This document shows, piece by piece, positions 1 through 64,000 of a DNA stretch of 64,000 nucleotides. Each line of letters starts with the position of its first letter. The first letter of the stretch is position 1. A program made the position numbers and the translations under genes. Origin of the DNA: an uncultured bacterium (lineage in GTDB: Bacteria; Krumholzibacteriota; Krumholzibacteriia; WVZY01; JAKEHA01); the NCBI GenBank assembly GCA_965371015.1, contig CBDUWU010000001.1:1368-65367 (forward strand). Reading direction: 5' to 3'. The notes under the pieces are model-generated. The model was not told the DNA's origin, ran no database searches, and saw only the letters and a program-made list of their open reading frames with translations.

Positions 1-621
1 ATGCGAAGTCTCGTGATCAACGATGTGAAGCGGGCGTTGTCCGACCTTCCCACGGCCGGAGAGCCGGTCGTAGAAGCGGAATTCCTGGAAGCCGGTTTCA
101 TGGATCCGGAGGGACGGGCGCCGGACGACAAACACGCGCGCAAGTTCGAGGAGGGGTTCATCCGGACTGAAGCCACGGCGTTTATCGACATCGAGGGAGT
201 TACGCCGGAGCAGGCGCTGAAGATATACGCGTCTGCGGAATTCCGCATGGACGTGTCTTCCCGGATCAAACGCATATACGACGACGGAGGCTCGAGCTGT
301 ATAGAGGTCAAGGGCGTCAAGGCGCTGCTCTCACCAGTGTTTTACTGCAATGAGGTGGTGGAGCTGGTAGAGCCGGGGCTGGCCTCGGAACATTCGCAGG
401 TGGTCTCGAATCCGGGTGACGGGGATTACCAGACGGTGTACTTCAAGGAAAGCGTGAAGACATTTGTTGCTGTGCCCGGCGGGCTTGCGTATCACTACAT
501 CAATTATATCCGCGCCGTGAAACTGGGCAGTATCAAGAAGAGTTTCGGGCGCGGCAAGATAGAGGATTCCGAGAAAGACAAGTTAACGGAACTTTACCGC
601 CGACTCTCGGATGGAAGCTGA
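1..621 (+). CDS. hypothetical protein (ORF opens at window edge, may be 5' truncated)
   Basis: 206-aa ORF from position 1; no motif recognised; its stop overlaps the next gene start by 11 bp. Confidence 0.4.
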   Translation: MRSLVINDVKRALSDLPTAGEPVVEAEFLEAGFMDPEGRAPDDKHARKFEEGFIRTEATAFIDIEGVTPEQALKIYASAEFRMDVSSRIKRIYDDGGSSCIEVKGVKALLSPVFYCNEVVELVEPGLASEHSQVVSNPGDGDYQTVYFKESVKTFVAVPGGLAYHYINYIRAVKLGSIKKSFGRGKIEDSEKDKLTELYRRLSDGS

Positions 622-2602
622 CCGCGTCAACCGCTTGTCCCGGCTTTCACTCGGGCGCGCCGACCTCGTGGCCACCGCCACACTCGCCGCGGCCGGCGTC
701 GTCATTGCCTGGCCGGTGTTGACCGGCGGGTATCTCACCTACCTCGATAACCCCGCCCACCTGGCCGAAGTGGGCGCCGCCGCGTTCGAGGCGTTCAACG
801 GCTGGTCGGAAACCGCGTTCTGCGGCTTTCCCGTGTCGACGCTGCATTCGCCCCTGTGGTACGGCGTGCTGTCGGCACTCACCCGTGCGGGCGTTTCGCC
901 CTTCACACTATATGCGTTGTTCGTGTGGCTGGGTTTTGTCGCGCCACCGCTGGCGCTGTACTCGGTGGCGCGGAGGGCGTTGCCGCCGCTCACCGCCGCC
1001 GTGTTGGCGTTTGTGCTCCTCGTGCAACGCCCCGCGATTGTCGGGATCGGATCGGCGCCGGGCGGGATGTGGACCTTCTACATCGCCGCGGCGGCGCTGG
1101 TCGTGCTGATCGATCGTCTGGCGCGTCCCTGCAGGTCGATGCGCGACGCGGCCGCGATCGCCTCGCTGGTTGGTTTCATCGTCGTCACGCACCTCTACGC
1201 CGTCGTACCACTGGCGCTTATCGCCGTGATCCACGCGTGGACGGTGTTGGGAAAGCGCAAGGGCGGGGAGCACGGGTTGACGTGGCAGGCCCTCGCCGCC
1301 GCCGCGGGAATCCCGGCTGCGGCCGTTTACTGGGCGCCGCTGTTGATGGCGAGGGGAACCTCGTGGTTCGAGCCGCAAAACCTCGCCGGGTCCATGGTGA
1401 TGGCGCGGCTGGCCGTGCCGACGCATGCGCTCGACCTGGTCCAGGGGCACACCGCCGGAATATCCCCGGGGTTGATCGCGGGCGCGCTGCCCATGCTCGC
1501 GCTGCTCGCGGCCGGTGTCGCGGGTATCGCTTTTCTGGGGCGTCGGAGCGACGACACGCCGCTGTACGGGGCTTTGACCGCGGCGGTCCTGCTCACACTC
1601 CTGGTCTTTGTCACCGGGGAGTTCGACGTCAAACTGCTGGGGCCGGGCAGCTGGCGGATGCTCTACTTTGTCCGGCTGGGACTGGCATTGGCCGCGATCC
1701 CGTATCTAGCCCACGTGTCCAGGCGGCCGGTGTTTCGAGTTCGCTTTCCGGCCTGGATGTTGCCGCTTCCGGTGGCCGTCGCGTTAATGATTGCGTTTCA
1801 GGCGGGTGCTCCGTTGCGGGCTGCCGTCCCCGACCCGGCCGGAAACGAAATGGACGAGGTTCGCGCGCTGTGGAAGTGGCTGGAGGAGAACAGGCAGGAA
1901 GGCTGGGGCAGGGTGTACGTACAGGACACCTTTGAAAAGCCGCGAGCGGGAGTCGAACTGAGCCAGTCGCACGTGCTCGCGCTGACCGCGCGTGAAACGG
2001 GCGTTCGCCAGCTCGGCGCGACGTACGGGGTCGTGCCCTATCTGACGGCGCGCTGGACTCCGAGCGAGTTTGGAACTCTGTTCCGCGGGATCGTCAGGGA
2101 CACCGGCGACGTAGTCCGCGTCATCGACTGGATGCGGCTCGCGAACGCCACCCACGTGGTGACTTCGGATACGAGTACCGCCCGCACGCTCGCCGTCTCT
2201 GGACAATTCGAGGAACTGTTCGCCGTCGGACGATTCAACGTGCTGCGCGCGAGTGCGATCGGGAGCGAGTGGGTTACGGCTGAGGGCACCGGTGTCGAGA
2301 CGCTCTGGGCGCGATTCGAGACCGGGCGTTACCGGATGCGGCTCAGGGGTGACGGATCCGGCAGTGTGGTGGTCAGGAGTTCGTACCATCCGTTCTGGCG
2401 CGTCGCCGGGCCCGACAGAATCGGTGTGAACGTCGAAGATACCGGTCTCATGCGGCTCGTCGATCTTCCCCCCGGCGAAGCCGAAGTGTCGATGACGTTC
2501 CTGCCGCCGGTGTGGCCGCTCCTGCTGTCCGCCTGCAGCTGGTTTGTCATCGCGGCCGTGTGGGTGGTTGCCGGGCCGGGACGGAAGCGCAGAAAAGCTT
2601 GA
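611..2602 (+). CDS. integral membrane protein, ~10+ predicted TM helices in N-terminal 400 aa plus ~260-aa soluble C-terminal domain (unknown family, possibly a GT-C-like glycosyltransferase)
   Basis: 663-aa ORF; long hydrophobic stretches (LVATATLAAAGVVIAWPVL, LYALFVWLGFVAPPLALYSV, others); hydrophilic C-terminal third. Confidence 0.5.
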   Translation: MEADRVNRLSRLSLGRADLVATATLAAAGVVIAWPVLTGGYLTYLDNPAHLAEVGAAAFEAFNGWSETAFCGFPVSTLHSPLWYGVLSALTRAGVSPFTLYALFVWLGFVAPPLALYSVARRALPPLTAAVLAFVLLVQRPAIVGIGSAPGGMWTFYIAAAALVVLIDRLARPCRSMRDAAAIASLVGFIVVTHLYAVVPLALIAVIHAWTVLGKRKGGEHGLTWQALAAAAGIPAAAVYWAPLLMARGTSWFEPQNLAGSMVMARLAVPTHALDLVQGHTAGISPGLIAGALPMLALLAAGVAGIAFLGRRSDDTPLYGALTAAVLLTLLVFVTGEFDVKLLGPGSWRMLYFVRLGLALAAIPYLAHVSRRPVFRVRFPAWMLPLPVAVALMIAFQAGAPLRAAVPDPAGNEMDEVRALWKWLEENRQEGWGRVYVQDTFEKPRAGVELSQSHVLALTARETGVRQLGATYGVVPYLTARWTPSEFGTLFRGIVRDTGDVVRVIDWMRLANATHVVTSDTSTARTLAVSGQFEELFAVGRFNVLRASAIGSEWVTAEGTGVETLWARFETGRYRMRLRGDGSGSVVVRSSYHPFWRVAGPDRIGVNVEDTGLMRLVDLPPGEAEVSMTFLPPVWPLLLSACSWFVIAAVWVVAGPGRKRRKA

Positions 2603-2650
2603 GATTTGGCGGGCGGATTTTGCTATCATTCGAGCTTGTGCAAATTCTCA

Positions 2651-2680
2651 TTGAAAACAAGGGAACTCATATCCTACAAT
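2651..2680 (+). promoter_or_regulatory. candidate sigma70-type promoter TTGAAA-18-TACAAT upstream of the ABC/Gld operon
   Basis: TTGAAA at 2651-2656 and TACAAT at 2675-2680 in a relatively AT-rich 170-bp intergenic region ~100 nt before the ATPase start. Confidence 0.3.
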
Positions 2681-2779
2681 CGGTGTTTGTAATCGTGTGT
2701 CCATCCTGACTGAACGCAGACGCGGCCGATTGGGGTGGACTTTTGGTATCGCTACAGGTCAGACAAAATGAGGAGAAAC

Positions 2780-3529
2780 ATGACTGACTCGTCACCCAGA
2801 ATCATGATCGAAGCGAAGGGGCTGTCGAAGTATTACGGCCCGTTCGTCGCGATCAAGGATATTACTTTTTCCATACCGGAGGGGCAGATCGTCGCGTTTC
2901 TGGGGCCCAACGGGGCTGGCAAGTCCACCACCATGAAAATCCTCAGCGGTTATCTCGCCCAGAGCGAGGGCAGCGCGAAGATCGCCGGTTTCGACGTCAC
3001 CAACCGGCGCCTCGATGCGGCCAGACACCTCGGGTACCTGCCCGAGAACGGCCCTCTATACAATGACATGACGCCGTCGGAATTGCTGAAATTCTTCGGC
3101 GAGGCCCGCGGACTTGCCGACGACCGTCTCGCCGGGAGGCTCGCCATCGTTGCCGAGCAGTGCGCTATCCGGGACGTGTGGGAAAAGCCGATCGGCAAGC
3201 TCTCGCGGGGGTACCGGCAGCGCGTCGGCCTGGCGCAGGCGCTCCTGCACGACCCCGACGTGCTGATAATGGACGAGCCCACCGCCGGTCTCGACCCCAA
3301 CCAGATCCGCGATTTCCGTAAGAACATCAGGGCCCTCGCCGTCTCCAAGACCATTCTGATTTCGACGCATATCCTTCAGGAGGTCGATGCGGTGGCGGAC
3401 CGGCTGCTGCTCGTGCACGACGGCTCGCTGCTCTTTGACGGGACACCCGACGATTTGATGGAATCGGGGTCGCTGGAAGAACCTTTCTACCGCCTCACAC
3501 ATACTGTCGAGGGGGGTGATGGGCGATGA
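2780..3529 (+). CDS. ABC transporter ATP-binding protein, GldA-like (ABC-2 type)
   Basis: Walker A GPNGAGKSTTMKIL, signature LSRGYRQRVGLAQAL, Walker B LIMDEPTAGLD; AGGAGA RBS 5 nt before ATG at 2780; stop overlaps next gene start. Confidence 0.85.
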   Translation: MTDSSPRIMIEAKGLSKYYGPFVAIKDITFSIPEGQIVAFLGPNGAGKSTTMKILSGYLAQSEGSAKIAGFDVTNRRLDAARHLGYLPENGPLYNDMTPSELLKFFGEARGLADDRLAGRLAIVAEQCAIRDVWEKPIGKLSRGYRQRVGLAQALLHDPDVLIMDEPTAGLDPNQIRDFRKNIRALAVSKTILISTHILQEVDAVADRLLLVHDGSLLFDGTPDDLMESGSLEEPFYRLTHTVEGGDGR

Positions 3530-6174
3530 AGATCAACTGGACCATCATCAAGGCGATTTCACGACGCGACCTGAGACTGTATTTCAGTAATCCCACCGGA
3601 TACGTATTTATAACGCTGTTCATCTTCCTGAGCGCGGCGGCGGCGTTCTGGCGCGAACGCTTTTTTTTGAACAACCTCGCCAACCTGGACCAGTTAAACG
3701 ATGTATTTCCCTTTCTGCTCCTGTTTTTTATCCCCGCCATTACGATGGGGGTCTGGGCGGACGAACGGCGACAGGGAACCGACGAGTTGTTACTCACGTT
3801 GCCCGCGACGAATCTGGAAGTGGTCCTCGGCAAGTATTTCTCCACGCTGGGTATTTATACGGCGGCCGTGCTGCTGTCTCTGAGCCACCTCGTGGTCCTC
3901 TTCTGGCTGGGCAAGCCCGACCTGGGGTTGATGTTGTCCAACTACATGGGATACTGGCTCATCGGCGCGGCGTTCATTTCGATCGGGATGCTGGCGTCGC
4001 TGTTGAGTTTCAATGCGACCGTGGCGTTCATTCTTGGGGCGATATTCTGTGCCGGACTCGTTTACATAGAGCCGATACTCGGCGTGTTCGGCAGAGACGC
4101 CGAGTCGATGGTCTCCAGTATCGCCGTATTTCCGCACCTCGATGACCTGACCAGGGGCGTCGTCAGCCTGAGCGCGGTCGTTTATTTTCTTTCGATTACC
4201 GGTTTGCTGCTGTATCTCAACGTGGTTCTGCTGGGACGGCGGCACTGGCCACAGGAGACGGGCAGACTTCGGATGGGTGCCCACCAGTCGGTCCGGGTGC
4301 TGGCGCTGGTCGTTGCGCTCATCGCGTTCAATACCCTTCTCGGGCGGGGAAGCGTCCGCGTCGACATGACCGCGGAGCGCCTCCACACGCTGTCCAGCGA
4401 AACCCGCACGCTGATCTCGGAGATCTCCGTCGACAGGCCCGTGTTCGTGCAGGCTTATATCAGCCCGGAAGTCCCGCGCAACTATGTACAGGCGCGGCGT
4501 GACCTCGTCGACTACCTCAAGGACATCGCCGCCGTCGGTGGAGACCGGGTGAAGCTGGTGATACACGACGTGGAGCCGTACAGTGAAGAGGCGAGAGAAG
4601 CGAGGGACAAGTTTGGAATCATGGCGATGGAGGTTCCGGGAATCGAAGGCAGCCGGGCGAACGTCTCGACCGTCTTCATGGGCGTGGCCTTCACGTGTGG
4701 AGCAGAAGAGGATATCATTCCGTTCTTCGACCGCGGCCTGCCCGTCGAATACGAGTTGGCGCGAAGCATACGGGTCGTCGCCCGGACGCAACGCAAACGG
4801 ATCGGCGTTGTGACGACGCAAGCCAATATTTTCGGCGGATTCGATTTCAACACTTTTGCCAGCAAGCCGGTGTGGTCCGTGGTAGAAGAGCTGGAGAAGC
4901 AGTACGAAGTACTGCAGATAACGGCGGCCGATTCGATGACTGAGACCCTGGACGGTCTGCTCGTCGCGCTTCCGTCGTCGCTATCCCAGGAAGAACTGGA
5001 CAATCTCCAGTCCTTCATCGAACTCGGCATGCCGACGCTGTTGCTGGTCGACCCGTTGCCCATCGTCGAGATCGGCCTCTCGCCCTCGGAGGACGCGGGG
5101 GCAAACGTCAACCCGTTCATGCGTAACCGGGGGCCGCAGCCCAAGCCGAAAGGCGACATTCAGGTTTTTCTGCAGAACCTGGGTGTTGGCTGGAACAAGG
5201 CCCAGATCATCTGGGACGCTTACAACCCCCACCCCGACCTCGCGAACGTTCGGCCCGAGATTGCGTTTATCGGCAGGGGAAACAAGAATCCCGACTCGTT
5301 CAACGACGGCTTTCCCGCCGTGGCCGGGTTGCAGGAGCTGGTGCTTCTGTTCCCGGGCACGGTGAACAAGACGCAGTCGCCCGATTTCACGTTCGAGCCG
5401 TTGGTCAGGACGAGCAAGGTGTCGGGCACGCTGCACTATAACCAGGTCGTGCAACGGTCGTTCTTTGGTGTGGGGCTGGCGCCGGGCAATATCCCGCACT
5501 ACCCGACCGGCGGTGATTACGTGCTCGCCGCCCGCGTTCACAGCGCGTCGGCCGAAGAAGGGGGAATCCATGTAATCGTCCTTGCCGATCTGGATTTCAT
5601 CTCGGAGCAGTTCTTCGAGATTCGCAAACGGGGAATCGAAAATCTCAATTTCGACAACATATCGTTTTTCCTCAATTGTATCGACGTCCTCGTCGGCGAC
5701 GACTCGTTCATCGCGCTCCGCAACCGCCGTGTCAAGCACCGCACGCTGACCACGGTGGAGGAAAAAGTCAGGGCATTCGCGGAGATACGTGCCGTCGAGG
5801 AACAGCAGGCCGAGATGGAAGCGCAGCGTGCGCTGTCTCAGGCCCAGCAACGGCTCGACAAGAATGTCGCCGAGGTAAGGATGCGCGATGATCTCGACGA
5901 GCAGACGAAGAGCATCATGGCGAGGAACCTGCAGGAGGTCGAGAACCGGCGTCTGGAGGCGGCCAAGTCGTCGATCGAATCAGAGCGAAACGTAAAGATC
6001 GAACGCAGCGAGGAAGCCATGGAAACACAGGTACGCGCGATACAGAGCAATATCAAGACGCTCGCCGGATTGCTTCCGCCAATCCCCGTGTTTGCGCTGG
6101 GCGTGCTGATTTTTCTCAAACGGCGGCGCCGCGAAAAAGAGGGCGCGGCAGCGGCAAGAAGGTTGAGGAGTTAG
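3526..6174 (+). CDS. fused ABC-2 permease (GldF-like, N-terminal ~240 aa, 6 TM) and GldG-like auxiliary domain (C-terminal ~640 aa) with coiled-coil and C-terminal TM anchor
   Basis: N-terminal hydrophobic ABC-2 permease-like region, then a large extracytoplasmic domain of GldG/ABC-type-uncharacterised-transport-system type; C-terminal coiled coil and TM (PPIPVFALGVLIFLKRRRRE). Confidence 0.75.
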   Translation: MKINWTIIKAISRRDLRLYFSNPTGYVFITLFIFLSAAAAFWRERFFLNNLANLDQLNDVFPFLLLFFIPAITMGVWADERRQGTDELLLTLPATNLEVVLGKYFSTLGIYTAAVLLSLSHLVVLFWLGKPDLGLMLSNYMGYWLIGAAFISIGMLASLLSFNATVAFILGAIFCAGLVYIEPILGVFGRDAESMVSSIAVFPHLDDLTRGVVSLSAVVYFLSITGLLLYLNVVLLGRRHWPQETGRLRMGAHQSVRVLALVVALIAFNTLLGRGSVRVDMTAERLHTLSSETRTLISEISVDRPVFVQAYISPEVPRNYVQARRDLVDYLKDIAAVGGDRVKLVIHDVEPYSEEAREARDKFGIMAMEVPGIEGSRANVSTVFMGVAFTCGAEEDIIPFFDRGLPVEYELARSIRVVARTQRKRIGVVTTQANIFGGFDFNTFASKPVWSVVEELEKQYEVLQITAADSMTETLDGLLVALPSSLSQEELDNLQSFIELGMPTLLLVDPLPIVEIGLSPSEDAGANVNPFMRNRGPQPKPKGDIQVFLQNLGVGWNKAQIIWDAYNPHPDLANVRPEIAFIGRGNKNPDSFNDGFPAVAGLQELVLLFPGTVNKTQSPDFTFEPLVRTSKVSGTLHYNQVVQRSFFGVGLAPGNIPHYPTGGDYVLAARVHSASAEEGGIHVIVLADLDFISEQFFEIRKRGIENLNFDNISFFLNCIDVLVGDDSFIALRNRRVKHRTLTTVEEKVRAFAEIRAVEEQQAEMEAQRALSQAQQRLDKNVAEVRMRDDLDEQTKSIMARNLQEVENRRLEAAKSSIESERNVKIERSEEAMETQVRAIQSNIKTLAGLLPPIPVFALGVLIFLKRRRREKEGAAAARRLRS

Positions 6175-6176
6175 CC

Positions 6177-7550
6177 ATGAGCCAGACAAGAATTACAATC
6201 GTGTTTGTCGCCGTCGCAACCGTGCTGGTACTGCTGGCCATCGTGACGGTGCCGAAGCAGGAGATGCCGGACGCGTTCTCCGACCTGGGTGAAGAGTTCT
6301 TTCCGGAGTTTACCGATCCCAACGTGGCCAGGACACTGGAAGTGATCGACTACGACGAAGAGACCGGTTCGGCTATCCCGTTCAAGGTGACGTTCCGGGA
6401 CGGGCGGTGGACGATCCCTTCCCACTACGATTACCCCGCGGACGGGGAAGACCGTCTCGCCCGCACGGCGGCCGGGCTTATCGGCATCGCCAAGGATGAT
6501 TTCCGAACCGACAACCCGGCGGACTTCGCCGCGTGCGGCGTGATCGACCCGCTGGACGAGTCCGTCGTCGAGCTGATCGGCCGCGGCAAGCGGGTGACGA
6601 TCAAGGGTGAAAATGACGTCATTCTTGCCGACCTGATCATCGGTAAATCGTACGAGGATCGCGAGAATTTCCACCTCGTGAGGGTGCCGGGACAAAAACG
6701 GGTTTACGGCTCGCTGCTCGATGTGGATATCTCGACCACTTTCAGCGACTGGATCGAATCGGACCTGTTAAAAGTCGATAAAGATGAGATTCAATCGGTG
6801 AACCTGCAGGACTATTCGATCAACGAAATCACAAAAAAGATCGAAACGCGGGACGATATGCTTTTGATCAAGCAGGACGACGACACCTGGACGGCGACCG
6901 GTATGACGGATAACCAGGAAGTAGACCGATACAAAGCGGACAACTTCCTCAAATCCCTCGATGAGCTGGCGATCGTGGGAGTGCGACCCAAGCCCGAAGG
7001 GCTGAGCGCTACGCTGCAACGAACGAGCGGCCAGGTGCAGATTACCACGAACGACCTGATGTCGCTCCAGAGCAAGGGGTTCTACTTCACCGGTGACGGC
7101 AAGCTGCGCTCGAACGAAGGCGAACTCCAGGCCACGACGTCTCAGGGGGTGAGCTACACGCTGCGGTTCGGAGAGGTGGCGTTCGGAACGGGTATCGACG
7201 TGACCGCCGGTGCGGACACGGAACGAGAGGCCGGGGGGGCGGGCGAAAACCGCTACCTGATGATCACCACGAGTTTCGACGCGGCGATGTTTCCCGAACC
7301 GCCGTTGCCCGAAAACAAGAACTACCTGCAGAAGCCGGACAGCATGTGGACGGCGAACGACCACGGGATGAAAAACATCCAGTCGCGACACGACGAGTGG
7401 GCGCGAAGCCTGGCCGAGGGACGCCGGGTGTCCGACGAACTAAACTCGAGATTCGCGCGCTGGTACTATGTGATTTCCGCCGAAAGTTACGAGAAGATCC
7501 GGCTTACCCGCGCCGATCTCATCAAGGACAAGCCCGAACCCCGCGGCTGA
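6177..7550 (+). CDS. DUF4340-like protein (commonly partnered with GldG-family proteins), N-terminal signal anchor
   Basis: 457 aa; N-terminal TM IVFVAVATVLVLLAIV; starts 3 nt after the GldFG stop; family assignment from memory of typical GldG neighbours. Confidence 0.55.
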   Translation: MSQTRITIVFVAVATVLVLLAIVTVPKQEMPDAFSDLGEEFFPEFTDPNVARTLEVIDYDEETGSAIPFKVTFRDGRWTIPSHYDYPADGEDRLARTAAGLIGIAKDDFRTDNPADFAACGVIDPLDESVVELIGRGKRVTIKGENDVILADLIIGKSYEDRENFHLVRVPGQKRVYGSLLDVDISTTFSDWIESDLLKVDKDEIQSVNLQDYSINEITKKIETRDDMLLIKQDDDTWTATGMTDNQEVDRYKADNFLKSLDELAIVGVRPKPEGLSATLQRTSGQVQITTNDLMSLQSKGFYFTGDGKLRSNEGELQATTSQGVSYTLRFGEVAFGTGIDVTAGADTEREAGGAGENRYLMITTSFDAAMFPEPPLPENKNYLQKPDSMWTANDHGMKNIQSRHDEWARSLAEGRRVSDELNSRFARWYYVISAESYEKIRLTRADLIKDKPEPRG

Positions 7551-7582
7551 GTCCCGCCCGGGCGCTGACGAGAACAAAAAAA

Positions 7583-7610
7583 GGACCGGTTCACACCGGT
7601 CCTTTTTTTT
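7583..7610. terminator. bidirectional rho-independent terminator shared by the convergent ABC operon and the ferredoxin gene
   Basis: GGACCGGT-tcac-ACCGGTCC perfect 8-bp stem followed by T8, and preceded by A7 on the other side. Confidence 0.75.
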
Positions 7611-7631
7611 GTTAATTCTTCGAGCGGTCGG

Positions 7632-7937
7632 TCAGAAGCCGAGCTCGGCCTTCCGGGCATCGGCGCCTGGATAGGGATCCTCCTTGTCCGTTATCACGGG
7701 GAGCCCAGGGGCCTTTTCGGCATTGACGGCGATCCACTTCTGCTGCTCTTCCGGCACGTCCTCTTCCGGAAAAATCGCTTCCACCGGGCACTCGGGAGCG
7801 CAAGCGTCGCAATCGATGCACGCCTCCGGGTCAATGTACATCATCGTCTCGTCGGCGTGGAAGCAATCCACCGGACACACGACGACACAATCCGTAAATC
7901 GACACCTCTCACAATTTCCTGTCACGACGTAGGCCAT
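7632..7937 (-). CDS. ferredoxin (7Fe / 2-cluster bacterial type)
   Basis: 101 aa with CERCRFTDCVVVCP and CIDCDACAPECP cysteine motifs. Confidence 0.9.
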   Translation of the reverse strand: MAYVVTGNCERCRFTDCVVVCPVDCFHADETMMYIDPEACIDCDACAPECPVEAIFPEEDVPEEQQKWIAVNAEKAPGLPVITDKEDPYPGADARKAELGF

Positions 7938-8003
7938 TTCGTACTCCTTTACCCATGATGATGATTAGTAATTGAAAGATTCTATGGTCGCGGGACCCGC
8001 CCG

Positions 8004-8444
8004 TCAAGATCGAATCGCCCGTGCCCGCCATACGAAACCGGCGAGGAGCAGGATTGCGGCTCCGCCGAGGACCATCAACTTCCGGTTCAGATTTTTCCTG
8101 GCGGCCGCTTCGGCGCGCTTGCGCTTCCTGAATATGCGTTCTGTCTCGCGGCTCTCCGCTTCCAACTTGTAGAGTTGCTTCCGGAATACTTCCGCTCTTC
8201 GCTGGTATTCGCCGGCCAACTGCATTCTCAGGGTGTCGGGGACTTCCGACATTCCTTCCATGAGGGCCCTGTATTTCAGGTTCACCTCACCAATCCGCGT
8301 GCGGACATCCTCGGCCTCGGCTTTCTGCTCGTGAAACGCGGTGTTTACTTCGCGCAGTTCGTTCCATGCCCGGTAAGAGGTCACTGCCGCAACTATCGCG
8401 GCCCCCGCCAGAATGACCAGAAGTATGCCCGTGAATATTTTCAT
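8004..8444 (-). CDS. hypothetical membrane protein: TM - coiled-coil - TM
   Basis: start taken at MKIFTGILLVILAGAAIVAAV (index 18 of the ORF); central charged coiled-coil; C-terminal TM LMVLGGAAILLLAGFVW. Confidence 0.5.
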   Translation of the reverse strand: MKIFTGILLVILAGAAIVAAVTSYRAWNELREVNTAFHEQKAEAEDVRTRIGEVNLKYRALMEGMSEVPDTLRMQLAGEYQRRAEVFRKQLYKLEAESRETERIFRKRKRAEAAARKNLNRKLMVLGGAAILLLAGFVWRARAIRS

Positions 8445-8475
8445 CGTGGTAGTCCTTGGAACAACTATACAGAAA

Positions 8476-9579
8476 TCAGGTTCCAGGTTGAATGTCAAGT
8501 CCCGTCAATTCGTCGAACAGCTTTTTGACCGGCCGCATACACTCCTGCCATTCCGCCCGGGTTTTTACCAGTTCCAGGTTGGCCCGGATCGCGCGTTCCC
8601 GGAGCGGGGTGTCTTTCCACGCCTCGATGATCGACAAGGCGAGCTGCATCGGTTGCCGGACCGGCACCAGTCGCCCGTTGACGCCGTCCTCGATCCACTC
8701 GCGGTTGGCGGGGATGTCGCTCACGATCGGAAACAAACCGCATGCCATCGCCTCGAGCAGCGATACCGACGTGGTATCGGACAGCGCTGTCGAGACGTAT
8801 ATATGGTGATCCTTCAGAAGCGCGGGCACCCGGTCGTGGTCGACGTTGCCCACGAATACGATCGCACGCCGGGCGATCGACCGTTCAGCGCACGCGGTCA
8901 GGTCCGCCCGCAGCTCTCCGTCTCCCGCAACGGTAAGCATCGCGTCGTGGAACGATTCGCGCACAGCGGAAAATGCATCGATTACCGTGGTTACACTGTA
9001 CACCGGGGCCAATTTGCGGTTACTGAGAATCCGCGGCCCCCTTTCCAGAAGATCGGTCCTCGGACCGAACTTGTCCAGGTCGACCCCGAACGGAAAAGTG
9101 ATCACGTTATCGGCCGGGACCCCCATCGCCACGATTTTTTCCGTCATCACGCGAGCGTCCGACGTGATGCGCGTCGCCCGGCGCAGGACGTGCCTGGTCC
9201 GGAAGCGGTGAAACGGGCTTTTTCCCGGATCGGTCATAATATCGCTGCCCCACGTGCTCATAACCCACGGCTTGCGTCCCGCGATCGCCGCGATCATGCC
9301 GTAGTTCGGCACAAAATGCGCGTTGATTACGTGCGGATCGAACCGGCGTATCATGTCCTTCACCGCCGGGACGGCGAGGAGATAGCGCACGAAATGCGGT
9401 AGAAAAACAGGTATGCGCAGGTGACGGATATGGCCGGGGTAGCGGTCCGGCCGCTCCAGGGAAAAAGACGCCACCTCGTACCCCGCGTCGATGAAGTACT
9501 CCGCCCAGCGCTGGAGGTGCACCTGGCGCGCGTCCCCCATCAAAAGCAGGCGCGGCTTATTAATCGCGGTCGACGGCAT
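8476..9579 (-). CDS. glycosyltransferase, GT4 (GT-B fold) family
   Basis: 367 aa; C-terminal EAMACGLFPIVSDIPANREWIEDGVNGRLV matches the GT4 EX7E sugar-donor motif region. Confidence 0.8.
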   Translation of the reverse strand: MPSTAINKPRLLLMGDARQVHLQRWAEYFIDAGYEVASFSLERPDRYPGHIRHLRIPVFLPHFVRYLLAVPAVKDMIRRFDPHVINAHFVPNYGMIAAIAGRKPWVMSTWGSDIMTDPGKSPFHRFRTRHVLRRATRITSDARVMTEKIVAMGVPADNVITFPFGVDLDKFGPRTDLLERGPRILSNRKLAPVYSVTTVIDAFSAVRESFHDAMLTVAGDGELRADLTACAERSIARRAIVFVGNVDHDRVPALLKDHHIYVSTALSDTTSVSLLEAMACGLFPIVSDIPANREWIEDGVNGRLVPVRQPMQLALSIIEAWKDTPLRERAIRANLELVKTRAEWQECMRPVKKLFDELTGLDIQPGT

Positions 9580-9678
9580 TACCGGATAGTGTATTGCGAG
9601 ATCACGCGTGTGTCAAAGATTCGTTGGGGAAGGGAGTTGTGATCGGAGGCGAAGCGGTGAAAATGCCCTTTACCGCGG

Positions 9679-9707
9679 TTGACACACGGGTACGCGGGGC
9701 GTAATCT
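9679..9707 (+). promoter_or_regulatory. candidate promoter TTGACA-17-TAATCT in the divergent intergenic region, oriented toward the lipoprotein gene
   Basis: TTGACA 9679-9684, 17-nt spacer, TAATCT 9702-9707; ~50 nt upstream of ATG 9756. Confidence 0.35.
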
Positions 9708-9755
9708 GGCCCTACGCGATCCGACCAGTACAGTACCCGGAAGGGAAGGTTTTTA

Positions 9756-10445
9756 ATGAGAAGAATGATACCTGTAATCCTGGTGATCCTCCTTGCCTGC
9801 GCGGGCCAGAAAGATCATCCGATCAGCGTCGAGGTCGAACCCGCTATGGAAGAGGGAACAATTTCGAAGATCGCCGTGTTTCCTTTTCTCAGCGCGCTGC
9901 ACGACTCGGACGATCCCGACGACCTCGCGCCCAGGATGATGGATCAGTATTTTACTCCCGCCCTGGATGCGCGTAATGACTACACGTTCATTTCGTCCGG
10001 CACCGTCCGTTTCGCCGTCGAAGGAAACGAAGCTCTCGAACCACAGTACGAGAAGTTCATGGAGGAGTACCCGAGGACGGGCAAAATAGCCCCGGAATTC
10101 ATGTCCAGTCTCGCCGAAGCACTCAACGCGGATTCGTTTCTCATTCCTGTGGTGGACGTCTGGCAGAAGGACGAGATTGATTACCAGGAGAACGGCACAG
10201 CGACGACCTACGTGGGCGCGACCATCACCGTCGTCGATGAGACCGGCCAGAATGTGCTGTTCCGGGCCACCGACGAGGATTACATCGAGGGCGCACGCAG
10301 TGAGACCAGTGACCGGGGCATTGTTTCGTCGGGCGGCATTGTTCGTTCCGATTCGGGCTCCAGGGCTTACCGGGCGCCTCCGTACGACGAAGTTGCCATC
10401 AAGGTGATCACCTCGCTCGTCGGCAGTCTGCCGGAGCGATACTAG
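9756..10445 (+). CDS. lipoprotein, possibly LpoB/CsgG/TolB-N-like fold
   Basis: signal peptide with lipobox ILLACAG; KIAVFPF...DL pattern recalls LpoB/CsgG-type lipoproteins (weak recollection only). Confidence 0.55.
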   Translation: MRRMIPVILVILLACAGQKDHPISVEVEPAMEEGTISKIAVFPFLSALHDSDDPDDLAPRMMDQYFTPALDARNDYTFISSGTVRFAVEGNEALEPQYEKFMEEYPRTGKIAPEFMSSLAEALNADSFLIPVVDVWQKDEIDYQENGTATTYVGATITVVDETGQNVLFRATDEDYIEGARSETSDRGIVSSGGIVRSDSGSRAYRAPPYDEVAIKVITSLVGSLPERY

Positions 10446-10457
10446 ACGCGGTCCGCG

Positions 10458-10913
10458 ATGCGTGACGACGTCCACTGGATGGGCAAGGCGCTCGAAGAGG
10501 CACATCGTGCGTTCGAGCTCGGTGAGGTGCCGGTGGGGGCGGTCGTGGTCCACCGGGATCGCATCGCAGGCCGGGGCCATAACCGCACCGAGAGTTCGGG
10601 GCAGCCCTTCGAACACGCCGAGGTGGTGGCGATGTGGGATGCCGTGACCAACCTCCGGCGAAAAACTCTCGAAGACTGTATCCTCTATTCGACGGTCGAG
10701 CCGTGCGTGATGTGTATCGGCGCGGTCATTCTGGCGCGCGTACCCAGGGTGATTTTCGGCGTTCGCGAGCCGCGGACGGGCGCGTGCGAAAGCGTGTTTG
10801 CGATTCCCAACGATCCATCACTCGAAAATCCGGTAGTGGTTACTGGAGGAGTCGAAGAGGAGCGCGCCAGAGAACTCATGCAGGCGTTCTTCCGCCGCCG
10901 GAGAAACCCGTAG
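10458..10913 (+). CDS. tadA: tRNA-specific adenosine deaminase
   Basis: CMP/dCMP deaminase zinc motifs HAEVVAM and EPCVMCIGA; 151 aa. Confidence 0.85.
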   Translation: MRDDVHWMGKALEEAHRAFELGEVPVGAVVVHRDRIAGRGHNRTESSGQPFEHAEVVAMWDAVTNLRRKTLEDCILYSTVEPCVMCIGAVILARVPRVIFGVREPRTGACESVFAIPNDPSLENPVVVTGGVEEERARELMQAFFRRRRNP

Positions 10914-10974
10914 GGCAGGTAGCGACGAGGATTGTGGTTGATTCCGGGCCGGATGCGTGTATCGTTACTGCTAC

Positions 10975-11065
10975 GGAGAGATGCGAGAGCTGGCTTAATC
11001 GGCACGACTGGAAATCGTGTGTATGCGGAAGTGTACCGAGGGTTCGAATCCCTCTCTCTCCGCCA
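10975..11065 (+). tRNA. tRNA-Ser (anticodon GGA), class II with long variable arm
   Basis: GGAGAGA/TCTCTCC acceptor stem, anticodon loop CTGGAAA, T-loop GGTTCGAATCC, 3' GCCA. Confidence 0.85.
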
Positions 11066-11192
11066 TCCATTTATCCCGCGAAACGCCACGCGGGGACTCA
11101 CCCCGACGTGACTCCAAACCCCTTCCGCCCGATTCAGCCGTAACCGCATTTGCGGTCTTGCCCTCCCCCGCTCGATCCGCTATCATTCCCGC

Positions 11193-11282
11193 GGAGAGAT
11201 GCCAGAGCGGTTGAATGGGGCGGTCTCGAAAACCGTTGAGTGCGCAAGTGCTCCGGGGGTTCGAATCCCCCTCTCTCCGCCA
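11193..11282 (+). tRNA. tRNA-Ser (anticodon CGA)
   Basis: near-identical to E. coli tRNA-Ser(CGA): GGAGAGATGCC...GGTCTCGAAAACC...GGGGGTTCGAATCCCCCTCTCTCCGCCA. Confidence 0.85.
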
Positions 11283-11308
11283 TTTTTTTGATATTACCGG
11301 AATACGGT

Positions 11309-11384
11309 GGGGATGTAGCTCAGTTGGGAGAGCACCTCGTTCGCAACGAGGGGGCCGGCGGTTCGAGTCCGCTCATCTCCACCA
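11309..11384 (+). tRNA. tRNA-Ala (anticodon CGC)
   Basis: GGGGATGTAGCTCAGTTGGGAGAGC; G3-U70 Ala identity pair; anticodon loop TTCGCAA; encoded CCA. Confidence 0.85.
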
Positions 11385-11410
11385 TTTGAAATCTGACGCA
11401 GAACTGTTAA

Positions 11411-11692
11411 AGAGATCGTGCTAGACGGGGTGTTAGCGGTACCCTCTTCCCGCAATCCGCTATAGCGGGGTCGAATTCCCTCCCGCGGGCGACCGGGGTC
11501 GATGTTCACGATCGTGGAAGTGGCGTCGATGGTCAGGTCCCGCGCAATGGTCACCCACGAACCCCGTCAGGACCGGAAGGTAGCAGCGGTAACTGGATCT
11601 GATCATGTGATGCGGGGTCACCTGTCCGGAGTTAACCCGCGGTCGTGTCACGGGTCCGGCGTTCAACGGTGGGTGCACGATCTCTTTTTTTT
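11411..11692 (+). ncRNA. ffs: signal recognition particle RNA, large Bacillus-type (~275 nt), with U-tract terminator
   Basis: domain IV motif GTCAGGACCGGAAGGTAGCAGCGGTAA at 11566-11592 (about 20/22 match to bacterial GUCAGGUCCGGAAGGAAGCAGC); 5' AGAGATCGTGC (11411-11421) is exactly complementary to 3' GCACGATCTCT (11675-11685), giving a terminal helix followed by T8; sits immediately upstream of dnaX as in Bacillus. Confidence 0.6.
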
Positions 11693-11716
11693 CACCTGCC
11701 ATTTGTCGGGGGCGCG

Positions 11717-13507
11717 ATGAGCTACGAGGTTCTGGCGAGAAAATGGCGTCCGCTCAAGTTCGACGATGTCGTCGGGCAGGACCACATCACGCGGACGCTC
11801 AAGAAGGCGGTCGAGACGGACCGGGTGTCGCACGCCTACATGCTGGCCGGTCCCAGGGGCTGCGGCAAGACCAGCACGGCGCGCATCCTCGCCCGGGTGA
11901 TCAACTGCGAAACGCCGCCCGGAGATGGCAACCCCTGTAACGAATGTCCGTCCTGCATCGGCGTCATCCGGGGCAACAACCTCGACGTGATGGAAATCGA
12001 CGGTGCCTCCCACACTGGCGTCAGCGAAGTCCGCGACCTGCAGGAGAGCATCGGTTACGTCCCCAGCCAGTCCCGTAACAAGATCTACATCATCGACGAA
12101 GTCCACATGCTGTCGACGCACGCGTTCAACGCGCTCTTGAAGACGCTGGAAGAACCCCCGAATCACGTCTATTTTATTTTCGCCACCACTGCGCCCAACA
12201 AGATACCCGACACGATCAAGTCCCGTTGTCAGCGGCATCACTTCAAGCGAATGGAAATAAAAGAGATAGCCGGGCAACTAAAAAAGATCTGCGACGAGGA
12301 GGGGGTGGCAAGCGACGAAGAGGGGTTGAGACTCCTCGCCCGCAAGGCGGACGGCAGCATGAGGGACGGAACGAGTCTGCTCGATCAGTGCATCACGTCG
12401 TCGGACGGAAACATCACGACCGAATCGGTTCGAGACATCCTGGGACTGATCGACCAGGAGACGGTGTTCGCGTTCATGAGGAGTATCGCGGACGGCGATT
12501 CGACCGGGGCCCTTCGGCATTTGAGCGCGTGCATCGACGAGGGACTCGACGTCCAGGAGCTGTGCGCGGCGCTGTTGGAAGGGTACCGGGACCTGATGCT
12601 GCTGGCCACCCCGGGTGATCTCAGCGACCTGCTCTTTCGCTCCCGGGATGAAATCGAATTGATGCGCGAAATGCTTTCGGTCTACGAGTTGCCGGATCTG
12701 GTTACGATCGTGGAACGGTTGTGCGATGCTGTACCCCGGCTCAAATCGGCTGCCGATCCGAGGATTCAGCTGGAGAGCTTCCTCGTCGATCTTTCGCTGC
12801 TCGACCGACAGGTAGATATCCGCCGGCTCATCACGGACCTCGAGTCGCCCACAGGGGGCAAGGCCCCCGCAGGGGAAGGGGGTGCCGTCACGGGAACAGC
12901 TTCGCCGGCGGCGAGATCACCACGGCCGGGCTCGACAAAAAGAGATGCCTCCCCGGGGGGCGACGCGGGAAGACGGGGAAATGGTGGAGTGGAGCGAGCC
13001 GACGACGGAGAAACGGCGGGGACGGCCACTGTGATGACGCGGGACGAAGGCGCCGGAGCATTCCCGGCAAAAGATGAAAACGTCGCGTCGACGGGAGAAT
13101 TATCTCTGGATACGCACAAGATGCTGGAGCTGTGGGACGGATTCGTTTCGTTCGTCCGGCAGAAGAAGCTCCGCCTGGGCGTGAGCCTGATCTCGGGGAA
13201 GATACACTCGTTCGACGGAGCGACCTTGACGCTGCGCTTTGCCCGCAGTTTCGGTCCGCAAAAGGAACAGGTGATGAAACCGGAGAGCATGGAATATCTG
13301 CGGCGCATGCTGGCGAAGTATTTCGGGCGGGAGATCGACGTGGTGTGTTTCCAGGAAGGCGAGGAACGCGAAGCCCGGCTGGACCAGAAGGTAAGGACCG
13401 CGAAGGCGCCGACCGACCGCCTCCGTGGTATTGCGGAAGAGAAAAAACCGCTGGTGAAGAAGTTGCTCGACGAGTTCGACGGCGAAATCATCCGGTACAA
13501 CCCATGA
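11717..13507 (+). CDS. dnaX: DNA polymerase III subunits gamma/tau
   Basis: MSYEVLARKWRP..., Walker A GPRGCGKTSTARI, zinc module CNECPSCIG, IIDEVHMLS; C-terminal Pro/Gly-rich tau-like extension. Confidence 0.9.
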   Translation: MSYEVLARKWRPLKFDDVVGQDHITRTLKKAVETDRVSHAYMLAGPRGCGKTSTARILARVINCETPPGDGNPCNECPSCIGVIRGNNLDVMEIDGASHTGVSEVRDLQESIGYVPSQSRNKIYIIDEVHMLSTHAFNALLKTLEEPPNHVYFIFATTAPNKIPDTIKSRCQRHHFKRMEIKEIAGQLKKICDEEGVASDEEGLRLLARKADGSMRDGTSLLDQCITSSDGNITTESVRDILGLIDQETVFAFMRSIADGDSTGALRHLSACIDEGLDVQELCAALLEGYRDLMLLATPGDLSDLLFRSRDEIELMREMLSVYELPDLVTIVERLCDAVPRLKSAADPRIQLESFLVDLSLLDRQVDIRRLITDLESPTGGKAPAGEGGAVTGTASPAARSPRPGSTKRDASPGGDAGRRGNGGVERADDGETAGTATVMTRDEGAGAFPAKDENVASTGELSLDTHKMLELWDGFVSFVRQKKLRLGVSLISGKIHSFDGATLTLRFARSFGPQKEQVMKPESMEYLRRMLAKYFGREIDVVCFQEGEEREARLDQKVRTAKAPTDRLRGIAEEKKPLVKKLLDEFDGEIIRYNP

Positions 13508-13518
13508 CGAGGTGAACG

Positions 13519-13830
13519 ATGGCGAACATTGGAAAGATGATGAAGCAGGCCCAGGAGATGCAGGCCAAGATGGCCCAGCTGCAGGAAGAGCTGGCGAAGA
13601 CTGAGTTCGAGGTCTCGAGCGGCGGCGGAATGGTGACGGTCCGGATGAACGGTCAGCAGGAAATGCTGTCGCTCAAGATCGAGGATGAGGTATTCGCCGA
13701 CGGCGACAAGGAAATGCTGGAAGACCTGATCGTCGCCGCGGTCAGCGAGGCTCGCCAGAAAGCCGCCGAGTTGGCCCAGGAGCAGATGTCCTCACTCACC
13801 GGCGGCATGAATATCCCCGGTCTTTTTTAA
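13519..13830 (+). CDS. ybaB: nucleoid-associated protein YbaB/EbfC
   Basis: 103 aa, MKQAQEMQAKMAQLQEEL...GGMNIPGLF typical YbaB. Confidence 0.9.
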   Translation: MANIGKMMKQAQEMQAKMAQLQEELAKTEFEVSSGGGMVTVRMNGQQEMLSLKIEDEVFADGDKEMLEDLIVAAVSEARQKAAELAQEQMSSLTGGMNIPGLF

Positions 13831-13950
13831 TCACAGACCCGACGTTGAATTTGGATGGGCAGGCCGACGTAATAAGAGCCGGAGGCCCCCGGTGCCGACG
13901 CCAGCAGTCGAGGCGCGGCGGCGGTTATGTCTATAAGAGAAGGAGAGAGA

Positions 13951-14550
13951 ATGGATTACGGATCCGAGACGCTGGGGGCGCTGGTCAAGGCGCTATCGAG
14001 GTTGCCTGGGATCGGTTCCAAAACGGCCCAGCGGCTCGCCCTGTTTCTGCTCAGGGGCAAAAACGAAGAGGCCGAAACCCTCGGACACCTTCTGGCGATC
14101 CTCAAGGACAAGGTCCGGTTCTGTGACACCTGTGGCAGTATTACCGAGATCCAGGAATGTGCAATTTGCACGAATCCCGCCCGGAATCAGGAGCTGATCT
14201 GCGTCGTGGAGGAACCCCAGGACGTGCTAACTATCGAAAAAACAGGACAATACAGAGGGCTTTACCACGTTCTCCACGGTGTGTTGTCTCCGATCGACGG
14301 AGTCACCCCGGATAAGCTCGGCTTCAAGGCCCTGGAGGGGCGCGTACGGGCGGGTGAGGTCAAGGAAGTCATTGTCGCTACGAATCCTACTGTTGAAGGG
14401 GACACGACGGCGCTTTACATCGCAAAATCCCTCGTGTCCGCCCCCTGCACTGTCACGAGACTTGCTAGAGGTCTCCCAATGGGCGGAACCCTCGAATTCG
14501 CCGACGATTTAACCTTGGTGAAAGCGATCGAGCGCAGGGAAAAGCTGTAG
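13951..14550 (+). CDS. recR: recombination protein RecR
   Basis: HhH LPGIGSKTAQRLA, C4 zinc finger CDTCGSITE...CAIC, Toprim domain; GGAGAGAG RBS before ATG 13951. Confidence 0.9.
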   Translation: MDYGSETLGALVKALSRLPGIGSKTAQRLALFLLRGKNEEAETLGHLLAILKDKVRFCDTCGSITEIQECAICTNPARNQELICVVEEPQDVLTIEKTGQYRGLYHVLHGVLSPIDGVTPDKLGFKALEGRVRAGEVKEVIVATNPTVEGDTTALYIAKSLVSAPCTVTRLARGLPMGGTLEFADDLTLVKAIERREKL

Positions 14551-14625
14551 CCGCAGCGAACCGTGCTTCGGCGCGTGTCGTGCCCTGTGCGACAACCGGT
14601 ACCGGATTCGGACTGGAGCGAGTGT

Positions 14626-15123
14626 ATGATAAAGGCTGACTGGACAATTTACGAAGAAGACTACTGGGCCATAAACAGTGTCCTCAAAGAACTCATCGAC
14701 AATTCCAATTCCCAGAGCGTGCTGCTGATAGACAAAACCGGGCAGCTCATCGCCAGCGTAGGCATGGAGCCCGAGTTTGATCTCATGAGCTTCGCCTCGC
14801 TGTGTGCGGCGGATTTCGAAGCCAATGCGCAACTGGCTAATTTGATCGGTGAAAAAGATTTTTCTACGCTGTACCACCAGGGCTCCGACGAGAGCATGTA
14901 CCTGTCAAGAGTGGCGCAGGCGATTATTCTTGTCGTGCTGTTCAACAAGCGTACGACTCTCGGTCTGGTCCGGCTGCGCGTCAAAAAAGCGGTCGAAGGA
15001 CTCAACACGATACTCAACGGTCTTTTCGATAAACTCGAATACGAAAACGAAGACCTCAAGGAATTCGACGCCGAATTTGCCGACGAGCTGAACAAAGAAA
15101 TCGATTCACTTTTCCAGGACTGA
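14626..15123 (+). CDS. mglB: Roadblock/LC7 domain protein, MglB-like GTPase-activating protein
   Basis: ~165 aa Roadblock-type sequence ([16 protein letters not shown]...) directly upstream of and co-oriented with mglA. Confidence 0.7.
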
Positions 15124-15139
15124 CGCAGGGAGCCGGTGC

Positions 15140-15724
15140 ATGTCGCTCATCAATTACTCGTCGCGTGAAATCAACTGCAAGATCGTGTACTACGGCGCTG
15201 GTTTGTGCGGCAAGACCACGAACATCCAGCACGTTTACAACAAGGTCGATCCCGGAACCAAGGGCAAGCTGATCACGCTGGCCACAGAGATGGACCGCAC
15301 GCTGTTCTTTGACTTTCTCCCGCTCGAACTGGGTACCGTCAAGGGATTCAAGACCCGGTTCCACCTCTACACCGTGCCCGGCCAGGTGTACTACGACGCG
15401 TCGCGCAAGCTCATCCTGCGCGGGGTCGACGGTATCGTATTCGTCGCCGACTCGCAGACCGCGCGCTTCGACGCCAATATCGAGAGCCTGTACAACCTCC
15501 ACGACAACCTCGATGAGTACAAGCTCAAGATCGAGGACATACCGTTCGTCATCCAGTACAACAAACGGGACATGCCGGACATCATCACCATGGAAGACCT
15601 CGAGCAGGAGCTCAATCCCGAAGGGTACCCCAGTTACGAGGCCGTGGCCGTCCAGGGCGACGGTGTGTTCGACACGCTCAAGGCCGTGGCCAAAGGCGTT
15701 CTCAAAAAACTTTCCCAGAACTGA
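15140..15724 (+). CDS. mglA: Ras-like small GTPase MglA
   Basis: [16 protein letters not shown]-loop, DTAG-equivalent TVPGQ, NKRD G4 motif; 194 aa. Confidence 0.85.
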
Positions 15725-15760
15725 CCCCCCACCCGCCTCTCCGACAAAAACAGGTTGAGT

Positions 15761-15787
15761 ATCCGCCCCCGGGCGGATATTTTCTTT
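15761..15787 (+). terminator. rho-independent terminator after mglA
   Basis: ATCCGCCC-CC-GGGCGGAT hairpin followed by ATTTTCTTT. Confidence 0.5.
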
Positions 15788-15828
15788 GAGCCGGGTCGCC
15801 CGGGCCTTCCGGACCCGGCGGCCTGTTA

Positions 15829-16344
15829 TTGCCCCCTATCGCTCACCCTCCCCGGGAGGCATGCTTGGACTTCTTCGTCCGGTTGATCGGCACGTTCGGG
15901 TACACCGGCTTCTTTCCGGTCGGTCCCGCGACGTTTGCATCGCTCGTATTCGTCCTGATCTACGCGTTCGTGCCCGGCGGCGAGGTCGTGGCGCACCCGA
16001 TCGTCTGCGTGGTCACGCTGGTCGTTTCGATCCCGGTGTCGACGAGGATGGAGAAATTCTACGGAAAGGACCCCGGGTGTGTCGTGATCGACGAGATCGT
16101 GGGTATGCAGGCCGTGCTCGTGGGCGCTTCCGGCGTGGGGCTGTGGGGGTTGGTGGCCGCCTTCGCGTTGTTCCGCGTCTTCGACATCGCCAAGCCTTTT
16201 CCCGCGGGCCGCTCTCAGCACCTGCCGGGCGGGTGGGGAATCGTCATCGACGACGTCGTGGCCGGTATCTACGCGCGCATATCCGTGATCCTGTTGTCCC
16301 TTTTGATCCCGTCGCTGGGCGGGTTCGTGCCCTGGGGCGGTTGA
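15829..16344 (+). CDS. pgpA: phosphatidylglycerophosphatase A
   Basis: FVRLIGTFGYTGFFPVGPATFASL aligns with E. coli PgpA LLAVGFGSGLSPIVPGTMGSL; C-terminal GGWGIVIDDVVAGIYA matches GGMGIMIDDIVAGV; exact start uncertain. Confidence 0.7.
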   Translation: MPPIAHPPREACLDFFVRLIGTFGYTGFFPVGPATFASLVFVLIYAFVPGGEVVAHPIVCVVTLVVSIPVSTRMEKFYGKDPGCVVIDEIVGMQAVLVGASGVGLWGLVAAFALFRVFDIAKPFPAGRSQHLPGGWGIVIDDVVAGIYARISVILLSLLIPSLGGFVPWGG

Positions 16345-16364
16345 ACTTCCATCGGAAAGTGGTG

Positions 16365-17621
16365 ATGATTGTGTCCAGGAGTGACGTGGAAATCCTGCTC
16401 GTCGGCGATGAACTGCTCAAGGGCGAACGAACCGACGCGCACGCGGTGTGGCTGGGTAGCCGGCTCCTCGGCCTCGGAGCGCGGGTGGCGCGAGTCTGTA
16501 CCGTCGGCGATGACGTCGGGGAAATCTCGGCCATCATCCGCGATCGGCTCGCGGCGACACGTGTTCTGATTGTGACAGGGGGGCTCGGCCCGACGCCGGA
16601 CGACGTCACCGCCGAGGCAGTCTCCTCGGCCCTCGGACTCGGCCAGGAGTTCCACGAACCTTCCTGGGAAGCTATCCAGAGAATCTTCGCAGCCCACGGC
16701 CGCCAGGCGACGGACATCAACCGCAAACAGGCGATGTTTCCCGCCGGCGCGGCGGTGCTTCCAAACGAACTGGGAACGGCGCCCGGATTCACCGTCGATG
16801 CCCACGGAGCGACGATCTTCGTGCTGCCGGGACCGCCCGTGGAGGTGCACCGAATGTTCGAGAACGACGTGCTCCCGCGTTTGAGTGCGATCTTCGGGAA
16901 TGAACCGGTACGGGTCGAAACGTATCGCACCATCGGAGTCGGCGAGTCGTCGCTGCGCGAACTCATCGGGGACAAACTCGATGCCTTGTCCGCATACAAT
17001 GTGTCGTCGCTTCCTTCCCGGATCAGCGTCGACATCATCCTGACGGAAAAGCCGGACCTCACCGACAGAAATGTTCTCGAGGAAGAGGCCAACCGTTTCG
17101 AGCGCGACCTTCGTCAAAAGATCGGCAACTATTTCTTTGAGCGCGGCCCTCGTTCACTGTTCAACGTCGTCCACGACCGGCTCATACAGAGCGGCGAAAC
17201 GCTGGCCGTCGCCGAGTCCCTGACCGGCGGATGGATCGGCAAGCAGTTCACCGACCTCCCCGGAAGCAGCGCCTACCTCCTGTCCGATGTGGTGGCCTAC
17301 GCCGACCGGGCAAAAGCCGAATTCCTGGGCGTGCAGCCGGAAACGATCGAAAAGTACGGCGCTGTCAGCGAGGAAACGTGCACCGAAATGGCCCACGGCG
17401 CCCGGCACAAGAGCGGCGCCACCTGGGGGCTGGCGACAACCGGGATTGCCGGTCCGGACGGGGGTACGCCCAGAAAGCCCGTGGGGTTGACCTATCTCGG
17501 CATCTCCTGGGACGGAGGATGCCTGGTCAAACGCCAGGTGTACGCGGGCACCCGTGACGACGTGCGGCGGCGGGCAAGCGCCGGCGTTGTGTGGATGTTG
17601 TTCGACCGGCTGAATTCGTGA
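16365..17621 (+). CDS. cinA: competence/damage-inducible protein CinA (MoeA-like N-domain + NMN deamidase C-domain)
   Basis: VEILLVGDELLKG N-terminus, C-terminal CinA motif LAVAESLTGGWIGKQFTDLPGSS; the long 15786 ORF is read-through in the same frame, true start ATG 16365. Confidence 0.85.
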   Translation: MIVSRSDVEILLVGDELLKGERTDAHAVWLGSRLLGLGARVARVCTVGDDVGEISAIIRDRLAATRVLIVTGGLGPTPDDVTAEAVSSALGLGQEFHEPSWEAIQRIFAAHGRQATDINRKQAMFPAGAAVLPNELGTAPGFTVDAHGATIFVLPGPPVEVHRMFENDVLPRLSAIFGNEPVRVETYRTIGVGESSLRELIGDKLDALSAYNVSSLPSRISVDIILTEKPDLTDRNVLEEEANRFERDLRQKIGNYFFERGPRSLFNVVHDRLIQSGETLAVAESLTGGWIGKQFTDLPGSSAYLLSDVVAYADRAKAEFLGVQPETIEKYGAVSEETCTEMAHGARHKSGATWGLATTGIAGPDGGTPRKPVGLTYLGISWDGGCLVKRQVYAGTRDDVRRRASAGVVWMLFDRLNS

Positions 17622-18193
17622 TGGGACTTCGACTCTTCATCGCCGTTAATCTCGATTCCCGCGTCCGGGACAAAATTGCCTCGGCCATCGACGGGTTTCC
17701 CGTCGATCGCCCGCCCTGGAGGTGGACCCGGCCGGTGACCTGGCACGTGACCCTCAAGTTTCTCGGCGACACACCCGACACCGACGTCGCAACCATTTCA
17801 CGCTGTCTCGAGGGCGTGGCGGCTCGCCACCGCGCTTTCGACCTCGAGCTGCGTGATTTCGGCGGTTTCCCCTCGCTGAAAAGGCCGCGCGTCCTGTTTT
17901 TCAGCGCCGACCGGGGTGCCGGGGCGCTCCGTGGCCTCGCCGCCGACGTCGACGAAACGCTCGCCGACGTCATGGGGCTGGCGCCTGAGGCGCGGCGGTT
18001 CCACGCTCATGTCACCGTCGCCCGCGTGAAGTCCCGGATTCCGTCCGACCTGGCGGGCCGTCTGGAGGCGGTTCCGGGGTTGGCAGGGGCTGTGCAGACC
18101 GTCGCCTCCCTCGACCTGGTAAAGAGCGAATTACACCGCGAGGGGGCCAGATACGAGTGCCTTAAAGCATTTGCACTGCCCCCTGCGCCGTGA
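17621..18193 (+). CDS. thpR: RNA 2',3'-cyclic phosphodiesterase (2H phosphoesterase, ThpR/LigT)
   Basis: two H-x-T-x motifs HVTLKFLG and HAHVTVAR; ATGA start/stop overlap with cinA. Confidence 0.8.
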   Translation: MGLRLFIAVNLDSRVRDKIASAIDGFPVDRPPWRWTRPVTWHVTLKFLGDTPDTDVATISRCLEGVAARHRAFDLELRDFGGFPSLKRPRVLFFSADRGAGALRGLAADVDETLADVMGLAPEARRFHAHVTVARVKSRIPSDLAGRLEAVPGLAGAVQTVASLDLVKSELHREGARYECLKAFALPPAP

Positions 18194-18321
18194 TACTATT
18201 TCCGCGCTGACAAGGCGTTATGTGCTTTCGCCCGACCCCTTGGGACTGGCTGGTTGGGGAGGCGGCGGAAGGTGGGTAGGTGGGTGTAACCAGCCGGTAC
18301 TGTTTCAGAAAGGGGTTTTCA

Positions 18322-19515
18322 ATGTCCAGGAAGAACGCCGAAGACGAAAGGGCCAAATCACTCGAGCTGGCCATCGCAAAAATTGAAAAGCAATACGGCC
18401 AGGGGGCGATCATGCGGTTGGGTGACGGTGGCAGCATCGTTCCCGTCGAAGTTATTCCGACCGGCAGTCTCGCTCTCGACATCGCGCTCGGTGTCGGTGG
18501 TGTGCCGATGGGCCGGATCATCGAAGTGTTCGGGCCGGAAGGGTCCGGCAAGACGACGCTGACGAGTTCGATCGTCGCGCAGGCGCAGAAGAAAGGCGGC
18601 ACGGCCGCATTCGTCGACGCCGAGCACGCGTTCGACATGGCCTACGCCAAAAGAATCGGCGTAGACGTCGACAACCTGCTCATTTCCCAACCCGACACCG
18701 GCGAACAGGCCCTCGAGATCACCGAGATGCTGATTCGCAGTGGCGCGCTCGATGTCATCGTGATCGATTCGGTCGCCGCCCTGGTGCCCGCCGCCGAGAT
18801 CAACGGTGAAATGGGTGACGCACACGTGGGCTTGCAGGCGCGGTTGATGTCGCAGGCCCTCCGCAAACTGACGGGTACGGTGAGCAAGACCAAGACGTGC
18901 CTGATCTTTACCAACCAGATCCGGATGAAGATCGGCGTGATGTTCGGCAGCCCGGAAACCACGTCGGGCGGCAAAGCGCTCAAGTTCTATTCGACGGTGC
19001 GAATGGACATCCGGCGTATCGGCGCGATCAAGGACGGGGACGTCATTACGGGCAACCGGACCAAGGTCAAGGTCGTCAAGAACAAGGTCGCACCGCCGTT
19101 CAAGGTGAGCGAGTTCGACATTATTTACGGAGAGGGCATCAGCTATGAAGGTGACGTCCTGGATATCGGAGCGGACATGGAAGTGGTGAAGAAGAGCGGG
19201 ACCTGGTATTCGTACGGTGACGTCCGTCTCGGTCAGGGCAAGGAAGCCTCCCGGCGGTTCCTCAGGGAAAACACCGACATCACCGAAGAGATCGCGTCCA
19301 GGATCCGCGCGGAGCACGGATTGAACGAGCCCGGCGCAGAAGCCGAGTCCAGGGCTACGCAGGCCCCGGAGGCTACGCAGTCCCCGGATGCGGCGCAGGC
19401 CCCGGAGGCGGCGCAGTCTTCGGAGGCGGCGCAGGCCCCGGATGCGGCGCAGGCCCCGGAAGTTACGCCGCCGTCGAAGAAACGCCCCGGCGCCGCCCGG
19501 ATGAGCAAGCGTTAG
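18322..19515 (+). CDS. recA: recombinase RecA with extended repetitive C-terminal tail
   Basis: [10 protein letters not shown] Walker A, IDSVAAL, full RecA core; AAAGGGG RBS; tail of 6 x (A/T)QAPE(A/D)A. Confidence 0.95.
19357..19464 (+). repeat. 6 x 18-bp imperfect tandem repeat inside recA 3' end
   Basis: acgcaggccccggaggct / acgcagtccccggatgcg / gcgcaggccccggaggcg / gcgcagtcttcggaggcg / gcgcaggccccggatgcg / gcgcaggccccggaagtt. Confidence 0.9.
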
Positions 19516-20157
19516 ATGCCCGATAACGTCATCGAGTTGAAACCGCGCCCCCGGGGACGGGTCACCGTCAAACTCGCCGGGGGGCGGTTTTTTACCATAC
19601 CGCAGGACGCCGTGACGTTCACCGTCGCCGCGGTGGTGTCGGACGAAGACGTATCCAGGTTCGACCGGATGGACCAGTACTTTCGTGGAAAAGACAAGGC
19701 GCACCTTTTGATTTCGCGGCGGATGCGGACGCGGAAACAGGTCGCCGACGCGCTCGACAAGCTGGCCATAGAGGCATCGATACGAAACGGCATCCTGACC
19801 GAGCTCGAAGAAACGGGACTCATCGACGATCTCCGTTTTGCCGGCGAATACGTCCGGATCAAGAGGGACGTAAGGCGGCACGGGCCTTACCGGTTGCGTC
19901 ACGATCTCGGACGCATGGGGGTGACGGGGTCGATCGTCGAGCGCGTTCTGGAAGAGACGTTCGACGTCCCGACACAGGAATCGATGGCACGGGAGCTGGC
20001 CGAGACGCGCGCCGCCGGCTGCCCCGTCGACGAAAAGGCCGCGCGGCGTATCGGCGATTTTCTCAGGCGCAGGGGTTTCGATTACGAGGTCGTGAATAAC
20101 GTGGTCTACGACCTTCTCCACCATTCAAACGTTTCGGACAATGACTACGAATCCTGA
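19516..20157 (+). CDS. recX: regulatory protein RecX
   Basis: immediately follows recA (stop/start abut); 213 aa, helical repeat protein in the conserved recA-recX-alaS arrangement. Confidence 0.75.
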   Translation: MPDNVIELKPRPRGRVTVKLAGGRFFTIPQDAVTFTVAAVVSDEDVSRFDRMDQYFRGKDKAHLLISRRMRTRKQVADALDKLAIEASIRNGILTELEETGLIDDLRFAGEYVRIKRDVRRHGPYRLRHDLGRMGVTGSIVERVLEETFDVPTQESMARELAETRAAGCPVDEKAARRIGDFLRRRGFDYEVVNNVVYDLLHHSNVSDNDYES

Positions 20158-22846
20158 CAATAAGCAAACGGGTGCCGGGCGATTCGCCGTCGACCGGCTG
20201 GTGAAGGACTATCTCGAATTTTTCCGCGCGCGGAAACACGAAGTCGTTTCCAGTGCACCTCTTCTGCCCGAAGATCCCACGCTGCTTTTCACCGCGGCCG
20301 GGATGGTGCCCTTCAAGTCGTTCTACAGCGCCCCCGACAAAGCCCCGTATCGGCGCGCCGCTTCTGTGCAGAAGTGCCTTCGCGCTGGCGGGAAGCAGAG
20401 CGATCTCGAGAACGTCGGCCGGACACTGCGGCATCACACGTTTTTCGAGATGCTGGGCAACTTCAGCTTCGGCGACTATTTCAAGAAGGAAGCGATCGAG
20501 TGGGGGTGGGAACTCTCCGTAGACGTGTGGGGGCTCGACGTCGAGCGTATGTGGATCAGCGTGTTCCAGGACGACGACGAAGCGTTCGACCTGTGGGCGA
20601 AACATATCGGCTTTCCCGCCGATCGCATCGTGCGCATGGGCAGGGAAGACAATTTCTGGGGCCCGGTAGGTGACACCGGCGTCTGCGGCCCGTCGTCGGA
20701 GATGTACTACGACACCGGCCGCGGGGGCGAAGACGGCTCCCGGCTCGGTGACCCCGGGACCGAAGACCGTTTCATCGAGTACTGGAATCTGGTTTTTCCG
20801 CAGTTTTTCTACACGGAATCGGGTAGCTACGACGACCTGCCGCGGCCCGGTATCGACACGGGACTCGGCCTCGAACGCACGGCGTTCATTCTCCAGGAAG
20901 CGCCCGACAGCTATCACACCGATGAATTCCTCCCGATCCGCGACGCGGTCGCGCGAGCGCTGCCCGACGAGGTGACCCGGGAAAAGGCGGGACTCGCCCT
21001 CAACGTGGCTTCCGATCACGTTCGCGCGCTGACTTTCGCCCTGTCCGAAGGCATCATGCCGTCCAACGAGGGACGCGGGTACGTCCTGCGCCGTCTCCTT
21101 CGCCGCGCGCTCACCAAGATGCAGCCGTTCGGAGTCAAGGAACCGTTTCTCGCCCCCGCCGTGGACGTCGTGATCGGGAAGATGGGTGGACGGTATCCCG
21201 AGCTTCTGGGACGCGGTGACTTTATCAAGGAGATCATCACCGCCGAGGAAGAACGATTTCTGTCGACACTCGAGCAGGGTATGAGCAAGCTCGGATCGGT
21301 CCTCGACAAGGCGGCGGGCAAAGGGGGGGGGCGAGTCGACGGCGGCGACGCATTCGTGCTCTACGACACGTTCGGGTTTCCCCTCGAACTCACCGAAGAA
21401 CTGGCCGAAGACAGGGGGCTCGCCGTCGAGCGTGCCGGATTCGAGGCGGCCATGGCGAAGCAGAAAGAACGCGCGCGCCGCAGCAGTTTTCATTCCGCGT
21501 CACCGGAAATCGACACGGAGTTTGTCGAGTTCGACACCCCCGGGGGGGGGCCGACTGTGTTCGAAGGATACGAAAACGTGTCCTGCGAAGCGACGTTGTG
21601 TGCGTATCGCGTGCAAGACGACGCGGAAAACGGCGATGCGTGCAGGGTGGATCTCATCACCGACCGCACCGTGTTCTACGCCGAGAGCGGCGGTCAGGTC
21701 GGGGACACCGGCACGGCGGAAATCGGCGGCAAGCGACTCGACGTCGTCGATGCGCGCCACGATGGCGACCGGGTGGTGCACTCGGTGGTCTGGCCGCGAA
21801 GCGACAAAGCCGGGCCCGGCGACATTGCTGCGTTCCTCGGTGACAACCGCAACGTCTCGCTGTCCGTGGACGTCGAAATGCGCCTGGCGACGATGAGAAA
21901 CCATACGGCGACGCACCTGCTGCACGCGGCGCTGCGAACGGTTCTCGGAGATCACGTTGCCCAGGCAGGGTCGCTGGTCGCGCCCGACCGCCTGCGGTTC
22001 GATTTTCACCACTACCAGGCGATGACGGACGATCAGGTCTCAGAGGTGGAACGTATCGTGAACGACGCTGTCATGGCCGACATGGACGTCAGCCGCAGAA
22101 CCATGTCGTACAAGGACGCGGTCGCCGCCGGGGCGATGGCGCTCTTCGGCGAGAAGTATGGAGATGCCGTCCGCGTGGTGTCGGTTGATGATTTTTCCAT
22201 GGAGCTATGCGGCGGCACTCATCTCGACCGCACGGGCGAGATCGGGTCCTTTCTCATAAGGCAGGAATCCGCCGTCGGCGCCGGCATCCGCCGCGTCGAG
22301 GCGCTGAGCGGCCGGGGCGCCCTCGACTACACCAAGGGCGTATTGAACGATCGCCGCCGCGTCGCCGACCTGCTGCGAGTCGGTCCCGACGAGGTGGCGA
22401 ACAAGGTTCGTGCGCTGGTCGAGGAGTCCGAGTCACTACAGCGCCAGCTCAAAAAAGACGCAGCCCGCCGTGCCAGGGACGAGGCGGCCGAGGCCGTCGA
22501 AGGGGCCACACAAGCCGGGGGAGTGACATTCGTGGCCACCATCGTAGACGCGCCGGACGTGGACAGCCTGCGCAAATATGGAGACGAGTTGCGCAACAAG
22601 ATCGGCGACGGAATAGCGCTCGTGTGCCAGGATAAACGCGAAAAGCCGGTGGTACTGATCGTTGTCTCCGATGGCGTTATCAAGAACCGGTCGATCGACG
22701 CATCGGAAATCACGAAGTGGATCGCCGGCGAATTTTCGTATCGTGGTGGCGGCAAGCCCCACATGGCCCAGGTCGGAATTCCGGATAAGGAAGCTTTTGC
22801 CGGACTCCGCGACTTTGTGAAGAGCCGGCTCGAGAGCCAGACCTGA
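20141..22846 (+). CDS. alaS: alanine--tRNA ligase
   Basis: 901 aa; class II aaRS core (FTAAGMVPFK, FEMLGNFSFGDYFK), editing-domain motif HTATHLLHAAL and CGGTH, C-terminal DHHA1-like domain. Confidence 0.95.
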   Translation: MTTNPDNKQTGAGRFAVDRLVKDYLEFFRARKHEVVSSAPLLPEDPTLLFTAAGMVPFKSFYSAPDKAPYRRAASVQKCLRAGGKQSDLENVGRTLRHHTFFEMLGNFSFGDYFKKEAIEWGWELSVDVWGLDVERMWISVFQDDDEAFDLWAKHIGFPADRIVRMGREDNFWGPVGDTGVCGPSSEMYYDTGRGGEDGSRLGDPGTEDRFIEYWNLVFPQFFYTESGSYDDLPRPGIDTGLGLERTAFILQEAPDSYHTDEFLPIRDAVARALPDEVTREKAGLALNVASDHVRALTFALSEGIMPSNEGRGYVLRRLLRRALTKMQPFGVKEPFLAPAVDVVIGKMGGRYPELLGRGDFIKEIITAEEERFLSTLEQGMSKLGSVLDKAAGKGGGRVDGGDAFVLYDTFGFPLELTEELAEDRGLAVERAGFEAAMAKQKERARRSSFHSASPEIDTEFVEFDTPGGGPTVFEGYENVSCEATLCAYRVQDDAENGDACRVDLITDRTVFYAESGGQVGDTGTAEIGGKRLDVVDARHDGDRVVHSVVWPRSDKAGPGDIAAFLGDNRNVSLSVDVEMRLATMRNHTATHLLHAALRTVLGDHVAQAGSLVAPDRLRFDFHHYQAMTDDQVSEVERIVNDAVMADMDVSRRTMSYKDAVAAGAMALFGEKYGDAVRVVSVDDFSMELCGGTHLDRTGEIGSFLIRQESAVGAGIRRVEALSGRGALDYTKGVLNDRRRVADLLRVGPDEVANKVRALVEESESLQRQLKKDAARRARDEAAEAVEGATQAGGVTFVATIVDAPDVDSLRKYGDELRNKIGDGIALVCQDKREKPVVLIVVSDGVIKNRSIDASEITKWIAGEFSYRGGGKPHMAQVGIPDKEAFAGLRDFVKSRLESQT

Positions 22847-22892
22847 TTATTGTCCCCTGCGTTTTGCCGGGGAGTGAAGGACAGAATTTATC

Positions 22893-24395
22893 ATGTTTCG
22901 CTTTACGATTTTGATCATCACCGCCGCCGTGTTTGTTTCGGCAGCCGTGGCGCCACTCGCCGCGCAGCGGTCGCGGGACCGCTCGACGACGGCGAGCCGC
23001 AAAGCCGACACCGACGCCGAAGAGCTCATAGACCAGCAGCAGGATCTGCTCGAGCAGCAGGCCGCGCGGCTGCAGCCGGAGGGACTCGACGCACCGGTCG
23101 ACCCGGACACCTACGTGATTGGACCGGGCGACCAGTTCATTCTGGTACTGCGCGGTCAGGATCGGCGTGAGCTGAAGCTCCAGGTGCTGCCGGAGGGCAC
23201 GATCCTGCTTCCTAACTACGGCGCATTTATGGTGGCGGGAATGACGATCACCGAACTGCGAAACCGGCTCGGCGAATCATTGAAGAAATATTACAAAAAC
23301 ATCGAGTTCGACCTGCAGCTGGTTGTGCCCAGGGCGTTCGTCGTTTACGTTCTCGGCGAAGTGGAGATTCCGGGCGCGGTCCGTCTGCATGCGCCCTTTC
23401 GGGTGAGCTCGGCCATCGAAGCGGCCGGCGGCGTCAAGCGCAGGGGAAGCCGCCGGTTCATCGAAATCGTGGAAGACGGCGAGGCCGTTCGCCTGGTCGA
23501 CCTGGTCTCGTTTCTCAGCCTGGGGGACATCGAGGCCAATCCCGCGCTGAAAGAAAAGCAATCCGTTTATGTGCCGCCGATGCAGGCGTTCGCCCAGATC
23601 CACGGCGAAGTGTGGAACCGGGGTCCCTACGAGGTCAGGCCCGGAGAGACCATTGCCGACGTGATCCGCCTGGCTGGCGGGACGACGAGTTTTGCCGATC
23701 TCGACCGTGTCATCCTCGAGCGTCACAGCCCGACCGGATGGGCATCGATCGAACACTATACCTCGGCGGACCTCGACACCGTCGTCGTCGTCGACCGCGA
23801 CCAGATCGTGATACCCGACGCGCGTACGTTCGGCAGCGGCGACTACGTGCTCATCAGTGGCGGTGGGGGACGCGAGGGGAAGGTCTATATCGAAGAGGGG
23901 GAGACCATCGCCGATTTCACGCCGCGATTCTACCGGCTCATGGAAAATCACGACATCAGCCGCGCCGTCATTGAGCGGAGTTCGGATGACGGCACAGTCG
24001 AATACATAAAAGTCGATCTCGAGAAGGTCATCTCGGGCGAGGCGGACGGAAACATACTCCTCGAGGACCGGGACATCATCAGCATACCGAAGGCGGAATA
24101 TTTTGTGTACGTTGCCGGTGAGGTGACCGATCCGGGAGCGATCCCGTTTCAACGCGGCATGCCGGCGGAACGGTATATCGCCATGGCCGGCGGGCCGTCC
24201 CGCAACGGGAGTATGAACAAGCTGACAATTTTTGGCAAAGAAGGCACCAGCCGCAGCGGAGATCGCAACAGCACCGTTTACCGGGGTGACACGATTCTGC
24301 TCGAGCGAACCCTGACCAGCTACGTGGGACCAATATTCATCGGGCTGACCTCTCTCACAAGTCTGGTTCTTTCGGTTATCGCGGTGTCGAGGTAG
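22893..24395 (+). CDS. polysaccharide export protein, Wza/KpsD-like (Poly_export + SLBB domains) with C-terminal TM
   Basis: signal peptide; DTYVIGPGDQFILVL Poly_export motif; repeated beta-grasp SLBB-like segments; C-terminal hydrophobic helix. Confidence 0.75.
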   Translation: MFRFTILIITAAVFVSAAVAPLAAQRSRDRSTTASRKADTDAEELIDQQQDLLEQQAARLQPEGLDAPVDPDTYVIGPGDQFILVLRGQDRRELKLQVLPEGTILLPNYGAFMVAGMTITELRNRLGESLKKYYKNIEFDLQLVVPRAFVVYVLGEVEIPGAVRLHAPFRVSSAIEAAGGVKRRGSRRFIEIVEDGEAVRLVDLVSFLSLGDIEANPALKEKQSVYVPPMQAFAQIHGEVWNRGPYEVRPGETIADVIRLAGGTTSFADLDRVILERHSPTGWASIEHYTSADLDTVVVVDRDQIVIPDARTFGSGDYVLISGGGGREGKVYIEEGETIADFTPRFYRLMENHDISRAVIERSSDDGTVEYIKVDLEKVISGEADGNILLEDRDIISIPKAEYFVYVAGEVTDPGAIPFQRGMPAERYIAMAGGPSRNGSMNKLTIFGKEGTSRSGDRNSTVYRGDTILLERTLTSYVGPIFIGLTSLTSLVLSVIAVSR

Positions 24396-24423
24396 CATCA
24401 ACGAAGAAGGGATGTGATCGGTC

Positions 24424-25491
24424 ATCAAAGCGCTGATACTGGCAGGGGGTAAGGGCACCCGGCTGCGCCCGATCACGCACACGAGCGCCAAGCAGCTCGT
24501 ACCGGTGGCGAACAAACCGATACTGTTCTACGGCATCGAGGCGATACGCGACGCGGGAATCTCCGACATCGGTATCGTCGTCGGAGACACGGCACCGGAG
24601 GTAATGGACGCCGTCGGCGACGGATCCCGTTTCGGAGTCAGGGTGAAATACATACCACAGGAAGCACCGCTGGGATTGGCGCACGCAGTCAAGATATCGC
24701 GGGATTTCTTACTGGAAGATCCATTCGTCATGTATCTCGGCGACAACCTGCTCAGCGGCGGCATCAAGAGTTTTGTCGAGGACTTCGACCGGGGCGACTA
24801 CGACTCGCAGATCCTGCTGGCCCGGGTCAAGAACCCCAACGAATTCGGCGTCGCCGAGCTCGACGGAGGCCGTGTAGTCGGGTTGGAAGAAAAGCCCAAA
24901 AAGCCGAAGAGCGACTACGCGCTGGTCGGTGTGTACATGTTCACTTCCCGGATCTTCGAAGCGACCGCGAAAATCAAACCGAGCTGGCGCAACGAACTCG
25001 AAATCACCGACGCCATTCAATATTTGATCGACCAGAACTACGTCGTCAATTCACACGTCGTCGAGGGGTGGTGGAAGGATACCGGAAAGCTCGAAGACAT
25101 GCTCGACGCCAATCGTATGATTCTCACGGCGGCGCGGGCGACCAAGGTGGAGAGCGAGCAGTTCGAGGATTCGGAGTTTCACGGGCAGGTGCAGCTCGAC
25201 GAAGGGGTCACGGTGAAGAGGAGCGTGCTGCGCGGTCCCTGTATTGTCGGCGCCGGTTCGACAATCGTCGATTCGTACGTAGGGCCGTTCACCAGCGTCG
25301 GTCCCAGGACGCGAATCGAGAGCAGCGAGATCGAAAACAGTATCGTGATGGAAAACTGCACGATCACCGATATCAGCAGCCGCATCGGAGGAAGCCTGAT
25401 AGGAAAGAATGTAACGATCAATCGTTGCGTAAAGCCGCCGCGTAACTACGGTTTTATGGTCGGGGACAACAGCGAGATTACCGTCCTGTGA
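24424..25491 (+). CDS. sugar-1-phosphate nucleotidylyltransferase, long-form RmlA-like with C-terminal left-handed beta-helix; canonical start codon missing
   Basis: homology (KALILAGGKGTRLRPITHTSAKQLVPVANKP) begins at 24427, upstream of the first ATG (24505); in-frame TGA at 24415 leaves only ATC/CTG as possible starts; RBS GAAGGG at 24406. Confidence 0.65.
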   Translation: MKALILAGGKGTRLRPITHTSAKQLVPVANKPILFYGIEAIRDAGISDIGIVVGDTAPEVMDAVGDGSRFGVRVKYIPQEAPLGLAHAVKISRDFLLEDPFVMYLGDNLLSGGIKSFVEDFDRGDYDSQILLARVKNPNEFGVAELDGGRVVGLEEKPKKPKSDYALVGVYMFTSRIFEATAKIKPSWRNELEITDAIQYLIDQNYVVNSHVVEGWWKDTGKLEDMLDANRMILTAARATKVESEQFEDSEFHGQVQLDEGVTVKRSVLRGPCIVGAGSTIVDSYVGPFTSVGPRTRIESSEIENSIVMENCTITDISSRIGGSLIGKNVTINRCVKPPRNYGFMVGDNSEITVL

Positions 25492-25499
25492 GGTGAAGC

Positions 25500-26099
25500 T
25501 TGAACAGTATCGAAGACATTGACCTCAAAGCGCTCATCCTGTCGCGAAAGCGGCTGCTGGATTTCCTGAGCGAGGACGGCGCCGGGAATATCCGCGCCAT
25601 TGCGGCTGCGATGGCCCGGTGCCTCGACGATGGCGGCACCATATATGCCTGCGGCAACGGGGGGAGCGCGTCCCAGGCCGAGCATTTTTCCGCCGAACTG
25701 GTCGGGAGATTCTACCAGGACCGGCGCTCGCTGCCCGTTTACTCGCTGGCGGAAAACGGCGCCGTGTTGAGTTCGTTGGCCAACGACTATTCGTTCGAAC
25801 ACGTTTTTGCCCACCAGATTGCTGGTGTGGGCAGCGAGGGCGACTGCCTGCTCGCCCTGTCGACGAGCGGTAACTCCGAGAACGTCGTTCGGGCCTGCCG
25901 GGAGGCGAAGAAAAAAGGTATGCACGTTTTTTCGCTCACCGGTGAGGGGGGCGGTCGTGTCGCTCCCGAATCCGACATCGTCATCGCGGTTCCCGACACC
26001 GACACCGCAAGCGTCCAGGAGATTCACCTCCTCGTCGTCCACCTCATCTGCCAGCTGGTCGAGACGGCACTGTTTCGCGCGAAGGATGGAAAGCAGTAA
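25500..26099 (+). CDS. gmhA: D-sedoheptulose-7-phosphate isomerase (SIS domain)
   Basis: 199 aa; CGNGGSASQAEHF, ALSTSGNSENV SIS motifs typical of GmhA. Confidence 0.8.
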   Translation: MNSIEDIDLKALILSRKRLLDFLSEDGAGNIRAIAAAMARCLDDGGTIYACGNGGSASQAEHFSAELVGRFYQDRRSLPVYSLAENGAVLSSLANDYSFEHVFAHQIAGVGSEGDCLLALSTSGNSENVVRACREAKKKGMHVFSLTGEGGGRVAPESDIVIAVPDTDTASVQEIHLLVVHLICQLVETALFRAKDGKQ

Positions 26100-27234
26100 A
26101 CGCCCCAGATTGCTGTATCTCGTAACAGAGGACTGGTACTTCTGCTCGCACCGGCTCGCCCTCGGCCGTGCTGCCGTGCGGGCCGGTTACGACGTGACGG
26201 TCGCCACCCGTGTCCACAAGCACGCGCCGGCTATTACCGAAGCTGGAATGAACGTCGTGGCCCTGCCATGGAGCCGCCGGTCGACCCTCCCCTGGAACGA
26301 GCTCCGCACGCTGGCCTCGCTGTACAAACTTTACAGGAATTTCCGACCCGACCTGGTGCACCACGTTGCGCTCAAGCCGGTGTTCTACGGCTCGATGATT
26401 GCGCGAATCGCCCGCACCAGGCGGGTGATAAACGCCGTCGCCGGATTCGGATACAGCTTTGTCGCCTCCGGGGCGCGGGCGGCCTTGGCGCGCGGGATCC
26501 TCGACACGACTTTCCGGGTCCTCTGCAACCGTCCAGGCGCAAGAGTGCTGGTCCAGAACCCCGACGACGAGCGCGTTCTCGTGGAAGACGGCACGGTCGC
26601 CGCCGGCCGGGTGGTGGTCATCCCGGGGTCGGGGGTGGACACGGACCGGTTCGCGCCGGCCCCGGATGGTATGCCGGACGGCAGGGTGCGGGTTACGCTG
26701 GTGTCGCGCATGTTATGGTCGAAGGGAGTTGGCGAGTTCGTCGATGCGGCGCGGATCCTGCGCCGCCGGGGAATAGATTTCGAAGCGGTGCTCGTTGGAA
26801 GCCCGGATCCGGAAAACCCGCAGGCGATTCCGGAGGAAACGTTGCGGGGCTGGCGCGACGAAGGTGTCGTGGGCTGGCTTGGACACGTCGACGACGTTCC
26901 CTCGGTATGGGCCCGCTCGCACGTCGCCGTCCTTCCCAGTCACCGCGAGGGGTTGCCCAGAACACTCCTCGAAGCGGCCGCCTGCGGTGTGCCGATGGTC
27001 GCCACGGACGTCCCCGGTTGCCGTGAGGTCGTCGTCGACGACCGCAGCGGATTACTCGTGCCGGCGCGGGACGCTTCCGCCCTGGCCGACGCGATCGAAC
27101 GGCTCATATCAGAGCCCGCAACGCGGCGGGAGATGGGCCGGGCGGCTAGAGCCGATGCGGTAGAAAAATTCTCGGAGCCGGTCGTGATCGAAAAAATGCT
27201 GGCACTTTACCGCTCGATGCTGGAGGACGCGTGA
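26086..27234 (+). CDS. glycosyltransferase GT4 family
   Basis: PSHREGLPRTLLEAAACGVPMVATDVPGCREVVVDDRSGLLV (EX7E region); 383 aa; overlaps gmhA stop by 14 nt. Confidence 0.8.
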   Translation: MESSKRPRLLYLVTEDWYFCSHRLALGRAAVRAGYDVTVATRVHKHAPAITEAGMNVVALPWSRRSTLPWNELRTLASLYKLYRNFRPDLVHHVALKPVFYGSMIARIARTRRVINAVAGFGYSFVASGARAALARGILDTTFRVLCNRPGARVLVQNPDDERVLVEDGTVAAGRVVVIPGSGVDTDRFAPAPDGMPDGRVRVTLVSRMLWSKGVGEFVDAARILRRRGIDFEAVLVGSPDPENPQAIPEETLRGWRDEGVVGWLGHVDDVPSVWARSHVAVLPSHREGLPRTLLEAAACGVPMVATDVPGCREVVVDDRSGLLVPARDASALADAIERLISEPATRREMGRAARADAVEKFSEPVVIEKMLALYRSMLEDA

Positions 27235-28241
27235 ATGACGCCGCGGTCAAAACTAGTTTCTATGTCACCGGGGCATCCGGTTTTCTCGGCCGCCGTGTCT
27301 GCTCGAGGCTGGCGGCGCACGGGACGGTGCGGGCACTGATGAGGTCGGCGGTCGACGGGCCGTGGGACGCCGTCGACATGGTCGACCTGGCCAAAGACCC
27401 ACCACCGCCGGGCGCGCTCGCGGGCGTCGAAACCGTCATCCATCTGGCAGCACGCACGCACGCGGTCGATGAATCCGGCGATACCGAGGGACTGTACCGC
27501 GCTATCAACGTGGACGGCACCCGCCGCCTGCTCGAGGCCGCGAAGAGCGCCGGGGTCCGCCGATTCGTGTTTGTCAGCAGCGTCAAGGCGATGGGTGAGG
27601 GCGGGGACGGGGTGCAGGACGAGACGGCGACGCCGGTTCCCGCGACCTGGTACGGAAAGACCAAGCGCGCCGCCGAGACGATGGTGATGGACGGCTCCTG
27701 GCCCCACGAGGCCGTCGTGCTGAGGCCGGCATTGATGTACGGGAAAGGAGTGGCCGGGAACGTGGGACGGATGATCGAAGCGGTGCGGGCCGGGCGGTTT
27801 CCGCCGGTACCCGAGGTGGGCAATTCGCGCTCGATGGTTCATGGCGACGACGCGGCCCACGCCATCGTTCTCGCGGCGACCGGCGCGCGCGCCGCCGGCC
27901 GGTTGTTCATCGTAACCGATGGCCGGCCGTGTTCGACGCGGGAGATGTACGAATGGATATGCAAGGCGCTGGGGCAGACACCGCGGAGGCGGACACCGCC
28001 TCTGTCGATGTATCGCGGCCTGGCGAAAGTGGGCGACGTTCTGGGACGGCTCCGGGGCAGGCGCTGGATATTCGATTCGGAAGCGTTTGGCAAGCTCTTC
28101 GGGTCGGCCGCCTACGATTCGTCGGCGATCTGCCGCGAACTGGGTTTCGAGCCGAAGTGGACGTTCCGGACGGCTTTGCCGGAAATGGTTTCGGGCGCGA
28201 CGGAATCCGCTGCGACGGATTCTGCGGGACAAAGGGGGTAA
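27231..28241 (+). CDS. NAD-dependent epimerase/dehydratase (SDR family)
   Basis: VTGASGFLGRRV Rossmann motif, YGKTK catalytic Y-x3-K. Confidence 0.8.
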   Translation: MNDAAVKTSFYVTGASGFLGRRVCSRLAAHGTVRALMRSAVDGPWDAVDMVDLAKDPPPPGALAGVETVIHLAARTHAVDESGDTEGLYRAINVDGTRRLLEAAKSAGVRRFVFVSSVKAMGEGGDGVQDETATPVPATWYGKTKRAAETMVMDGSWPHEAVVLRPALMYGKGVAGNVGRMIEAVRAGRFPPVPEVGNSRSMVHGDDAAHAIVLAATGARAAGRLFIVTDGRPCSTREMYEWICKALGQTPRRRTPPLSMYRGLAKVGDVLGRLRGRRWIFDSEAFGKLFGSAAYDSSAICRELGFEPKWTFRTALPEMVSGATESAATDSAGQRG

Positions 28242-28247
28242 CCGGAA

Positions 28248-30149
28248 GTGTGCGGGATCGCCGGTATCGTCGTTCGTGAGGGATCGGTCGAGCCCTACCT
28301 CGAAAACCTCGACGATGCGGCGGCGAGGTTCGTCCATCGGGGACCCGACCACGGAGGGCGGTTCGTCGGGGGGCGCGCCGCGCTGGCGCACCGCAGGCTG
28401 GCCATCATCGACACGTCGCCGGCGGGTAACCAGCCGATGTCGGACGAGTCGGGGCGTTACACGATCGTTTACAACGGCGAGTTGTACAATTTTCGCGAAC
28501 TGCGGAATCAGTTGGCCGGTGAGGGCGTTGTGTTCGGGTCGGATTCGGATTCGGAAGTAATGCTCAAGCTGTTCATCGCCCGGGGGGCGGCGGCGCTCGA
28601 CGACGCAAACGGATTTTTCGCGTTTGCCGTATTCGATTCTGAGCGCCAGTCGCTGTTCGTTGCCCGCGACAGGTTCGGGATCAAACCGCTCTACTACTGT
28701 TCCACCGACTACGGTTTTATATTCGCCTCGGAACTCAGGTCTTTGCTCGCGTTCCCCGTCGAACGGCGGATCGACGACGTTTCGCTCTACCAGTACCTTC
28801 AGCTGAGCTATATTCCGGCCCCGCACACGATACTGAAAAACGTAAACAAGCTCGAACCAGGGTGCTGGCTCGAAACCGATGGCTCGGTACCGGAAATCCG
28901 GCGATACTATAGGCTCCCGCGCGACGGCGCGGCGGCGGCCGGTCCCGCCGTCACGTCTTACGACGACGCCGTCGCCCGAGTGCGATCGACGCTCGACGAT
29001 GCCGTAGGCATGCGGCTCGTCTCCGACGTCCCGCTGGGTGCCTTTCTCAGCGGCGGTATCGACTCGACGGTGATCGCCGCGCTGGCCGCGCGGCACACCG
29101 ACCGCCTCAAGACCTTTTCGATCGGATTCAGGGATAACGAGTTTTACGACGAAACGCCCGACGCCCTCGCGGCGGCGCGCGCGATCGACACCGACCATAC
29201 CGCGTTCCGGTTGACTTCGCAGAACCTGTTCGACCACCTGTACGACACTCTCGATCATCTCGACGAACCGTTCGCCGACTCGTCGGCGCTGGCGGTCAAC
29301 ATCCTCTCGATGCGCACGAGGGAGCACGTCAAGGTGGCTCTGTCCGGCGACGGCGCAGACGAACTGCTCGGTGGCTACAACAAACACTACGCTGATTACC
29401 GTGCGCGCCGGGGCGGGGCCGCGGTCGCGCTCGTGAAGGCGCTTTCGCCGTTGTGGAGCTTTTTGCCCGCGTCGCGCGACTCCGTCTTTTCGAACCGTGT
29501 CCGGCAACTCCGCCGTTTTTCGCAATCGGCCGGGTTGCCCGCCGGACGCCGGTACTGGGAGTGGTGCAAATTCACGTCGGGGGAACAGGCGCTCCGGGTT
29601 ATGACGGGCGAATCCGCTGCGACCGGCATGGACTACCGTCGCCGCGTCGAAGCTGCCGTTGAGGGGATTCGCGACGACGGCACTCTCAACGACGTGTTCC
29701 GTGCCGACGTCAGTCTGGTGCTGGCGAACGACATGTTGCGAAAGGTCGACTCTATGTCGATGGCGAATAGTCTGGAAGTCCGGGTTCCTTACCTCGACCA
29801 CCGTTTCGTAGAGCTGTGTTTCTCGCTGCCCGCCGGGTACAAGATCGGCGCGGGAGTGCGCAAGAAGATATTACGCGACGCCTTCGCCTCGATCATTCCC
29901 GCCCGGGCACTCGAAAAACCGAAACACGGGTTCGAGGTACCTCTTCTGCACTGGTTCAGGACGGGTCTGCGGCCGTTGATCGAGGACGACCTGCTTTCCG
30001 ACGATTTCGTCGCCGGCCAGGGCGTATTTGACCCCGCCGGCGTGGCGGCCCTCAGAAAGAGGCTGTTTTCGGCCCGGCCTGGCGACGTCGCACCGTTGGT
30101 GTGGGCACTGGTCGTATTCCAGCACTGGTGGCGAAAGTACATGGATTGA
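28248..30149 (+). CDS. asnB: asparagine synthase (glutamine-hydrolysing)-type amidotransferase, as found in O-antigen/EPS loci
   Basis: MCGIAG N-terminal nucleophile, SGGIDS PP-loop; 633 aa. Confidence 0.8.
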   Translation: MCGIAGIVVREGSVEPYLENLDDAAARFVHRGPDHGGRFVGGRAALAHRRLAIIDTSPAGNQPMSDESGRYTIVYNGELYNFRELRNQLAGEGVVFGSDSDSEVMLKLFIARGAAALDDANGFFAFAVFDSERQSLFVARDRFGIKPLYYCSTDYGFIFASELRSLLAFPVERRIDDVSLYQYLQLSYIPAPHTILKNVNKLEPGCWLETDGSVPEIRRYYRLPRDGAAAAGPAVTSYDDAVARVRSTLDDAVGMRLVSDVPLGAFLSGGIDSTVIAALAARHTDRLKTFSIGFRDNEFYDETPDALAAARAIDTDHTAFRLTSQNLFDHLYDTLDHLDEPFADSSALAVNILSMRTREHVKVALSGDGADELLGGYNKHYADYRARRGGAAVALVKALSPLWSFLPASRDSVFSNRVRQLRRFSQSAGLPAGRRYWEWCKFTSGEQALRVMTGESAATGMDYRRRVEAAVEGIRDDGTLNDVFRADVSLVLANDMLRKVDSMSMANSLEVRVPYLDHRFVELCFSLPAGYKIGAGVRKKILRDAFASIIPARALEKPKHGFEVPLLHWFRTGLRPLIEDDLLSDDFVAGQGVFDPAGVAALRKRLFSARPGDVAPLVWALVVFQHWWRKYMD

Positions 30150-30239
30150 GGCCGGTTGTGGTCCGTGCCGCCTCCGGAGAGTGATTTATTTTCTTGTCTT
30201 ACCGGCTGTGTCTACATATCCTGAAACATCCTCTGACGA

Positions 30240-30260
30240 CGCGGGAATACCGCGGGAATA
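30240..30260 (+). repeat. tandem direct repeat CGCGGGAATA(c)CGCGGGAATA upstream of the phosphotransferase fusion gene
   Basis: two 10-bp units spaced by 1 nt, 26 nt upstream of the GTG start at 30286. Confidence 0.5.
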
Positions 30261-30285
30261 TTAATGAAACCGAGGGACTGACGAC

Positions 30286-33123
30286 GTGACCGCACTGGTT
30301 TGCTTTCTGATCGCTTTCGGAGTGTCGTATCTGGGCACCCTCGGGCTGCTGCGCATCCCCATGGTGAGGGGCTTTATCGACGTTCCCAACGAGCGAAGTT
30401 CGCACGAGGCGCCCAAATCCAGGATCGGCGGCGTTGCCATCGTGGTCTCGTTCTACGCGGCGCTCGTGTGGTTGTGGGTGTCACAACCGGAGACTCGGGT
30501 ATTTATGCCGCTGGCCGTCGGGTCCGCGATGCTGTTTCTCACCGGCCTGATCGATGACTGGCGCGGGCTCGGCGTAAAAATCAAGTTTGCCATGCAGATC
30601 GTCGCGGCGATTACGGTAGTGTCGTTCGGGGTCTCGATCGACCACATATACATACCGGCCGCCGGGAGCGTGGAACTGGGCTGGACCGGTATTCCGATCA
30701 CCGTTCTGTTCATCGTCGGAAGCATTAACTTCTACAACTTCATAGACGGTATCGACGGGCTGGCCGCGGGCAGCGCGTTTATCGCGGCGGGGTTTCTGGC
30801 GCTGATCTCCATGACGCTGGGGCACTCGGCACTCGCGCTGGTACTTGTCGCGGCAGCCGGCAGTTCCATCGGCTTTTTACAGTTCAATTTTCCCCCGTCA
30901 AAATTGTTCATGGGTGACAGCGGAAGCACATTTCTCGGCTTCTTTTTTGCGTATACCGCCGTCGCGGCCAACGGGCTGACGCCCGAGCTTCCGGTGTTCA
31001 TTCCGGTTCTGATCCTGTCGTCGCTCTACCTCGACGCGGGGTTGACCCTGTTCAACCGCCTGATCAAGCGTGAAAACATATTCAAAGCGCACCATACTCA
31101 CTATTACCAGAGGCTCCTCTCGCTCGGGTTGAATCACAAACAGGTCACGCTGCTCGAGTACCTGGTGCTCATCCTTCTTGGTGTAAGCGCTGTCGTTTAC
31201 TTCAAGGCGGGCGAGTATTTTCCCGTGTTTATAAGCGCGTGCTGGATCACGCTTTTTACGCTGGCCATTTTGAAGATCCGTGGCCTGGAACGCGGCGACA
31301 AGCTGTTCTGGGAAAAGCGCACTTTGTTCGTCATCGGCCTCGATCTGGTACTGATCACGGTGGCGTACCTGGGTGCGTATTTCATGAGGATGAATTTCCG
31401 CTTCACCGATCCGGAAGGCACGGCGGTTCTGCGCGCGCTTCCGATCGTGCTGATCGTTCGAAGCGCCGTGTTCCACAAACTGGGCTTGTACCGGAGCGTG
31501 TACAAGTACACGAGCACGGCGGACATCGTGCGAATACTCAAGGCGGTCACGATGGGGTCGGCCATCATTCTGACCACCGTTGTCCTGCTCTACCGTTTTG
31601 TCTCGTTTCCGAGAACGCTGTTCATAATCGAATTTTTTCTGCTGACGCTGCTCATCCTCGGGTCGAGATTCTCTTTCCGCCTGTTCCACGAGATCGGCAA
31701 GGAAGCGCACGGCGCCAACGTGAAGCGATACGGGATTGTCGGCGCTGGAGACTTCGGAGAACGGGTCGCGCGCGAGCTGCGTAACGACAGCACCCGGACG
31801 ACAGTGGTGTCCTGTTTTATCGACGACGCCCCGGGCAAGATCGGGATGACGCTGCACGGAGCGCCGATCGTGGGGCCGGTCGACACCCTGGAGGCGATCG
31901 TGGCGAAGTACAAACTGGACGCGATCGTCGTGGGAATCGCCCGTCTCGACCAATACAGGATGGAACAGATTGCCGGGGCTGCCCGGGCCGCGGGGGTGGC
32001 GCTGGAGGGCCGTCAGAGCTCGTTGAAAAAGGATCCCGTTCGACCGGACGAGTTGTTCGAGAAGCTCGCACACGGGATCGGAAGGACCCGCGCCTGCGAC
32101 GTGGGGACGCCGTCCCGCGTATTTTATCGCGGCAAACGTGTGCTGCTCACCGGCGGCGGCGGACCATCCGGCCCGGCGTTAGCCCGCAAGCTGTCTGAAC
32201 TCGGCGCGGTGGTAACCGTGCAGACCGATTCGCCTCACGACGCCAGCAGATTCAACGCGGACCTGCGGAAGGACGTGTTCGTCCACATGGGACCGCCGGT
32301 GGGACCCGAAGGCTGGAAGAGCCTCTTCGACTCCGCCCGGCCCGACGTGGTGTTCTACTGCCTTGCCCTCGAAGTGCCGGCCGACTCGTACTCGGAGTCC
32401 TTCCTGTGGCACGCTTCGGTTTCGACGACGGTGGACCTGATGTCCGCCGTTGCCGGCTCGAGCGTATCTTCACTCGTGATGGTTTCGAATCGTGGAGCTG
32501 GGGCGCAACGAACCGCCGCGGATGCGGCTGCGGTCGCCGAAGCCATATTGCTCAACGGTGTGCTCCCGGACACTGTCGTACCACAGGTGATCCGATTGCC
32601 CCGGGTACTGGATTCGGGCGATCTCCTCGACGTGTTCAACGCGTGGTCGGGCGCAGCGCCGGGCCCAGACACCGGATACGACGTGCTCGAGCCCGAAGCA
32701 GTGGCGGTCGTGCTTGACACCGCGGCTTCCGGCCCGGGTCGCGTCATTGTCGTGCCCCAGTGGAGCGGTTCGTTTTCGGCGGTGGACGCGGAATCGATCC
32801 TCAACGGCAGGCCGGGCCCCGGAAGGACGGATCAATGGGATCGCATCGATCGCAACGCAGGCCCGTTGTATCCGGCTGAAGCCATCGCGGGGCCCCCGAC
32901 ACCGGGTGCGATACGATCGGTCGCCGGGGTCGCCGTCGTGACCCCCCTCTGTCCCGCCGATGAAACCGTCGCGGCCGCCCTGGCCAGCGACCCGCCCGAC
33001 GCCACCGGGGACGAGCGGATCAGGTGGATGGAAGCGGCGACTGCGTCGCTGTATCGTGACTCGGCCTCCGGCGCTGATACCGCCCCTGAGGCGGACTCCA
33101 CCCGCGAGAAGGAGCGGTTGTGA
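30286..33123 (+). CDS. fusion protein: polyprenyl-phosphate sugar-1-phosphate transferase (WecA/MraY GT4 family) + CapD/WbpM-like membrane/Rossmann region with degenerate SDR domain + Ala/Pro-rich C-terminal tail
   Basis: aa 1-330 carry the MraY/WecA motifs DDWRGL, NFIDGIDGLA, MGDSGSTFLGF; aa 340-470 have four more TM helices followed by YGIVGAGDFGERVAREL, as in CapD/PglF; aa 560-760 contain VLLTGGGGPSGPALARKL but no clear Y-x3-K catalytic motif. Confidence 0.75.
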   Translation: MTALVCFLIAFGVSYLGTLGLLRIPMVRGFIDVPNERSSHEAPKSRIGGVAIVVSFYAALVWLWVSQPETRVFMPLAVGSAMLFLTGLIDDWRGLGVKIKFAMQIVAAITVVSFGVSIDHIYIPAAGSVELGWTGIPITVLFIVGSINFYNFIDGIDGLAAGSAFIAAGFLALISMTLGHSALALVLVAAAGSSIGFLQFNFPPSKLFMGDSGSTFLGFFFAYTAVAANGLTPELPVFIPVLILSSLYLDAGLTLFNRLIKRENIFKAHHTHYYQRLLSLGLNHKQVTLLEYLVLILLGVSAVVYFKAGEYFPVFISACWITLFTLAILKIRGLERGDKLFWEKRTLFVIGLDLVLITVAYLGAYFMRMNFRFTDPEGTAVLRALPIVLIVRSAVFHKLGLYRSVYKYTSTADIVRILKAVTMGSAIILTTVVLLYRFVSFPRTLFIIEFFLLTLLILGSRFSFRLFHEIGKEAHGANVKRYGIVGAGDFGERVARELRNDSTRTTVVSCFIDDAPGKIGMTLHGAPIVGPVDTLEAIVAKYKLDAIVVGIARLDQYRMEQIAGAARAAGVALEGRQSSLKKDPVRPDELFEKLAHGIGRTRACDVGTPSRVFYRGKRVLLTGGGGPSGPALARKLSELGAVVTVQTDSPHDASRFNADLRKDVFVHMGPPVGPEGWKSLFDSARPDVVFYCLALEVPADSYSESFLWHASVSTTVDLMSAVAGSSVSSLVMVSNRGAGAQRTAADAAAVAEAILLNGVLPDTVVPQVIRLPRVLDSGDLLDVFNAWSGAAPGPDTGYDVLEPEAVAVVLDTAASGPGRVIVVPQWSGSFSAVDAESILNGRPGPGRTDQWDRIDRNAGPLYPAEAIAGPPTPGAIRSVAGVAVVTPLCPADETVAAALASDPPDATGDERIRWMEAATASLYRDSASGADTAPEADSTREKERL

Positions 33124-34013
33124 AACAGTTCTTCTTTGTACTTCAGTCGATGCGGCCCGGCCAGTGGACCAAAAACCTCGTGGTGTTTGCCGGACTCGTC
33201 TTCTCGCAAAACCTTTTTGATCGCCAGCTCGCCGCCAAGAGCGTCGAAGCTTTTGTCGTGTTCTGCCTGTTGTCGGGGATGATCTATCTCGTCAACGACA
33301 TAGCCGATATCGAGCGTGACAAGCTCCACGCCCGCAAGAAGCACCGTGCGCTGCCCTCCGGGCGCCTCAAACTATCGACGGCGGTGGTTGCGTCGATCGT
33401 CGGAACACTGGCCGGCCTCTATCTCGCCTGGCTGGTTGGGCGCGAGTTTTTTGTCGTCGCCGTCGTGTTCTTTGCGTTGAACATGCTATACTCGTTCGTC
33501 ATCAAGCGTATTGTGCTTCTCGACGTGATGAGCATTTCGATCAGTTTCATACTGCGCGCGATCGGGGGAGTGGAAGCCCTGCGCAGTCTGGAGCCGTCGA
33601 TCGAGATATCGCCTTGGCTCTTGATCTGCACCCTGTTCCTTTCCCTGTTTCTCGGGTTCTGCAAACGACGGCACGAGCTGGTCACCCTGTCCAACGCCCA
33701 CCAGCACCGGCGGTCTCTGCGGGAATATTCGCCGGCGCTGCTCGACCAACTCGTTGGAATCACCGCAGGCGGGTCAGTGCTCGCGTACGCGATATACACA
33801 ATCTGGCCCGACACCGTGGACAATTTCGGCTCGACGGACCTGGTTTATACAGTGCCGCTGGTTCTGCTCGGCGTCATGCGCTACCTTTACCTGGTCTACA
33901 CCCAGCAGAAGGGCGGAAGCCCCTCCGAGCTCCTCCTCCACGAGAAATTCCTGCTGGTCACGGTTGTCACGTGGGGCGCTCTGGTGATTGTGTTGTTGGG
34001 TGGATTCAGGTAA
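33120..34013 (+). CDS. UbiA-family prenyltransferase, decaprenyl-phosphate phosphoribosyltransferase (DPPR synthase)-like
   Basis: RPGQWTKNLVVFAGLVFS and YLVNDIADIERDKLHARKKHRALPSG resemble Rv3806c-type DPPR synthases (from memory); 8-9 TM helices. Confidence 0.7.
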   Translation: MKQFFFVLQSMRPGQWTKNLVVFAGLVFSQNLFDRQLAAKSVEAFVVFCLLSGMIYLVNDIADIERDKLHARKKHRALPSGRLKLSTAVVASIVGTLAGLYLAWLVGREFFVVAVVFFALNMLYSFVIKRIVLLDVMSISISFILRAIGGVEALRSLEPSIEISPWLLICTLFLSLFLGFCKRRHELVTLSNAHQHRRSLREYSPALLDQLVGITAGGSVLAYAIYTIWPDTVDNFGSTDLVYTVPLVLLGVMRYLYLVYTQQKGGSPSELLLHEKFLLVTVVTWGALVIVLLGGFR

Positions 34014-34021
34014 AATCATCA

Positions 34022-34038
34022 CCCCCCCCCCGGGGGGG
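34022..34038. repeat. C10-G7 homopolymer pair (self-complementary) in the UbiA-DUF362 intergenic region
   Basis: atcaCCCCCCCCCCGGGGGGGattcac located 9 nt after the UbiA stop and ~25 nt before the DUF362 RBS. Confidence 0.9.
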
Positions 34039-34072
34039 ATTCACACCATCTTGTAAACGAGCGAGGAGATCA

Positions 34073-35179
34073 ATGGCATCCAGAGTAGCCGTTTTGTTCA
34101 CGACTCCCGAGACCGTCCTTGCGGACTACCAGAAAGTAATGGAGCTGGCGTGCTGGACAGAGACGCTCACGGGGGAGAGGGAACTACTCCTTAAGTTGAA
34201 CCTCTCCTGGACAAAGTATTTCCCCTCGTGTTCCAGTCAGCCGTGGCAGGTGGAAGGCGTCGTAAAGACGCTTCTGGAGGGGCACTACACGCCGGAGACG
34301 GTGATTCCCGTCGAGAACAAAACCGTAGTGACCAATCCCCGAAAGGGGGCCAGGAACAACCTGTGGATGCCCGTGCTGGACGAGTACGGGTGCCGTTTCC
34401 AACCGCTGACAGAGATCGAGTGGAAGGTTCACCGCTTCGAGGCGGATCTACTGAAACTCAATGACATCTTTCCCGAGGGCATCGAGATCCCGTCGATCTA
34501 CGAGGGCAGAGACATTCTGCACCTGCCGACGGTGAAGACCCACGGACATTCCATCACCACAGGCGCGATCAAGAACGCGTTCGGGGGATTACTCAAGGAA
34601 GTGCGGCACTACGCCCACAAATATATTCACGAATTAATGGTCGAGCTGCTGCTGCTGCCGCGCGAGCTTCAGCCCACCGTGGTCGCCTTTAGGGCCGGCA
34701 CGGGGGCCGGCGCCGGCGCCGGGCCCCGGACGATGATCCCGAGGATTCAGAATGTCATCCTGGCCAGTTCCGACTCGGTTGCGATCGACGCGGTGGCGGC
34801 GAAAATGATGGGGTACGACCCGTTGGAAATTCCGTATCTGCGCATGGCAACGGAGATGGGTCTGGGTGAAGGCCGAATCGGGCACATCGAGATCGCGGGG
34901 GAACCGATCGACAATATCAACTTTCACTTCCAGACCCGGAAAAGTCTGGTGATCTGGGGCGACCAGATGTTGCGTCTGGGCCCGCTGCGGTTCCTGGAGA
35001 AGTTGTTACTCCACTCACCGCTCATGGTGTGGGCGCCTTTCGCGTCGAACGTGTATCACGACTACATGTGGTACCCGACGGTCGGCGCCAGACGCATCCG
35101 GGAGTTCTCACGCACCCCCTGGGGCGAGTTGTTCGAACGGTATAAGAAATTACCACGAAACGAACCGGACGGCGGTTGA
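34073..35179 (+). CDS. DUF362-like protein (uncharacterised, Fe-S-cluster-associated family)
   Basis: 368 aa; GGAG RBS 5 nt upstream; family call from memory of DUF362; internal low-complexity AGTGAGAGAGP. Confidence 0.5.
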   Translation: MASRVAVLFTTPETVLADYQKVMELACWTETLTGERELLLKLNLSWTKYFPSCSSQPWQVEGVVKTLLEGHYTPETVIPVENKTVVTNPRKGARNNLWMPVLDEYGCRFQPLTEIEWKVHRFEADLLKLNDIFPEGIEIPSIYEGRDILHLPTVKTHGHSITTGAIKNAFGGLLKEVRHYAHKYIHELMVELLLLPRELQPTVVAFRAGTGAGAGAGPRTMIPRIQNVILASSDSVAIDAVAAKMMGYDPLEIPYLRMATEMGLGEGRIGHIEIAGEPIDNINFHFQTRKSLVIWGDQMLRLGPLRFLEKLLLHSPLMVWAPFASNVYHDYMWYPTVGARRIREFSRTPWGELFERYKKLPRNEPDGG

Positions 35180-35182
35180 GTC

Positions 35183-36091
35183 ATGCCCCTGAACGCCTCA
35201 CGAGCTCGAAACGTACGCGCCATAACGCGGGCGAAGGTCAACCTTTCTCTCGAGGTCATCCGGCGCCGGGGCGACGGCTTCCACGAGATCGAAACGATCT
35301 TCCAGTCGATCAGTATGGCGGACGAACTTGATATCAAGTGGAACGGCGATGGAGTGATCGAGATTTCGTGCTCCGATCCGGGCATTCCGGTCGATGCGAC
35401 TAACCTCTGCCACCGGGCCATAGCGGCGATGCGCCGTCACGCCGGGGAGGATCTCGGAGCGCGGATCCACATAGAAAAGCGGATTCCGTCTTCGGCCGGC
35501 CTCGGGGGCGGCAGCGCCAACGCCGCCGGAGTGATTCTCGCCGTGGACCAGGCGCTGAAACTGCGGCTCCCCGTGGGGAAACTCGAGGCCGTGGCAGCAG
35601 GGCTCGGTAGTGATATTCCATTTATGCTCCACGGAGGGACAATGCTCGGGCGTGGCAGGGGCGAAATACTGACCCGGCTCGACGAAATGAAAGAGTGTTA
35701 TTTCACTATAGTGAAACCCCCGGTAAGTATTTCGACAGCTTGGGTTTATGAGAATATCAATTTGGCGTTGACAAAGCACAAGCCGCGGATTAACCTGAGA
35801 ACGGTAAATGCCGTTCTGGCAAGGTTTCCCGGGGTTACTGCGTCGTTCCGGAACGCGTTGGAAGATGTTGTTTGCCCGACCCATCCGGTCGTCTCCGGGA
35901 TCCTGGACGAATTGCTGGCGACGCGGCCGAGTTTTGCCTCGATGTCGGGAAGCGGCTCTGCTCTGTACGCCATTTATGACAACGAAGCGCAAGCAGTCGA
36001 GACAGCTGAGCGGTTTTCGGTGAAAGAGTTCTTTTGCTCTGTAGCCACTCCAGCGAAGCGAGCGGTAGAAATCTCTGAATTAGAGGGATGA
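35183..36091 (+). CDS. ispE: 4-diphosphocytidyl-2-C-methyl-D-erythritol kinase
   Basis: KVNLSLEV N-terminal motif, GHMP kinase motif IPSSAGLGGGSANAA. Confidence 0.85.
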   Translation: MPLNASRARNVRAITRAKVNLSLEVIRRRGDGFHEIETIFQSISMADELDIKWNGDGVIEISCSDPGIPVDATNLCHRAIAAMRRHAGEDLGARIHIEKRIPSSAGLGGGSANAAGVILAVDQALKLRLPVGKLEAVAAGLGSDIPFMLHGGTMLGRGRGEILTRLDEMKECYFTIVKPPVSISTAWVYENINLALTKHKPRINLRTVNAVLARFPGVTASFRNALEDVVCPTHPVVSGILDELLATRPSFASMSGSGSALYAIYDNEAQAVETAERFSVKEFFCSVATPAKRAVEISELEG

Positions 36092-36126
36092 GTTCGCGGA
36101 CGAGGACGCTCAAAAGGGGGAGCTCG

Positions 36127-36414
36127 ATGAATATCACCGAAGTAAGGATTTCTCTCAGAGACGACGCCAAGCTCAAGGCGTTCGCGAGTATCACGCTGGA
36201 CAACTGCTTTGTTGTCCGCGGGCTCAAGATTATCGAAGGAAAAACCGGCACTTTCATTGCCATGCCGAGTCGCAAGCGCAAGGATGGCGAGTACCAGGAT
36301 ATCGCCCATCCGATCAATAACGACGCCCGGGCGGTCATGGAGAGGGTCATCCTCAAGGCCTACAGGGAGGAAGTCGAGAGTAGCGCGGTAACACAACCTC
36401 CCGACGCCGAATGA
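36127..36414 (+). CDS. spoVG: septation protein SpoVG
   Basis: MNITEVRISLRDDAKLKAFASITLDNCFVVRGLKIIEGKTGTFIAMPSRK highly SpoVG-like; 95 aa. Confidence 0.85.
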   Translation: MNITEVRISLRDDAKLKAFASITLDNCFVVRGLKIIEGKTGTFIAMPSRKRKDGEYQDIAHPINNDARAVMERVILKAYREEVESSAVTQPPDAE

Positions 36415-36470
36415 CGTCGAACTGACGATGGATAGCTCGTCCCTTTTCGGGGCGTTGCAACAGTTCTTAG

Positions 36471-36544
36471 TGGGGCGTCGACAAGTGGTAAGTCACAGGG
36501 TTTTGGTCCCTGCATCGGGGGTTCGAATCCTCCCGCCCCAACCA
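36471..36544 (+). tRNA. tRNA-Gln (anticodon TTG)
   Basis: U1-A72 acceptor pair (TGGGGCG/CGCCCCA), anticodon loop TTTTGGT, T-loop GGTTCGAATCC, encoded CCA. Confidence 0.8.
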
Positions 36545-36564
36545 ACAAGAGGGAACAATATAGG

Positions 36565-36606
36565 TAGGCACCGATCTCGGACGGGTGGTTGCCTATCTTT
36601 TTTTTT
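36565..36606 (+). terminator. rho-independent terminator after tRNA-Gln, before prs
   Basis: TAGGCA...TGCCTA stem enclosing GC-rich loop followed by T9. Confidence 0.55.
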
Positions 36607-36620
36607 CAGGAGTCGCACCG

Positions 36621-37553
36621 ATGGACGGATTGAAAATTATCTCCGGTAATGCGAACAGGCCGCTGGCGGAAAAGGTGGGCGAACACCTCGGTCTCGAAAT
36701 GTGTGACGTGACGCTGGATCGATTTGCCGACGGCGAGATCAGGTGCAAGATCAACGAGAACATCCGAGGTGTCGACGTGTTTATCGTCCAGTCGACACAA
36801 CCGCCGGCGGAGAACCTGATGGAGCTCCTCATCCTGATCGATGCGTGCTTTCTAGCGTCGGCGGAACGGATTACCGTGGTGATTCCTTACTACGGTTACG
36901 CCCGACAGGACCGCAAAGACCAGGCGCGGGTCCCCCTGACGGCCAAGCTGGTGGCCAAGCTGGTGGAGGTGGCGGGAACCAACCGCGTGTTGACGCTCGA
37001 CCTCCACAGCGCTCAGATCCAGGGATTTTTCAATATTCAGGCGGATAATCTTTTTGCGGCGCCCGTGATGCTTGAATATATTAGGTCTTTGCAGTCCGAC
37101 AACCTGATGATCGTTGCGCCCGATGTGGGAAGCACCAAGATGGTGCGGGCTTTCGCCAAGCGGCTCAACGTCGAGATGGCCGTGGTCGACAAGCGCCGCC
37201 ATGCGGTAGACCAGACCCAGGTCATGAACATCATCGGTGACGTCAGCGGCAAGGACGTTGTGATCCTCGACGATATGGTTTCCACGGCGGGGACGCTCGT
37301 GAACGGCGCCATAGCGATTGCCGAGGCCGGGGCCCGGTCTATCACGGCGTGCGCGACTCACCCCGTGTTTGCGGGAGAAGCGTGCAAGCGTATCATGGAG
37401 TCGCCTATCAAGGACGTCGTTGTCACCAACTCGGTGCCGTTCGACCGGATGATGCAGTGCCCCAAAGTCAAGGTTCTCGACGTTTCGGAGCTGATCGCGG
37501 AAGCAATCAAGAGAATTCATTACAACGAATCAGTCAGTACGTTATTTGTTTGA
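36621..37553 (+). CDS. prs: ribose-phosphate pyrophosphokinase
   Basis: MDGLKIISGNANRPLAEKV..., PRPP-binding motif VVILDDMVSTAGT. Confidence 0.9.
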   Translation: MDGLKIISGNANRPLAEKVGEHLGLEMCDVTLDRFADGEIRCKINENIRGVDVFIVQSTQPPAENLMELLILIDACFLASAERITVVIPYYGYARQDRKDQARVPLTAKLVAKLVEVAGTNRVLTLDLHSAQIQGFFNIQADNLFAAPVMLEYIRSLQSDNLMIVAPDVGSTKMVRAFAKRLNVEMAVVDKRRHAVDQTQVMNIIGDVSGKDVVILDDMVSTAGTLVNGAIAIAEAGARSITACATHPVFAGEACKRIMESPIKDVVVTNSVPFDRMMQCPKVKVLDVSELIAEAIKRIHYNESVSTLFV

Positions 37554-37621
37554 ATCGACGCAATATTGCCGGCGGCCCCGCGGAGACGGGGGAGTCGGCG
37601 CGGAACAAAAGGTGATGCAAC

Positions 37622-38302
37622 ATGGAGATATTTAAACTGGAAACGACGATCCGGACGGACTCGGGTAAGGGGTTCACACGCAAGTTGCGCTCGACCGGGC
37701 GGATTCCAGCGATACTATACGGCCAGAAACAAGACGCCATCAGCCTGGAGATAGATGAGGCTGAGATCCGGACTGTTCTCCATCAGACATCCGAAAGCGC
37801 GATCATCGATCTGGTCGTCGAGGGCGACGAGTCCGGCGAGCCGGTCAACGTGATCATACGCGACGTCCAGCGCCACCCGGCGACGGGCAGATTGTTGCAC
37901 ATCGATTTCCAGAGGATCAAATACGGAGAGAAGATCCGCGTCGAAATCAAGGTCATACTGAACGGGGTGCCCGCCGGCGTCAAGGAACAGGGCGGCATTC
38001 TCGAACACGGTATGCGCTTGTTGCAGATGAACTGCCTCCCGAGCAAGATCCCCGAGTCCATAGAAATCGATGTATCCGGGCTGATGATCGGCGACGCGAT
38101 CAAGCTGAAGCAAATCGACGAAAGCTATCCGGATTTCGATTTCCTCGATGACGCTGAATCGACTATGGTCGGCGTTATTCCGCCGATCGTCGAGGCGAAA
38201 CCCGCCGAAGAAGAAGTTGAAGAGATCGAGGGAGAACCGGAACTGGTCGACAAGGAAGGCGAGAAAGGTCCGGAGGAAGAGGCGGAGAGCAAGGAGTCCT
38301 AG
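37622..38302 (+). CDS. rplY: 50S ribosomal protein L25 / general stress protein Ctc
   Basis: L25/Ctc N-terminal RTDSGKGFTRKLRSTGRIPAILYGQ and beta-barrel C-domain; acidic C-terminal tail. Confidence 0.85.
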   Translation: MEIFKLETTIRTDSGKGFTRKLRSTGRIPAILYGQKQDAISLEIDEAEIRTVLHQTSESAIIDLVVEGDESGEPVNVIIRDVQRHPATGRLLHIDFQRIKYGEKIRVEIKVILNGVPAGVKEQGGILEHGMRLLQMNCLPSKIPESIEIDVSGLMIGDAIKLKQIDESYPDFDFLDDAESTMVGVIPPIVEAKPAEEEVEEIEGEPELVDKEGEKGPEEEAESKES

Positions 38303-38350
38303 CGGTGGGGGACGGACTCGAGAGCCCGCAGGAACGATCACGCATACCCG

Positions 38351-38971
38351 ATGGGCACCAACCGCATCATCTGCGGCCTGGGAAATCCGGGCCCGGAATA
38401 CGCTGATACCCCCCACAATCTGGGGTTCTGGGTTGTCGATCTGCTCTGCGAGCGGTTCGGCGGCCGGTGGAAACGTCCGTCTGGTGACACCCTGGCCAGC
38501 CGGTTTTCGGTCGGCCGGGTGCCGGTCATACTCCTGCAACCGCTCACTTATATGAATCTCTCGGGTCGGGCCGTGGAGTGGTTCATCCCGGACCCTGACG
38601 GGGACTTCGATACCACGACAATTCTGGTGATTTGTGACGATACGGCGCTGCCGCTGGGGCGTCTCCGATTGCGCCAGAAGGGTAGCGACGGCGGGCACAA
38701 CGGTCTCGCGTCGATCATAGAAGCCCTTGGCACCACACGATTTCCGAGGCTCAGGCTGGGAGTGGGGCCGGTCCCGGAAGGGGAGGACCAGGCGGAATTC
38801 GTGCTGGATCCTTTTTCAAGCGCCGACACGAAAACGGCACGGCGCATGGCCCGGCGCGCGGCCGACTGCGCGGAGATGTGGGTGCGCGAAGGCCTGGATC
38901 CGGCGATGACCCGGTTCAATACCCGCGACAGTGACTCCCCGGGCGGGGGAGGCGACCGAGAAGGGGATTGA
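38351..38971 (+). CDS. pth: peptidyl-tRNA hydrolase
   Basis: IICGLGNPGPEYADTPHNLGF, YMNLSGRAV, GSDGGHNGLASI motifs. Confidence 0.9.
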   Translation: MGTNRIICGLGNPGPEYADTPHNLGFWVVDLLCERFGGRWKRPSGDTLASRFSVGRVPVILLQPLTYMNLSGRAVEWFIPDPDGDFDTTTILVICDDTALPLGRLRLRQKGSDGGHNGLASIIEALGTTRFPRLRLGVGPVPEGEDQAEFVLDPFSSADTKTARRMARRAADCAEMWVREGLDPAMTRFNTRDSDSPGGGGDREGD

Positions 38972-39115
38972 CGGGATTTCACAACTGCGTTATATTACGA
39001 CATCTATGCCGCTGGCCCGCGCGGGTCGGCGGCAACATTTTCAATCCAAGGCTCTCTACCTTCCGGCTGCTCCCGGCGGTGCGGAAGGTCATAGTCCGAA
39101 GGGAGGCAGATATTC

Positions 39116-39475
39116 GTGACAAGTTACGAATGTGCTATCGTGTTCTACCCGAATCTCGGTGACGACGGTGTCAAGGCGGGCACTCAGAAGTACGCCCGCG
39201 TTATCCACGAAGGCGGCGGCGAGTTGACCGCCCTGGAAACGTGGGGGCAGCGAAAGCTCGCCTACGAGATCAATCACCAGTCCGAGGGTGTCTATTTCTT
39301 TTACCGTTTCAGGGGTAACAACGAAATCCTTCTGGAACTCGGCCGCCAACTCCGGATCGATGAATCCGTACTGCGGCACCTGGTCGTCAAGGACGATCTG
39401 GCCAAGGGCAACGAGCCCAAGGTCGAACTGGAGGCCCTGGAAACCGTCGCTGGCGGACCGAAGGAGGGATTCTAG
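39116..39475 (+). CDS. rpsF: 30S ribosomal protein S6 (GTG start)
   Basis: [13 protein letters not shown]...[10 protein letters not shown]; GGGAGG RBS 9 nt before GTG 39116. Confidence 0.9.
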
Positions 39476-39477
39476 TC

Positions 39478-39738
39478 GTGGGAAAGCCGAGGAAGAAAAA
39501 GGAAAAGAAAGACAAGCGCAATTTCAGAGCCCGCAAGCGGAAGCCGTTTCTCGATGAGGTAACTTTCATCGATTACAAGGACATTCGCCTGTTGAGAAGG
39601 TTTATGACGGACCGGGGGAAGATCACTCCCAGGCGCATCACCGGTGCGACGGCGAAACAGCAGCGAATGGTTGCAAGCGCGGTCAAACGGGCGCGGATCC
39701 TCGCGCTGGTGCCGTTCGTCAAGGAATACTACCGATAG
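39478..39738 (+). CDS. rpsR: 30S ribosomal protein S18
   Basis: [34 protein letters not shown]. Confidence 0.9.
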
Positions 39739-39759
39739 TTCAAACCCAGGGAGGAAATC

Positions 39760-40203
39760 GTGGAAGTAATTCTGTTGGATACGGTGCCTTCGCTGGGTGA
39801 CCGCGGTGAGACCGTCAAGGTCAAGCCGGGGTATGCTCGGAATTTTCTCTTTCCGAGAAAACTTGCCCTCCCCGCCACTACGTCGAGCCGGCGGGTGTTC
39901 AGCGAAGAAGAAAAAGTTCTCACCAAGCGCGACGAACTGGCCAAGCACACGGCCCAGGCCGCTGCCGGGAAACTCAACGGCGTATCGTGTACCATTCCCG
40001 TGCAGGTGGGCGATGAAGACAAATTGTACGGTTCGGTGACGGCCGGCGATATTTCCAAGGTTCTCAAGGACCAGGGCTACGACATCGACAAAAAGCAGAT
40101 AATGCTCGAGGAGCCGATCAAGCAGCTCGGTGTGTACACCATCGACGTCAAGCTGCACCGCGACGTCAACGCTCCTGTCAAGGTGTGGGTGGTCAAGGAA
40201 TAG
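39760..40203 (+). CDS. rplI: 50S ribosomal protein L9
   Basis: MEVILLDTVPSLGDRGETVKVKPGYARNFLFPRKLA. Confidence 0.9.
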   Translation: MEVILLDTVPSLGDRGETVKVKPGYARNFLFPRKLALPATTSSRRVFSEEEKVLTKRDELAKHTAQAAAGKLNGVSCTIPVQVGDEDKLYGSVTAGDISKVLKDQGYDIDKKQIMLEEPIKQLGVYTIDVKLHRDVNAPVKVWVVKE

Positions 40204-40261
40204 CCGGAGGCGCCGGCCTCTGTATCCGGCCGGTGCGCAAATTCAGCCTGGGGGTAAAACC

Positions 40262-41335
40262 GTGCTGACAGTAATCATGGCCGGTGGCGTCGGTGAGAGG
40301 TTCTGGCCCTGGAGCCGGCGGAAACGCCCGAAACAGCTCCTCGACCTGACCGGGCGGGGTAGCATGATCGACCTGACCGTTGATCGTCTCGAAGGGCTGT
40401 CCTCACCCGATGAAATCCTGATTGTCACCAACGTCGAGCAGCGGGACTCGATCCTGGCCGAGGTCTCCGGAAGGGTGCCGCCGGAAAACGTCATCGGCGA
40501 ACCGGTCGGGAAGAATACGGCGCCCTGTATCGGGCTGGCGGCTCTGCTTCTCCGCCGCAAGCACGGGAATCAACCGATGCTCGTGCTCCCTGCCGACCAT
40601 CTGGTCGAACCGATCGAAAATTTCAGGGAACTCGTGCAGTCGGCCGCGGCCTACGTCGCCGATCACGGAGCCCTGCTCACCTTCGGTATCAAGCCGACCA
40701 GACCGGAAACTGGTTACGGATATATCCACGCGGGCGAAGCCCTGACCGATAGCGGTGGTGCTCCGGTTTTCCGGACGCTGGAATTTCTCGAAAAACCGGA
40801 CGTCCCCACGGCACGGAAATTCGTCGAGTCGGGAGACTATTTCTGGAACAGCGGCATGTTCATGTGGACGGCGGACGTGATCCTCGACGAGATCTCCGCC
40901 CACCTTCCGGACCTCGCCGCAGTGCTCGACCGGATCGAAGCCGAATCGGGAACGCGCCAGCTGCCCGAGGTGTTAAAAGAACAATACCCCCAGGCCCCAT
41001 CCATTTCGATAGATTACGGCATCATGGAAAAAGCGGCCGACGTCGTGGTAATGAAAGCGGAATTCGACTGGAATGACGTCGGAAGCTGGGAATTCATTCG
41101 CGATGTTCACGACGCCGACTCCGACGGAAACGTGACCGTGGGAGACACCGTAATGATCGATGCCGGGGGCAACACTGTGGTGTCGCCGGACCGGATGGTG
41201 GCGATACTGGGTGTCGACGATATCGTTGTCGTCGACGGGGGAGATTCGATACTGGTCTGCAAACGCGATCGCGTTCAGGAAGTCAAAAAGATCGTTCAGG
41301 CCCTTCACGAAAAAAAGTACAAAAACCTGGTCTGA
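40262..41335 (+). CDS. mannose-1-phosphate guanylyltransferase-like nucleotidyltransferase (GTG start)
   Basis: VIMAGGVGERFWPWSRRKRPKQLL N-terminal NTP-transferase motif, ~357 aa, YFWNSGMFMW. Confidence 0.75.
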   Translation: MLTVIMAGGVGERFWPWSRRKRPKQLLDLTGRGSMIDLTVDRLEGLSSPDEILIVTNVEQRDSILAEVSGRVPPENVIGEPVGKNTAPCIGLAALLLRRKHGNQPMLVLPADHLVEPIENFRELVQSAAAYVADHGALLTFGIKPTRPETGYGYIHAGEALTDSGGAPVFRTLEFLEKPDVPTARKFVESGDYFWNSGMFMWTADVILDEISAHLPDLAAVLDRIEAESGTRQLPEVLKEQYPQAPSISIDYGIMEKAADVVVMKAEFDWNDVGSWEFIRDVHDADSDGNVTVGDTVMIDAGGNTVVSPDRMVAILGVDDIVVVDGGDSILVCKRDRVQEVKKIVQALHEKKYKNLV

Positions 41336-41357
41336 ACCGGTATGGAGGTTACAAGAT

Positions 41358-42557
41358 ATGAAACGACCTGTGCTATGGATTTGCGTTGTTCTTCTGGCGG
41401 GAGCTCTCGTCGAGGGGTGCGGCGGCTCGGACGAATCATACGTTGACAACGAAGACGCGCTTGCCGCGAAGGTGGAGGATTGGACGCTGACCAAAGAGTT
41501 TCTGTACGATTTCATCGAGCAATTGCCCGATGCGCAGAAAGTCAAGTATGATACGCCGCAGGGCCGGGCGTCGCTCACCGACCAGCTCATGGGGGAAGAA
41601 TTGTTCTACCGCGAAGCTCTGAACGGCGACTACGAGAATAAGGAAGAAGTCAATAAGCAGATCGAGGAAGTGACACGCCGGATACTCATCCAGGCCTATT
41701 ATCGCGAAGTGGTCGAGAACCGGGCGCGGCCGACCGAAGAAGAAATGGTCGAATGGTACGATTCCCACAGGGACGTTTATACGGCGCTGCCGGTGATCAA
41801 AGCGCAGCACATATTCTCGAAGAACAAGGAAAAACTCGAAGAACTCAAAATCCGGATACTGGAGGGTGGCGAGAAAATGACAACGCTGGCCCACAAGTAC
41901 TCGGAAGACAAGCTGACCCAGCCCGATGGCGGAGACCTGGGTTATTTCAACCCGGGTGGCTACATCCGCGGGGTGGGATTCTCGGACGAGTTCAGCGACG
42001 CGGTGGCCGAGATGGAGCCCCGCACCTTGTACGGACCCATCAAGTGGGGAAAAGGGTATTCGCTCGTTCGCGTCAACGAGAAGCGCGTCGCCGAAGCCAA
42101 ACCGTTTCCCGAGGTCCGGCAGGAAATATCGGACCAGTTGATGCGCCAGAAGATCGAACGGGTGAAAACAGAAGTAGTGCGTGAAATTCGCGAAAACTAC
42201 GACTGGCGCAACTACATGGACGAGTACTTCCGCTCGATCCAGAGGTCACCCGCGGAGCTGTTCCAATACGCCCAGACCACCGAAGACTCGTGGGAACGAC
42301 TGAGGGCTTTCGAGGAAATTCTTGAGAAGTTTCCCGAGTCCGAGCACGCGCCCCAGGCGATGTTCATGATCGGTTTCGTCTATCTGGAGGAACTGCAGGA
42401 CAAAGTCTCGGCGGAACGTTCATTCGCAAGGCTGCTCGCCCGCTATCCCGACAGCGACGTCGCCGATTCCGCCCGGTGGATGGTCGATAACATGGACAAG
42501 CCGATGCCCGATTTCGAGAGCATCGAGGAACTCAACGAGAAGCTGTCGGACGGCTAG
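41358..42557 (+). CDS. parvulin-type peptidyl-prolyl isomerase lipoprotein (SurA/PrsA-like) with C-terminal TPR-like segment
   Basis: signal peptide with Cys (LVEGCGG); rotamase motif GGDLGYFNPGG; GGAGG RBS. Confidence 0.7.
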   Translation: MKRPVLWICVVLLAGALVEGCGGSDESYVDNEDALAAKVEDWTLTKEFLYDFIEQLPDAQKVKYDTPQGRASLTDQLMGEELFYREALNGDYENKEEVNKQIEEVTRRILIQAYYREVVENRARPTEEEMVEWYDSHRDVYTALPVIKAQHIFSKNKEKLEELKIRILEGGEKMTTLAHKYSEDKLTQPDGGDLGYFNPGGYIRGVGFSDEFSDAVAEMEPRTLYGPIKWGKGYSLVRVNEKRVAEAKPFPEVRQEISDQLMRQKIERVKTEVVREIRENYDWRNYMDEYFRSIQRSPAELFQYAQTTEDSWERLRAFEEILEKFPESEHAPQAMFMIGFVYLEELQDKVSAERSFARLLARYPDSDVADSARWMVDNMDKPMPDFESIEELNEKLSDG

Positions 42558-42592
42558 GACCCGGGCCGGGGGCGGCCCCGGGAGGCGTTGCC

Positions 42593-43087
42593 ATGGCGAA
42601 TGCCGGATCGGATTTCGTAAGAGTTTCCATCGGCGGGCTGGTCAAAGACCAGCGCGACAATCCGGTGGTTCTTCTGCGGCGGGAAGACGGAGACGAAGTG
42701 CTTCCGATCTGGATCGGTCAGTCGGAAGCGCTTGCCATCGAACTCCAGTTGCGGGGAGAAGTTTTTGAAAGACCTTTGACCCACGATCTGCTGAAGACGT
42801 CGGTCGAGAGTCTGGGGGCGTCGGTGGTCAAGGTCGCCATCACGGAGTTGAAGGACAATACTTTTTTTGCCAAACTCTATCTCCAGCGGGACAACGAGAT
42901 ATACGCCATCGACGCGCGCCCCAGTGACTCGATCGCCCTCGCCCTGAAGGCGAGCGCCGACATATACGTTGCCCGTGACGTGTTCAAAAACCACAATCGT
43001 CTCATGCAGAGAGATCAGCTGCCCAGCGACAGTCCGGATGAAGCACTGAGAAAGTACTTACGCGACCTGGATCCGGGCGATTTTTAA
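42593..43087 (+). CDS. bifunctional nuclease (BFN/DUF151) domain protein
   Basis: VLPIWIGQSEALAIELQLRGEVFERPLTHDLL typical BFN core; 164 aa. Confidence 0.6.
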   Translation: MANAGSDFVRVSIGGLVKDQRDNPVVLLRREDGDEVLPIWIGQSEALAIELQLRGEVFERPLTHDLLKTSVESLGASVVKVAITELKDNTFFAKLYLQRDNEIYAIDARPSDSIALALKASADIYVARDVFKNHNRLMQRDQLPSDSPDEALRKYLRDLDPGDF

Positions 43088-43102
43088 CCCCTGGTTCTCA
43101 AG

Positions 43103-44902
43103 ATGAAATCAACGATCCGCCTTCTTGTTCCGGTCATCGCGGCGGTCCTCGTCGCTCTTCTCTTCGGCGCATGTTCGACGGCGAACAAGAGCGCCGCTAC
43201 CCTCGATGAAGAATCCCGTACCCATGCGGCCAACCTGTTCGCCCGGGTGAAGACCGAGAAGGCGGCGGGGAACCTCGACGCGGCGGCGGCTTCCGCGCAG
43301 GAGCTGATAAACAACTACCCGGGGTTCGCCCGTGCGGACGAAGCGATCTATCTGGCCGGGGAGGTCGCATTTGAGGGTGGACAGTACGACCAGGCGGCCT
43401 CTTACTTCGACGCGGTCGCCGAAAAATACCCGCTGAGTGCATACCGGGCGCCATCGGACCTGTCGGCCGCCCGCGCGTACGCGCGTCTGGAGATGTACGC
43501 CAGGAGCGCGGAGATTCTGGTTCGTCTTCTCGATTCTCCAATCGATGAGGAAATGCGCGCGGCCGCTGAAACGGAATTAGCGGAACTGGTCGCGCGACGG
43601 TTGAGCCCGACGGAAATGGAAGCGCTCGCGAAAAACTACCCCTCTTCGCCGGTCAACCGCGATATTGCCGTGTCGCTCGCCAGATTCGAATACGCCAACG
43701 CCAATTACGATGCCGCGTACGATCTGCTCGCGGAGTTCCTCTACCGGTTTCCCGAGCAGACTGATGTGGCCGAGGCGAGGCGCCTGCTCAAACTCGCCGC
43801 GGAGAAGAGGCAACCGCCCGCCGGCGTGGAAGACGGTGCCGGCCCCCCCCCCGGAATCGTCGAGCCGAACACGATCGGCGCGATTCTGCCGGTGACGGGA
43901 CCGGGACAGATGTCTCTGTTTGCCCGGTATTTCGGTGACGGGTGCCGAAAGGCCGTCGATGAATTCAACGAAACGAGCAGCCGCAAGGTCTCGCTGGTAA
44001 CGGCGGACACGAAGGGATCCGCCGTTGGGGCGGTCAAGTCGGTCAGAAAGCTCGTCCTCGAGGACGGGGCTATCGCCCTCATCGGCGCGGTATTCACCAT
44101 GCCTACCATCACGGCGGCTATCGAGGCCAACGCATGGCAGGTGCCGATGCTCTCGCCGCTCGTCTCGACGGACGACCTGCTCGAGATTGGACCGTGGATC
44201 TTCGAGACAAAAGTGCCCCGTGCGGTCGAGGTGTCGGCCGTTGCCGATCTGGCAGTTTCGCGGTTGCTGTTCGAGAGGATCGCCGTTGTATCGCCCGACG
44301 CCGGACGCTACCGCGACGCCGCCGACCTGTTCGCCGACGAGGTGGTTCGTCTCGGTGCCGAGGTGATTGAGCGCACGCATTACGAGAGCGGAGCAACCGA
44401 CTTCCGCGAACAGCTCGAGGCGGTACGCGACGCTGCCCCCGACGCGATTTTCATCAGCGGAGATTATAAGGAGCTGCTCAATTTGTTGCCGCAGGTCAAG
44501 TTCTACGATCTGCAGGTACAGCTGCTCGGGCTGAGCAACTGGAACAACGATAACTTGCTGAGGCTGTTCAGGGGAGAGCTGGAAGGGGCGTTGTTCCCTC
44601 TGGAAACTTACCGTGGCAAAGACCCGGAGGTGTACGACCGCCTGAAGATGTCGCTCGGGAAAGAAGAAAAAAGCGAGGTCAACTCCGTGATAGTCGCTGG
44701 TTATTTCGGTATGCGTCTGCTGCTCGAATCACTCGGAGCCGGTGCGTCCGATCGCGGAGAGGTCCGCGAGTATCTCGACGGCGTGCTCAGCCAGAAGGCC
44801 GAAAATCGCATGGCCGAGGCTGCAGCGCTCACGATACTCACCGTCCGGTCGGGGAAGGCGGTGGAGTTCACGCCTCCCCCGCGTCCCGGGACCGATTTTT
44901 GA
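43103..44902 (+). CDS. lipoprotein with N-terminal TPR region and C-terminal periplasmic-binding-protein type I (LivJ-like) domain; LpoA-like architecture
   Basis: lipobox LLFGACS; TPR-like helical N-half; C-half IGAILPVTGPG...LIGAVFTMP resembles type I PBP fold; matches domain order of PBP1A activator LpoA. Confidence 0.55.
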   Translation: MKSTIRLLVPVIAAVLVALLFGACSTANKSAATLDEESRTHAANLFARVKTEKAAGNLDAAAASAQELINNYPGFARADEAIYLAGEVAFEGGQYDQAASYFDAVAEKYPLSAYRAPSDLSAARAYARLEMYARSAEILVRLLDSPIDEEMRAAAETELAELVARRLSPTEMEALAKNYPSSPVNRDIAVSLARFEYANANYDAAYDLLAEFLYRFPEQTDVAEARRLLKLAAEKRQPPAGVEDGAGPPPGIVEPNTIGAILPVTGPGQMSLFARYFGDGCRKAVDEFNETSSRKVSLVTADTKGSAVGAVKSVRKLVLEDGAIALIGAVFTMPTITAAIEANAWQVPMLSPLVSTDDLLEIGPWIFETKVPRAVEVSAVADLAVSRLLFERIAVVSPDAGRYRDAADLFADEVVRLGAEVIERTHYESGATDFREQLEAVRDAAPDAIFISGDYKELLNLLPQVKFYDLQVQLLGLSNWNNDNLLRLFRGELEGALFPLETYRGKDPEVYDRLKMSLGKEEKSEVNSVIVAGYFGMRLLLESLGAGASDRGEVREYLDGVLSQKAENRMAEAAALTILTVRSGKAVEFTPPPRPGTDF

Positions 44903-44904
44903 TC

Positions 44905-45630
44905 TCACTGGTATATCCGGAACTTGATCAGAAATTTGATCCACATCGATATCGGCTCGTCTCCCCTTCTGGGAGGCTGAAAGACGAACTGCTTCACGGC
45001 TTCGATAGACGATTTCTCAAAACTCTTCGGACCGATAGACGACAGCACCGCCGCCATTTCCACGCGTCCGCGTTCATTCACGAACAATTCTACCGTGACG
45101 CTTCCCTCGGTTCCATTGGTCAATTCGTAGATCGGATACTCGGGCTGGACCATTTTCAGAAGTATGTAAGACTCTGAGTAGGGGACATCGCGATTGCTGG
45201 GGCGCGTTGTGACGTTCAGCAGGTCGTCGAACGAAATTTCCGGCATTTCGGTTTCGTCCGGAGATGGGTCGTTGAGCAGGTTGGGCTTGTCGAAATCAGG
45301 CCCCTCGACGATGTCGAGGTCCAGGCTGGTCAGCAATTTCAGTTTATGCTGGTTTTCGATCGCCGTGAACGGGTCGTCGTCGGGCATGATGGAGATCTCG
45401 GAGAGGAGTTGCATTTCGCCCTTGAACCCGACGTGCTTCTCCAGTTCATCGACGGAAACCTGGTCGGATGTGACGAACAGGAATGCGACGACCATGAACG
45501 CGAGGGGAACGATTCGCAGCAGACGCTTGTGGTAGGCACGGTCGCGTGCCCACACGCGCCGGTTTTCCGGTACGCCGCTCATAACCATAAAATAGTCAAG
45601 AAGTTGGGTGAGGTCAACCCGGCTGAACAA
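44905..45630 (-). CDS. TonB C-terminal domain protein
   Basis: single N-terminal TM, Pro/Asp/Glu-rich linker, C-terminal VQPEYPIYELTNGTEGSVTVELFVNERGRVEMAAVLSSIGPKSFEKSSIEAVKQFVFQP matches TonB_C. Confidence 0.6.
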   Translation of the reverse strand: MFSRVDLTQLLDYFMVMSGVPENRRVWARDRAYHKRLLRIVPLAFMVVAFLFVTSDQVSVDELEKHVGFKGEMQLLSEISIMPDDDPFTAIENQHKLKLLTSLDLDIVEGPDFDKPNLLNDPSPDETEMPEISFDDLLNVTTRPSNRDVPYSESYILLKMVQPEYPIYELTNGTEGSVTVELFVNERGRVEMAAVLSSIGPKSFEKSSIEAVKQFVFQPPRRGDEPISMWIKFLIKFRIYQ

Positions 45631-45697
45631 TGACTTCGGTCTCGGTGCTCATCGCCGTGGCGCGCCGGTTTCCGGATACGTCTCCCGCCGTCTCGCG

Positions 45698-48046
45698 TCA
45701 CCGGTGCGTTTCGTCCCCGGTGCCGGCGTCGAAGCGGACGGCGGCCCGCTCGCCCGGCGACAGCTGTATAACGTCCCCGAACGAACGCCCCGATTTGACG
45801 GCGTGGAGACGGTACTCGCCGGGGGCGAGTTTGCCGAAGCGGACCATACCCCGGGGGCCGGTCACGAGCGTCCAGGTCCCGTCGATTGTCACCCGCCAGC
45901 CCGCCGCGTCGTCGGCGTGGATTTCGACGGCGACCTCGCCCGAATCGGACACCTCGTAGTGGTCGAGGACGCCGGTAAAGACCGCGTACGCCTGATCGCG
46001 CTGATACCACGATTCGGCCAGCCTCAACTCCTCTTCCACCGTGCCGATCGAGGGCGGCGCGACAACGATCGCCGGGCACGCCGTCTGCTGGAGCGGATAG
46101 GTCACGGTATCGAACGGGCCCCGCGGCGGGACGTCGAGGCGGGAGGACATCGCGGCGAGCACGCTGGCCGCCATTCGTGACCCCGTGGAACTCCCGGGAA
46201 AGTAATACGTCGTGGCCACCAGCGGACTGTCCACCGGCGCCGTCCGGTGGCGGATTTCGATGTAGCGATTGGCGCCGAACCCGTTGGTCATGCGGGCGAT
46301 GTCTTCCGGCGTTCGCACCTCGTCGTTCGTCCGTGTGAGCTTGACCGCGGCCCCGGCGGACCTCAGGTATCCGGCCAGGTAGCGCGCCACCTGGAGGTTG
46401 GCGTGGGCGCCGGACAGGCCCAGCTTCCCGATTCCCGTCGTGGAGGCCTTTCCGCCCTCGGGATCGAGTACGAATCTCAGCCCGGTGAGGGCGCCCCCGA
46501 ACCACGGGATCAGGTCGACCGTGTCGGGTGGAGAGTCGCCCGCGACGAAGAGAGGGATGTATCCCGGCGCTTCGATCGAAAGGAACGATTCGGCCGAATC
46601 GGCGGTCCCGGCGTTCGACGGGTCTTTGCGCCGGTAGATGAACTCGCCCGCTTGTGAGACGTTCGTTCCGGTCCCGCCGTCGCGCCGGATGACGGCAACG
46701 GTCACCGGTTGTCCCGTCACCGCGTTCCGCACAATCCCCGCCCGGGTTTCCGGGCCGGATTCGGATTCGCGGGTGAGAGAGTGCGCGAACGATTTTCCGC
46801 GGCACTCGACACGGATGGTGGCCGCGTCGCCGCCGGGTTCGGTATGGACGATCACGTCGATCGATCCGGCCGCCACCACCGTCTCGACGGTATCCGCCGC
46901 CGCGACGATACGTACCCCGGTACCGTCCGCTACGGGCAGTCCCCGGCGGTCGAGCAGCCGGACCCTCGCCCGCACGGCGCCGGCGCCGGCGGGAGCCATG
47001 GGCGGCTGGACGTCGAAAGCGGCAAATTCGGGTTCGAAATCGATCGCAAATCGCGTGGAGAGCAGGGGGCTCGTGTTGCCGCCGGTGTTCCTCGCCGAAA
47101 CGGTCGCCTCATACGCACCGTTGGGGAGGTCCCACGGCGGGTTCCAGGCCGCCCGCTGTGCCAGCAGGTCGACGCGGGGCAGAACGGGGCGTCCATTGAG
47201 CGTCATGGTGATGCCGTCGGGATCGATACCGGCGCCCCCGTCGTCTTCGAGCGAATACACGAGTTCGGGCACTGTCTCGTGGAGCGAGTCGACCGGCGAC
47301 AGGCAAGTTACACGGGGAATCCCGCGGCCGAAATACTCGAGGAGGCCGAGGAAGTAGGCTTCGGCCTCCAGTTTCTGTGCCTCCGAGAGCTTGATTTTTT
47401 CTTCCACCCCCGGGTTGGTCAGGTAGCTGGATTCGCCCAGCACGGCGGGCGCGCCGGATTCGCGCAGGATCAGGTAATTGCCCTGCCGGACGATGCCGTT
47501 CTCGATGCCGAGATTCCGCATGAGGTGGCGGTGGACGGCGAACGCCAGATCCAGCGATGCCGGGTCGCCGGCCCGGTAGTAAGTTTCAACCGAGTTCTTC
47601 GCCGGATCTCTCTTTGGCTGGGCGTTGTGGTGGATCGAAATGAGTACGTCGGGGCGGATCGAATCCGCCATCGCCACGCGGGTCCGGAGGTCCGAAGCGA
47701 GCGACGAATCCTCTTCGGTGAGAAAGTCGCGGTCGACCGAACGGGTCATGAAGGCGTCGGCGCCGGCCTCCCGGAGCAGGCCCCACAGGTAGAGCGATAC
47801 ACCGAGGTTGACGCTCGCTTCTTCGAGGCCGTCGCGCCCGACGGTGCCCCGGAAATGCCCCCCGTGACCGGCGTCGATGAGAATCCGGCGGCCCTTCAGC
47901 GCTGAGGGATCGATTCGTGGGAGCGGTTCCGACAGACCGCGGTATAATCGGTCGATGGAATACTGCTTCGGGGGCGCCCCGCACGAGGCGGCGATGCCGG
48001 CCAGAACGGCCAGGAGCGCTAGCGGGATTTGAAGGCGTTGTTTCAT
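45698..48046 (-). CDS. lipoprotein N-acetylmuramoyl-L-alanine amidase with two Amidase_3-like domains, the second apparently degenerate
   Basis: lipobox LAGIAASCG; first domain RILIDAGHGGHFRG...LISIHHNA...YYRAG; second domain (aa ~515-700) LRFVLDPEGGKAST...YIEIRHR with Zn-ligand His positions replaced. Confidence 0.75.
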   Translation of the reverse strand: MKQRLQIPLALLAVLAGIAASCGAPPKQYSIDRLYRGLSEPLPRIDPSALKGRRILIDAGHGGHFRGTVGRDGLEEASVNLGVSLYLWGLLREAGADAFMTRSVDRDFLTEEDSSLASDLRTRVAMADSIRPDVLISIHHNAQPKRDPAKNSVETYYRAGDPASLDLAFAVHRHLMRNLGIENGIVRQGNYLILRESGAPAVLGESSYLTNPGVEEKIKLSEAQKLEAEAYFLGLLEYFGRGIPRVTCLSPVDSLHETVPELVYSLEDDGGAGIDPDGITMTLNGRPVLPRVDLLAQRAAWNPPWDLPNGAYEATVSARNTGGNTSPLLSTRFAIDFEPEFAAFDVQPPMAPAGAGAVRARVRLLDRRGLPVADGTGVRIVAAADTVETVVAAGSIDVIVHTEPGGDAATIRVECRGKSFAHSLTRESESGPETRAGIVRNAVTGQPVTVAVIRRDGGTGTNVSQAGEFIYRRKDPSNAGTADSAESFLSIEAPGYIPLFVAGDSPPDTVDLIPWFGGALTGLRFVLDPEGGKASTTGIGKLGLSGAHANLQVARYLAGYLRSAGAAVKLTRTNDEVRTPEDIARMTNGFGANRYIEIRHRTAPVDSPLVATTYYFPGSSTGSRMAASVLAAMSSRLDVPPRGPFDTVTYPLQQTACPAIVVAPPSIGTVEEELRLAESWYQRDQAYAVFTGVLDHYEVSDSGEVAVEIHADDAAGWRVTIDGTWTLVTGPRGMVRFGKLAPGEYRLHAVKSGRSFGDVIQLSPGERAAVRFDAGTGDETHR

Positions 48047-48130
48047 TACCCCTGCGATAGCAGAAATCGTCGGGTCCATCAAGGACTTTGGCCGGGAAGC
48101 GGGGCACCAAAAGGTTGGAATTAATAACGA

Positions 48131-48167
48131 TTGACGGTCAAAACAGGGCTGTGCTAGTTACTAGCAC
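48131..48167. promoter_or_regulatory. two perfect palindromes (TTGACgGTCAA and GTGCTAGTtACTAGCAC) in the amidase/selA divergent region; putative operator overlapping a promoter
   Basis: 11-bp palindrome at 48131-48141 (contains TTGACG -35-like hexamer) and 17-bp palindrome at 48151-48167 (contains extended -10-like TGcTAGTTA), 19 nt upstream of selA ATG. Confidence 0.4.
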
Positions 48168-48185
48168 GTCATCCGGACAGCAAAC

Positions 48186-49610
48186 ATGAGCGATAAAAAC
48201 AGCAAAGAGGCGCTGCGGGCGATTCCGCCCGTGGACGATATCCTGGCCGACGAGCGGCTCTCCGGTCCCAGGAAACAGCATCCGCGGTTTCCCTGGACCC
48301 GGCTGGTGAGGTCCGTCGTCACGGAGTATCGCGATCTGGGCAAGACGCCGACCGGTGTCGACCCCGCGTCCCGGGATTCTGTGCGGGACTGGGTCGTCAC
48401 TCGGGTGGGGCAGGCTTGCGGTGAACTGGAGCACGGGGGGCAGCGTCGCGTGATCAACGGGACCGGCGTGATCCTCCACACGAATCTGGGCCGCGCCGTT
48501 ATCGGCGCTGGTGCGCGCCGGGCCGTCGATGAAGCGCTTGCGCACTATATGAGCCTCGAGGTGGACCTCGAGAGCGGGCGGCGCAGCGAGCGGGCAACTA
48601 CGTTGAACCGCCTCGCGGCGCTGGCGACGGGGGCCGAAGACGCAATGGTTGTGAACAACAACGCGGCCGCCGTCTATCTCGTGCTCGGAGCGTTTTCTCC
48701 CCCGGGGCGGGTCATCGTGTCGCGCGGAGAACTGGTGGAAATCGGCGGCAGCTTCCGTCTGCCGGAAATCCTCCGGCACGCTTCTTCGGAGGTCATCGAG
48801 GTCGGGACGACCAACCGCACCTACGCCGAGGACTACGAAAAAGTCGCGGTGGAGGGGGACGTCCTGCTCAAGGTCCACAAGAGCAACTATGCCATCGAAG
48901 GGTTCGTCAGCGAGGCGTCTCACGTGGACCTGGTACGCGTCGCGGCCGCCAGGAACTGCCGGCTTGTTTACGACCTGGGAAGCGGCGCGGTGTTCGATTA
49001 TCGCGGGGCCGGAATCGGTGGCGATGAACCTGTCGCCGGCATAGTAGATGCCGGCGTGGATTGTGTGACCATGAGCGGCGACAAGCTGCTCGGGGGAGTG
49101 CAGGCCGGCATTATCGCCGGCAAGAAGGAAGTCCTCGCGTCGGTTCGGAACAACCCGCTGCGCCGGGCGGTGCGGATCGACAAGGTCACCGTCGCGGCTC
49201 TCCAGGATGTCCTGAGACAGTATCTGTTCGGACCGGGACCGGAATCCGGAGTACCCGTACTCGGGCAGGTCCTTGCCGGCCTGGATGTGGTCCGGGAACG
49301 GGCACGCAAGGTGGCTGAGGCCGTGGTCCGGAATCTGGGCGCGGGCGGCGGTCCGGACGTTTCCGCCGTCGACGATGACGCGGCCGTGGGTGGGGGGAGC
49401 TGGAGCTCGGAGTCGGTCGCTTCGGCCGCCGTCTGCATACGCTGCGACGGCGAAAAGGAAGCGGTCCGGCTGGCGCGCCGCCTGAGGTTGAATGACCCGC
49501 CCGTCGTTCCGCGGGTCAGGGGCGCCGAAGTTCGCATTAATATGAGATCGGTGATGCCGTACGAGGATGGGGAGCTCGGTGACGTTCTCGCCTCTGTGCT
49601 GGCGTTGTAA
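48186..49610 (+). CDS. selA: L-seryl-tRNA(Sec) selenium transferase
   Basis: VINGTGVILHTNLGRA, VNNNAAAVYLVL, SRGELVEIGGSFRLPE, PLP-lysine motif SGDKLLGGVQAGII - close to E. coli SelA throughout. Confidence 0.85.
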   Translation: MSDKNSKEALRAIPPVDDILADERLSGPRKQHPRFPWTRLVRSVVTEYRDLGKTPTGVDPASRDSVRDWVVTRVGQACGELEHGGQRRVINGTGVILHTNLGRAVIGAGARRAVDEALAHYMSLEVDLESGRRSERATTLNRLAALATGAEDAMVVNNNAAAVYLVLGAFSPPGRVIVSRGELVEIGGSFRLPEILRHASSEVIEVGTTNRTYAEDYEKVAVEGDVLLKVHKSNYAIEGFVSEASHVDLVRVAAARNCRLVYDLGSGAVFDYRGAGIGGDEPVAGIVDAGVDCVTMSGDKLLGGVQAGIIAGKKEVLASVRNNPLRRAVRIDKVTVAALQDVLRQYLFGPGPESGVPVLGQVLAGLDVVRERARKVAEAVVRNLGAGGGPDVSAVDDDAAVGGGSWSSESVASAAVCIRCDGEKEAVRLARRLRLNDPPVVPRVRGAEVRINMRSVMPYEDGELGDVLASVLAL

Positions 49611-49616
49611 CCATGA

Positions 49617-51161
49617 TTGACCGTTAGATTCGAAAGACGAGTCATGGAAAAGATATCTTCTTATAATATAGCAGTTTCTGTTGATACCTTAAGGGAAGGC
49701 TTTAATTCCGGCCAACTGGTGCCCGCGCTGCACGGGCCGCTGCAGTCTCTGCTGCCGCGGGTAACGCGCGCCGCTGCCGAAGCGCCGGCGTCCGTCTACC
49801 TGTTCTCCGCGGGAGATGGCGCCGAGGTCCGGGATCTGTTCGGATTTGCGCTTGTCGCCGCGCTGTCGCAGCAGATCCCGACGGCGTTGCTCGTCGATTG
49901 CGGATTTCTGGCGGTCGGCCTCAGCGGAGTCGTGCCGCAGAAAGACGCGCTCGGATTCCTCGACCTCCTGCTCTACGGGAGTTCGCTCGGCGTTATCACC
50001 CAGAAAACGAACGGCGGTGTCCACGTGGTGGGGGCGGGGTCCTTTCCGGTAACCAAGAATATGCCGTTCGTACTCAACGCTTTTGAGGAGGCGTCGCGCC
50101 GTCTCGTGTCGCAGTGTCGCTGCGCGGTCTTCTGCGGCCCCCTGTATAACGACGAAGGAGCACTCCACCCGCTGATCGGAGCCGTCGACGTACCGATTAT
50201 GGTGAGACTCGCCGGAACCGGGGGCTCCATCGTCGATCCTATCGAAGAGCAGATCTCCTCGAAGTGGGACTCGGAGTTGCTCAGCGTAAGAGTCACGCCC
50301 CGCGATGCCGCCGCCGCGCCGCCGCCAGCAACCGTGGCTACCGGAGTGGTCGACGAGAAACCCGTCGTCCCTGCGACTCCGGCGGCCGCGCCTCCATCGC
50401 AACATGAATTCGAGGAGATAGTCCCGCCCGCGCCACCGAGACCCGCCCGGGTCGAGACACCGAAACCCGCCCCGGCCCGGACACCGAAACCCGCCCCGGC
50501 CGAGGTTGCCCCGGTCGCTGATGTCGAATTCGAAGAGGAATCAACCGCGTCGCAGTACAAAGAGAAGAAATACTCATCGTTGGTTCCAAAAATCGCAACT
50601 GCTGTTGTCGCAACGGTTGTAGTCGTTTTCCTCGTGTGGTGGTTCAATGAGGAACGGACCGGCGGAGGCGGATCGGAACCTCCGCAGACGACAGGCTCGT
50701 CCGCTGTTTCGGATGTGGATGACGCCGGAGCCGAAACACCGACGGTGGTGGTGGTGGACAGCACGGTGGTGGACAGCACGGTGGTGGACGGCACGGCGGC
50801 GGTTGCCGTTGCCGCGGACACGACGGCCGCGCAGCCGGAACCGGAGCCGACCGGCGCGGCCGGCGCGGTCTCTTCCGACGACATACTCGTGATGGATGAC
50901 CTCGAAAACAACTGGGGTGGACAATACCTCATCCACATCAGTTCGTTCCGCGATTCGGGGAAAGCCCGAACCGAGGTCGGACAATTGACGTCCCGCGGAT
51001 TTTCGGTGTTCATCGTGTACCTGAATCTTGGTGCCAAAGGTTCGTGGTACCGCGTTTACGCCGGTCCCGTAGCGACACGCGAGGACGCGCGAAACATGAA
51101 AAAACTTCTGGACGATACGCCGGGGGTGCGTTTTACTCGCATATCGCAAATCGCGAATTAG
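49617..51161 (+). CDS. SPOR-domain protein with N-terminal degenerate ParA/MinD-like domain, proline-rich repeat linker and TM segment
   Basis: C-terminal YLIHISSFRDSGKARTEVGQLTSRGFSVFIVYLNLGAKGSWYRVYAGPVATREDARNMKKLLDD is SPOR-like; N-domain resembles ParA/MinD fold but with SAGDGAEV in place of Walker A; TM ATAVVATVVVVFLVWWF; start codon uncertain (49617 or 49644). Confidence 0.6.
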   Translation: MTVRFERRVMEKISSYNIAVSVDTLREGFNSGQLVPALHGPLQSLLPRVTRAAAEAPASVYLFSAGDGAEVRDLFGFALVAALSQQIPTALLVDCGFLAVGLSGVVPQKDALGFLDLLLYGSSLGVITQKTNGGVHVVGAGSFPVTKNMPFVLNAFEEASRRLVSQCRCAVFCGPLYNDEGALHPLIGAVDVPIMVRLAGTGGSIVDPIEEQISSKWDSELLSVRVTPRDAAAAPPPATVATGVVDEKPVVPATPAAAPPSQHEFEEIVPPAPPRPARVETPKPAPARTPKPAPAEVAPVADVEFEEESTASQYKEKKYSSLVPKIATAVVATVVVVFLVWWFNEERTGGGGSEPPQTTGSSAVSDVDDAGAETPTVVVVDSTVVDSTVVDGTAAVAVAADTTAAQPEPEPTGAAGAVSSDDILVMDDLENNWGGQYLIHISSFRDSGKARTEVGQLTSRGFSVFIVYLNLGAKGSWYRVYAGPVATREDARNMKKLLDDTPGVRFTRISQIAN

Positions 51162-51260
51162 CCGTACGCCGTTCTTCGCATGCCCGCGCGGGTTTCCGGC
51201 GCGGGCGGCGTGGAAATACGCATAGCGGCGCCTTTCAGTGTTAGCCTGGAGGACCAGCAT

Positions 51261-54200
51261 TTGAATCTCCGCAAGCTACAGATATTCGGGTTCAAGTCTT
51301 TTATGTCCCGCCTGGAACTCGATTTTTCACCCGGGATCACAGCTATCCTCGGACCCAACGGGTGCGGCAAGTCGAACGTTGTCGACGCCATCCGCTGGGT
51401 GCTCGGCGAACAGCGCACCCGTCTGCTGCGTAATACCAAGATGGAAAACGTCCTGTTCAACGGCACGCGTCTCCGCAAGCCGCTGGGTATGGCCGAGGTC
51501 TACATGACGCTTTCCAACGAGGACCACGGTCTTTCGGTCGATTACGAGGAAGTGACGATCGGCCGCAAGTTGTACCGGAGCGGAGTCAGCGAATACACGC
51601 TGAACAACGAGCCCACCCGGCTCAAGACGATTAAAAACCTGCTTGTCGACACAGGGTTGGGCAACAACGCCTACGCGATCATCGAGCGCGATATGGTGGA
51701 CAAGGTTCTCAGCGAGAAGGAACAGGAAAAACGCAATCTGCTGGAAGAAGCCGCGGGTGTGATGCGGTACCGGATCCAGCGGGAAGAAGCTGAGCGCAAG
51801 ATCAAGTTGACCGAGCAGGACCTCCTCCGTCTCGGTGATATCATACAGGAACTCGACAAGGAGATCCGGTCGCTGAAATACCAGATGGCCAAGGCCCGCC
51901 GTTACGTACGGCTGAGGGACAAGTCCAACGAAATGGAAGCGGTACTCCTCAAGGCGACGCTTTACGACCTGCTCATACGCGAGGACGAACTGAACAAGGA
52001 ACGCGAGCGGCACGAGGGAATCCGCCTCGCCGACGACAACGAAATCTCCACGCGCGAAAACAGGCTGCAGGAAAGGCGGATTGAGTCATCGGAGCAGGAA
52101 CACTCGCTTCAGGGGCTGCGTGAGACCCGGTACAACGTCAGCAGTAACCTCCAGCAGCACGAGGAAAAGATCGCCGTTCACACGGAGAGGGTCAACAGCA
52201 GCCGCGGCCGGATTGTCGAGGATCGCGCCGAAATCGACCGGGCGCGCGAGAAGCTCCACAATCTGGCCAGCGACCTCGAACGCTACAACAACGAAGTGGG
52301 CGGGCGCGGAAACCGGCTCGAGACCCTTCGCGAGGAACTCTCAACGCAAGAGGAATCATTGCGCTCGGTGTCCAGGCGTCTCGACGAAGCCCGAAAGGAC
52401 TTGCGGGAGAAGAAACAACTGGCTCTGAATCTGGTCGAGGCGAAGGCCAGGGAGGAAGGGCTCGTCGAGCATCTCGAGTCGACGCTGACCGAGCTGGAGG
52501 GCAAACGCGAGTCGATCGAGAATCAAGTCTCGGACCTGTCGGAGGAAGAATCCCGAAGGGTATCGGAACTCGGCGAGGTGGAACACAGGTTCAACGAAGC
52601 CGGCCGGCAGCTCGACAGCAGGCGTGATGATTCGAGAAAATTCACCTCGGAGCTGGACCGCCTGGCGGAAGAAACTGCGTCCTGCGAGAAAGCGCTTTCC
52701 GAAGCAGTTCGCAACCAGACCAAACTACGCGAAAAAAAGGAATTCCTGGACAAAATCAAGCGGGAACACACCCGCTGGTCTGACGATACTCTGGGAGCGC
52801 ACGAAGGGTTGAGCGGAGTCCTCTCGGACTTCGTGCACGTGGACAAGGAATACCGCAAGTGTTTCGAAGCCTGTCTCGCGCCCGTGCTCAACGGCGTCGT
52901 GGCCCGCTCCCGCGAAGACGCCGTCGTGTGCATTCGTGAATTCGTCGCCGCCGACAGCGGTCGTGTCCAGATACTGATTTCCCTGTCGGATCCGGACGCC
53001 GCCCCCCCGGGGGGCGAGACGGTCAGCGGCGAGGGGATCGTCGGGCCCGCTTCGTCGCTCGCCAGGTTCGACAAAAGCATCGAAGCCTATATGCGTTCGT
53101 ATCTGTCCGGCGTGGTGGTGGTGGAGGACACCGACGCGGCGCTCGATGTGATCGAGAGCGGCCGGGTGGCGCGAGTCGTAACGCTCGACGGTGTGTTTTT
53201 CGACGGACCGGCGCGTATTATCGTCGCCGGCTCGGATGACGTGGAAACCACGCTTCTCGATTACGACGCCAAACTGACCGAACTCTCGGCGGGCCTCGAG
53301 CACCTCGAAGGCGCGGGGCGTGAGTTGGAGCAGCTGCGCGACTCCCTCGCCCGTGACCGCGAGAGAGTTCAACGGGATGTCGCCGAGGCGCGCACGACGA
53401 TCGCCGCGCAGGAGCAGGCGGTCGAGTCGTTGCGCGGTACGCGGCGCGACCGGGAGTTGGCCGTCGTTCGGGTCAAGGAAAAGATCACGTCGGCCGAATC
53501 CGCTCTGGCGGAAAACGGGGAATCGGTATCAGCCGTAAAAATCCGGCTGGAGGCCACGACGAATCGTCCGAACAGCGGTGCTGCCGCGAATGCGGGCGCC
53601 GGCGACGTGGATGACGTAGATGTGGCGCGGACCGAAGAACTGACCCTCGACCTCGAACGCGAAAAGGAATTGCTGGCCGAGTCGGTCGGAAGGCTGAAGC
53701 TCGAGAACGTCTCGGTGTCGGGAGAAGTGGACACGCTTCAGACCAAGATTCGCAACGCGGAAAAACTCGACGAGGAGCTCAAGCAGTTGATGCAGGCGCG
53801 GAAAGAAGACGAAACGCGGTGCCAGGAACAGATCACGGTGAGCGAAGAGGACGTTGCGAGTCTCCGGTCGGGCATTTCGGGCCTCCACGCGGAAAAAGAA
53901 ACGGTCGAGCGGGAGATCGAACAGATCAGCGAAGCCCACGAGGAAACCAAACGAGAGTGCGACGAACTGGAAAAAGAGCTTAAGCAGATGAAAGACCAGC
54001 GCGACGCCAAACGCGAGAACCTCGAACGAGTCAGCGTCGAGACGGCGTCGCTGGAAACCCGAGTCTCCGGTCTGCTGGAAAAAGCCGAGGAGAATTTCGA
54101 TCAGGACCTTCGGCCATACCTGAAGAACCGGGAGTTGTTCGACCCCTCAGAATGGGAAAACTTCAACCGCGAGGCGCTGTCGCAGCTCAAGGCCAAGGTC

Positions 54201-54878
54201 GAGAACTTTGGACCTGTCAACATGCTCGCTCTCGATGAATACAACGAGAAGAATGAACGGTTCGAGTTTCTCAGCAAGCAGAAGGCCGATCTGGAGGAAG
54301 CGAAGAACTCGCTCACCCTGGCGATCAGGAGAATCAACAAGGAAGCGCGCCGGTTGCTGCGGGAGACTTTCGAACAAGTCCGCCAGAATTTCAAGCAGAC
54401 GTTTCTCACTCTGTTCGACGGTGGTGAGGTCGACCTGTTGTTCGTAGATTCGGACGATCCGCTGGAAGCCAATATCAAAATCGTCGCCAACCCCAAGGGT
54501 AAAAAGCTCCACGATATCGCGAGCCTCTCGAGTGGCGAGCGCGCGCTGGTCGCGTTGTCGCTCCTCTTCGGGATCTATCTGGTCAAGCCGAGCCCCTTCT
54601 GCGTGTTCGACGAAGTCGACGCTCCGCTCGATGACGCGAACATCGCCCGTTTCGTCAGGCTGCTCAAGTCGTTTACGGATCGCACCCAGTTCATCGTAAT
54701 CACGCACAACAAGAAGACGATGGAAGCGGCGGACAACCTTTACGGCGTCACCATGGAAGAGCCGGGGATTTCCAAGCTGGTATCCATCCGCCTCGACGAG
54801 GCGGAACGGTTCCGGCACCACCGCACAGGGACGAATCAGTCGGACGACGCACCTTCGGCGGCGGCGCCGGCGGCCTGA
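51261..54878 (+). CDS. smc: chromosome segregation protein SMC (TTG start)
   Basis: N-terminal Walker A [21 protein letters not shown], long coiled-coils with central hinge, C-terminal [42 protein letters not shown] RBS 7 nt before TTG 51261. Confidence 0.9.
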   Translation: [1205 protein letters not shown]

Positions 54879-54918
54879 CCGCAAGCCCCCCGACACGCCG
54901 GCACTGGCACCCGCAAGT

Positions 54919-55803
54919 ATGTTCAACCTCAAGGAAAAGCTGCAAAAGACGAGAGAGAATTTCGTCAATCCTCTGAAAAGGATATTTCAACGCGGTGGGG
55001 AGCTGAGCGATGACGACGAGTACGAGCTCGAGGAGTTGCTGCTCAGCGCGGACATCGGGGTGGACGCGTGTGACCGTATCGTGGAAGTACTGCGCGAGAG
55101 CGGCCACGAAAGCGACTACCGCGAGTGTTTGCGTCGCGAATTTCTGGACCTGCTCGGTGACGGGGAAGACGCGCGCCGAGACAATGTGACGGGCACCCGC
55201 GCCATCGTGGTCATCGGCGTGAACGGTGTCGGCAAAACGACGAGTATCGCCAAGTTGGCCAACTTCTTCAAGGAACGTGGGGAGTCGGTGGTACTGGCGG
55301 CGTGCGACACCTTCCGGGCGGCGGCGGTGGACCAGCTGCGTGTCTGGGCCGACCGGGTGGGCGTCGACTTGATCCAGCACCAGGAAGGTGGTGACCCGGG
55401 CGCCGTCGCATTCGACGCGTGCAAAGCGGCGAAAGCCCGAGGGACGGATGTGGTCGTCATCGATACAGCGGGCCGCCTGCACACTCGCGTCAATCTGATG
55501 GAAGAACTGAAAAAGATCAAACGCGTCTGCGAAAAGGTGCTGGGCCCGGATTCGGTGGAAACCCTCCTCGTTCTCGACGCCAACCTGGGGCAGAACAGCC
55601 TCATCCAGGCGTCCGAGTTCACGAAAGCTCTGGGCACCGACGGCATCATACTCACAAAGCTGGACAGCACAGCCAAGGGCGGCATTGTCATTGCGATCAA
55701 GCAGTCCCTGGGAATTCCCGTGCGCTACATCGGGGTCGGTGAACAGATCGGCGACTTCGACTCCTTCTCCGCCGACACATTTGTCGAAGCCCTCCTCGGA
55801 TGA
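54919..55803 (+). CDS. ftsY: signal recognition particle receptor FtsY (NG-domain-only form)
   Basis: VIGVNGVGKTTSIAKLA, DTAGRL, TKLDSTAKGG SRP GTPase motifs; 294 aa. Confidence 0.9.
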   Translation: MFNLKEKLQKTRENFVNPLKRIFQRGGELSDDDEYELEELLLSADIGVDACDRIVEVLRESGHESDYRECLRREFLDLLGDGEDARRDNVTGTRAIVVIGVNGVGKTTSIAKLANFFKERGESVVLAACDTFRAAAVDQLRVWADRVGVDLIQHQEGGDPGAVAFDACKAAKARGTDVVVIDTAGRLHTRVNLMEELKKIKRVCEKVLGPDSVETLLVLDANLGQNSLIQASEFTKALGTDGIILTKLDSTAKGGIVIAIKQSLGIPVRYIGVGEQIGDFDSFSADTFVEALLG

Positions 55804-55902
55804 ATGCCCCGGGTCCGGTACTGTCGTCCCCCTCGGCACCGGTGGCTGGGCCGGGTGGCGTAGGGAGTTAGTATAAAAGTAGTTATGGGTTGTGTAGGTC
55901 CT

Positions 55903-55931
55903 TGACATTCCCTTCACAAAGGCGTATCGTC
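55903..55931 (+). promoter_or_regulatory. candidate promoter TTGACA-17-TATCGT for the riboflavin operon
   Basis: TTGACA 55903-55908, TATCGT 55926-55931, ~8 nt before riboswitch P1. Confidence 0.3.
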
Positions 55932-55939
55932 ATCATATG

Positions 55940-56059
<120 letters not shown>

Positions 56060-56234
56060 TCATGGCAGGCGTACACGGCGCGCCCCTTTCCGGGGGCGGT
56101 GCAGGTTGACGTCCCCTCGGGGATGTCCGCCGGCTTATATATCCCTGTATTCTCCCTCGATTTCCCCCGATCGTTACCGGTAAAAGCCGCACAACTTGTA
56201 ATACGACCACGCGCCGGCCCCGACGCCGGCCGAT

Positions 56235-57404
56235 TTGAACATGGAGTATCAACCCGAAATCACCACGGGCAACGCCGGCACCACGTCGGGACGCGTCGAC
56301 GACGTGTTCATGACGAGGGCGCTCGAGCTCGCCTGGCAGGCCGCCGGGAAAACCAATCCCAACCCCCTCGTCGGTGCGGTCGTCGTCAAGGAAGGCACGG
56401 TCGTCGGCGAAGGATTTCATCACCGCTGCGGTGAGGCGCACGCCGAGATAGAGGCGTTGTTGCAGGCGGGTGAGGGAGCGAGGGACGCGACCATGTACGT
56501 CACCCTCGAGCCATGCGCCCACCATGGCCGGACCCCGCCGTGCGCCGGGCAACTGGTGGCGGCGGGAATACGCCGTGTCGTAATGCCGACAAGCGACCCC
56601 GATCCGAAGGTTCGCGGACGGGGCGTCGAAGTGCTTCGGTCAGCGGGGATTCGAGTCGACACCGGGTGCGCCGAGGCGGCCGCCATTGCCACCAATATCG
56701 CTTATTACAAGCAGCGCCTGGGGCTCGGTGCCACCGTTGTACTCAAGATGGCGGTCACGATCGACGGGAAGATCGCTTCCGCGCCCGGTCGGCGGGACCG
56801 GGTCAGTTCGGATGCGTCTCATCAATACGTCCACCGGTTGCGCGCGAACAGCGATGGTATCGCCGTCGGGATCAATACCGTGAAGACAGATGACCCCCGG
56901 CTCGACTGCCGTCTGATCGATTGCGGCGCCGCTCCGGTGCCCGTCGTCCTGGACGGGAATCTCGATCTGCCCGCCGACAACCGGTGGGCGAGGGAAGGAC
57001 GCCCCTTTGTGGTCGTCGGTGACGCTGCCGCCGGCGCCGCCGGCGCCAGAGCCGATGCCTTGCGCAAGGGCGGGGGGCGTGTGCTCTCGTGCGCGTCGGA
57101 CGGAGAAGGCCGGGTGGATGTCGCCCTGGCGACGCAGTTGTTGTCCGGCGCCGGCTTCGAGAGGATTCTGGTCGAGGGTGGAGGGCAGTTGTTTACGAGT
57201 TTTCTTCGCGCCGGATTATGGGATGCCATGTTTCTTTTCCATGCGCCGAGGGCATTCGGGAGCGGTGGGGTCCCGGTCTTCACGGACTCCGACCCGGTCG
57301 ATCCGGACACGGTCACCGTCGACGCGGTCCGGCTCGAAGGCGACTTTCTGCACAGGCATGTCAACCGCCGTACGTACGGTGAAATCGTTGCGAAATTGAA
57401 ATAA
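56235..57404 (+). CDS. ribD: bifunctional riboflavin biosynthesis protein RibD (deaminase/reductase); start uncertain (56235, 56241 or 56310)
   Basis: deaminase HAEIEAL and LEPCAHHGRTPPC; C-terminal RibD reductase domain ...VEGGGQL. Confidence 0.85.
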   Translation: MNMEYQPEITTGNAGTTSGRVDDVFMTRALELAWQAAGKTNPNPLVGAVVVKEGTVVGEGFHHRCGEAHAEIEALLQAGEGARDATMYVTLEPCAHHGRTPPCAGQLVAAGIRRVVMPTSDPDPKVRGRGVEVLRSAGIRVDTGCAEAAAIATNIAYYKQRLGLGATVVLKMAVTIDGKIASAPGRRDRVSSDASHQYVHRLRANSDGIAVGINTVKTDDPRLDCRLIDCGAAPVPVVLDGNLDLPADNRWAREGRPFVVVGDAAAGAAGARADALRKGGGRVLSCASDGEGRVDVALATQLLSGAGFERILVEGGGQLFTSFLRAGLWDAMFLFHAPRAFGSGGVPVFTDSDPVDPDTVTVDAVRLEGDFLHRHVNRRTYGEIVAKLK

Positions 57405-57419
57405 GAAAAAGGCTATGAA

Positions 57420-58028
57420 GTGTTCACCGGCATTATAGAAACCATCGGATCAATCGAATCCACGAAGCGCACGGCGGACGGCACCGCTGTTACCGTCGCG
57501 GCCGCCGGGTTCACCGATACCATACGGCTCGGTGACAGCGTTGCCGTTAACGGCGTCTGCCTGACAGCGGAACGGTGCGGCGGTGGTACGTTCACAGCGA
57601 CGGCCGTGGGCGAAACCCTGGCGCGCACGACCCTCGGCAACGCCCGCTCCGGTGACAGGGTCAACCTCGAGCAGGCCGCCACGCTCGATACGGCGCTCGG
57701 CGGGCACCTGGTGCAGGGACACGTCGACGGTGTCGGCAGGGTCAAATCGTTCGTCCGTACGGGAGGAAAGGCGGGGGGCGATCGCCTGCTGTCCATCGAG
57801 TTACCCGAAGACGTCTACAGTTACGTCGTGTCCAAGGGATCGATTGCGATCGACGGAATCAGCCTGACGGTCGTGGACAGGAAGCCGGGACGAATCATCA
57901 CAATTACGGTGATTCCGTTCACCATCGAGCGCACCATCGCGGACTCGTATACCCCGGGAGTCCAGGTCAATATCGAAGCAGACATTATCGGCAAATACGT
58001 AAAAGAATATCTAGACAGACTGAAATAA
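57420..58028 (+). CDS. ribE: riboflavin synthase alpha subunit (GTG start)
   Basis: (M)[11 protein letters not shown] and the repeated lumazine-binding half GHVDGVG...[14 protein letters not shown]. Confidence 0.85.
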
Positions 58029-58078
58029 GTTCGAATCATCACGTCACGGTGTCTGACGCCGAACACGGGAGACGACAA

Positions 58079-59359
58079 ATGGGTGTTTTTGCCACAATAG
58101 AAGAAGCGATCGATGAAATAAGAAGCGGCAGTATCGTGATTGTGGTCGACGACGAAGACCGCGAAAACGAAGGCGACATGGTGCTGGCCGCCGACAAAGT
58201 GACCGTCGAAAAGGTCAATTTTCTCACCAAGCACGCGCGGGGCCTGATCTGTGTGCCGGTCACACCCGAGCGATCCCACGAGCTGGACCTCCAGCCGATG
58301 GTGCAGCACAATACCTGCCAGTACGGGACGGCTTTCACGGTATCCGTCGATGTCACGAAAGGCACCACCACCGGGATCAGCGCGTTCGACCGCGCAGCCA
58401 CGATCGGGGCGCTCGTCGACCCCGCGGTGAGGGCGGCGGATTTCACGCGGCCGGGGCATATCTTTCCGCTGACGGCGTCAGCCGGAGGTGTTTTACGCCG
58501 CGCCGGTCACACCGAGGCGTCCGTGGACCTCGCCCGCCTGGCCGGATTGACGCCGGCGGGCGTTTTGTGCGAGATTCTCGATGACGATGGTTCGATGGCG
58601 AGACTGCCCCGTTTGAAACGGGTCGCGGAGGAGCACAATCTGAAGATCATCACGATCAGCGACTTGATCAAGTACCGGCGCAAGACGGAAAAGTTCGTCG
58701 AGATGGTGGAAGATGTGAAGTTCCCGACCGAATTCGGGAAGTTCAGCCTGCGGCTGTACAAGAGTTCGATCAGCGGCAATCTGCATTTTGCTCTCGTCAA
58801 GGGAACGGTTGGCGGCAGTGAACCAACGCTGGTGCGCGTCCATTCGCAGTGCTTTACCGGTGACGTGCTCGGTTCGCTTCGATGCGACTGCGGTCCCCAG
58901 TTGCACCGCTCGTTGATGCAGATCGAAAAGGTGGGGAGTGGTGTGTTGCTCTACATGAGGCAGGAGGGCCGTGGAATCGGGCTCGAGAACAAGATCAAGG
59001 CGTATGCGCTCCAGGAGCAGGGACTGGATACCGTCGAAGCCAACGCCTCACTCGGTTTTCCGCCGGATCTCCGCGACTACGGCGTTGGAGCGCAGATACT
59101 GTCCGATCTGGGCGTGAGCAAGATCAGGCTGTTGACCAACAATCCCAGAAAGGTTGTGGGGCTTTCGGCGTACGGACTGGAGATAGTGGAACGGGTCTCG
59201 ATCGAGATACCGGCGAACGAGAACAACCGCCGCTATCTGTCGACCAAGCACCACAAGCTGGGACACATGCTGACCCAGTTCGCGGATGCGGAACAGGAAT
59301 CAAATACGGATCAGAATCTGGATGAAACGGAAGGAAGAGGGGCAACCCATGCCAAGTGA
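58079..59359 (+). CDS. ribBA: bifunctional 3,4-dihydroxy-2-butanone-4-phosphate synthase / GTP cyclohydrolase II
   Basis: [12 protein letters not shown] (RibB) and CDCGPQL...RQEGRGIGL (RibA zinc site); GGGAG RBS before ATG 58079. Confidence 0.9.
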
Positions 59360-59831
59360 ACACCAGGCGATTCTCGACGCGAGGGACAAGCGCGTCGCCA
59401 TCGTGGTCAGTCGTTTCAATGAGCACATAACCCGGAAACTCGTCGACGGAGCCGTCGACTGCCTCGTCCGCCACGGCGCCGACGAGTCTAATATCGACGT
59501 GTACTGGGTGTCGGGGGCGTTCGAACTGCCGCAGGCGACGGCCAGGATTTTGAAGAAAAACGGCAATGTGGATGGAGCGCTTTGCCTCGGCGCGCTGATA
59601 CGCGGCGAAACCAGCCATTTCGACATCCTCGCGTCTACGGTGGCGCGCTCGATCGACTCGCTGGCCACGGGCGGCGATACTCCGATTGCGTTCGGTGTGA
59701 TTACAGCCGATACTGTGGAACAGGCCGTCGACCGTGCGGGCGGGAAGCACGGCAATCAGGGCTGGCACAGCGCGTTGGCGCTCATCGATCTGATGAATCT
59801 CTGGTGCGGCACCAGCGGTTCAAAAGGCTGA
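59349..59831 (+). CDS. ribH: 6,7-dimethyl-8-ribityllumazine synthase
   Basis: [28 protein letters not shown] motifs. Confidence 0.9.
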
Positions 59832-59842
59832 GAGCCGTAAGA

Positions 59843-60259
59843 ATGGGAAAACGACGCAAAGCGAGGGAAATTGTGCTCCAGGCGCTCTACGAGGCCGAGT
59901 TCTCGGAGAAGACGCGCGAGCAGATCTTTGCAGAGCAGATCGAGCGTCGCGGACCCGCGGCCGATACGGCCGAGCACGCGCGCAATCTGTTCTATGCGAC
60001 TATGGAGCACGTGTCTGACCTCGACGACCGGATAGAAGCGTCGCTGGAAAACTGGGACATGAAGAGGATCTCGCTGGTGGACAAAAACATATTGCGATTT
60101 GCGTTGACCGAGATATTGTACTTCGAAGAGATTCCGTCAAAGGTCATTATCAACGAGGCGATCGAGATTGCGCACCGCTATAGCTCGGCGGACGCGGGCC
60201 GGTTCATCAATGGCCTCCTCGACCGTTTCGTGAGGGAGTTCCGGAGAGGCGTCGTTTGA
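59843..60259 (+). CDS. nusB: transcription antitermination factor NusB
   Basis: REIVLQALYEAEF...ILRFALTEIL...ADAGRFINGLLD typical NusB; follows ribH as in many bacteria. Confidence 0.85.
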   Translation: MGKRRKAREIVLQALYEAEFSEKTREQIFAEQIERRGPAADTAEHARNLFYATMEHVSDLDDRIEASLENWDMKRISLVDKNILRFALTEILYFEEIPSKVIINEAIEIAHRYSSADAGRFINGLLDRFVREFRRGVV

Positions 60260-60987
60260 AACACCTCGTCTTTTCAGATGTTCACGGCAACCTCGAAGCC
60301 CTCGATGCGGTCCTTGCCCGCGGCGAAGAGGCGGGCGTGGAGTTTCACGTGTGTCTCGGCGATATTGTCGGCTATGGAGCCGATCCCAACGCGTGCATCG
60401 AAACGATTCGGTCGCTGCCCGCTTTCGCGTGCGTCAAAGGTAACCACGACGCCGCCGTGATCGACCCCGGCGAACGGTCGTTTTTCCACTCGGTGGCCCT
60501 GGAGGGTGTGCACTTCACCGAGGCGACGTTGACCGACGAGAACAAGCAGTTCTTAGCGACACTACCGTATACTTATACCTCGGACGGCCTTTTCGTCGCG
60601 GTCCACGCGTCTCCGTTCCGGCCGGAATCCTGGGAATACGTACTCGACCAGGGGGGAGCAAAGCGGGCGTTTGGCGCGATGCGGCACCAGCTTGCGTTCA
60701 TTGGCCACTCCCACACACCGGTGGTGTTCAGGGACGACGGCCGCGCGGAACGATGTCTCCCCGGGGACCGTCTCGAGATAGAGGACGGAATCAGGTACGT
60801 GGTCAACGTCGGGAGTGTCGGGCAGCCGCGCGACGGCAACCCGGATGCGTCGTTCGTTGTCTTCGACGACGAGACGCGCACGGCGGAGATCCTTCGCGTG
60901 GAATACGACAGAAAAACGGCGGCGGAAAAGATACTGAAAGCAGGCCTCCCGCCGGTGCTCGCGGAACGACTCCTTGTAGGTTATTAA
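60256..60987 (+). CDS. metallophosphoesterase (calcineurin-like, YfcE/MJ0936 family)
   Basis: FSDVHGN, GDIVGYG, GNHD, GHSH metal-ligand motifs. Confidence 0.7.
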   Translation: MKHLVFSDVHGNLEALDAVLARGEEAGVEFHVCLGDIVGYGADPNACIETIRSLPAFACVKGNHDAAVIDPGERSFFHSVALEGVHFTEATLTDENKQFLATLPYTYTSDGLFVAVHASPFRPESWEYVLDQGGAKRAFGAMRHQLAFIGHSHTPVVFRDDGRAERCLPGDRLEIEDGIRYVVNVGSVGQPRDGNPDASFVVFDDETRTAEILRVEYDRKTAAEKILKAGLPPVLAERLLVGY

Positions 60988-60995
60988 CGCAATCG

Positions 60996-61760
60996 ATGGC
61001 CAAGACATCCGAAAAGAAGCATTGGGACGAGTTCTGGGCGTCGTCCCGGGACCTCGAAGAGGTCTACGCGAACGACGACCGGATCATCGAGAACCTGGTG
61101 TCCGTGATCGACCTCGAGGGTAAGCGAATCCTCGAAGTGGGGGCGGGGACCGGGCGAGACAGCGAGACGCTCTCGTCGAAGGGCGCCGAGGTCTGGACGC
61201 TGGACTACAGCGAAGAATCGCTGCGGTTGATGGCGAACAACATCGAGCAGCCGGTCCGAATCGTGTGCGGTGACGCTTTCGCTCTTCCGTTCGCGTCGGA
61301 TTCTTTCGACGTCGTTTTTCACCAGGGACTGCTGGAACACTTCACGAATCCCGGTCCCGGAGACATCCTCGCCGAAAACCATCGTGTCCTCAAACCGGGC
61401 GGTCACGTGCTGGCCGACGTCCCCCAGCGTTTCCACTATTACACGCTTGCCAAACACGTGCTGATGTTTTTTGACAAGTGGTTCGCCGGCTGGGAAACGG
61501 AGTTCTCTCCGAAGGAAATCGAATCGATGGTCGAGGACGCCGGGTTCGAGATCGTCTCCACCTACGGTCACAATTTGTATCCGCCCATCTGGTACCGGGG
61601 TGTCCGCAAAGTGCTGGCACGCAAGAGTATTAAAATGCCGATGTACCCGTTCGATTCGCCGGGGTTTAGCTACGCGCGCCGCGGTTTCAAGCGGGCGTTG
61701 CCTCACCGCGCCGTTCTCAATACGTCGATGGTCGTCGGCTGTATCGGCCGGAAGCGTTAG
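60996..61760 (+). CDS. class I SAM-dependent methyltransferase
   Basis: motif I LEVGAGTGRDS, motif post-II LKPGGHVL. Confidence 0.7.
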   Translation: MAKTSEKKHWDEFWASSRDLEEVYANDDRIIENLVSVIDLEGKRILEVGAGTGRDSETLSSKGAEVWTLDYSEESLRLMANNIEQPVRIVCGDAFALPFASDSFDVVFHQGLLEHFTNPGPGDILAENHRVLKPGGHVLADVPQRFHYYTLAKHVLMFFDKWFAGWETEFSPKEIESMVEDAGFEIVSTYGHNLYPPIWYRGVRKVLARKSIKMPMYPFDSPGFSYARRGFKRALPHRAVLNTSMVVGCIGRKR

Positions 61761-61779
61761 AGGAAGGAAGCCGGTAACA

Positions 61780-62901
61780 GTGAATCTCGTGGCGGTCAAC
61801 TGGCGCGATCTCCGCGACCCCGACGGGGGTGGTGCGGAAATTCATCTCTACGAAATTCTGCGGCGCATGGCGCACCGTGGACACCGGGTGACATGGTTTT
61901 CGTGCAGGTTTCCCGGCGCGGCTGAACGCGATTCGTACGACGGTATCGACGTCGTTCGCAAGGGCACCTGGTACAACGCCAACTTCGTCATTCCCCGGGC
62001 GGTCAAGGCGTTCCTGCGCAGGGAAAAGGTCGATCTCGTGGTCGAGGATATCAACAAGATCCCGTTCTATATGCCCTGGTATGTCGACGTTCCGGTGATG
62101 CCGGTAATTCCGCACCTGTTCGGCAAGACCGTTTTTCGCGAGACGAATCCCCTTTTCGCGTCGTACGTCTACGCGTGGGAGCAGTTGATACCCCGCGTCT
62201 TTCGCGACTGCCGTTTTGGCGTGATCAGCCCGAGTACCAGGGACGATCTGGTGTCACGGGGGGTGCCGGAAAAGAACGTGAATGTTGTCCTGTGCGGCCT
62301 CGACCACGACCGTTTCCGGGTCGTCGACGGACTCTCGCGGTTCGACAATCCGACGATCGTTCACTTCGGCCGCGTTCGCAAGTACAAGGCGATCGACGTT
62401 GTTATCGAGGCGTTCGCGCTGATCCGCCGGAAGCTGCCCGAAGCCCGGCTGGTAATTATCGGAGACGGTCCGGCGTTGCCGGCGCTGGAGTCGCTCGCCG
62501 GTAAGCTGGGGCTGAGAGATGCCGTTGAGTTTACCGGCCGTCTCGAGACCGCAAAGATGGTCGAAGTGCTGAACAGGAGCCATCTGTTCATGAACGCCAG
62601 CCCCAAGGAGGGTTGGGGGCTGACGGTACTCGAGGCCAACGCGTGCGGTGTCCCCGTGGTGGGGAGCGACCGTCCCGGCCTCAAGGATTCGATTCTCCAC
62701 GAGAAAACAGGGTTCCTCGTCGAGTATGGCGACGCGCGGGCTTTTGCCGCCAGGGGGCTGGAGCTGCTTACCGATACAGCATTATGGGATCGTATGAGCC
62801 GGGCCGGCCTGGAGTGGGCGCGGTCTTTGACGTGGGACCGGACCGCCAACGAGATGGAGCAGTTGTTTCTGCGCGAAGCCGGGGAGCGGCCGCCGGCATG
62901 A
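61780..62901 (+). CDS. glycosyltransferase GT4 family (GTG start)
   Basis: NASPKEGWGLTVLEANACGVPVVGSDRPGLKDSILHEKTGFLV (EX7E region). Confidence 0.8.
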   Translation: MNLVAVNWRDLRDPDGGGAEIHLYEILRRMAHRGHRVTWFSCRFPGAAERDSYDGIDVVRKGTWYNANFVIPRAVKAFLRREKVDLVVEDINKIPFYMPWYVDVPVMPVIPHLFGKTVFRETNPLFASYVYAWEQLIPRVFRDCRFGVISPSTRDDLVSRGVPEKNVNVVLCGLDHDRFRVVDGLSRFDNPTIVHFGRVRKYKAIDVVIEAFALIRRKLPEARLVIIGDGPALPALESLAGKLGLRDAVEFTGRLETAKMVEVLNRSHLFMNASPKEGWGLTVLEANACGVPVVGSDRPGLKDSILHEKTGFLVEYGDARAFAARGLELLTDTALWDRMSRAGLEWARSLTWDRTANEMEQLFLREAGERPPA

Positions 62902-63875
62902 GAAACATCCTGTCACGGCACAAAACCACGCTGAAAATCGTCGTCAGCACGGCGCTGATGGCGTTTCTGATCAACAAGATATCAGTCGGGGAGTTCGTTC
63001 GCCTCGTGGCGGCCATCGATCCCGGCGTGTTCGCTGCCGGAGTGGGGTGCTTATTTCTCAGCAACCTGATGGGGGCATACCAGTGGCACCAGCTGCTCGG
63101 CGCGAGTGGCGTTTCGCTGACTTTCAAACAGACCTTTCGCTTCTACTTCGTGGGGTTGTTTTTCAACAATTTCATGCCGGCGAACATAGGCGGGGACGCT
63201 GTCAAGGTGTATGACCTCACCCGGGTCGGCAGCAGCGTCTACCAGGTCATCGCCGTCACCCTCCTCGACCGCGTGCTGGGTATCTTCAGCCTCTGTGTGC
63301 TCGCCGTCGCCGCGACCGTTTACCTGGCGCGAGCGGATGTCGGCGGACCGTACGCGATATACCTGGTCGTATTTGTGGCCTGCATGATTCCGGCGCTGGG
63401 ATTCTACTTCTTCAAGCCGCTGGGTAACTTGCTGCGACGGCTGGTCGGGCTGATCCGCCCGCTGTCGCTCGATACAAGGATTGCATCTATACTGGACTAC
63501 CTGGGCGAGTTCAAGGGGCGCAAGCCGCTGGTATCGCGCCTCGTGGGGCTCTCGCTCGTCATCCAGACACTCCGCGTATTAACCCACGTACTCATCGGCC
63601 TGTCCCTCGGTATCACGCTGGATTTCACCGTCTTATGCCAGTTTTTTGTCTTTGTGCCGCTGTTGAGCCTTGCTATGATTCCGCCGGTCACCATCAACGG
63701 TCTCGGCATCAGGGAGGGGCTCGGCATCCTGCTGTTCGCCAACGCTGGTCTGGGAGAGACGGACGCCTTTACCATGGAATTTCTGACCTACATGGTGTCA
63801 GTTGTGGTCAGCCTGGTCGGGTTTTTGTTTTTCGTCTCGCGGCGGAATGGAACAAACGACGATGCCGGACGTTAA
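62898..63875 (+). CDS. lysylphosphatidylglycerol-synthase-TM-like / flippase-like (UPF0104) membrane protein
   Basis: 8 predicted TM helices; GGDAVKVY and PxTINGLGIREG-like motifs recalled from LPG_synthase_TM family; ATGA overlap with preceding GT. Confidence 0.6.
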   Translation: MRNILSRHKTTLKIVVSTALMAFLINKISVGEFVRLVAAIDPGVFAAGVGCLFLSNLMGAYQWHQLLGASGVSLTFKQTFRFYFVGLFFNNFMPANIGGDAVKVYDLTRVGSSVYQVIAVTLLDRVLGIFSLCVLAVAATVYLARADVGGPYAIYLVVFVACMIPALGFYFFKPLGNLLRRLVGLIRPLSLDTRIASILDYLGEFKGRKPLVSRLVGLSLVIQTLRVLTHVLIGLSLGITLDFTVLCQFFVFVPLLSLAMIPPVTINGLGIREGLGILLFANAGLGETDAFTMEFLTYMVSVVVSLVGFLFFVSRRNGTNDDAGR

Positions 63876-63905
63876 AGTAGCAATGCTAAGGGTTTAAACG
63901 AACAA

Positions 63906-64000
63906 TGGCAAAAGTACCTACCCATAATCAGCCCCCTGAATCGTCGAGTCCGGCGCCGGCAAGTGCCTTTGGCGCGACGCCCGAAAACGGCACCCGTTGG
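63906..64000 (+). CDS. hypothetical protein, 5' fragment running off the window
   Basis: ATG at 63906 (MAKVPTHNQPPESSSPAPASAFGATPENGTRW...) open to the window end. Confidence 0.25.

Follow-up and report, generated by a model that had tools for sequence, protein, structure and literature searches.

The gene described here encodes a bitopic inner-membrane protein, a member of a hitherto undescribed family in which a pseudo-BY-kinase domain, a single transmembrane (TM) helix and a SPOR domain are joined in one polypeptide. It lies in a 64,000-nucleotide stretch of DNA, referred to here in its entirety as the window. The preliminary description of this DNA had remarked that known SPOR proteins have no ParA-like domain, and our literature search bore this out: no paper was found that describes a SPOR protein with such a domain. 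Because this undescribed combination is conserved beside smc across an uncultured phylum, the protein is probably a lineage-specific cell division scaffold. Our favored reading, which we hold to be probable, is a noncatalytic, septum-anchored scaffold of the divisome or envelope in Krumholzibacteriota and related candidate phyla. The features on which this reading is built are collected in Table 1.

Table 1. Positions in the window of the gene and of the features of its product
Feature	Position	Strand	Details
CDS, pseudo-BY-kinase-TM-SPOR protein	49644..51161	+	complete; 505 aa plus stop; ORF list and conserved N terminus
Cytoplasmic N-domain, BY-kinase-like P-loop NTPase fold, catalytically degenerate	49644..50309	+	aa 1-222
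Degenerate Walker-A position	49806..49835	+	aa 55-64, SAGDGAEVRD
Walker-A' remnant	49884..49910	+	aa 81-89, ALLVDCGFL; column counts
Most conserved family block	49953..50051	+	GFLDLLLYGSS (aa 104-114) through GAGSFPV (aa 130-136)
Walker-B remnant	50121..50141	+	aa 160-166, CAVFCGP; column counts
Cytoplasmic Pro/Ala/Glu-rich linker, predicted disordered	50310..50579	+	aa 223-312, composition
24-bp tandem repeat	50423..50504	+	3.4 copies; TRF score 108; ...PPRPARVE TPKPAPAR TPKPAPAE...
TM helix	50580..50648	+	aa 313-335, LVPKIATAVVATVVVVFLVWWF; single
Periplasmic Val/Ala/Thr/Asp-rich linker	50649..50903	+	aa 336-420, composition
15-bp tandem repeat	50750..50796	+	3.1 copies; TRF score 87; 96% matches; VVDST VVDST VVDGT
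SPOR domain	50919..51110	+	Pfam PF05036 aa 426-489; conserved region ~aa 413 to 505

An open reading frame (ORF) runs from a TTG codon (49617..51161, forward strand, 514 aa), and this was the start given in the preliminary description. All orthologues share the N terminus M-E/D-K/R-I/V-S-S/T-Y/F, which reads MEKISSY in the window protein, and the in-frame stretch 5' of the ATG at 49644 shows no conservation among them. Because the orthologue N termini begin at this ATG and the sequence upstream is unconserved, the ATG, 27 nt further downstream, is taken as the true start, and the TTG is ruled out. Could the gene nonetheless be an artefact of annotation or assembly, with a cytoplasmic gene and a SPOR gene run together because a frameshift in the proline-rich repeats went unnoticed? 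The DNA between the two folded domains does contain repeats and is of low complexity, but a single ORF with this architecture, TM helix between the domains included, is seen in about 100 homologues of 460 to 620 aa (representative proteins from different assemblies) and in most of 71 independent genome loci (of the 71, a contig end truncates 12 and the ORF is shorter in two), despite wholly different linkers. This recurrence refutes the artefact reading, whose probability we consider negligible, and disposes of the merger of two genes that the preliminary description had raised against itself.

The identity of the N-terminal domain (N-domain) comes from a deep family profile and from structure. 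Direct N-domain searches of Pfam, NCBIfam and the PDB with the window protein and 12 close relatives gave no match, and a weak PDB match to ectoine synthase (E 0.08) was treated as chance. The AF2 model of the domain has a pLDDT of 94.4 and a pTM of 0.91 (single-sequence AlphaFold reached a pLDDT of only 42), and every top PDB match that Foldseek returned for it was a BY-kinase domain (E 1e-7, TM-score 0.6-0.7). The family profile matches BceF (9e-15), CapAB (6e-14), Wzc (1.6e-7) and Etk (5e-7), and an exhaustive search with the profile extended as far as a single genuine Wzz-GNVR BY-kinase, P0129. In contrast, MinD, ParA and FlhG give no significant match to the family profile (E of at least 0.01), and their structural score is lower, with some 50 fewer aligned residues than the BY-kinases. 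The N-domain also carries the BY-kinase-specific N-terminal helical extension on its P-loop NTPase fold. The features that define MinD/ParA proteins, namely, KGGxGK[ST] with its signature lysine and an ATP-sandwich dimer, are not those of the N-domain, and the window protein is likewise without the C-terminal amphipathic membrane-targeting helix. A shallow 13-sequence profile aligned by hhalign with single MinD and CapB sequences gave the expected register with no statistical support (E 0.19 and 0.065, respectively); it is thus the deeper family profile and the structure that settle the identity of the domain. The N-domain is homologous to, and folded like, the catalytic domain of BY-kinases (Wzc/CapB type, MinD/ParA P-loop superfamily). 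The ParA/MinD-like fold with a destroyed Walker A that had been proposed therefore stands at the level of the P-loop fold and of the MinD/ParA SIMIBI superfamily, to which AF2 and Foldseek both point, and the possibility that no such fold would be found has fallen away; the loss, however, extends beyond Walker A.

What does the domain share with working BY-kinases, and what has it lost? Its likeness to E. coli Wzc and Etk, S. aureus CapB, V. cholerae VpsO and Burkholderia BceF (profile E 1e-14 to 5e-7) includes an inner-membrane tether and the noncatalytic motifs hhhVDxD, G-L/F-x-D-x-L-x-G, aGxxP and hhhh-x-x-P, all in register. The GLS..L.G and aG..PPNP segments, which lie on the active-site face of BY-kinases, have their counterpart in the block that is most conserved in the family (CapB and BceF register); over 100 sequences, G104, G112 and S133 are invariant and D107, S114 and G132 are conserved in at least 98%. 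The catalytic motifs themselves are, in BY-kinases, Walker-A GX5GK[S/T], Walker-A' phi4-DXDXR and Walker-B phi4-DX2P (PMC9800525). In the window protein, Walker A reads S55-AGDGAEV-R63-D64, in register with the GK[ST] of genuine P-loop relatives, so that the claim of a destroyed Walker A holds: Arg63 occupies the Lys column (a pairing also made by the BceF alignment), Asp64 occupies the Ser/Thr column, and the Gly preceding the Lys is lost. Across the family alignment, the Lys column is R in 85/99 sequences, with no Gly ahead of it, and the Ser/Thr column is D/N in 55/100. In Walker A', Asp85 is retained, as in 99% of the family; Gly87 takes the place of the second Asp, which 80% of the family have; and Leu replaces the trailing Arg. 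The Walker-B Asp is replaced by Cys164, with Pro166 retained; of 100 sequences, 36 have V in this column and 34 have C. The tyrosine cluster, which in P0129 forms the C terminus SDYGYAGAYGY, is absent; a Pro/Ala linker follows the domain, and the only nearby Tyr residues are Y305 and Y310 by the membrane. Absent, too, is the EX2RX2R O-motif of helix alpha2: E-AC-R-TL-R of P0129 aligns with P32-LQ-S-LL-P of the window protein, in a helix where the register is less certain than in the core. In BY-kinases this motif drives assembly of the ring; because it is not conserved here, oligomerization of the N-domain is hypothetical. To judge from these motifs, the N-domain has lost the residues on which ATP hydrolysis and phosphotransfer depend, and their loss predicts that ATP-dependent tyrosine autophosphorylation does not occur. 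The conserved Arg63 and Asp85 are compatible with some residual binding of a nucleotide or another ligand.

The preliminary description had called for a search for relatives with an intact Walker A. Among the 100 sequences, GK[ST] and the Walker-B Asp are retained solely in P0129, the genuine BY-kinase, and in P0130, which bears a SPOR domain, has GKST and matches Pfam CbiA above threshold (37.5 bits). A singleton, P0130 comes from a contig of just 3 kb, its neighbors have no Pfam match and are neither selA nor smc, and a search for its relatives gave only two weak matches, both of them short P-loop proteins that lack a SPOR domain: a “protein-tyrosine kinase” (E 1.3e-5) and an Mrp-family ATPase (E 9.3e-4). 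Given its singleton status, its context and relatives that lack SPOR, P0130 was rejected as an activity-retaining orthologue; the fusion may have arisen independently.

Between the two folded domains, a single strong hydrophobic segment forms the predicted TM helix, as had been noted earlier (Kyte-Doolittle maximum of 2.47 in a 19-residue window), preceded by KEKK and followed by NEER; its F..WW end is conserved, and no other window exceeds 1.6 except one that falls on a buried strand of the N-domain. The cytoplasmic linker, which ends in a conserved juxtamembrane motif, Y-S/T-S-L-x-P-K, is 16-39% identical to its counterparts in orthologues, versus 30-68% for the N-domain, and the periplasmic linker is 18-33% identical. 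Because the N-domain and the SPOR domain are both conserved while the linkers diverge, selection acts on both folded domains. The TPKPAPAR and VVDST repeats of the preliminary description were both recovered as DNA tandem repeats, of 24 bp and 15 bp. In locus L001, whose N-domain is 95% identical, the 24-bp repeat region reads ETPRPTPARTPKPAPAT and the 15-bp repeat region reads AVVDSTLADSTAVV, preceded by an unrelated insertion; the 24-bp repeat regions of L002 and L003 are unrelated in sequence. A role for the peptide repeats as functional motifs was rejected, as they are unconserved even in L001; they are lineage-specific low-complexity expansions, length variation in disordered linkers that slippage would have generated. 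No N-terminal signal sequence was found in the window protein. Since a single TM helix, the lack of a signal peptide and a peptidoglycan-binding C terminus fit only an N-in/C-out topology, we infer that the N-domain is cytoplasmic and that the TM helix connects it to a SPOR domain in the periplasm, in keeping with the earlier picture of a cytoplasmic pseudo-ATPase tethered across the membrane.

The C-terminal SPOR domain, likewise proposed earlier, matches PF05036 well above the curated threshold (E 5.6e-11; 43 bits against a cutoff of 21), and 44 of 46 distant members of the family carry one. Profile comparison with SPOR structures finds DedD (6ztg, 5.8e-9) and FtsN (1uta, 3e-5). FtsN residues S254, W283 and R285 matter for its septal localization, and in the BLASTP register these three residues of its glycan-binding sheet align with Ser434, Trp468 and Arg470 of the window protein, whose columns are conserved in 93/94, 87/92 and 91/92 sequences, respectively. 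Unlike FtsN, DedD and DamX, however, the protein has a His (His431; His in 88/94 sequences) at the position of FtsN Gln251. FtsN and DedD have only a short cytoplasmic tail and the cytoplasmic domain of DamX is not a P-loop fold, whereas the cytoplasmic part of the window protein is a folded 222-aa pseudo-kinase domain. The FtsN family models match over the SPOR region only and far below their cutoffs (TIGR02223, 20.2 bits against 107.65; PRK10927, 12.8 bits against 525), and no FtsN essential-domain motif was identified in the window protein. SPOR domains target the denuded septal glycans made by amidases, and in characterized SPOR domains the Gln contacts the glycan (PMC6895207). Because a near-invariant His replaces this Gln, the ligand specificity of the family could differ.

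The same architecture, together with the gene order selA-X-smc-ftsY (X being the gene described here), recurs in 71 genomes, mostly labeled Krumholzibacteriota or Latescibacterota, as well as in six distant relatives (~20% identity), one of which is labeled Eisenbacteria; the family comprises about 120 clusters at 50% identity among 1.84 billion representative proteins. In the window, smc (51180-54878) and ftsY (54919-55803) are directly downstream, which confirms the position beside smc-ftsY first reported, and 51 of the 71 loci have X immediately 5' of smc, with most of the other 20 reaching a contig edge before smc. The gap from selA to the gene is 33 nt, that from the gene to smc is 18-100 nt, and in some genomes (L072, L075 and L078) the start codon overlaps the selA stop. 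No terminator was predicted in either intergenic gap (selA-gene or gene-smc), and promoter and terminator scans gave background levels only. The whole block selA-X-smc-ftsY-ribD is conserved, and for that reason the smc adjacency may simply be frozen gene order; functional inference from adjacency is weakened because the synteny extends to the unrelated genes selA and ribD. Two genes upstream lies a gene for a protein with two Amidase_3 domains, syntenic in nearly all loci that cover that region.

Does the position beside smc nevertheless point to a device that couples chromosome organization or segregation to septum closure, with the N-domain binding ParB, SMC-ScpAB or another nucleoid protein? 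This would make specific the idea of the preliminary description, namely, a link between nucleoid or division-site positioning and septal peptidoglycan, and constriction would then be coordinated with nucleoid clearance; the scaffold model could accommodate it as a special case. A functional precedent comes from S. pneumoniae, where the septal BY-kinase CpsD, ParA-like in structure, is held at the division site by its membrane partner CpsC and interacts with ParB (PMC4574921). CpsD, however, has autokinase activity and signals through its phosphorylation state; its recruitment depends on CpsC, not on a SPOR domain, and its gene belongs to a capsule locus. The recurrence of the gene directly 5' of smc, also in the six distant relatives, and its overlap with selA in some genomes favor such coupling, but in a frozen block the smc neighborhood is no more informative than that of selA or ribD, bacteria without this family commonly have smc next to ftsY, and no DNA-binding or ParB-interaction feature is visible in the window protein. 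We therefore see coupling as a minority possibility, unlikely on present evidence.

It is also conceivable, at a decidedly low probability, that the N-domain is a working nucleotide-dependent switch or kinase with a noncanonical P-loop, its nucleotide state signaling through the membrane either to the SPOR domain or in the reverse direction, with Arg63 in place of the Walker Lys and Asp85 coordinating Mg2+. The conservation of Arg63 in the exact Lys column and of Asp85, as well as the intact motifs of P0130, would fit this reading. However, the glycine-rich loop is gone, the model placing a helix directly after strand 1 (E49-55, H57-74); most members have Asp or Asn in place of the Mg2+-binding Ser/Thr, Val or Cys stands at the Walker-B Asp position, the second Walker-A' Asp is missing from the window protein, there is no tyrosine cluster to phosphorylate, and P0130 stands outside the selA/smc context. 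In real BY-kinases, moreover, mutations of Walker A (including Wzc K540M) and of the Walker-A' Asp abolish or reduce activity (PMC9800525, Table 2). The remaining reading, which we regard as very improbable, is that of a co-polymerase-like regulator that places capsule or exopolysaccharide (EPS) assembly at the septum, as suggested for GumC. Capsule or EPS assembly is the function of all the nearest structural relatives, the window encodes glycosyltransferases and a Wza-like export protein at 22.9-33 kb, and GumC, a membrane-anchored protein with a cytosolic BY-kinase-like domain and no Y-cluster, is the protein for which the term “pseudo-BY-kinase” was suggested and which is proposed to cluster or scaffold rather than to phosphorylate (PMC9800525). 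Yet GumC is a co-polymerase of the xanthan pathway, whereas the window protein has no Wzz/PCP periplasmic domain, carries SPOR instead and is encoded among housekeeping genes (selA, smc, ftsY and the rib operon), with the polysaccharide genes more than 16 kb away and outside the conserved block. The order of domains differs as well: in BY-kinases the kinase domain is C-terminal to a two-TM Wzz/PCP region, while here it is N-terminal and is followed by the TM helix.

In the scaffold model that we favor, the SPOR domain would bind denuded glycan strands left by septal amidases and so concentrate the protein at the constriction site, in the manner of FtsN, DedD and DamX. The dead kinase domain would serve as a noncatalytic docking or oligomerization module, through which a cytoplasmic partner could be recruited to or held at the septum; the most conserved N-domain residues lie on the former active-site, substrate-tail-binding face. 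We speculate further, in an extension of the model that we ourselves consider unlikely, that Krumholzibacteriota, Eisenbacteria and other uncultured lineages related to them have in this family the functional counterpart of FtsN-type divisome triggers, though one built on a different principle. The SPOR domain, by binding peptidoglycan processed by amidases, would then cluster the dead BY-kinase module into a ring or array at the septum, this array would dock a cytoplasmic partner such as FtsA/FtsZ, ParB or the putatively co-transcribed SMC complex, and chromosome segregation and constriction could thus receive a direct signal of the hydrolysis state of the septal wall.

SPOR proteins are the best-understood case of targeting to the division site via cell wall modification rather than protein contacts, and, to our knowledge, all those characterized carry periplasmic enzymes or short cytoplasmic tails. 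The family described here suggests that SPOR targeting can bring an entire folded module of the cytoplasm to the septum, and it would take the BY-kinase fold outside polysaccharide assembly in what looks to be a clearly noncatalytic form. As a bacterial pseudo-kinase or pseudo-ATPase on which purifying selection acts strongly, it is also a clean case. We know of no phenotype on record for the uncultured host organisms, nor of any cell biology of the phyla concerned, for which the family provides a specific candidate divisome component. It merits a domain model of its own, as existing labels of its members are inconsistent, ranging from “hypothetical” and “SPOR domain-containing” through “RodZ,” “DamX” and “DedD” to “non-specific protein-tyrosine kinase.”

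The open reading frame placed at 49617-51161 by the preliminary description is real and lies on the forward strand. Its homologues (12 close ones, later about 100 more) all begin with M-E/D-K/R-I/V-S-S/T-Y/F, and the in-frame stretch upstream of their start Met lacks conservation; we therefore set the start of the target protein at ATG 49644, giving 505 aa. The C-terminal SPOR domain and the single transmembrane (TM) helix ahead of it were found as described. The FtsN and RlpA models of NCBIfam match below threshold, in the SPOR region only. The hydropathy scan detected no N-terminal signal sequence, and the TM segment is flanked by KEKK on its N side and NEER on its C side. Given a C-terminal peptidoglycan-binding domain, N-in/C-out would be the only consistent topology.

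Features of the target locus and of other genes in the window (nucleotide positions unless marked aa)
Feature	Position	Strand	Remarks
Long ORF	611-2602	+	663 aa
ABC transporter set resembling gliding-associated GldA/F/G	2735-7550		
Long ORF	8413-9402	+	329 aa
Long ORF	9753-10616	-	287 aa
Polysaccharide-type gene group	22893-33123		
Wza-like export protein	22893-24395		Poly_export + SLBB
Long ORF	39472-40158	-	228 aa
TPR/periplasmic-binding protein	43103-44902	+	
TonB_C protein	44905-45630	-	
N-acetylmuramoyl-L-alanine amidase	45698-48082	-	794 aa, two Amidase_3 domains; two genes upstream of target
SelA (selenocysteine synthase)	48186-49610	+	directly upstream, 33 nt before target ATG
Target SPOR gene	49644-51161	+	505 aa
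24-bp tandem repeat (x3.4)	50423-50504		Tandem Repeats Finder; encodes TPKPAPAR/TPKPAPAE
TM segment	aa 313-335		single one in hydropathy scan, maximum 2.47
15-bp tandem repeat (x3.1)	50750-50796		Tandem Repeats Finder; encodes VVDST VVDST VVDGT
SPOR domain (PF05036)	aa 426-489		sole Pfam domain in target, E 5.6e-11
His431 codon	50934-50936		
SMC	51180-54878	+	directly after target gene
FtsY	54919-55803	+	after SMC; then ribD, ribE, ribBA

What kind of protein is the N-domain? By direct sequence search, aa 1-230 match nothing in Pfam, NCBIfam, or the PDB, and no Pfam or NCBIfam model spans the domain. Homologues were gathered in three sets: 12 proteins from a word-indexed search (most of the named ones “Candidatus Krumholzibacteria”), 71 loci from species-representative genomes, and 123 cluster representatives from an exhaustive HMMER scan over 1.84 billion proteins. 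From the single sequence alone, AlphaFold gave no informative model (pLDDT 42); with family alignment A5 (109 sequences), the model of the N-domain is confident (mean pLDDT 94.4, pTM 0.91). In Foldseek against the PDB, its top 41 matches are domains of BY-kinases, the bacterial tyrosine kinases of the Wzc/CapB type (Wzc 3la6, CapAB 4jmp/2ved/3bfv, VpsO 6u1q, Etk 3cio, and BceF 6z0p; best E 1.4e-7, TM-score about 0.6-0.7), with MinD, ParA, and FlhG ranking below. The family profile run against PDB sequences likewise reaches BceF (9.3e-15), CapAB (6e-14), VpsO (9e-8), Wzc (1.6e-7), and Etk (5e-7), with MinD, Soj, and CbiA only at E >= 0.01. The only non-SPOR protein with a clear domain assignment in the exhaustive scan, P0129, is a true BY-kinase of the Wzz-GNVR type that carries a tyrosine cluster. 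Based on the structural matches, the profile matches, and P0129, we conclude that the N-domain is a homologue of BY-kinase catalytic domains, inside the MinD/ParA superfamily. The earlier label “ParA/MinD-like” holds for the superfamily and fails for the family. Some 50 extra residues aligned to BY-kinases are probably the BY-kinase-specific N-terminal helices.

BY-kinases carry a Walker-A motif (GX5GK[S/T]), a Walker-A' motif (phi4-DXDXR), and a Walker-B motif (phi4-DX2P), as well as a C-terminal Y-cluster and an EX2RX2R O-motif (PMC9800525). We counted these columns in 100 aligned family sequences. MinD and CapB comparison sequences set the alignment register only and entered no statistics. 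The Walker A is indeed destroyed, as had been claimed: the Lys column holds Arg in 85/99 sequences (Arg63 in the target), the Ser/Thr column holds Asp or Asn in 55% (Asp64), and the Gly preceding the Lys column is lost. The first Walker-A' Asp is retained in 99% (Asp85) and the second in 80%, the target having Gly87; the Walker-B Asp column is Val or Cys (Cys164), Asp being kept in P0129 and in one other protein, P0130, only. The target N-domain has no tyrosine cluster and no O-motif, reading P-L-Q at that position. In the model, helix H57-74 starts one residue past strand E49-55, which leaves no phosphate-binding loop. Motifs and model alike predict that the N-domain is catalytically dead. 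The strongest conservation lies in LLVD-C-D-F, G-F-L-D-L-L-L-Y-G-S-S, and G-A-G-S-F-P-V, segments that pair with the BY-kinase Walker-A', GLS..L.G, and aG..PPNP segments, and G104, G112, and S133 are invariant in the 100 sequences. We infer that the former active-site/substrate-tail groove may be retained as a binding surface.

P0130 is a singleton, a 520-aa SPOR-bearing protein with a TM helix (L074:577-2139, on a low-GC, 3-kb metagenome contig). It retains an intact Walker A (DEGKST) along with DGD and the Walker-B Asp, and it exceeds the Pfam CbiA threshold (37.5 bits). A word-indexed search found as relatives only two short P-loop proteins, with weak E-values and neither with SPOR, and selA and smc do not flank it. 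To judge from its sequence, the combination of intact P-loop and SPOR exists, and P0130 may represent either an active relative or a fusion that arose independently; as a singleton on a 3-kb contig with other neighbors, it was rejected as evidence for active orthologues of the target. Weak CbiA, AAA_31, or ParA matches in 8/46 distant members, whose motifs are degenerate nonetheless, would fit progressive decay from an active ancestor.

SPOR is present in 44/46 distant members, and the family profile matches the SPOR domains of DedD (6ztg, 5.8e-9) and FtsN (1uta, 3e-5). Aligned to an E. coli FtsN SPOR sequence used for register only, His431/Ser434/Trp468/Arg470 correspond to FtsN Gln251/Ser254/Trp283/Arg285. 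Ser434, Trp468, and Arg470 are almost invariant across the family. FtsN, DamX, and RlpA have a glycan-contacting Gln, whereas the target family has a near-invariant His there (88/94 sequences in family alignment A3). Because RlpA uses this conserved Gln to contact the lactyl carboxylate of denuded glycan (PMC6895207), the family-wide change is a real peculiarity, and ligand specificity may be altered.

Identity to orthologues is 30-68% in the N-domain, 25-71% in the pre-SPOR plus SPOR region, and 16-39% in the two linkers. Both DNA repeats of the preliminary description are present; as functional peptide motifs, they are ruled out. The close relative L001 (N-domain 95% identical) has ETPRPTPARTPKPAPAT and AVVDSTLADSTAVV in their place, and L002 and L003 (66-67% identical) lack them, L002 having an unrelated repeat of its own. 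Both repeats amount to length variation of the slippage type in disordered spacers. Small elements next to the membrane are conserved: Y-S/T-S-L-x-P-K ahead of the TM helix, F..WW where the helix ends, and I-x-V-M-D-D-L directly ahead of SPOR. Two genomes have a shorter homologous ORF, of only 220 aa at L066:5791-6450 and 260 aa at L071:5806-6585 as counted between stops, yet smc follows with its usual spacing; a frameshift, an assembly error, or a pseudogene, in each case in the linker region, may account for them.

Gene order is identical in all 71 loci wherever flanks are present (labels Krumholzibacteriota/-ia, Latescibacterota/-ia, UBP1, or unclassified). At about 20% identity, P0088, P0109 (labeled Candidatus Eisenbacteria), P0124, P0127, and P0086 still lie between selA and smc-ftsY, with ribD after ftsY in all but P0109; a sixth distant member, P0099, is flanked by selA and smc on its short contig. 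In the distant relatives L072, L075, and L078, the target homologue starts within an overlap with the selA stop, which suggests that genes of unrelated function are translationally coupled. Between selA, target, and smc, promoter and terminator scans gave nothing convincing, so co-transcription is likely. The smc ORF is listed from its ATG, yet Pfam matches SMC_N only from residue 30 onward, and an in-frame TTG (51261) opens the typical SMC N-terminus LNLRKLQIFGFKSF; smc may start about 80 nt later, leaving a gap of about 100 nt.

We posit that the SPOR domain would make the protein accumulate at constriction sites, while the noncatalytic BY-kinase-like module, displayed on the cytoplasmic face, would dock or cluster a partner; the protein would then serve the divisome or envelope as a lineage-specific scaffold, with a layout analogous to that of FtsN/DedD/DamX. 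The model has two precedents that make it reasonable: GumC, termed a “pseudo-BY-kinase” and thought to work by clustering (PMC9800525), and CpsD, a ParA-like septal BY-kinase that binds ParB and couples capsule synthesis with constriction and with chromosome segregation (PMC4574921). Could such a scaffold link the septum to the nucleoid, as the preliminary description suggests? The CpsD precedent keeps this sub-hypothesis alive, but smc adjacency is weak evidence, since the whole block, including unrelated selA and ribD, is frozen. For the scaffold, the amidase would be a more logical partner than smc, because the denuded glycan bound by SPOR domains is an amidase product (PMC6895207); its gene is syntenic in nearly all of the 71 loci with that region and lies near the target homologue in Eisenbacteria L075.

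Full-text literature searches returned no paper joining SPOR with BY-kinase and nothing relevant on SPOR with Wzc, tyrosine kinase, ParA, or MinD architecture or on Krumholzibacteria cell division. In databases, family members carry generic or incorrect names (hypothetical, SPOR domain-containing, RodZ, DamX, DedD, non-specific protein-tyrosine kinase). Each domain is of an already known kind; what is new is the fusion, the order (inverted relative to BY-kinases, with the kinase-like domain N-terminal and then the TM helix), full catalytic decay despite strong conservation, and occurrence across the clade.

Elsewhere in the window, the four long ORFs of the table have no Pfam match at E<=1e-5 and may not all be genes, because some overlap opposite-strand ORFs. 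No Wzc/BY-kinase gene occurs among the window ORFs scanned. The polysaccharide-type group also holds a nucleotidyl transferase, a GT4 glycosyltransferase, an asparagine synthase homologue, and a large Glycos_transf_4/CoA_binding_3 protein. The ABC transporter set runs ABC_tran, a fused ABC-2 membrane + ABC_transp_aux protein (882 aa), and a DUF4340 protein.
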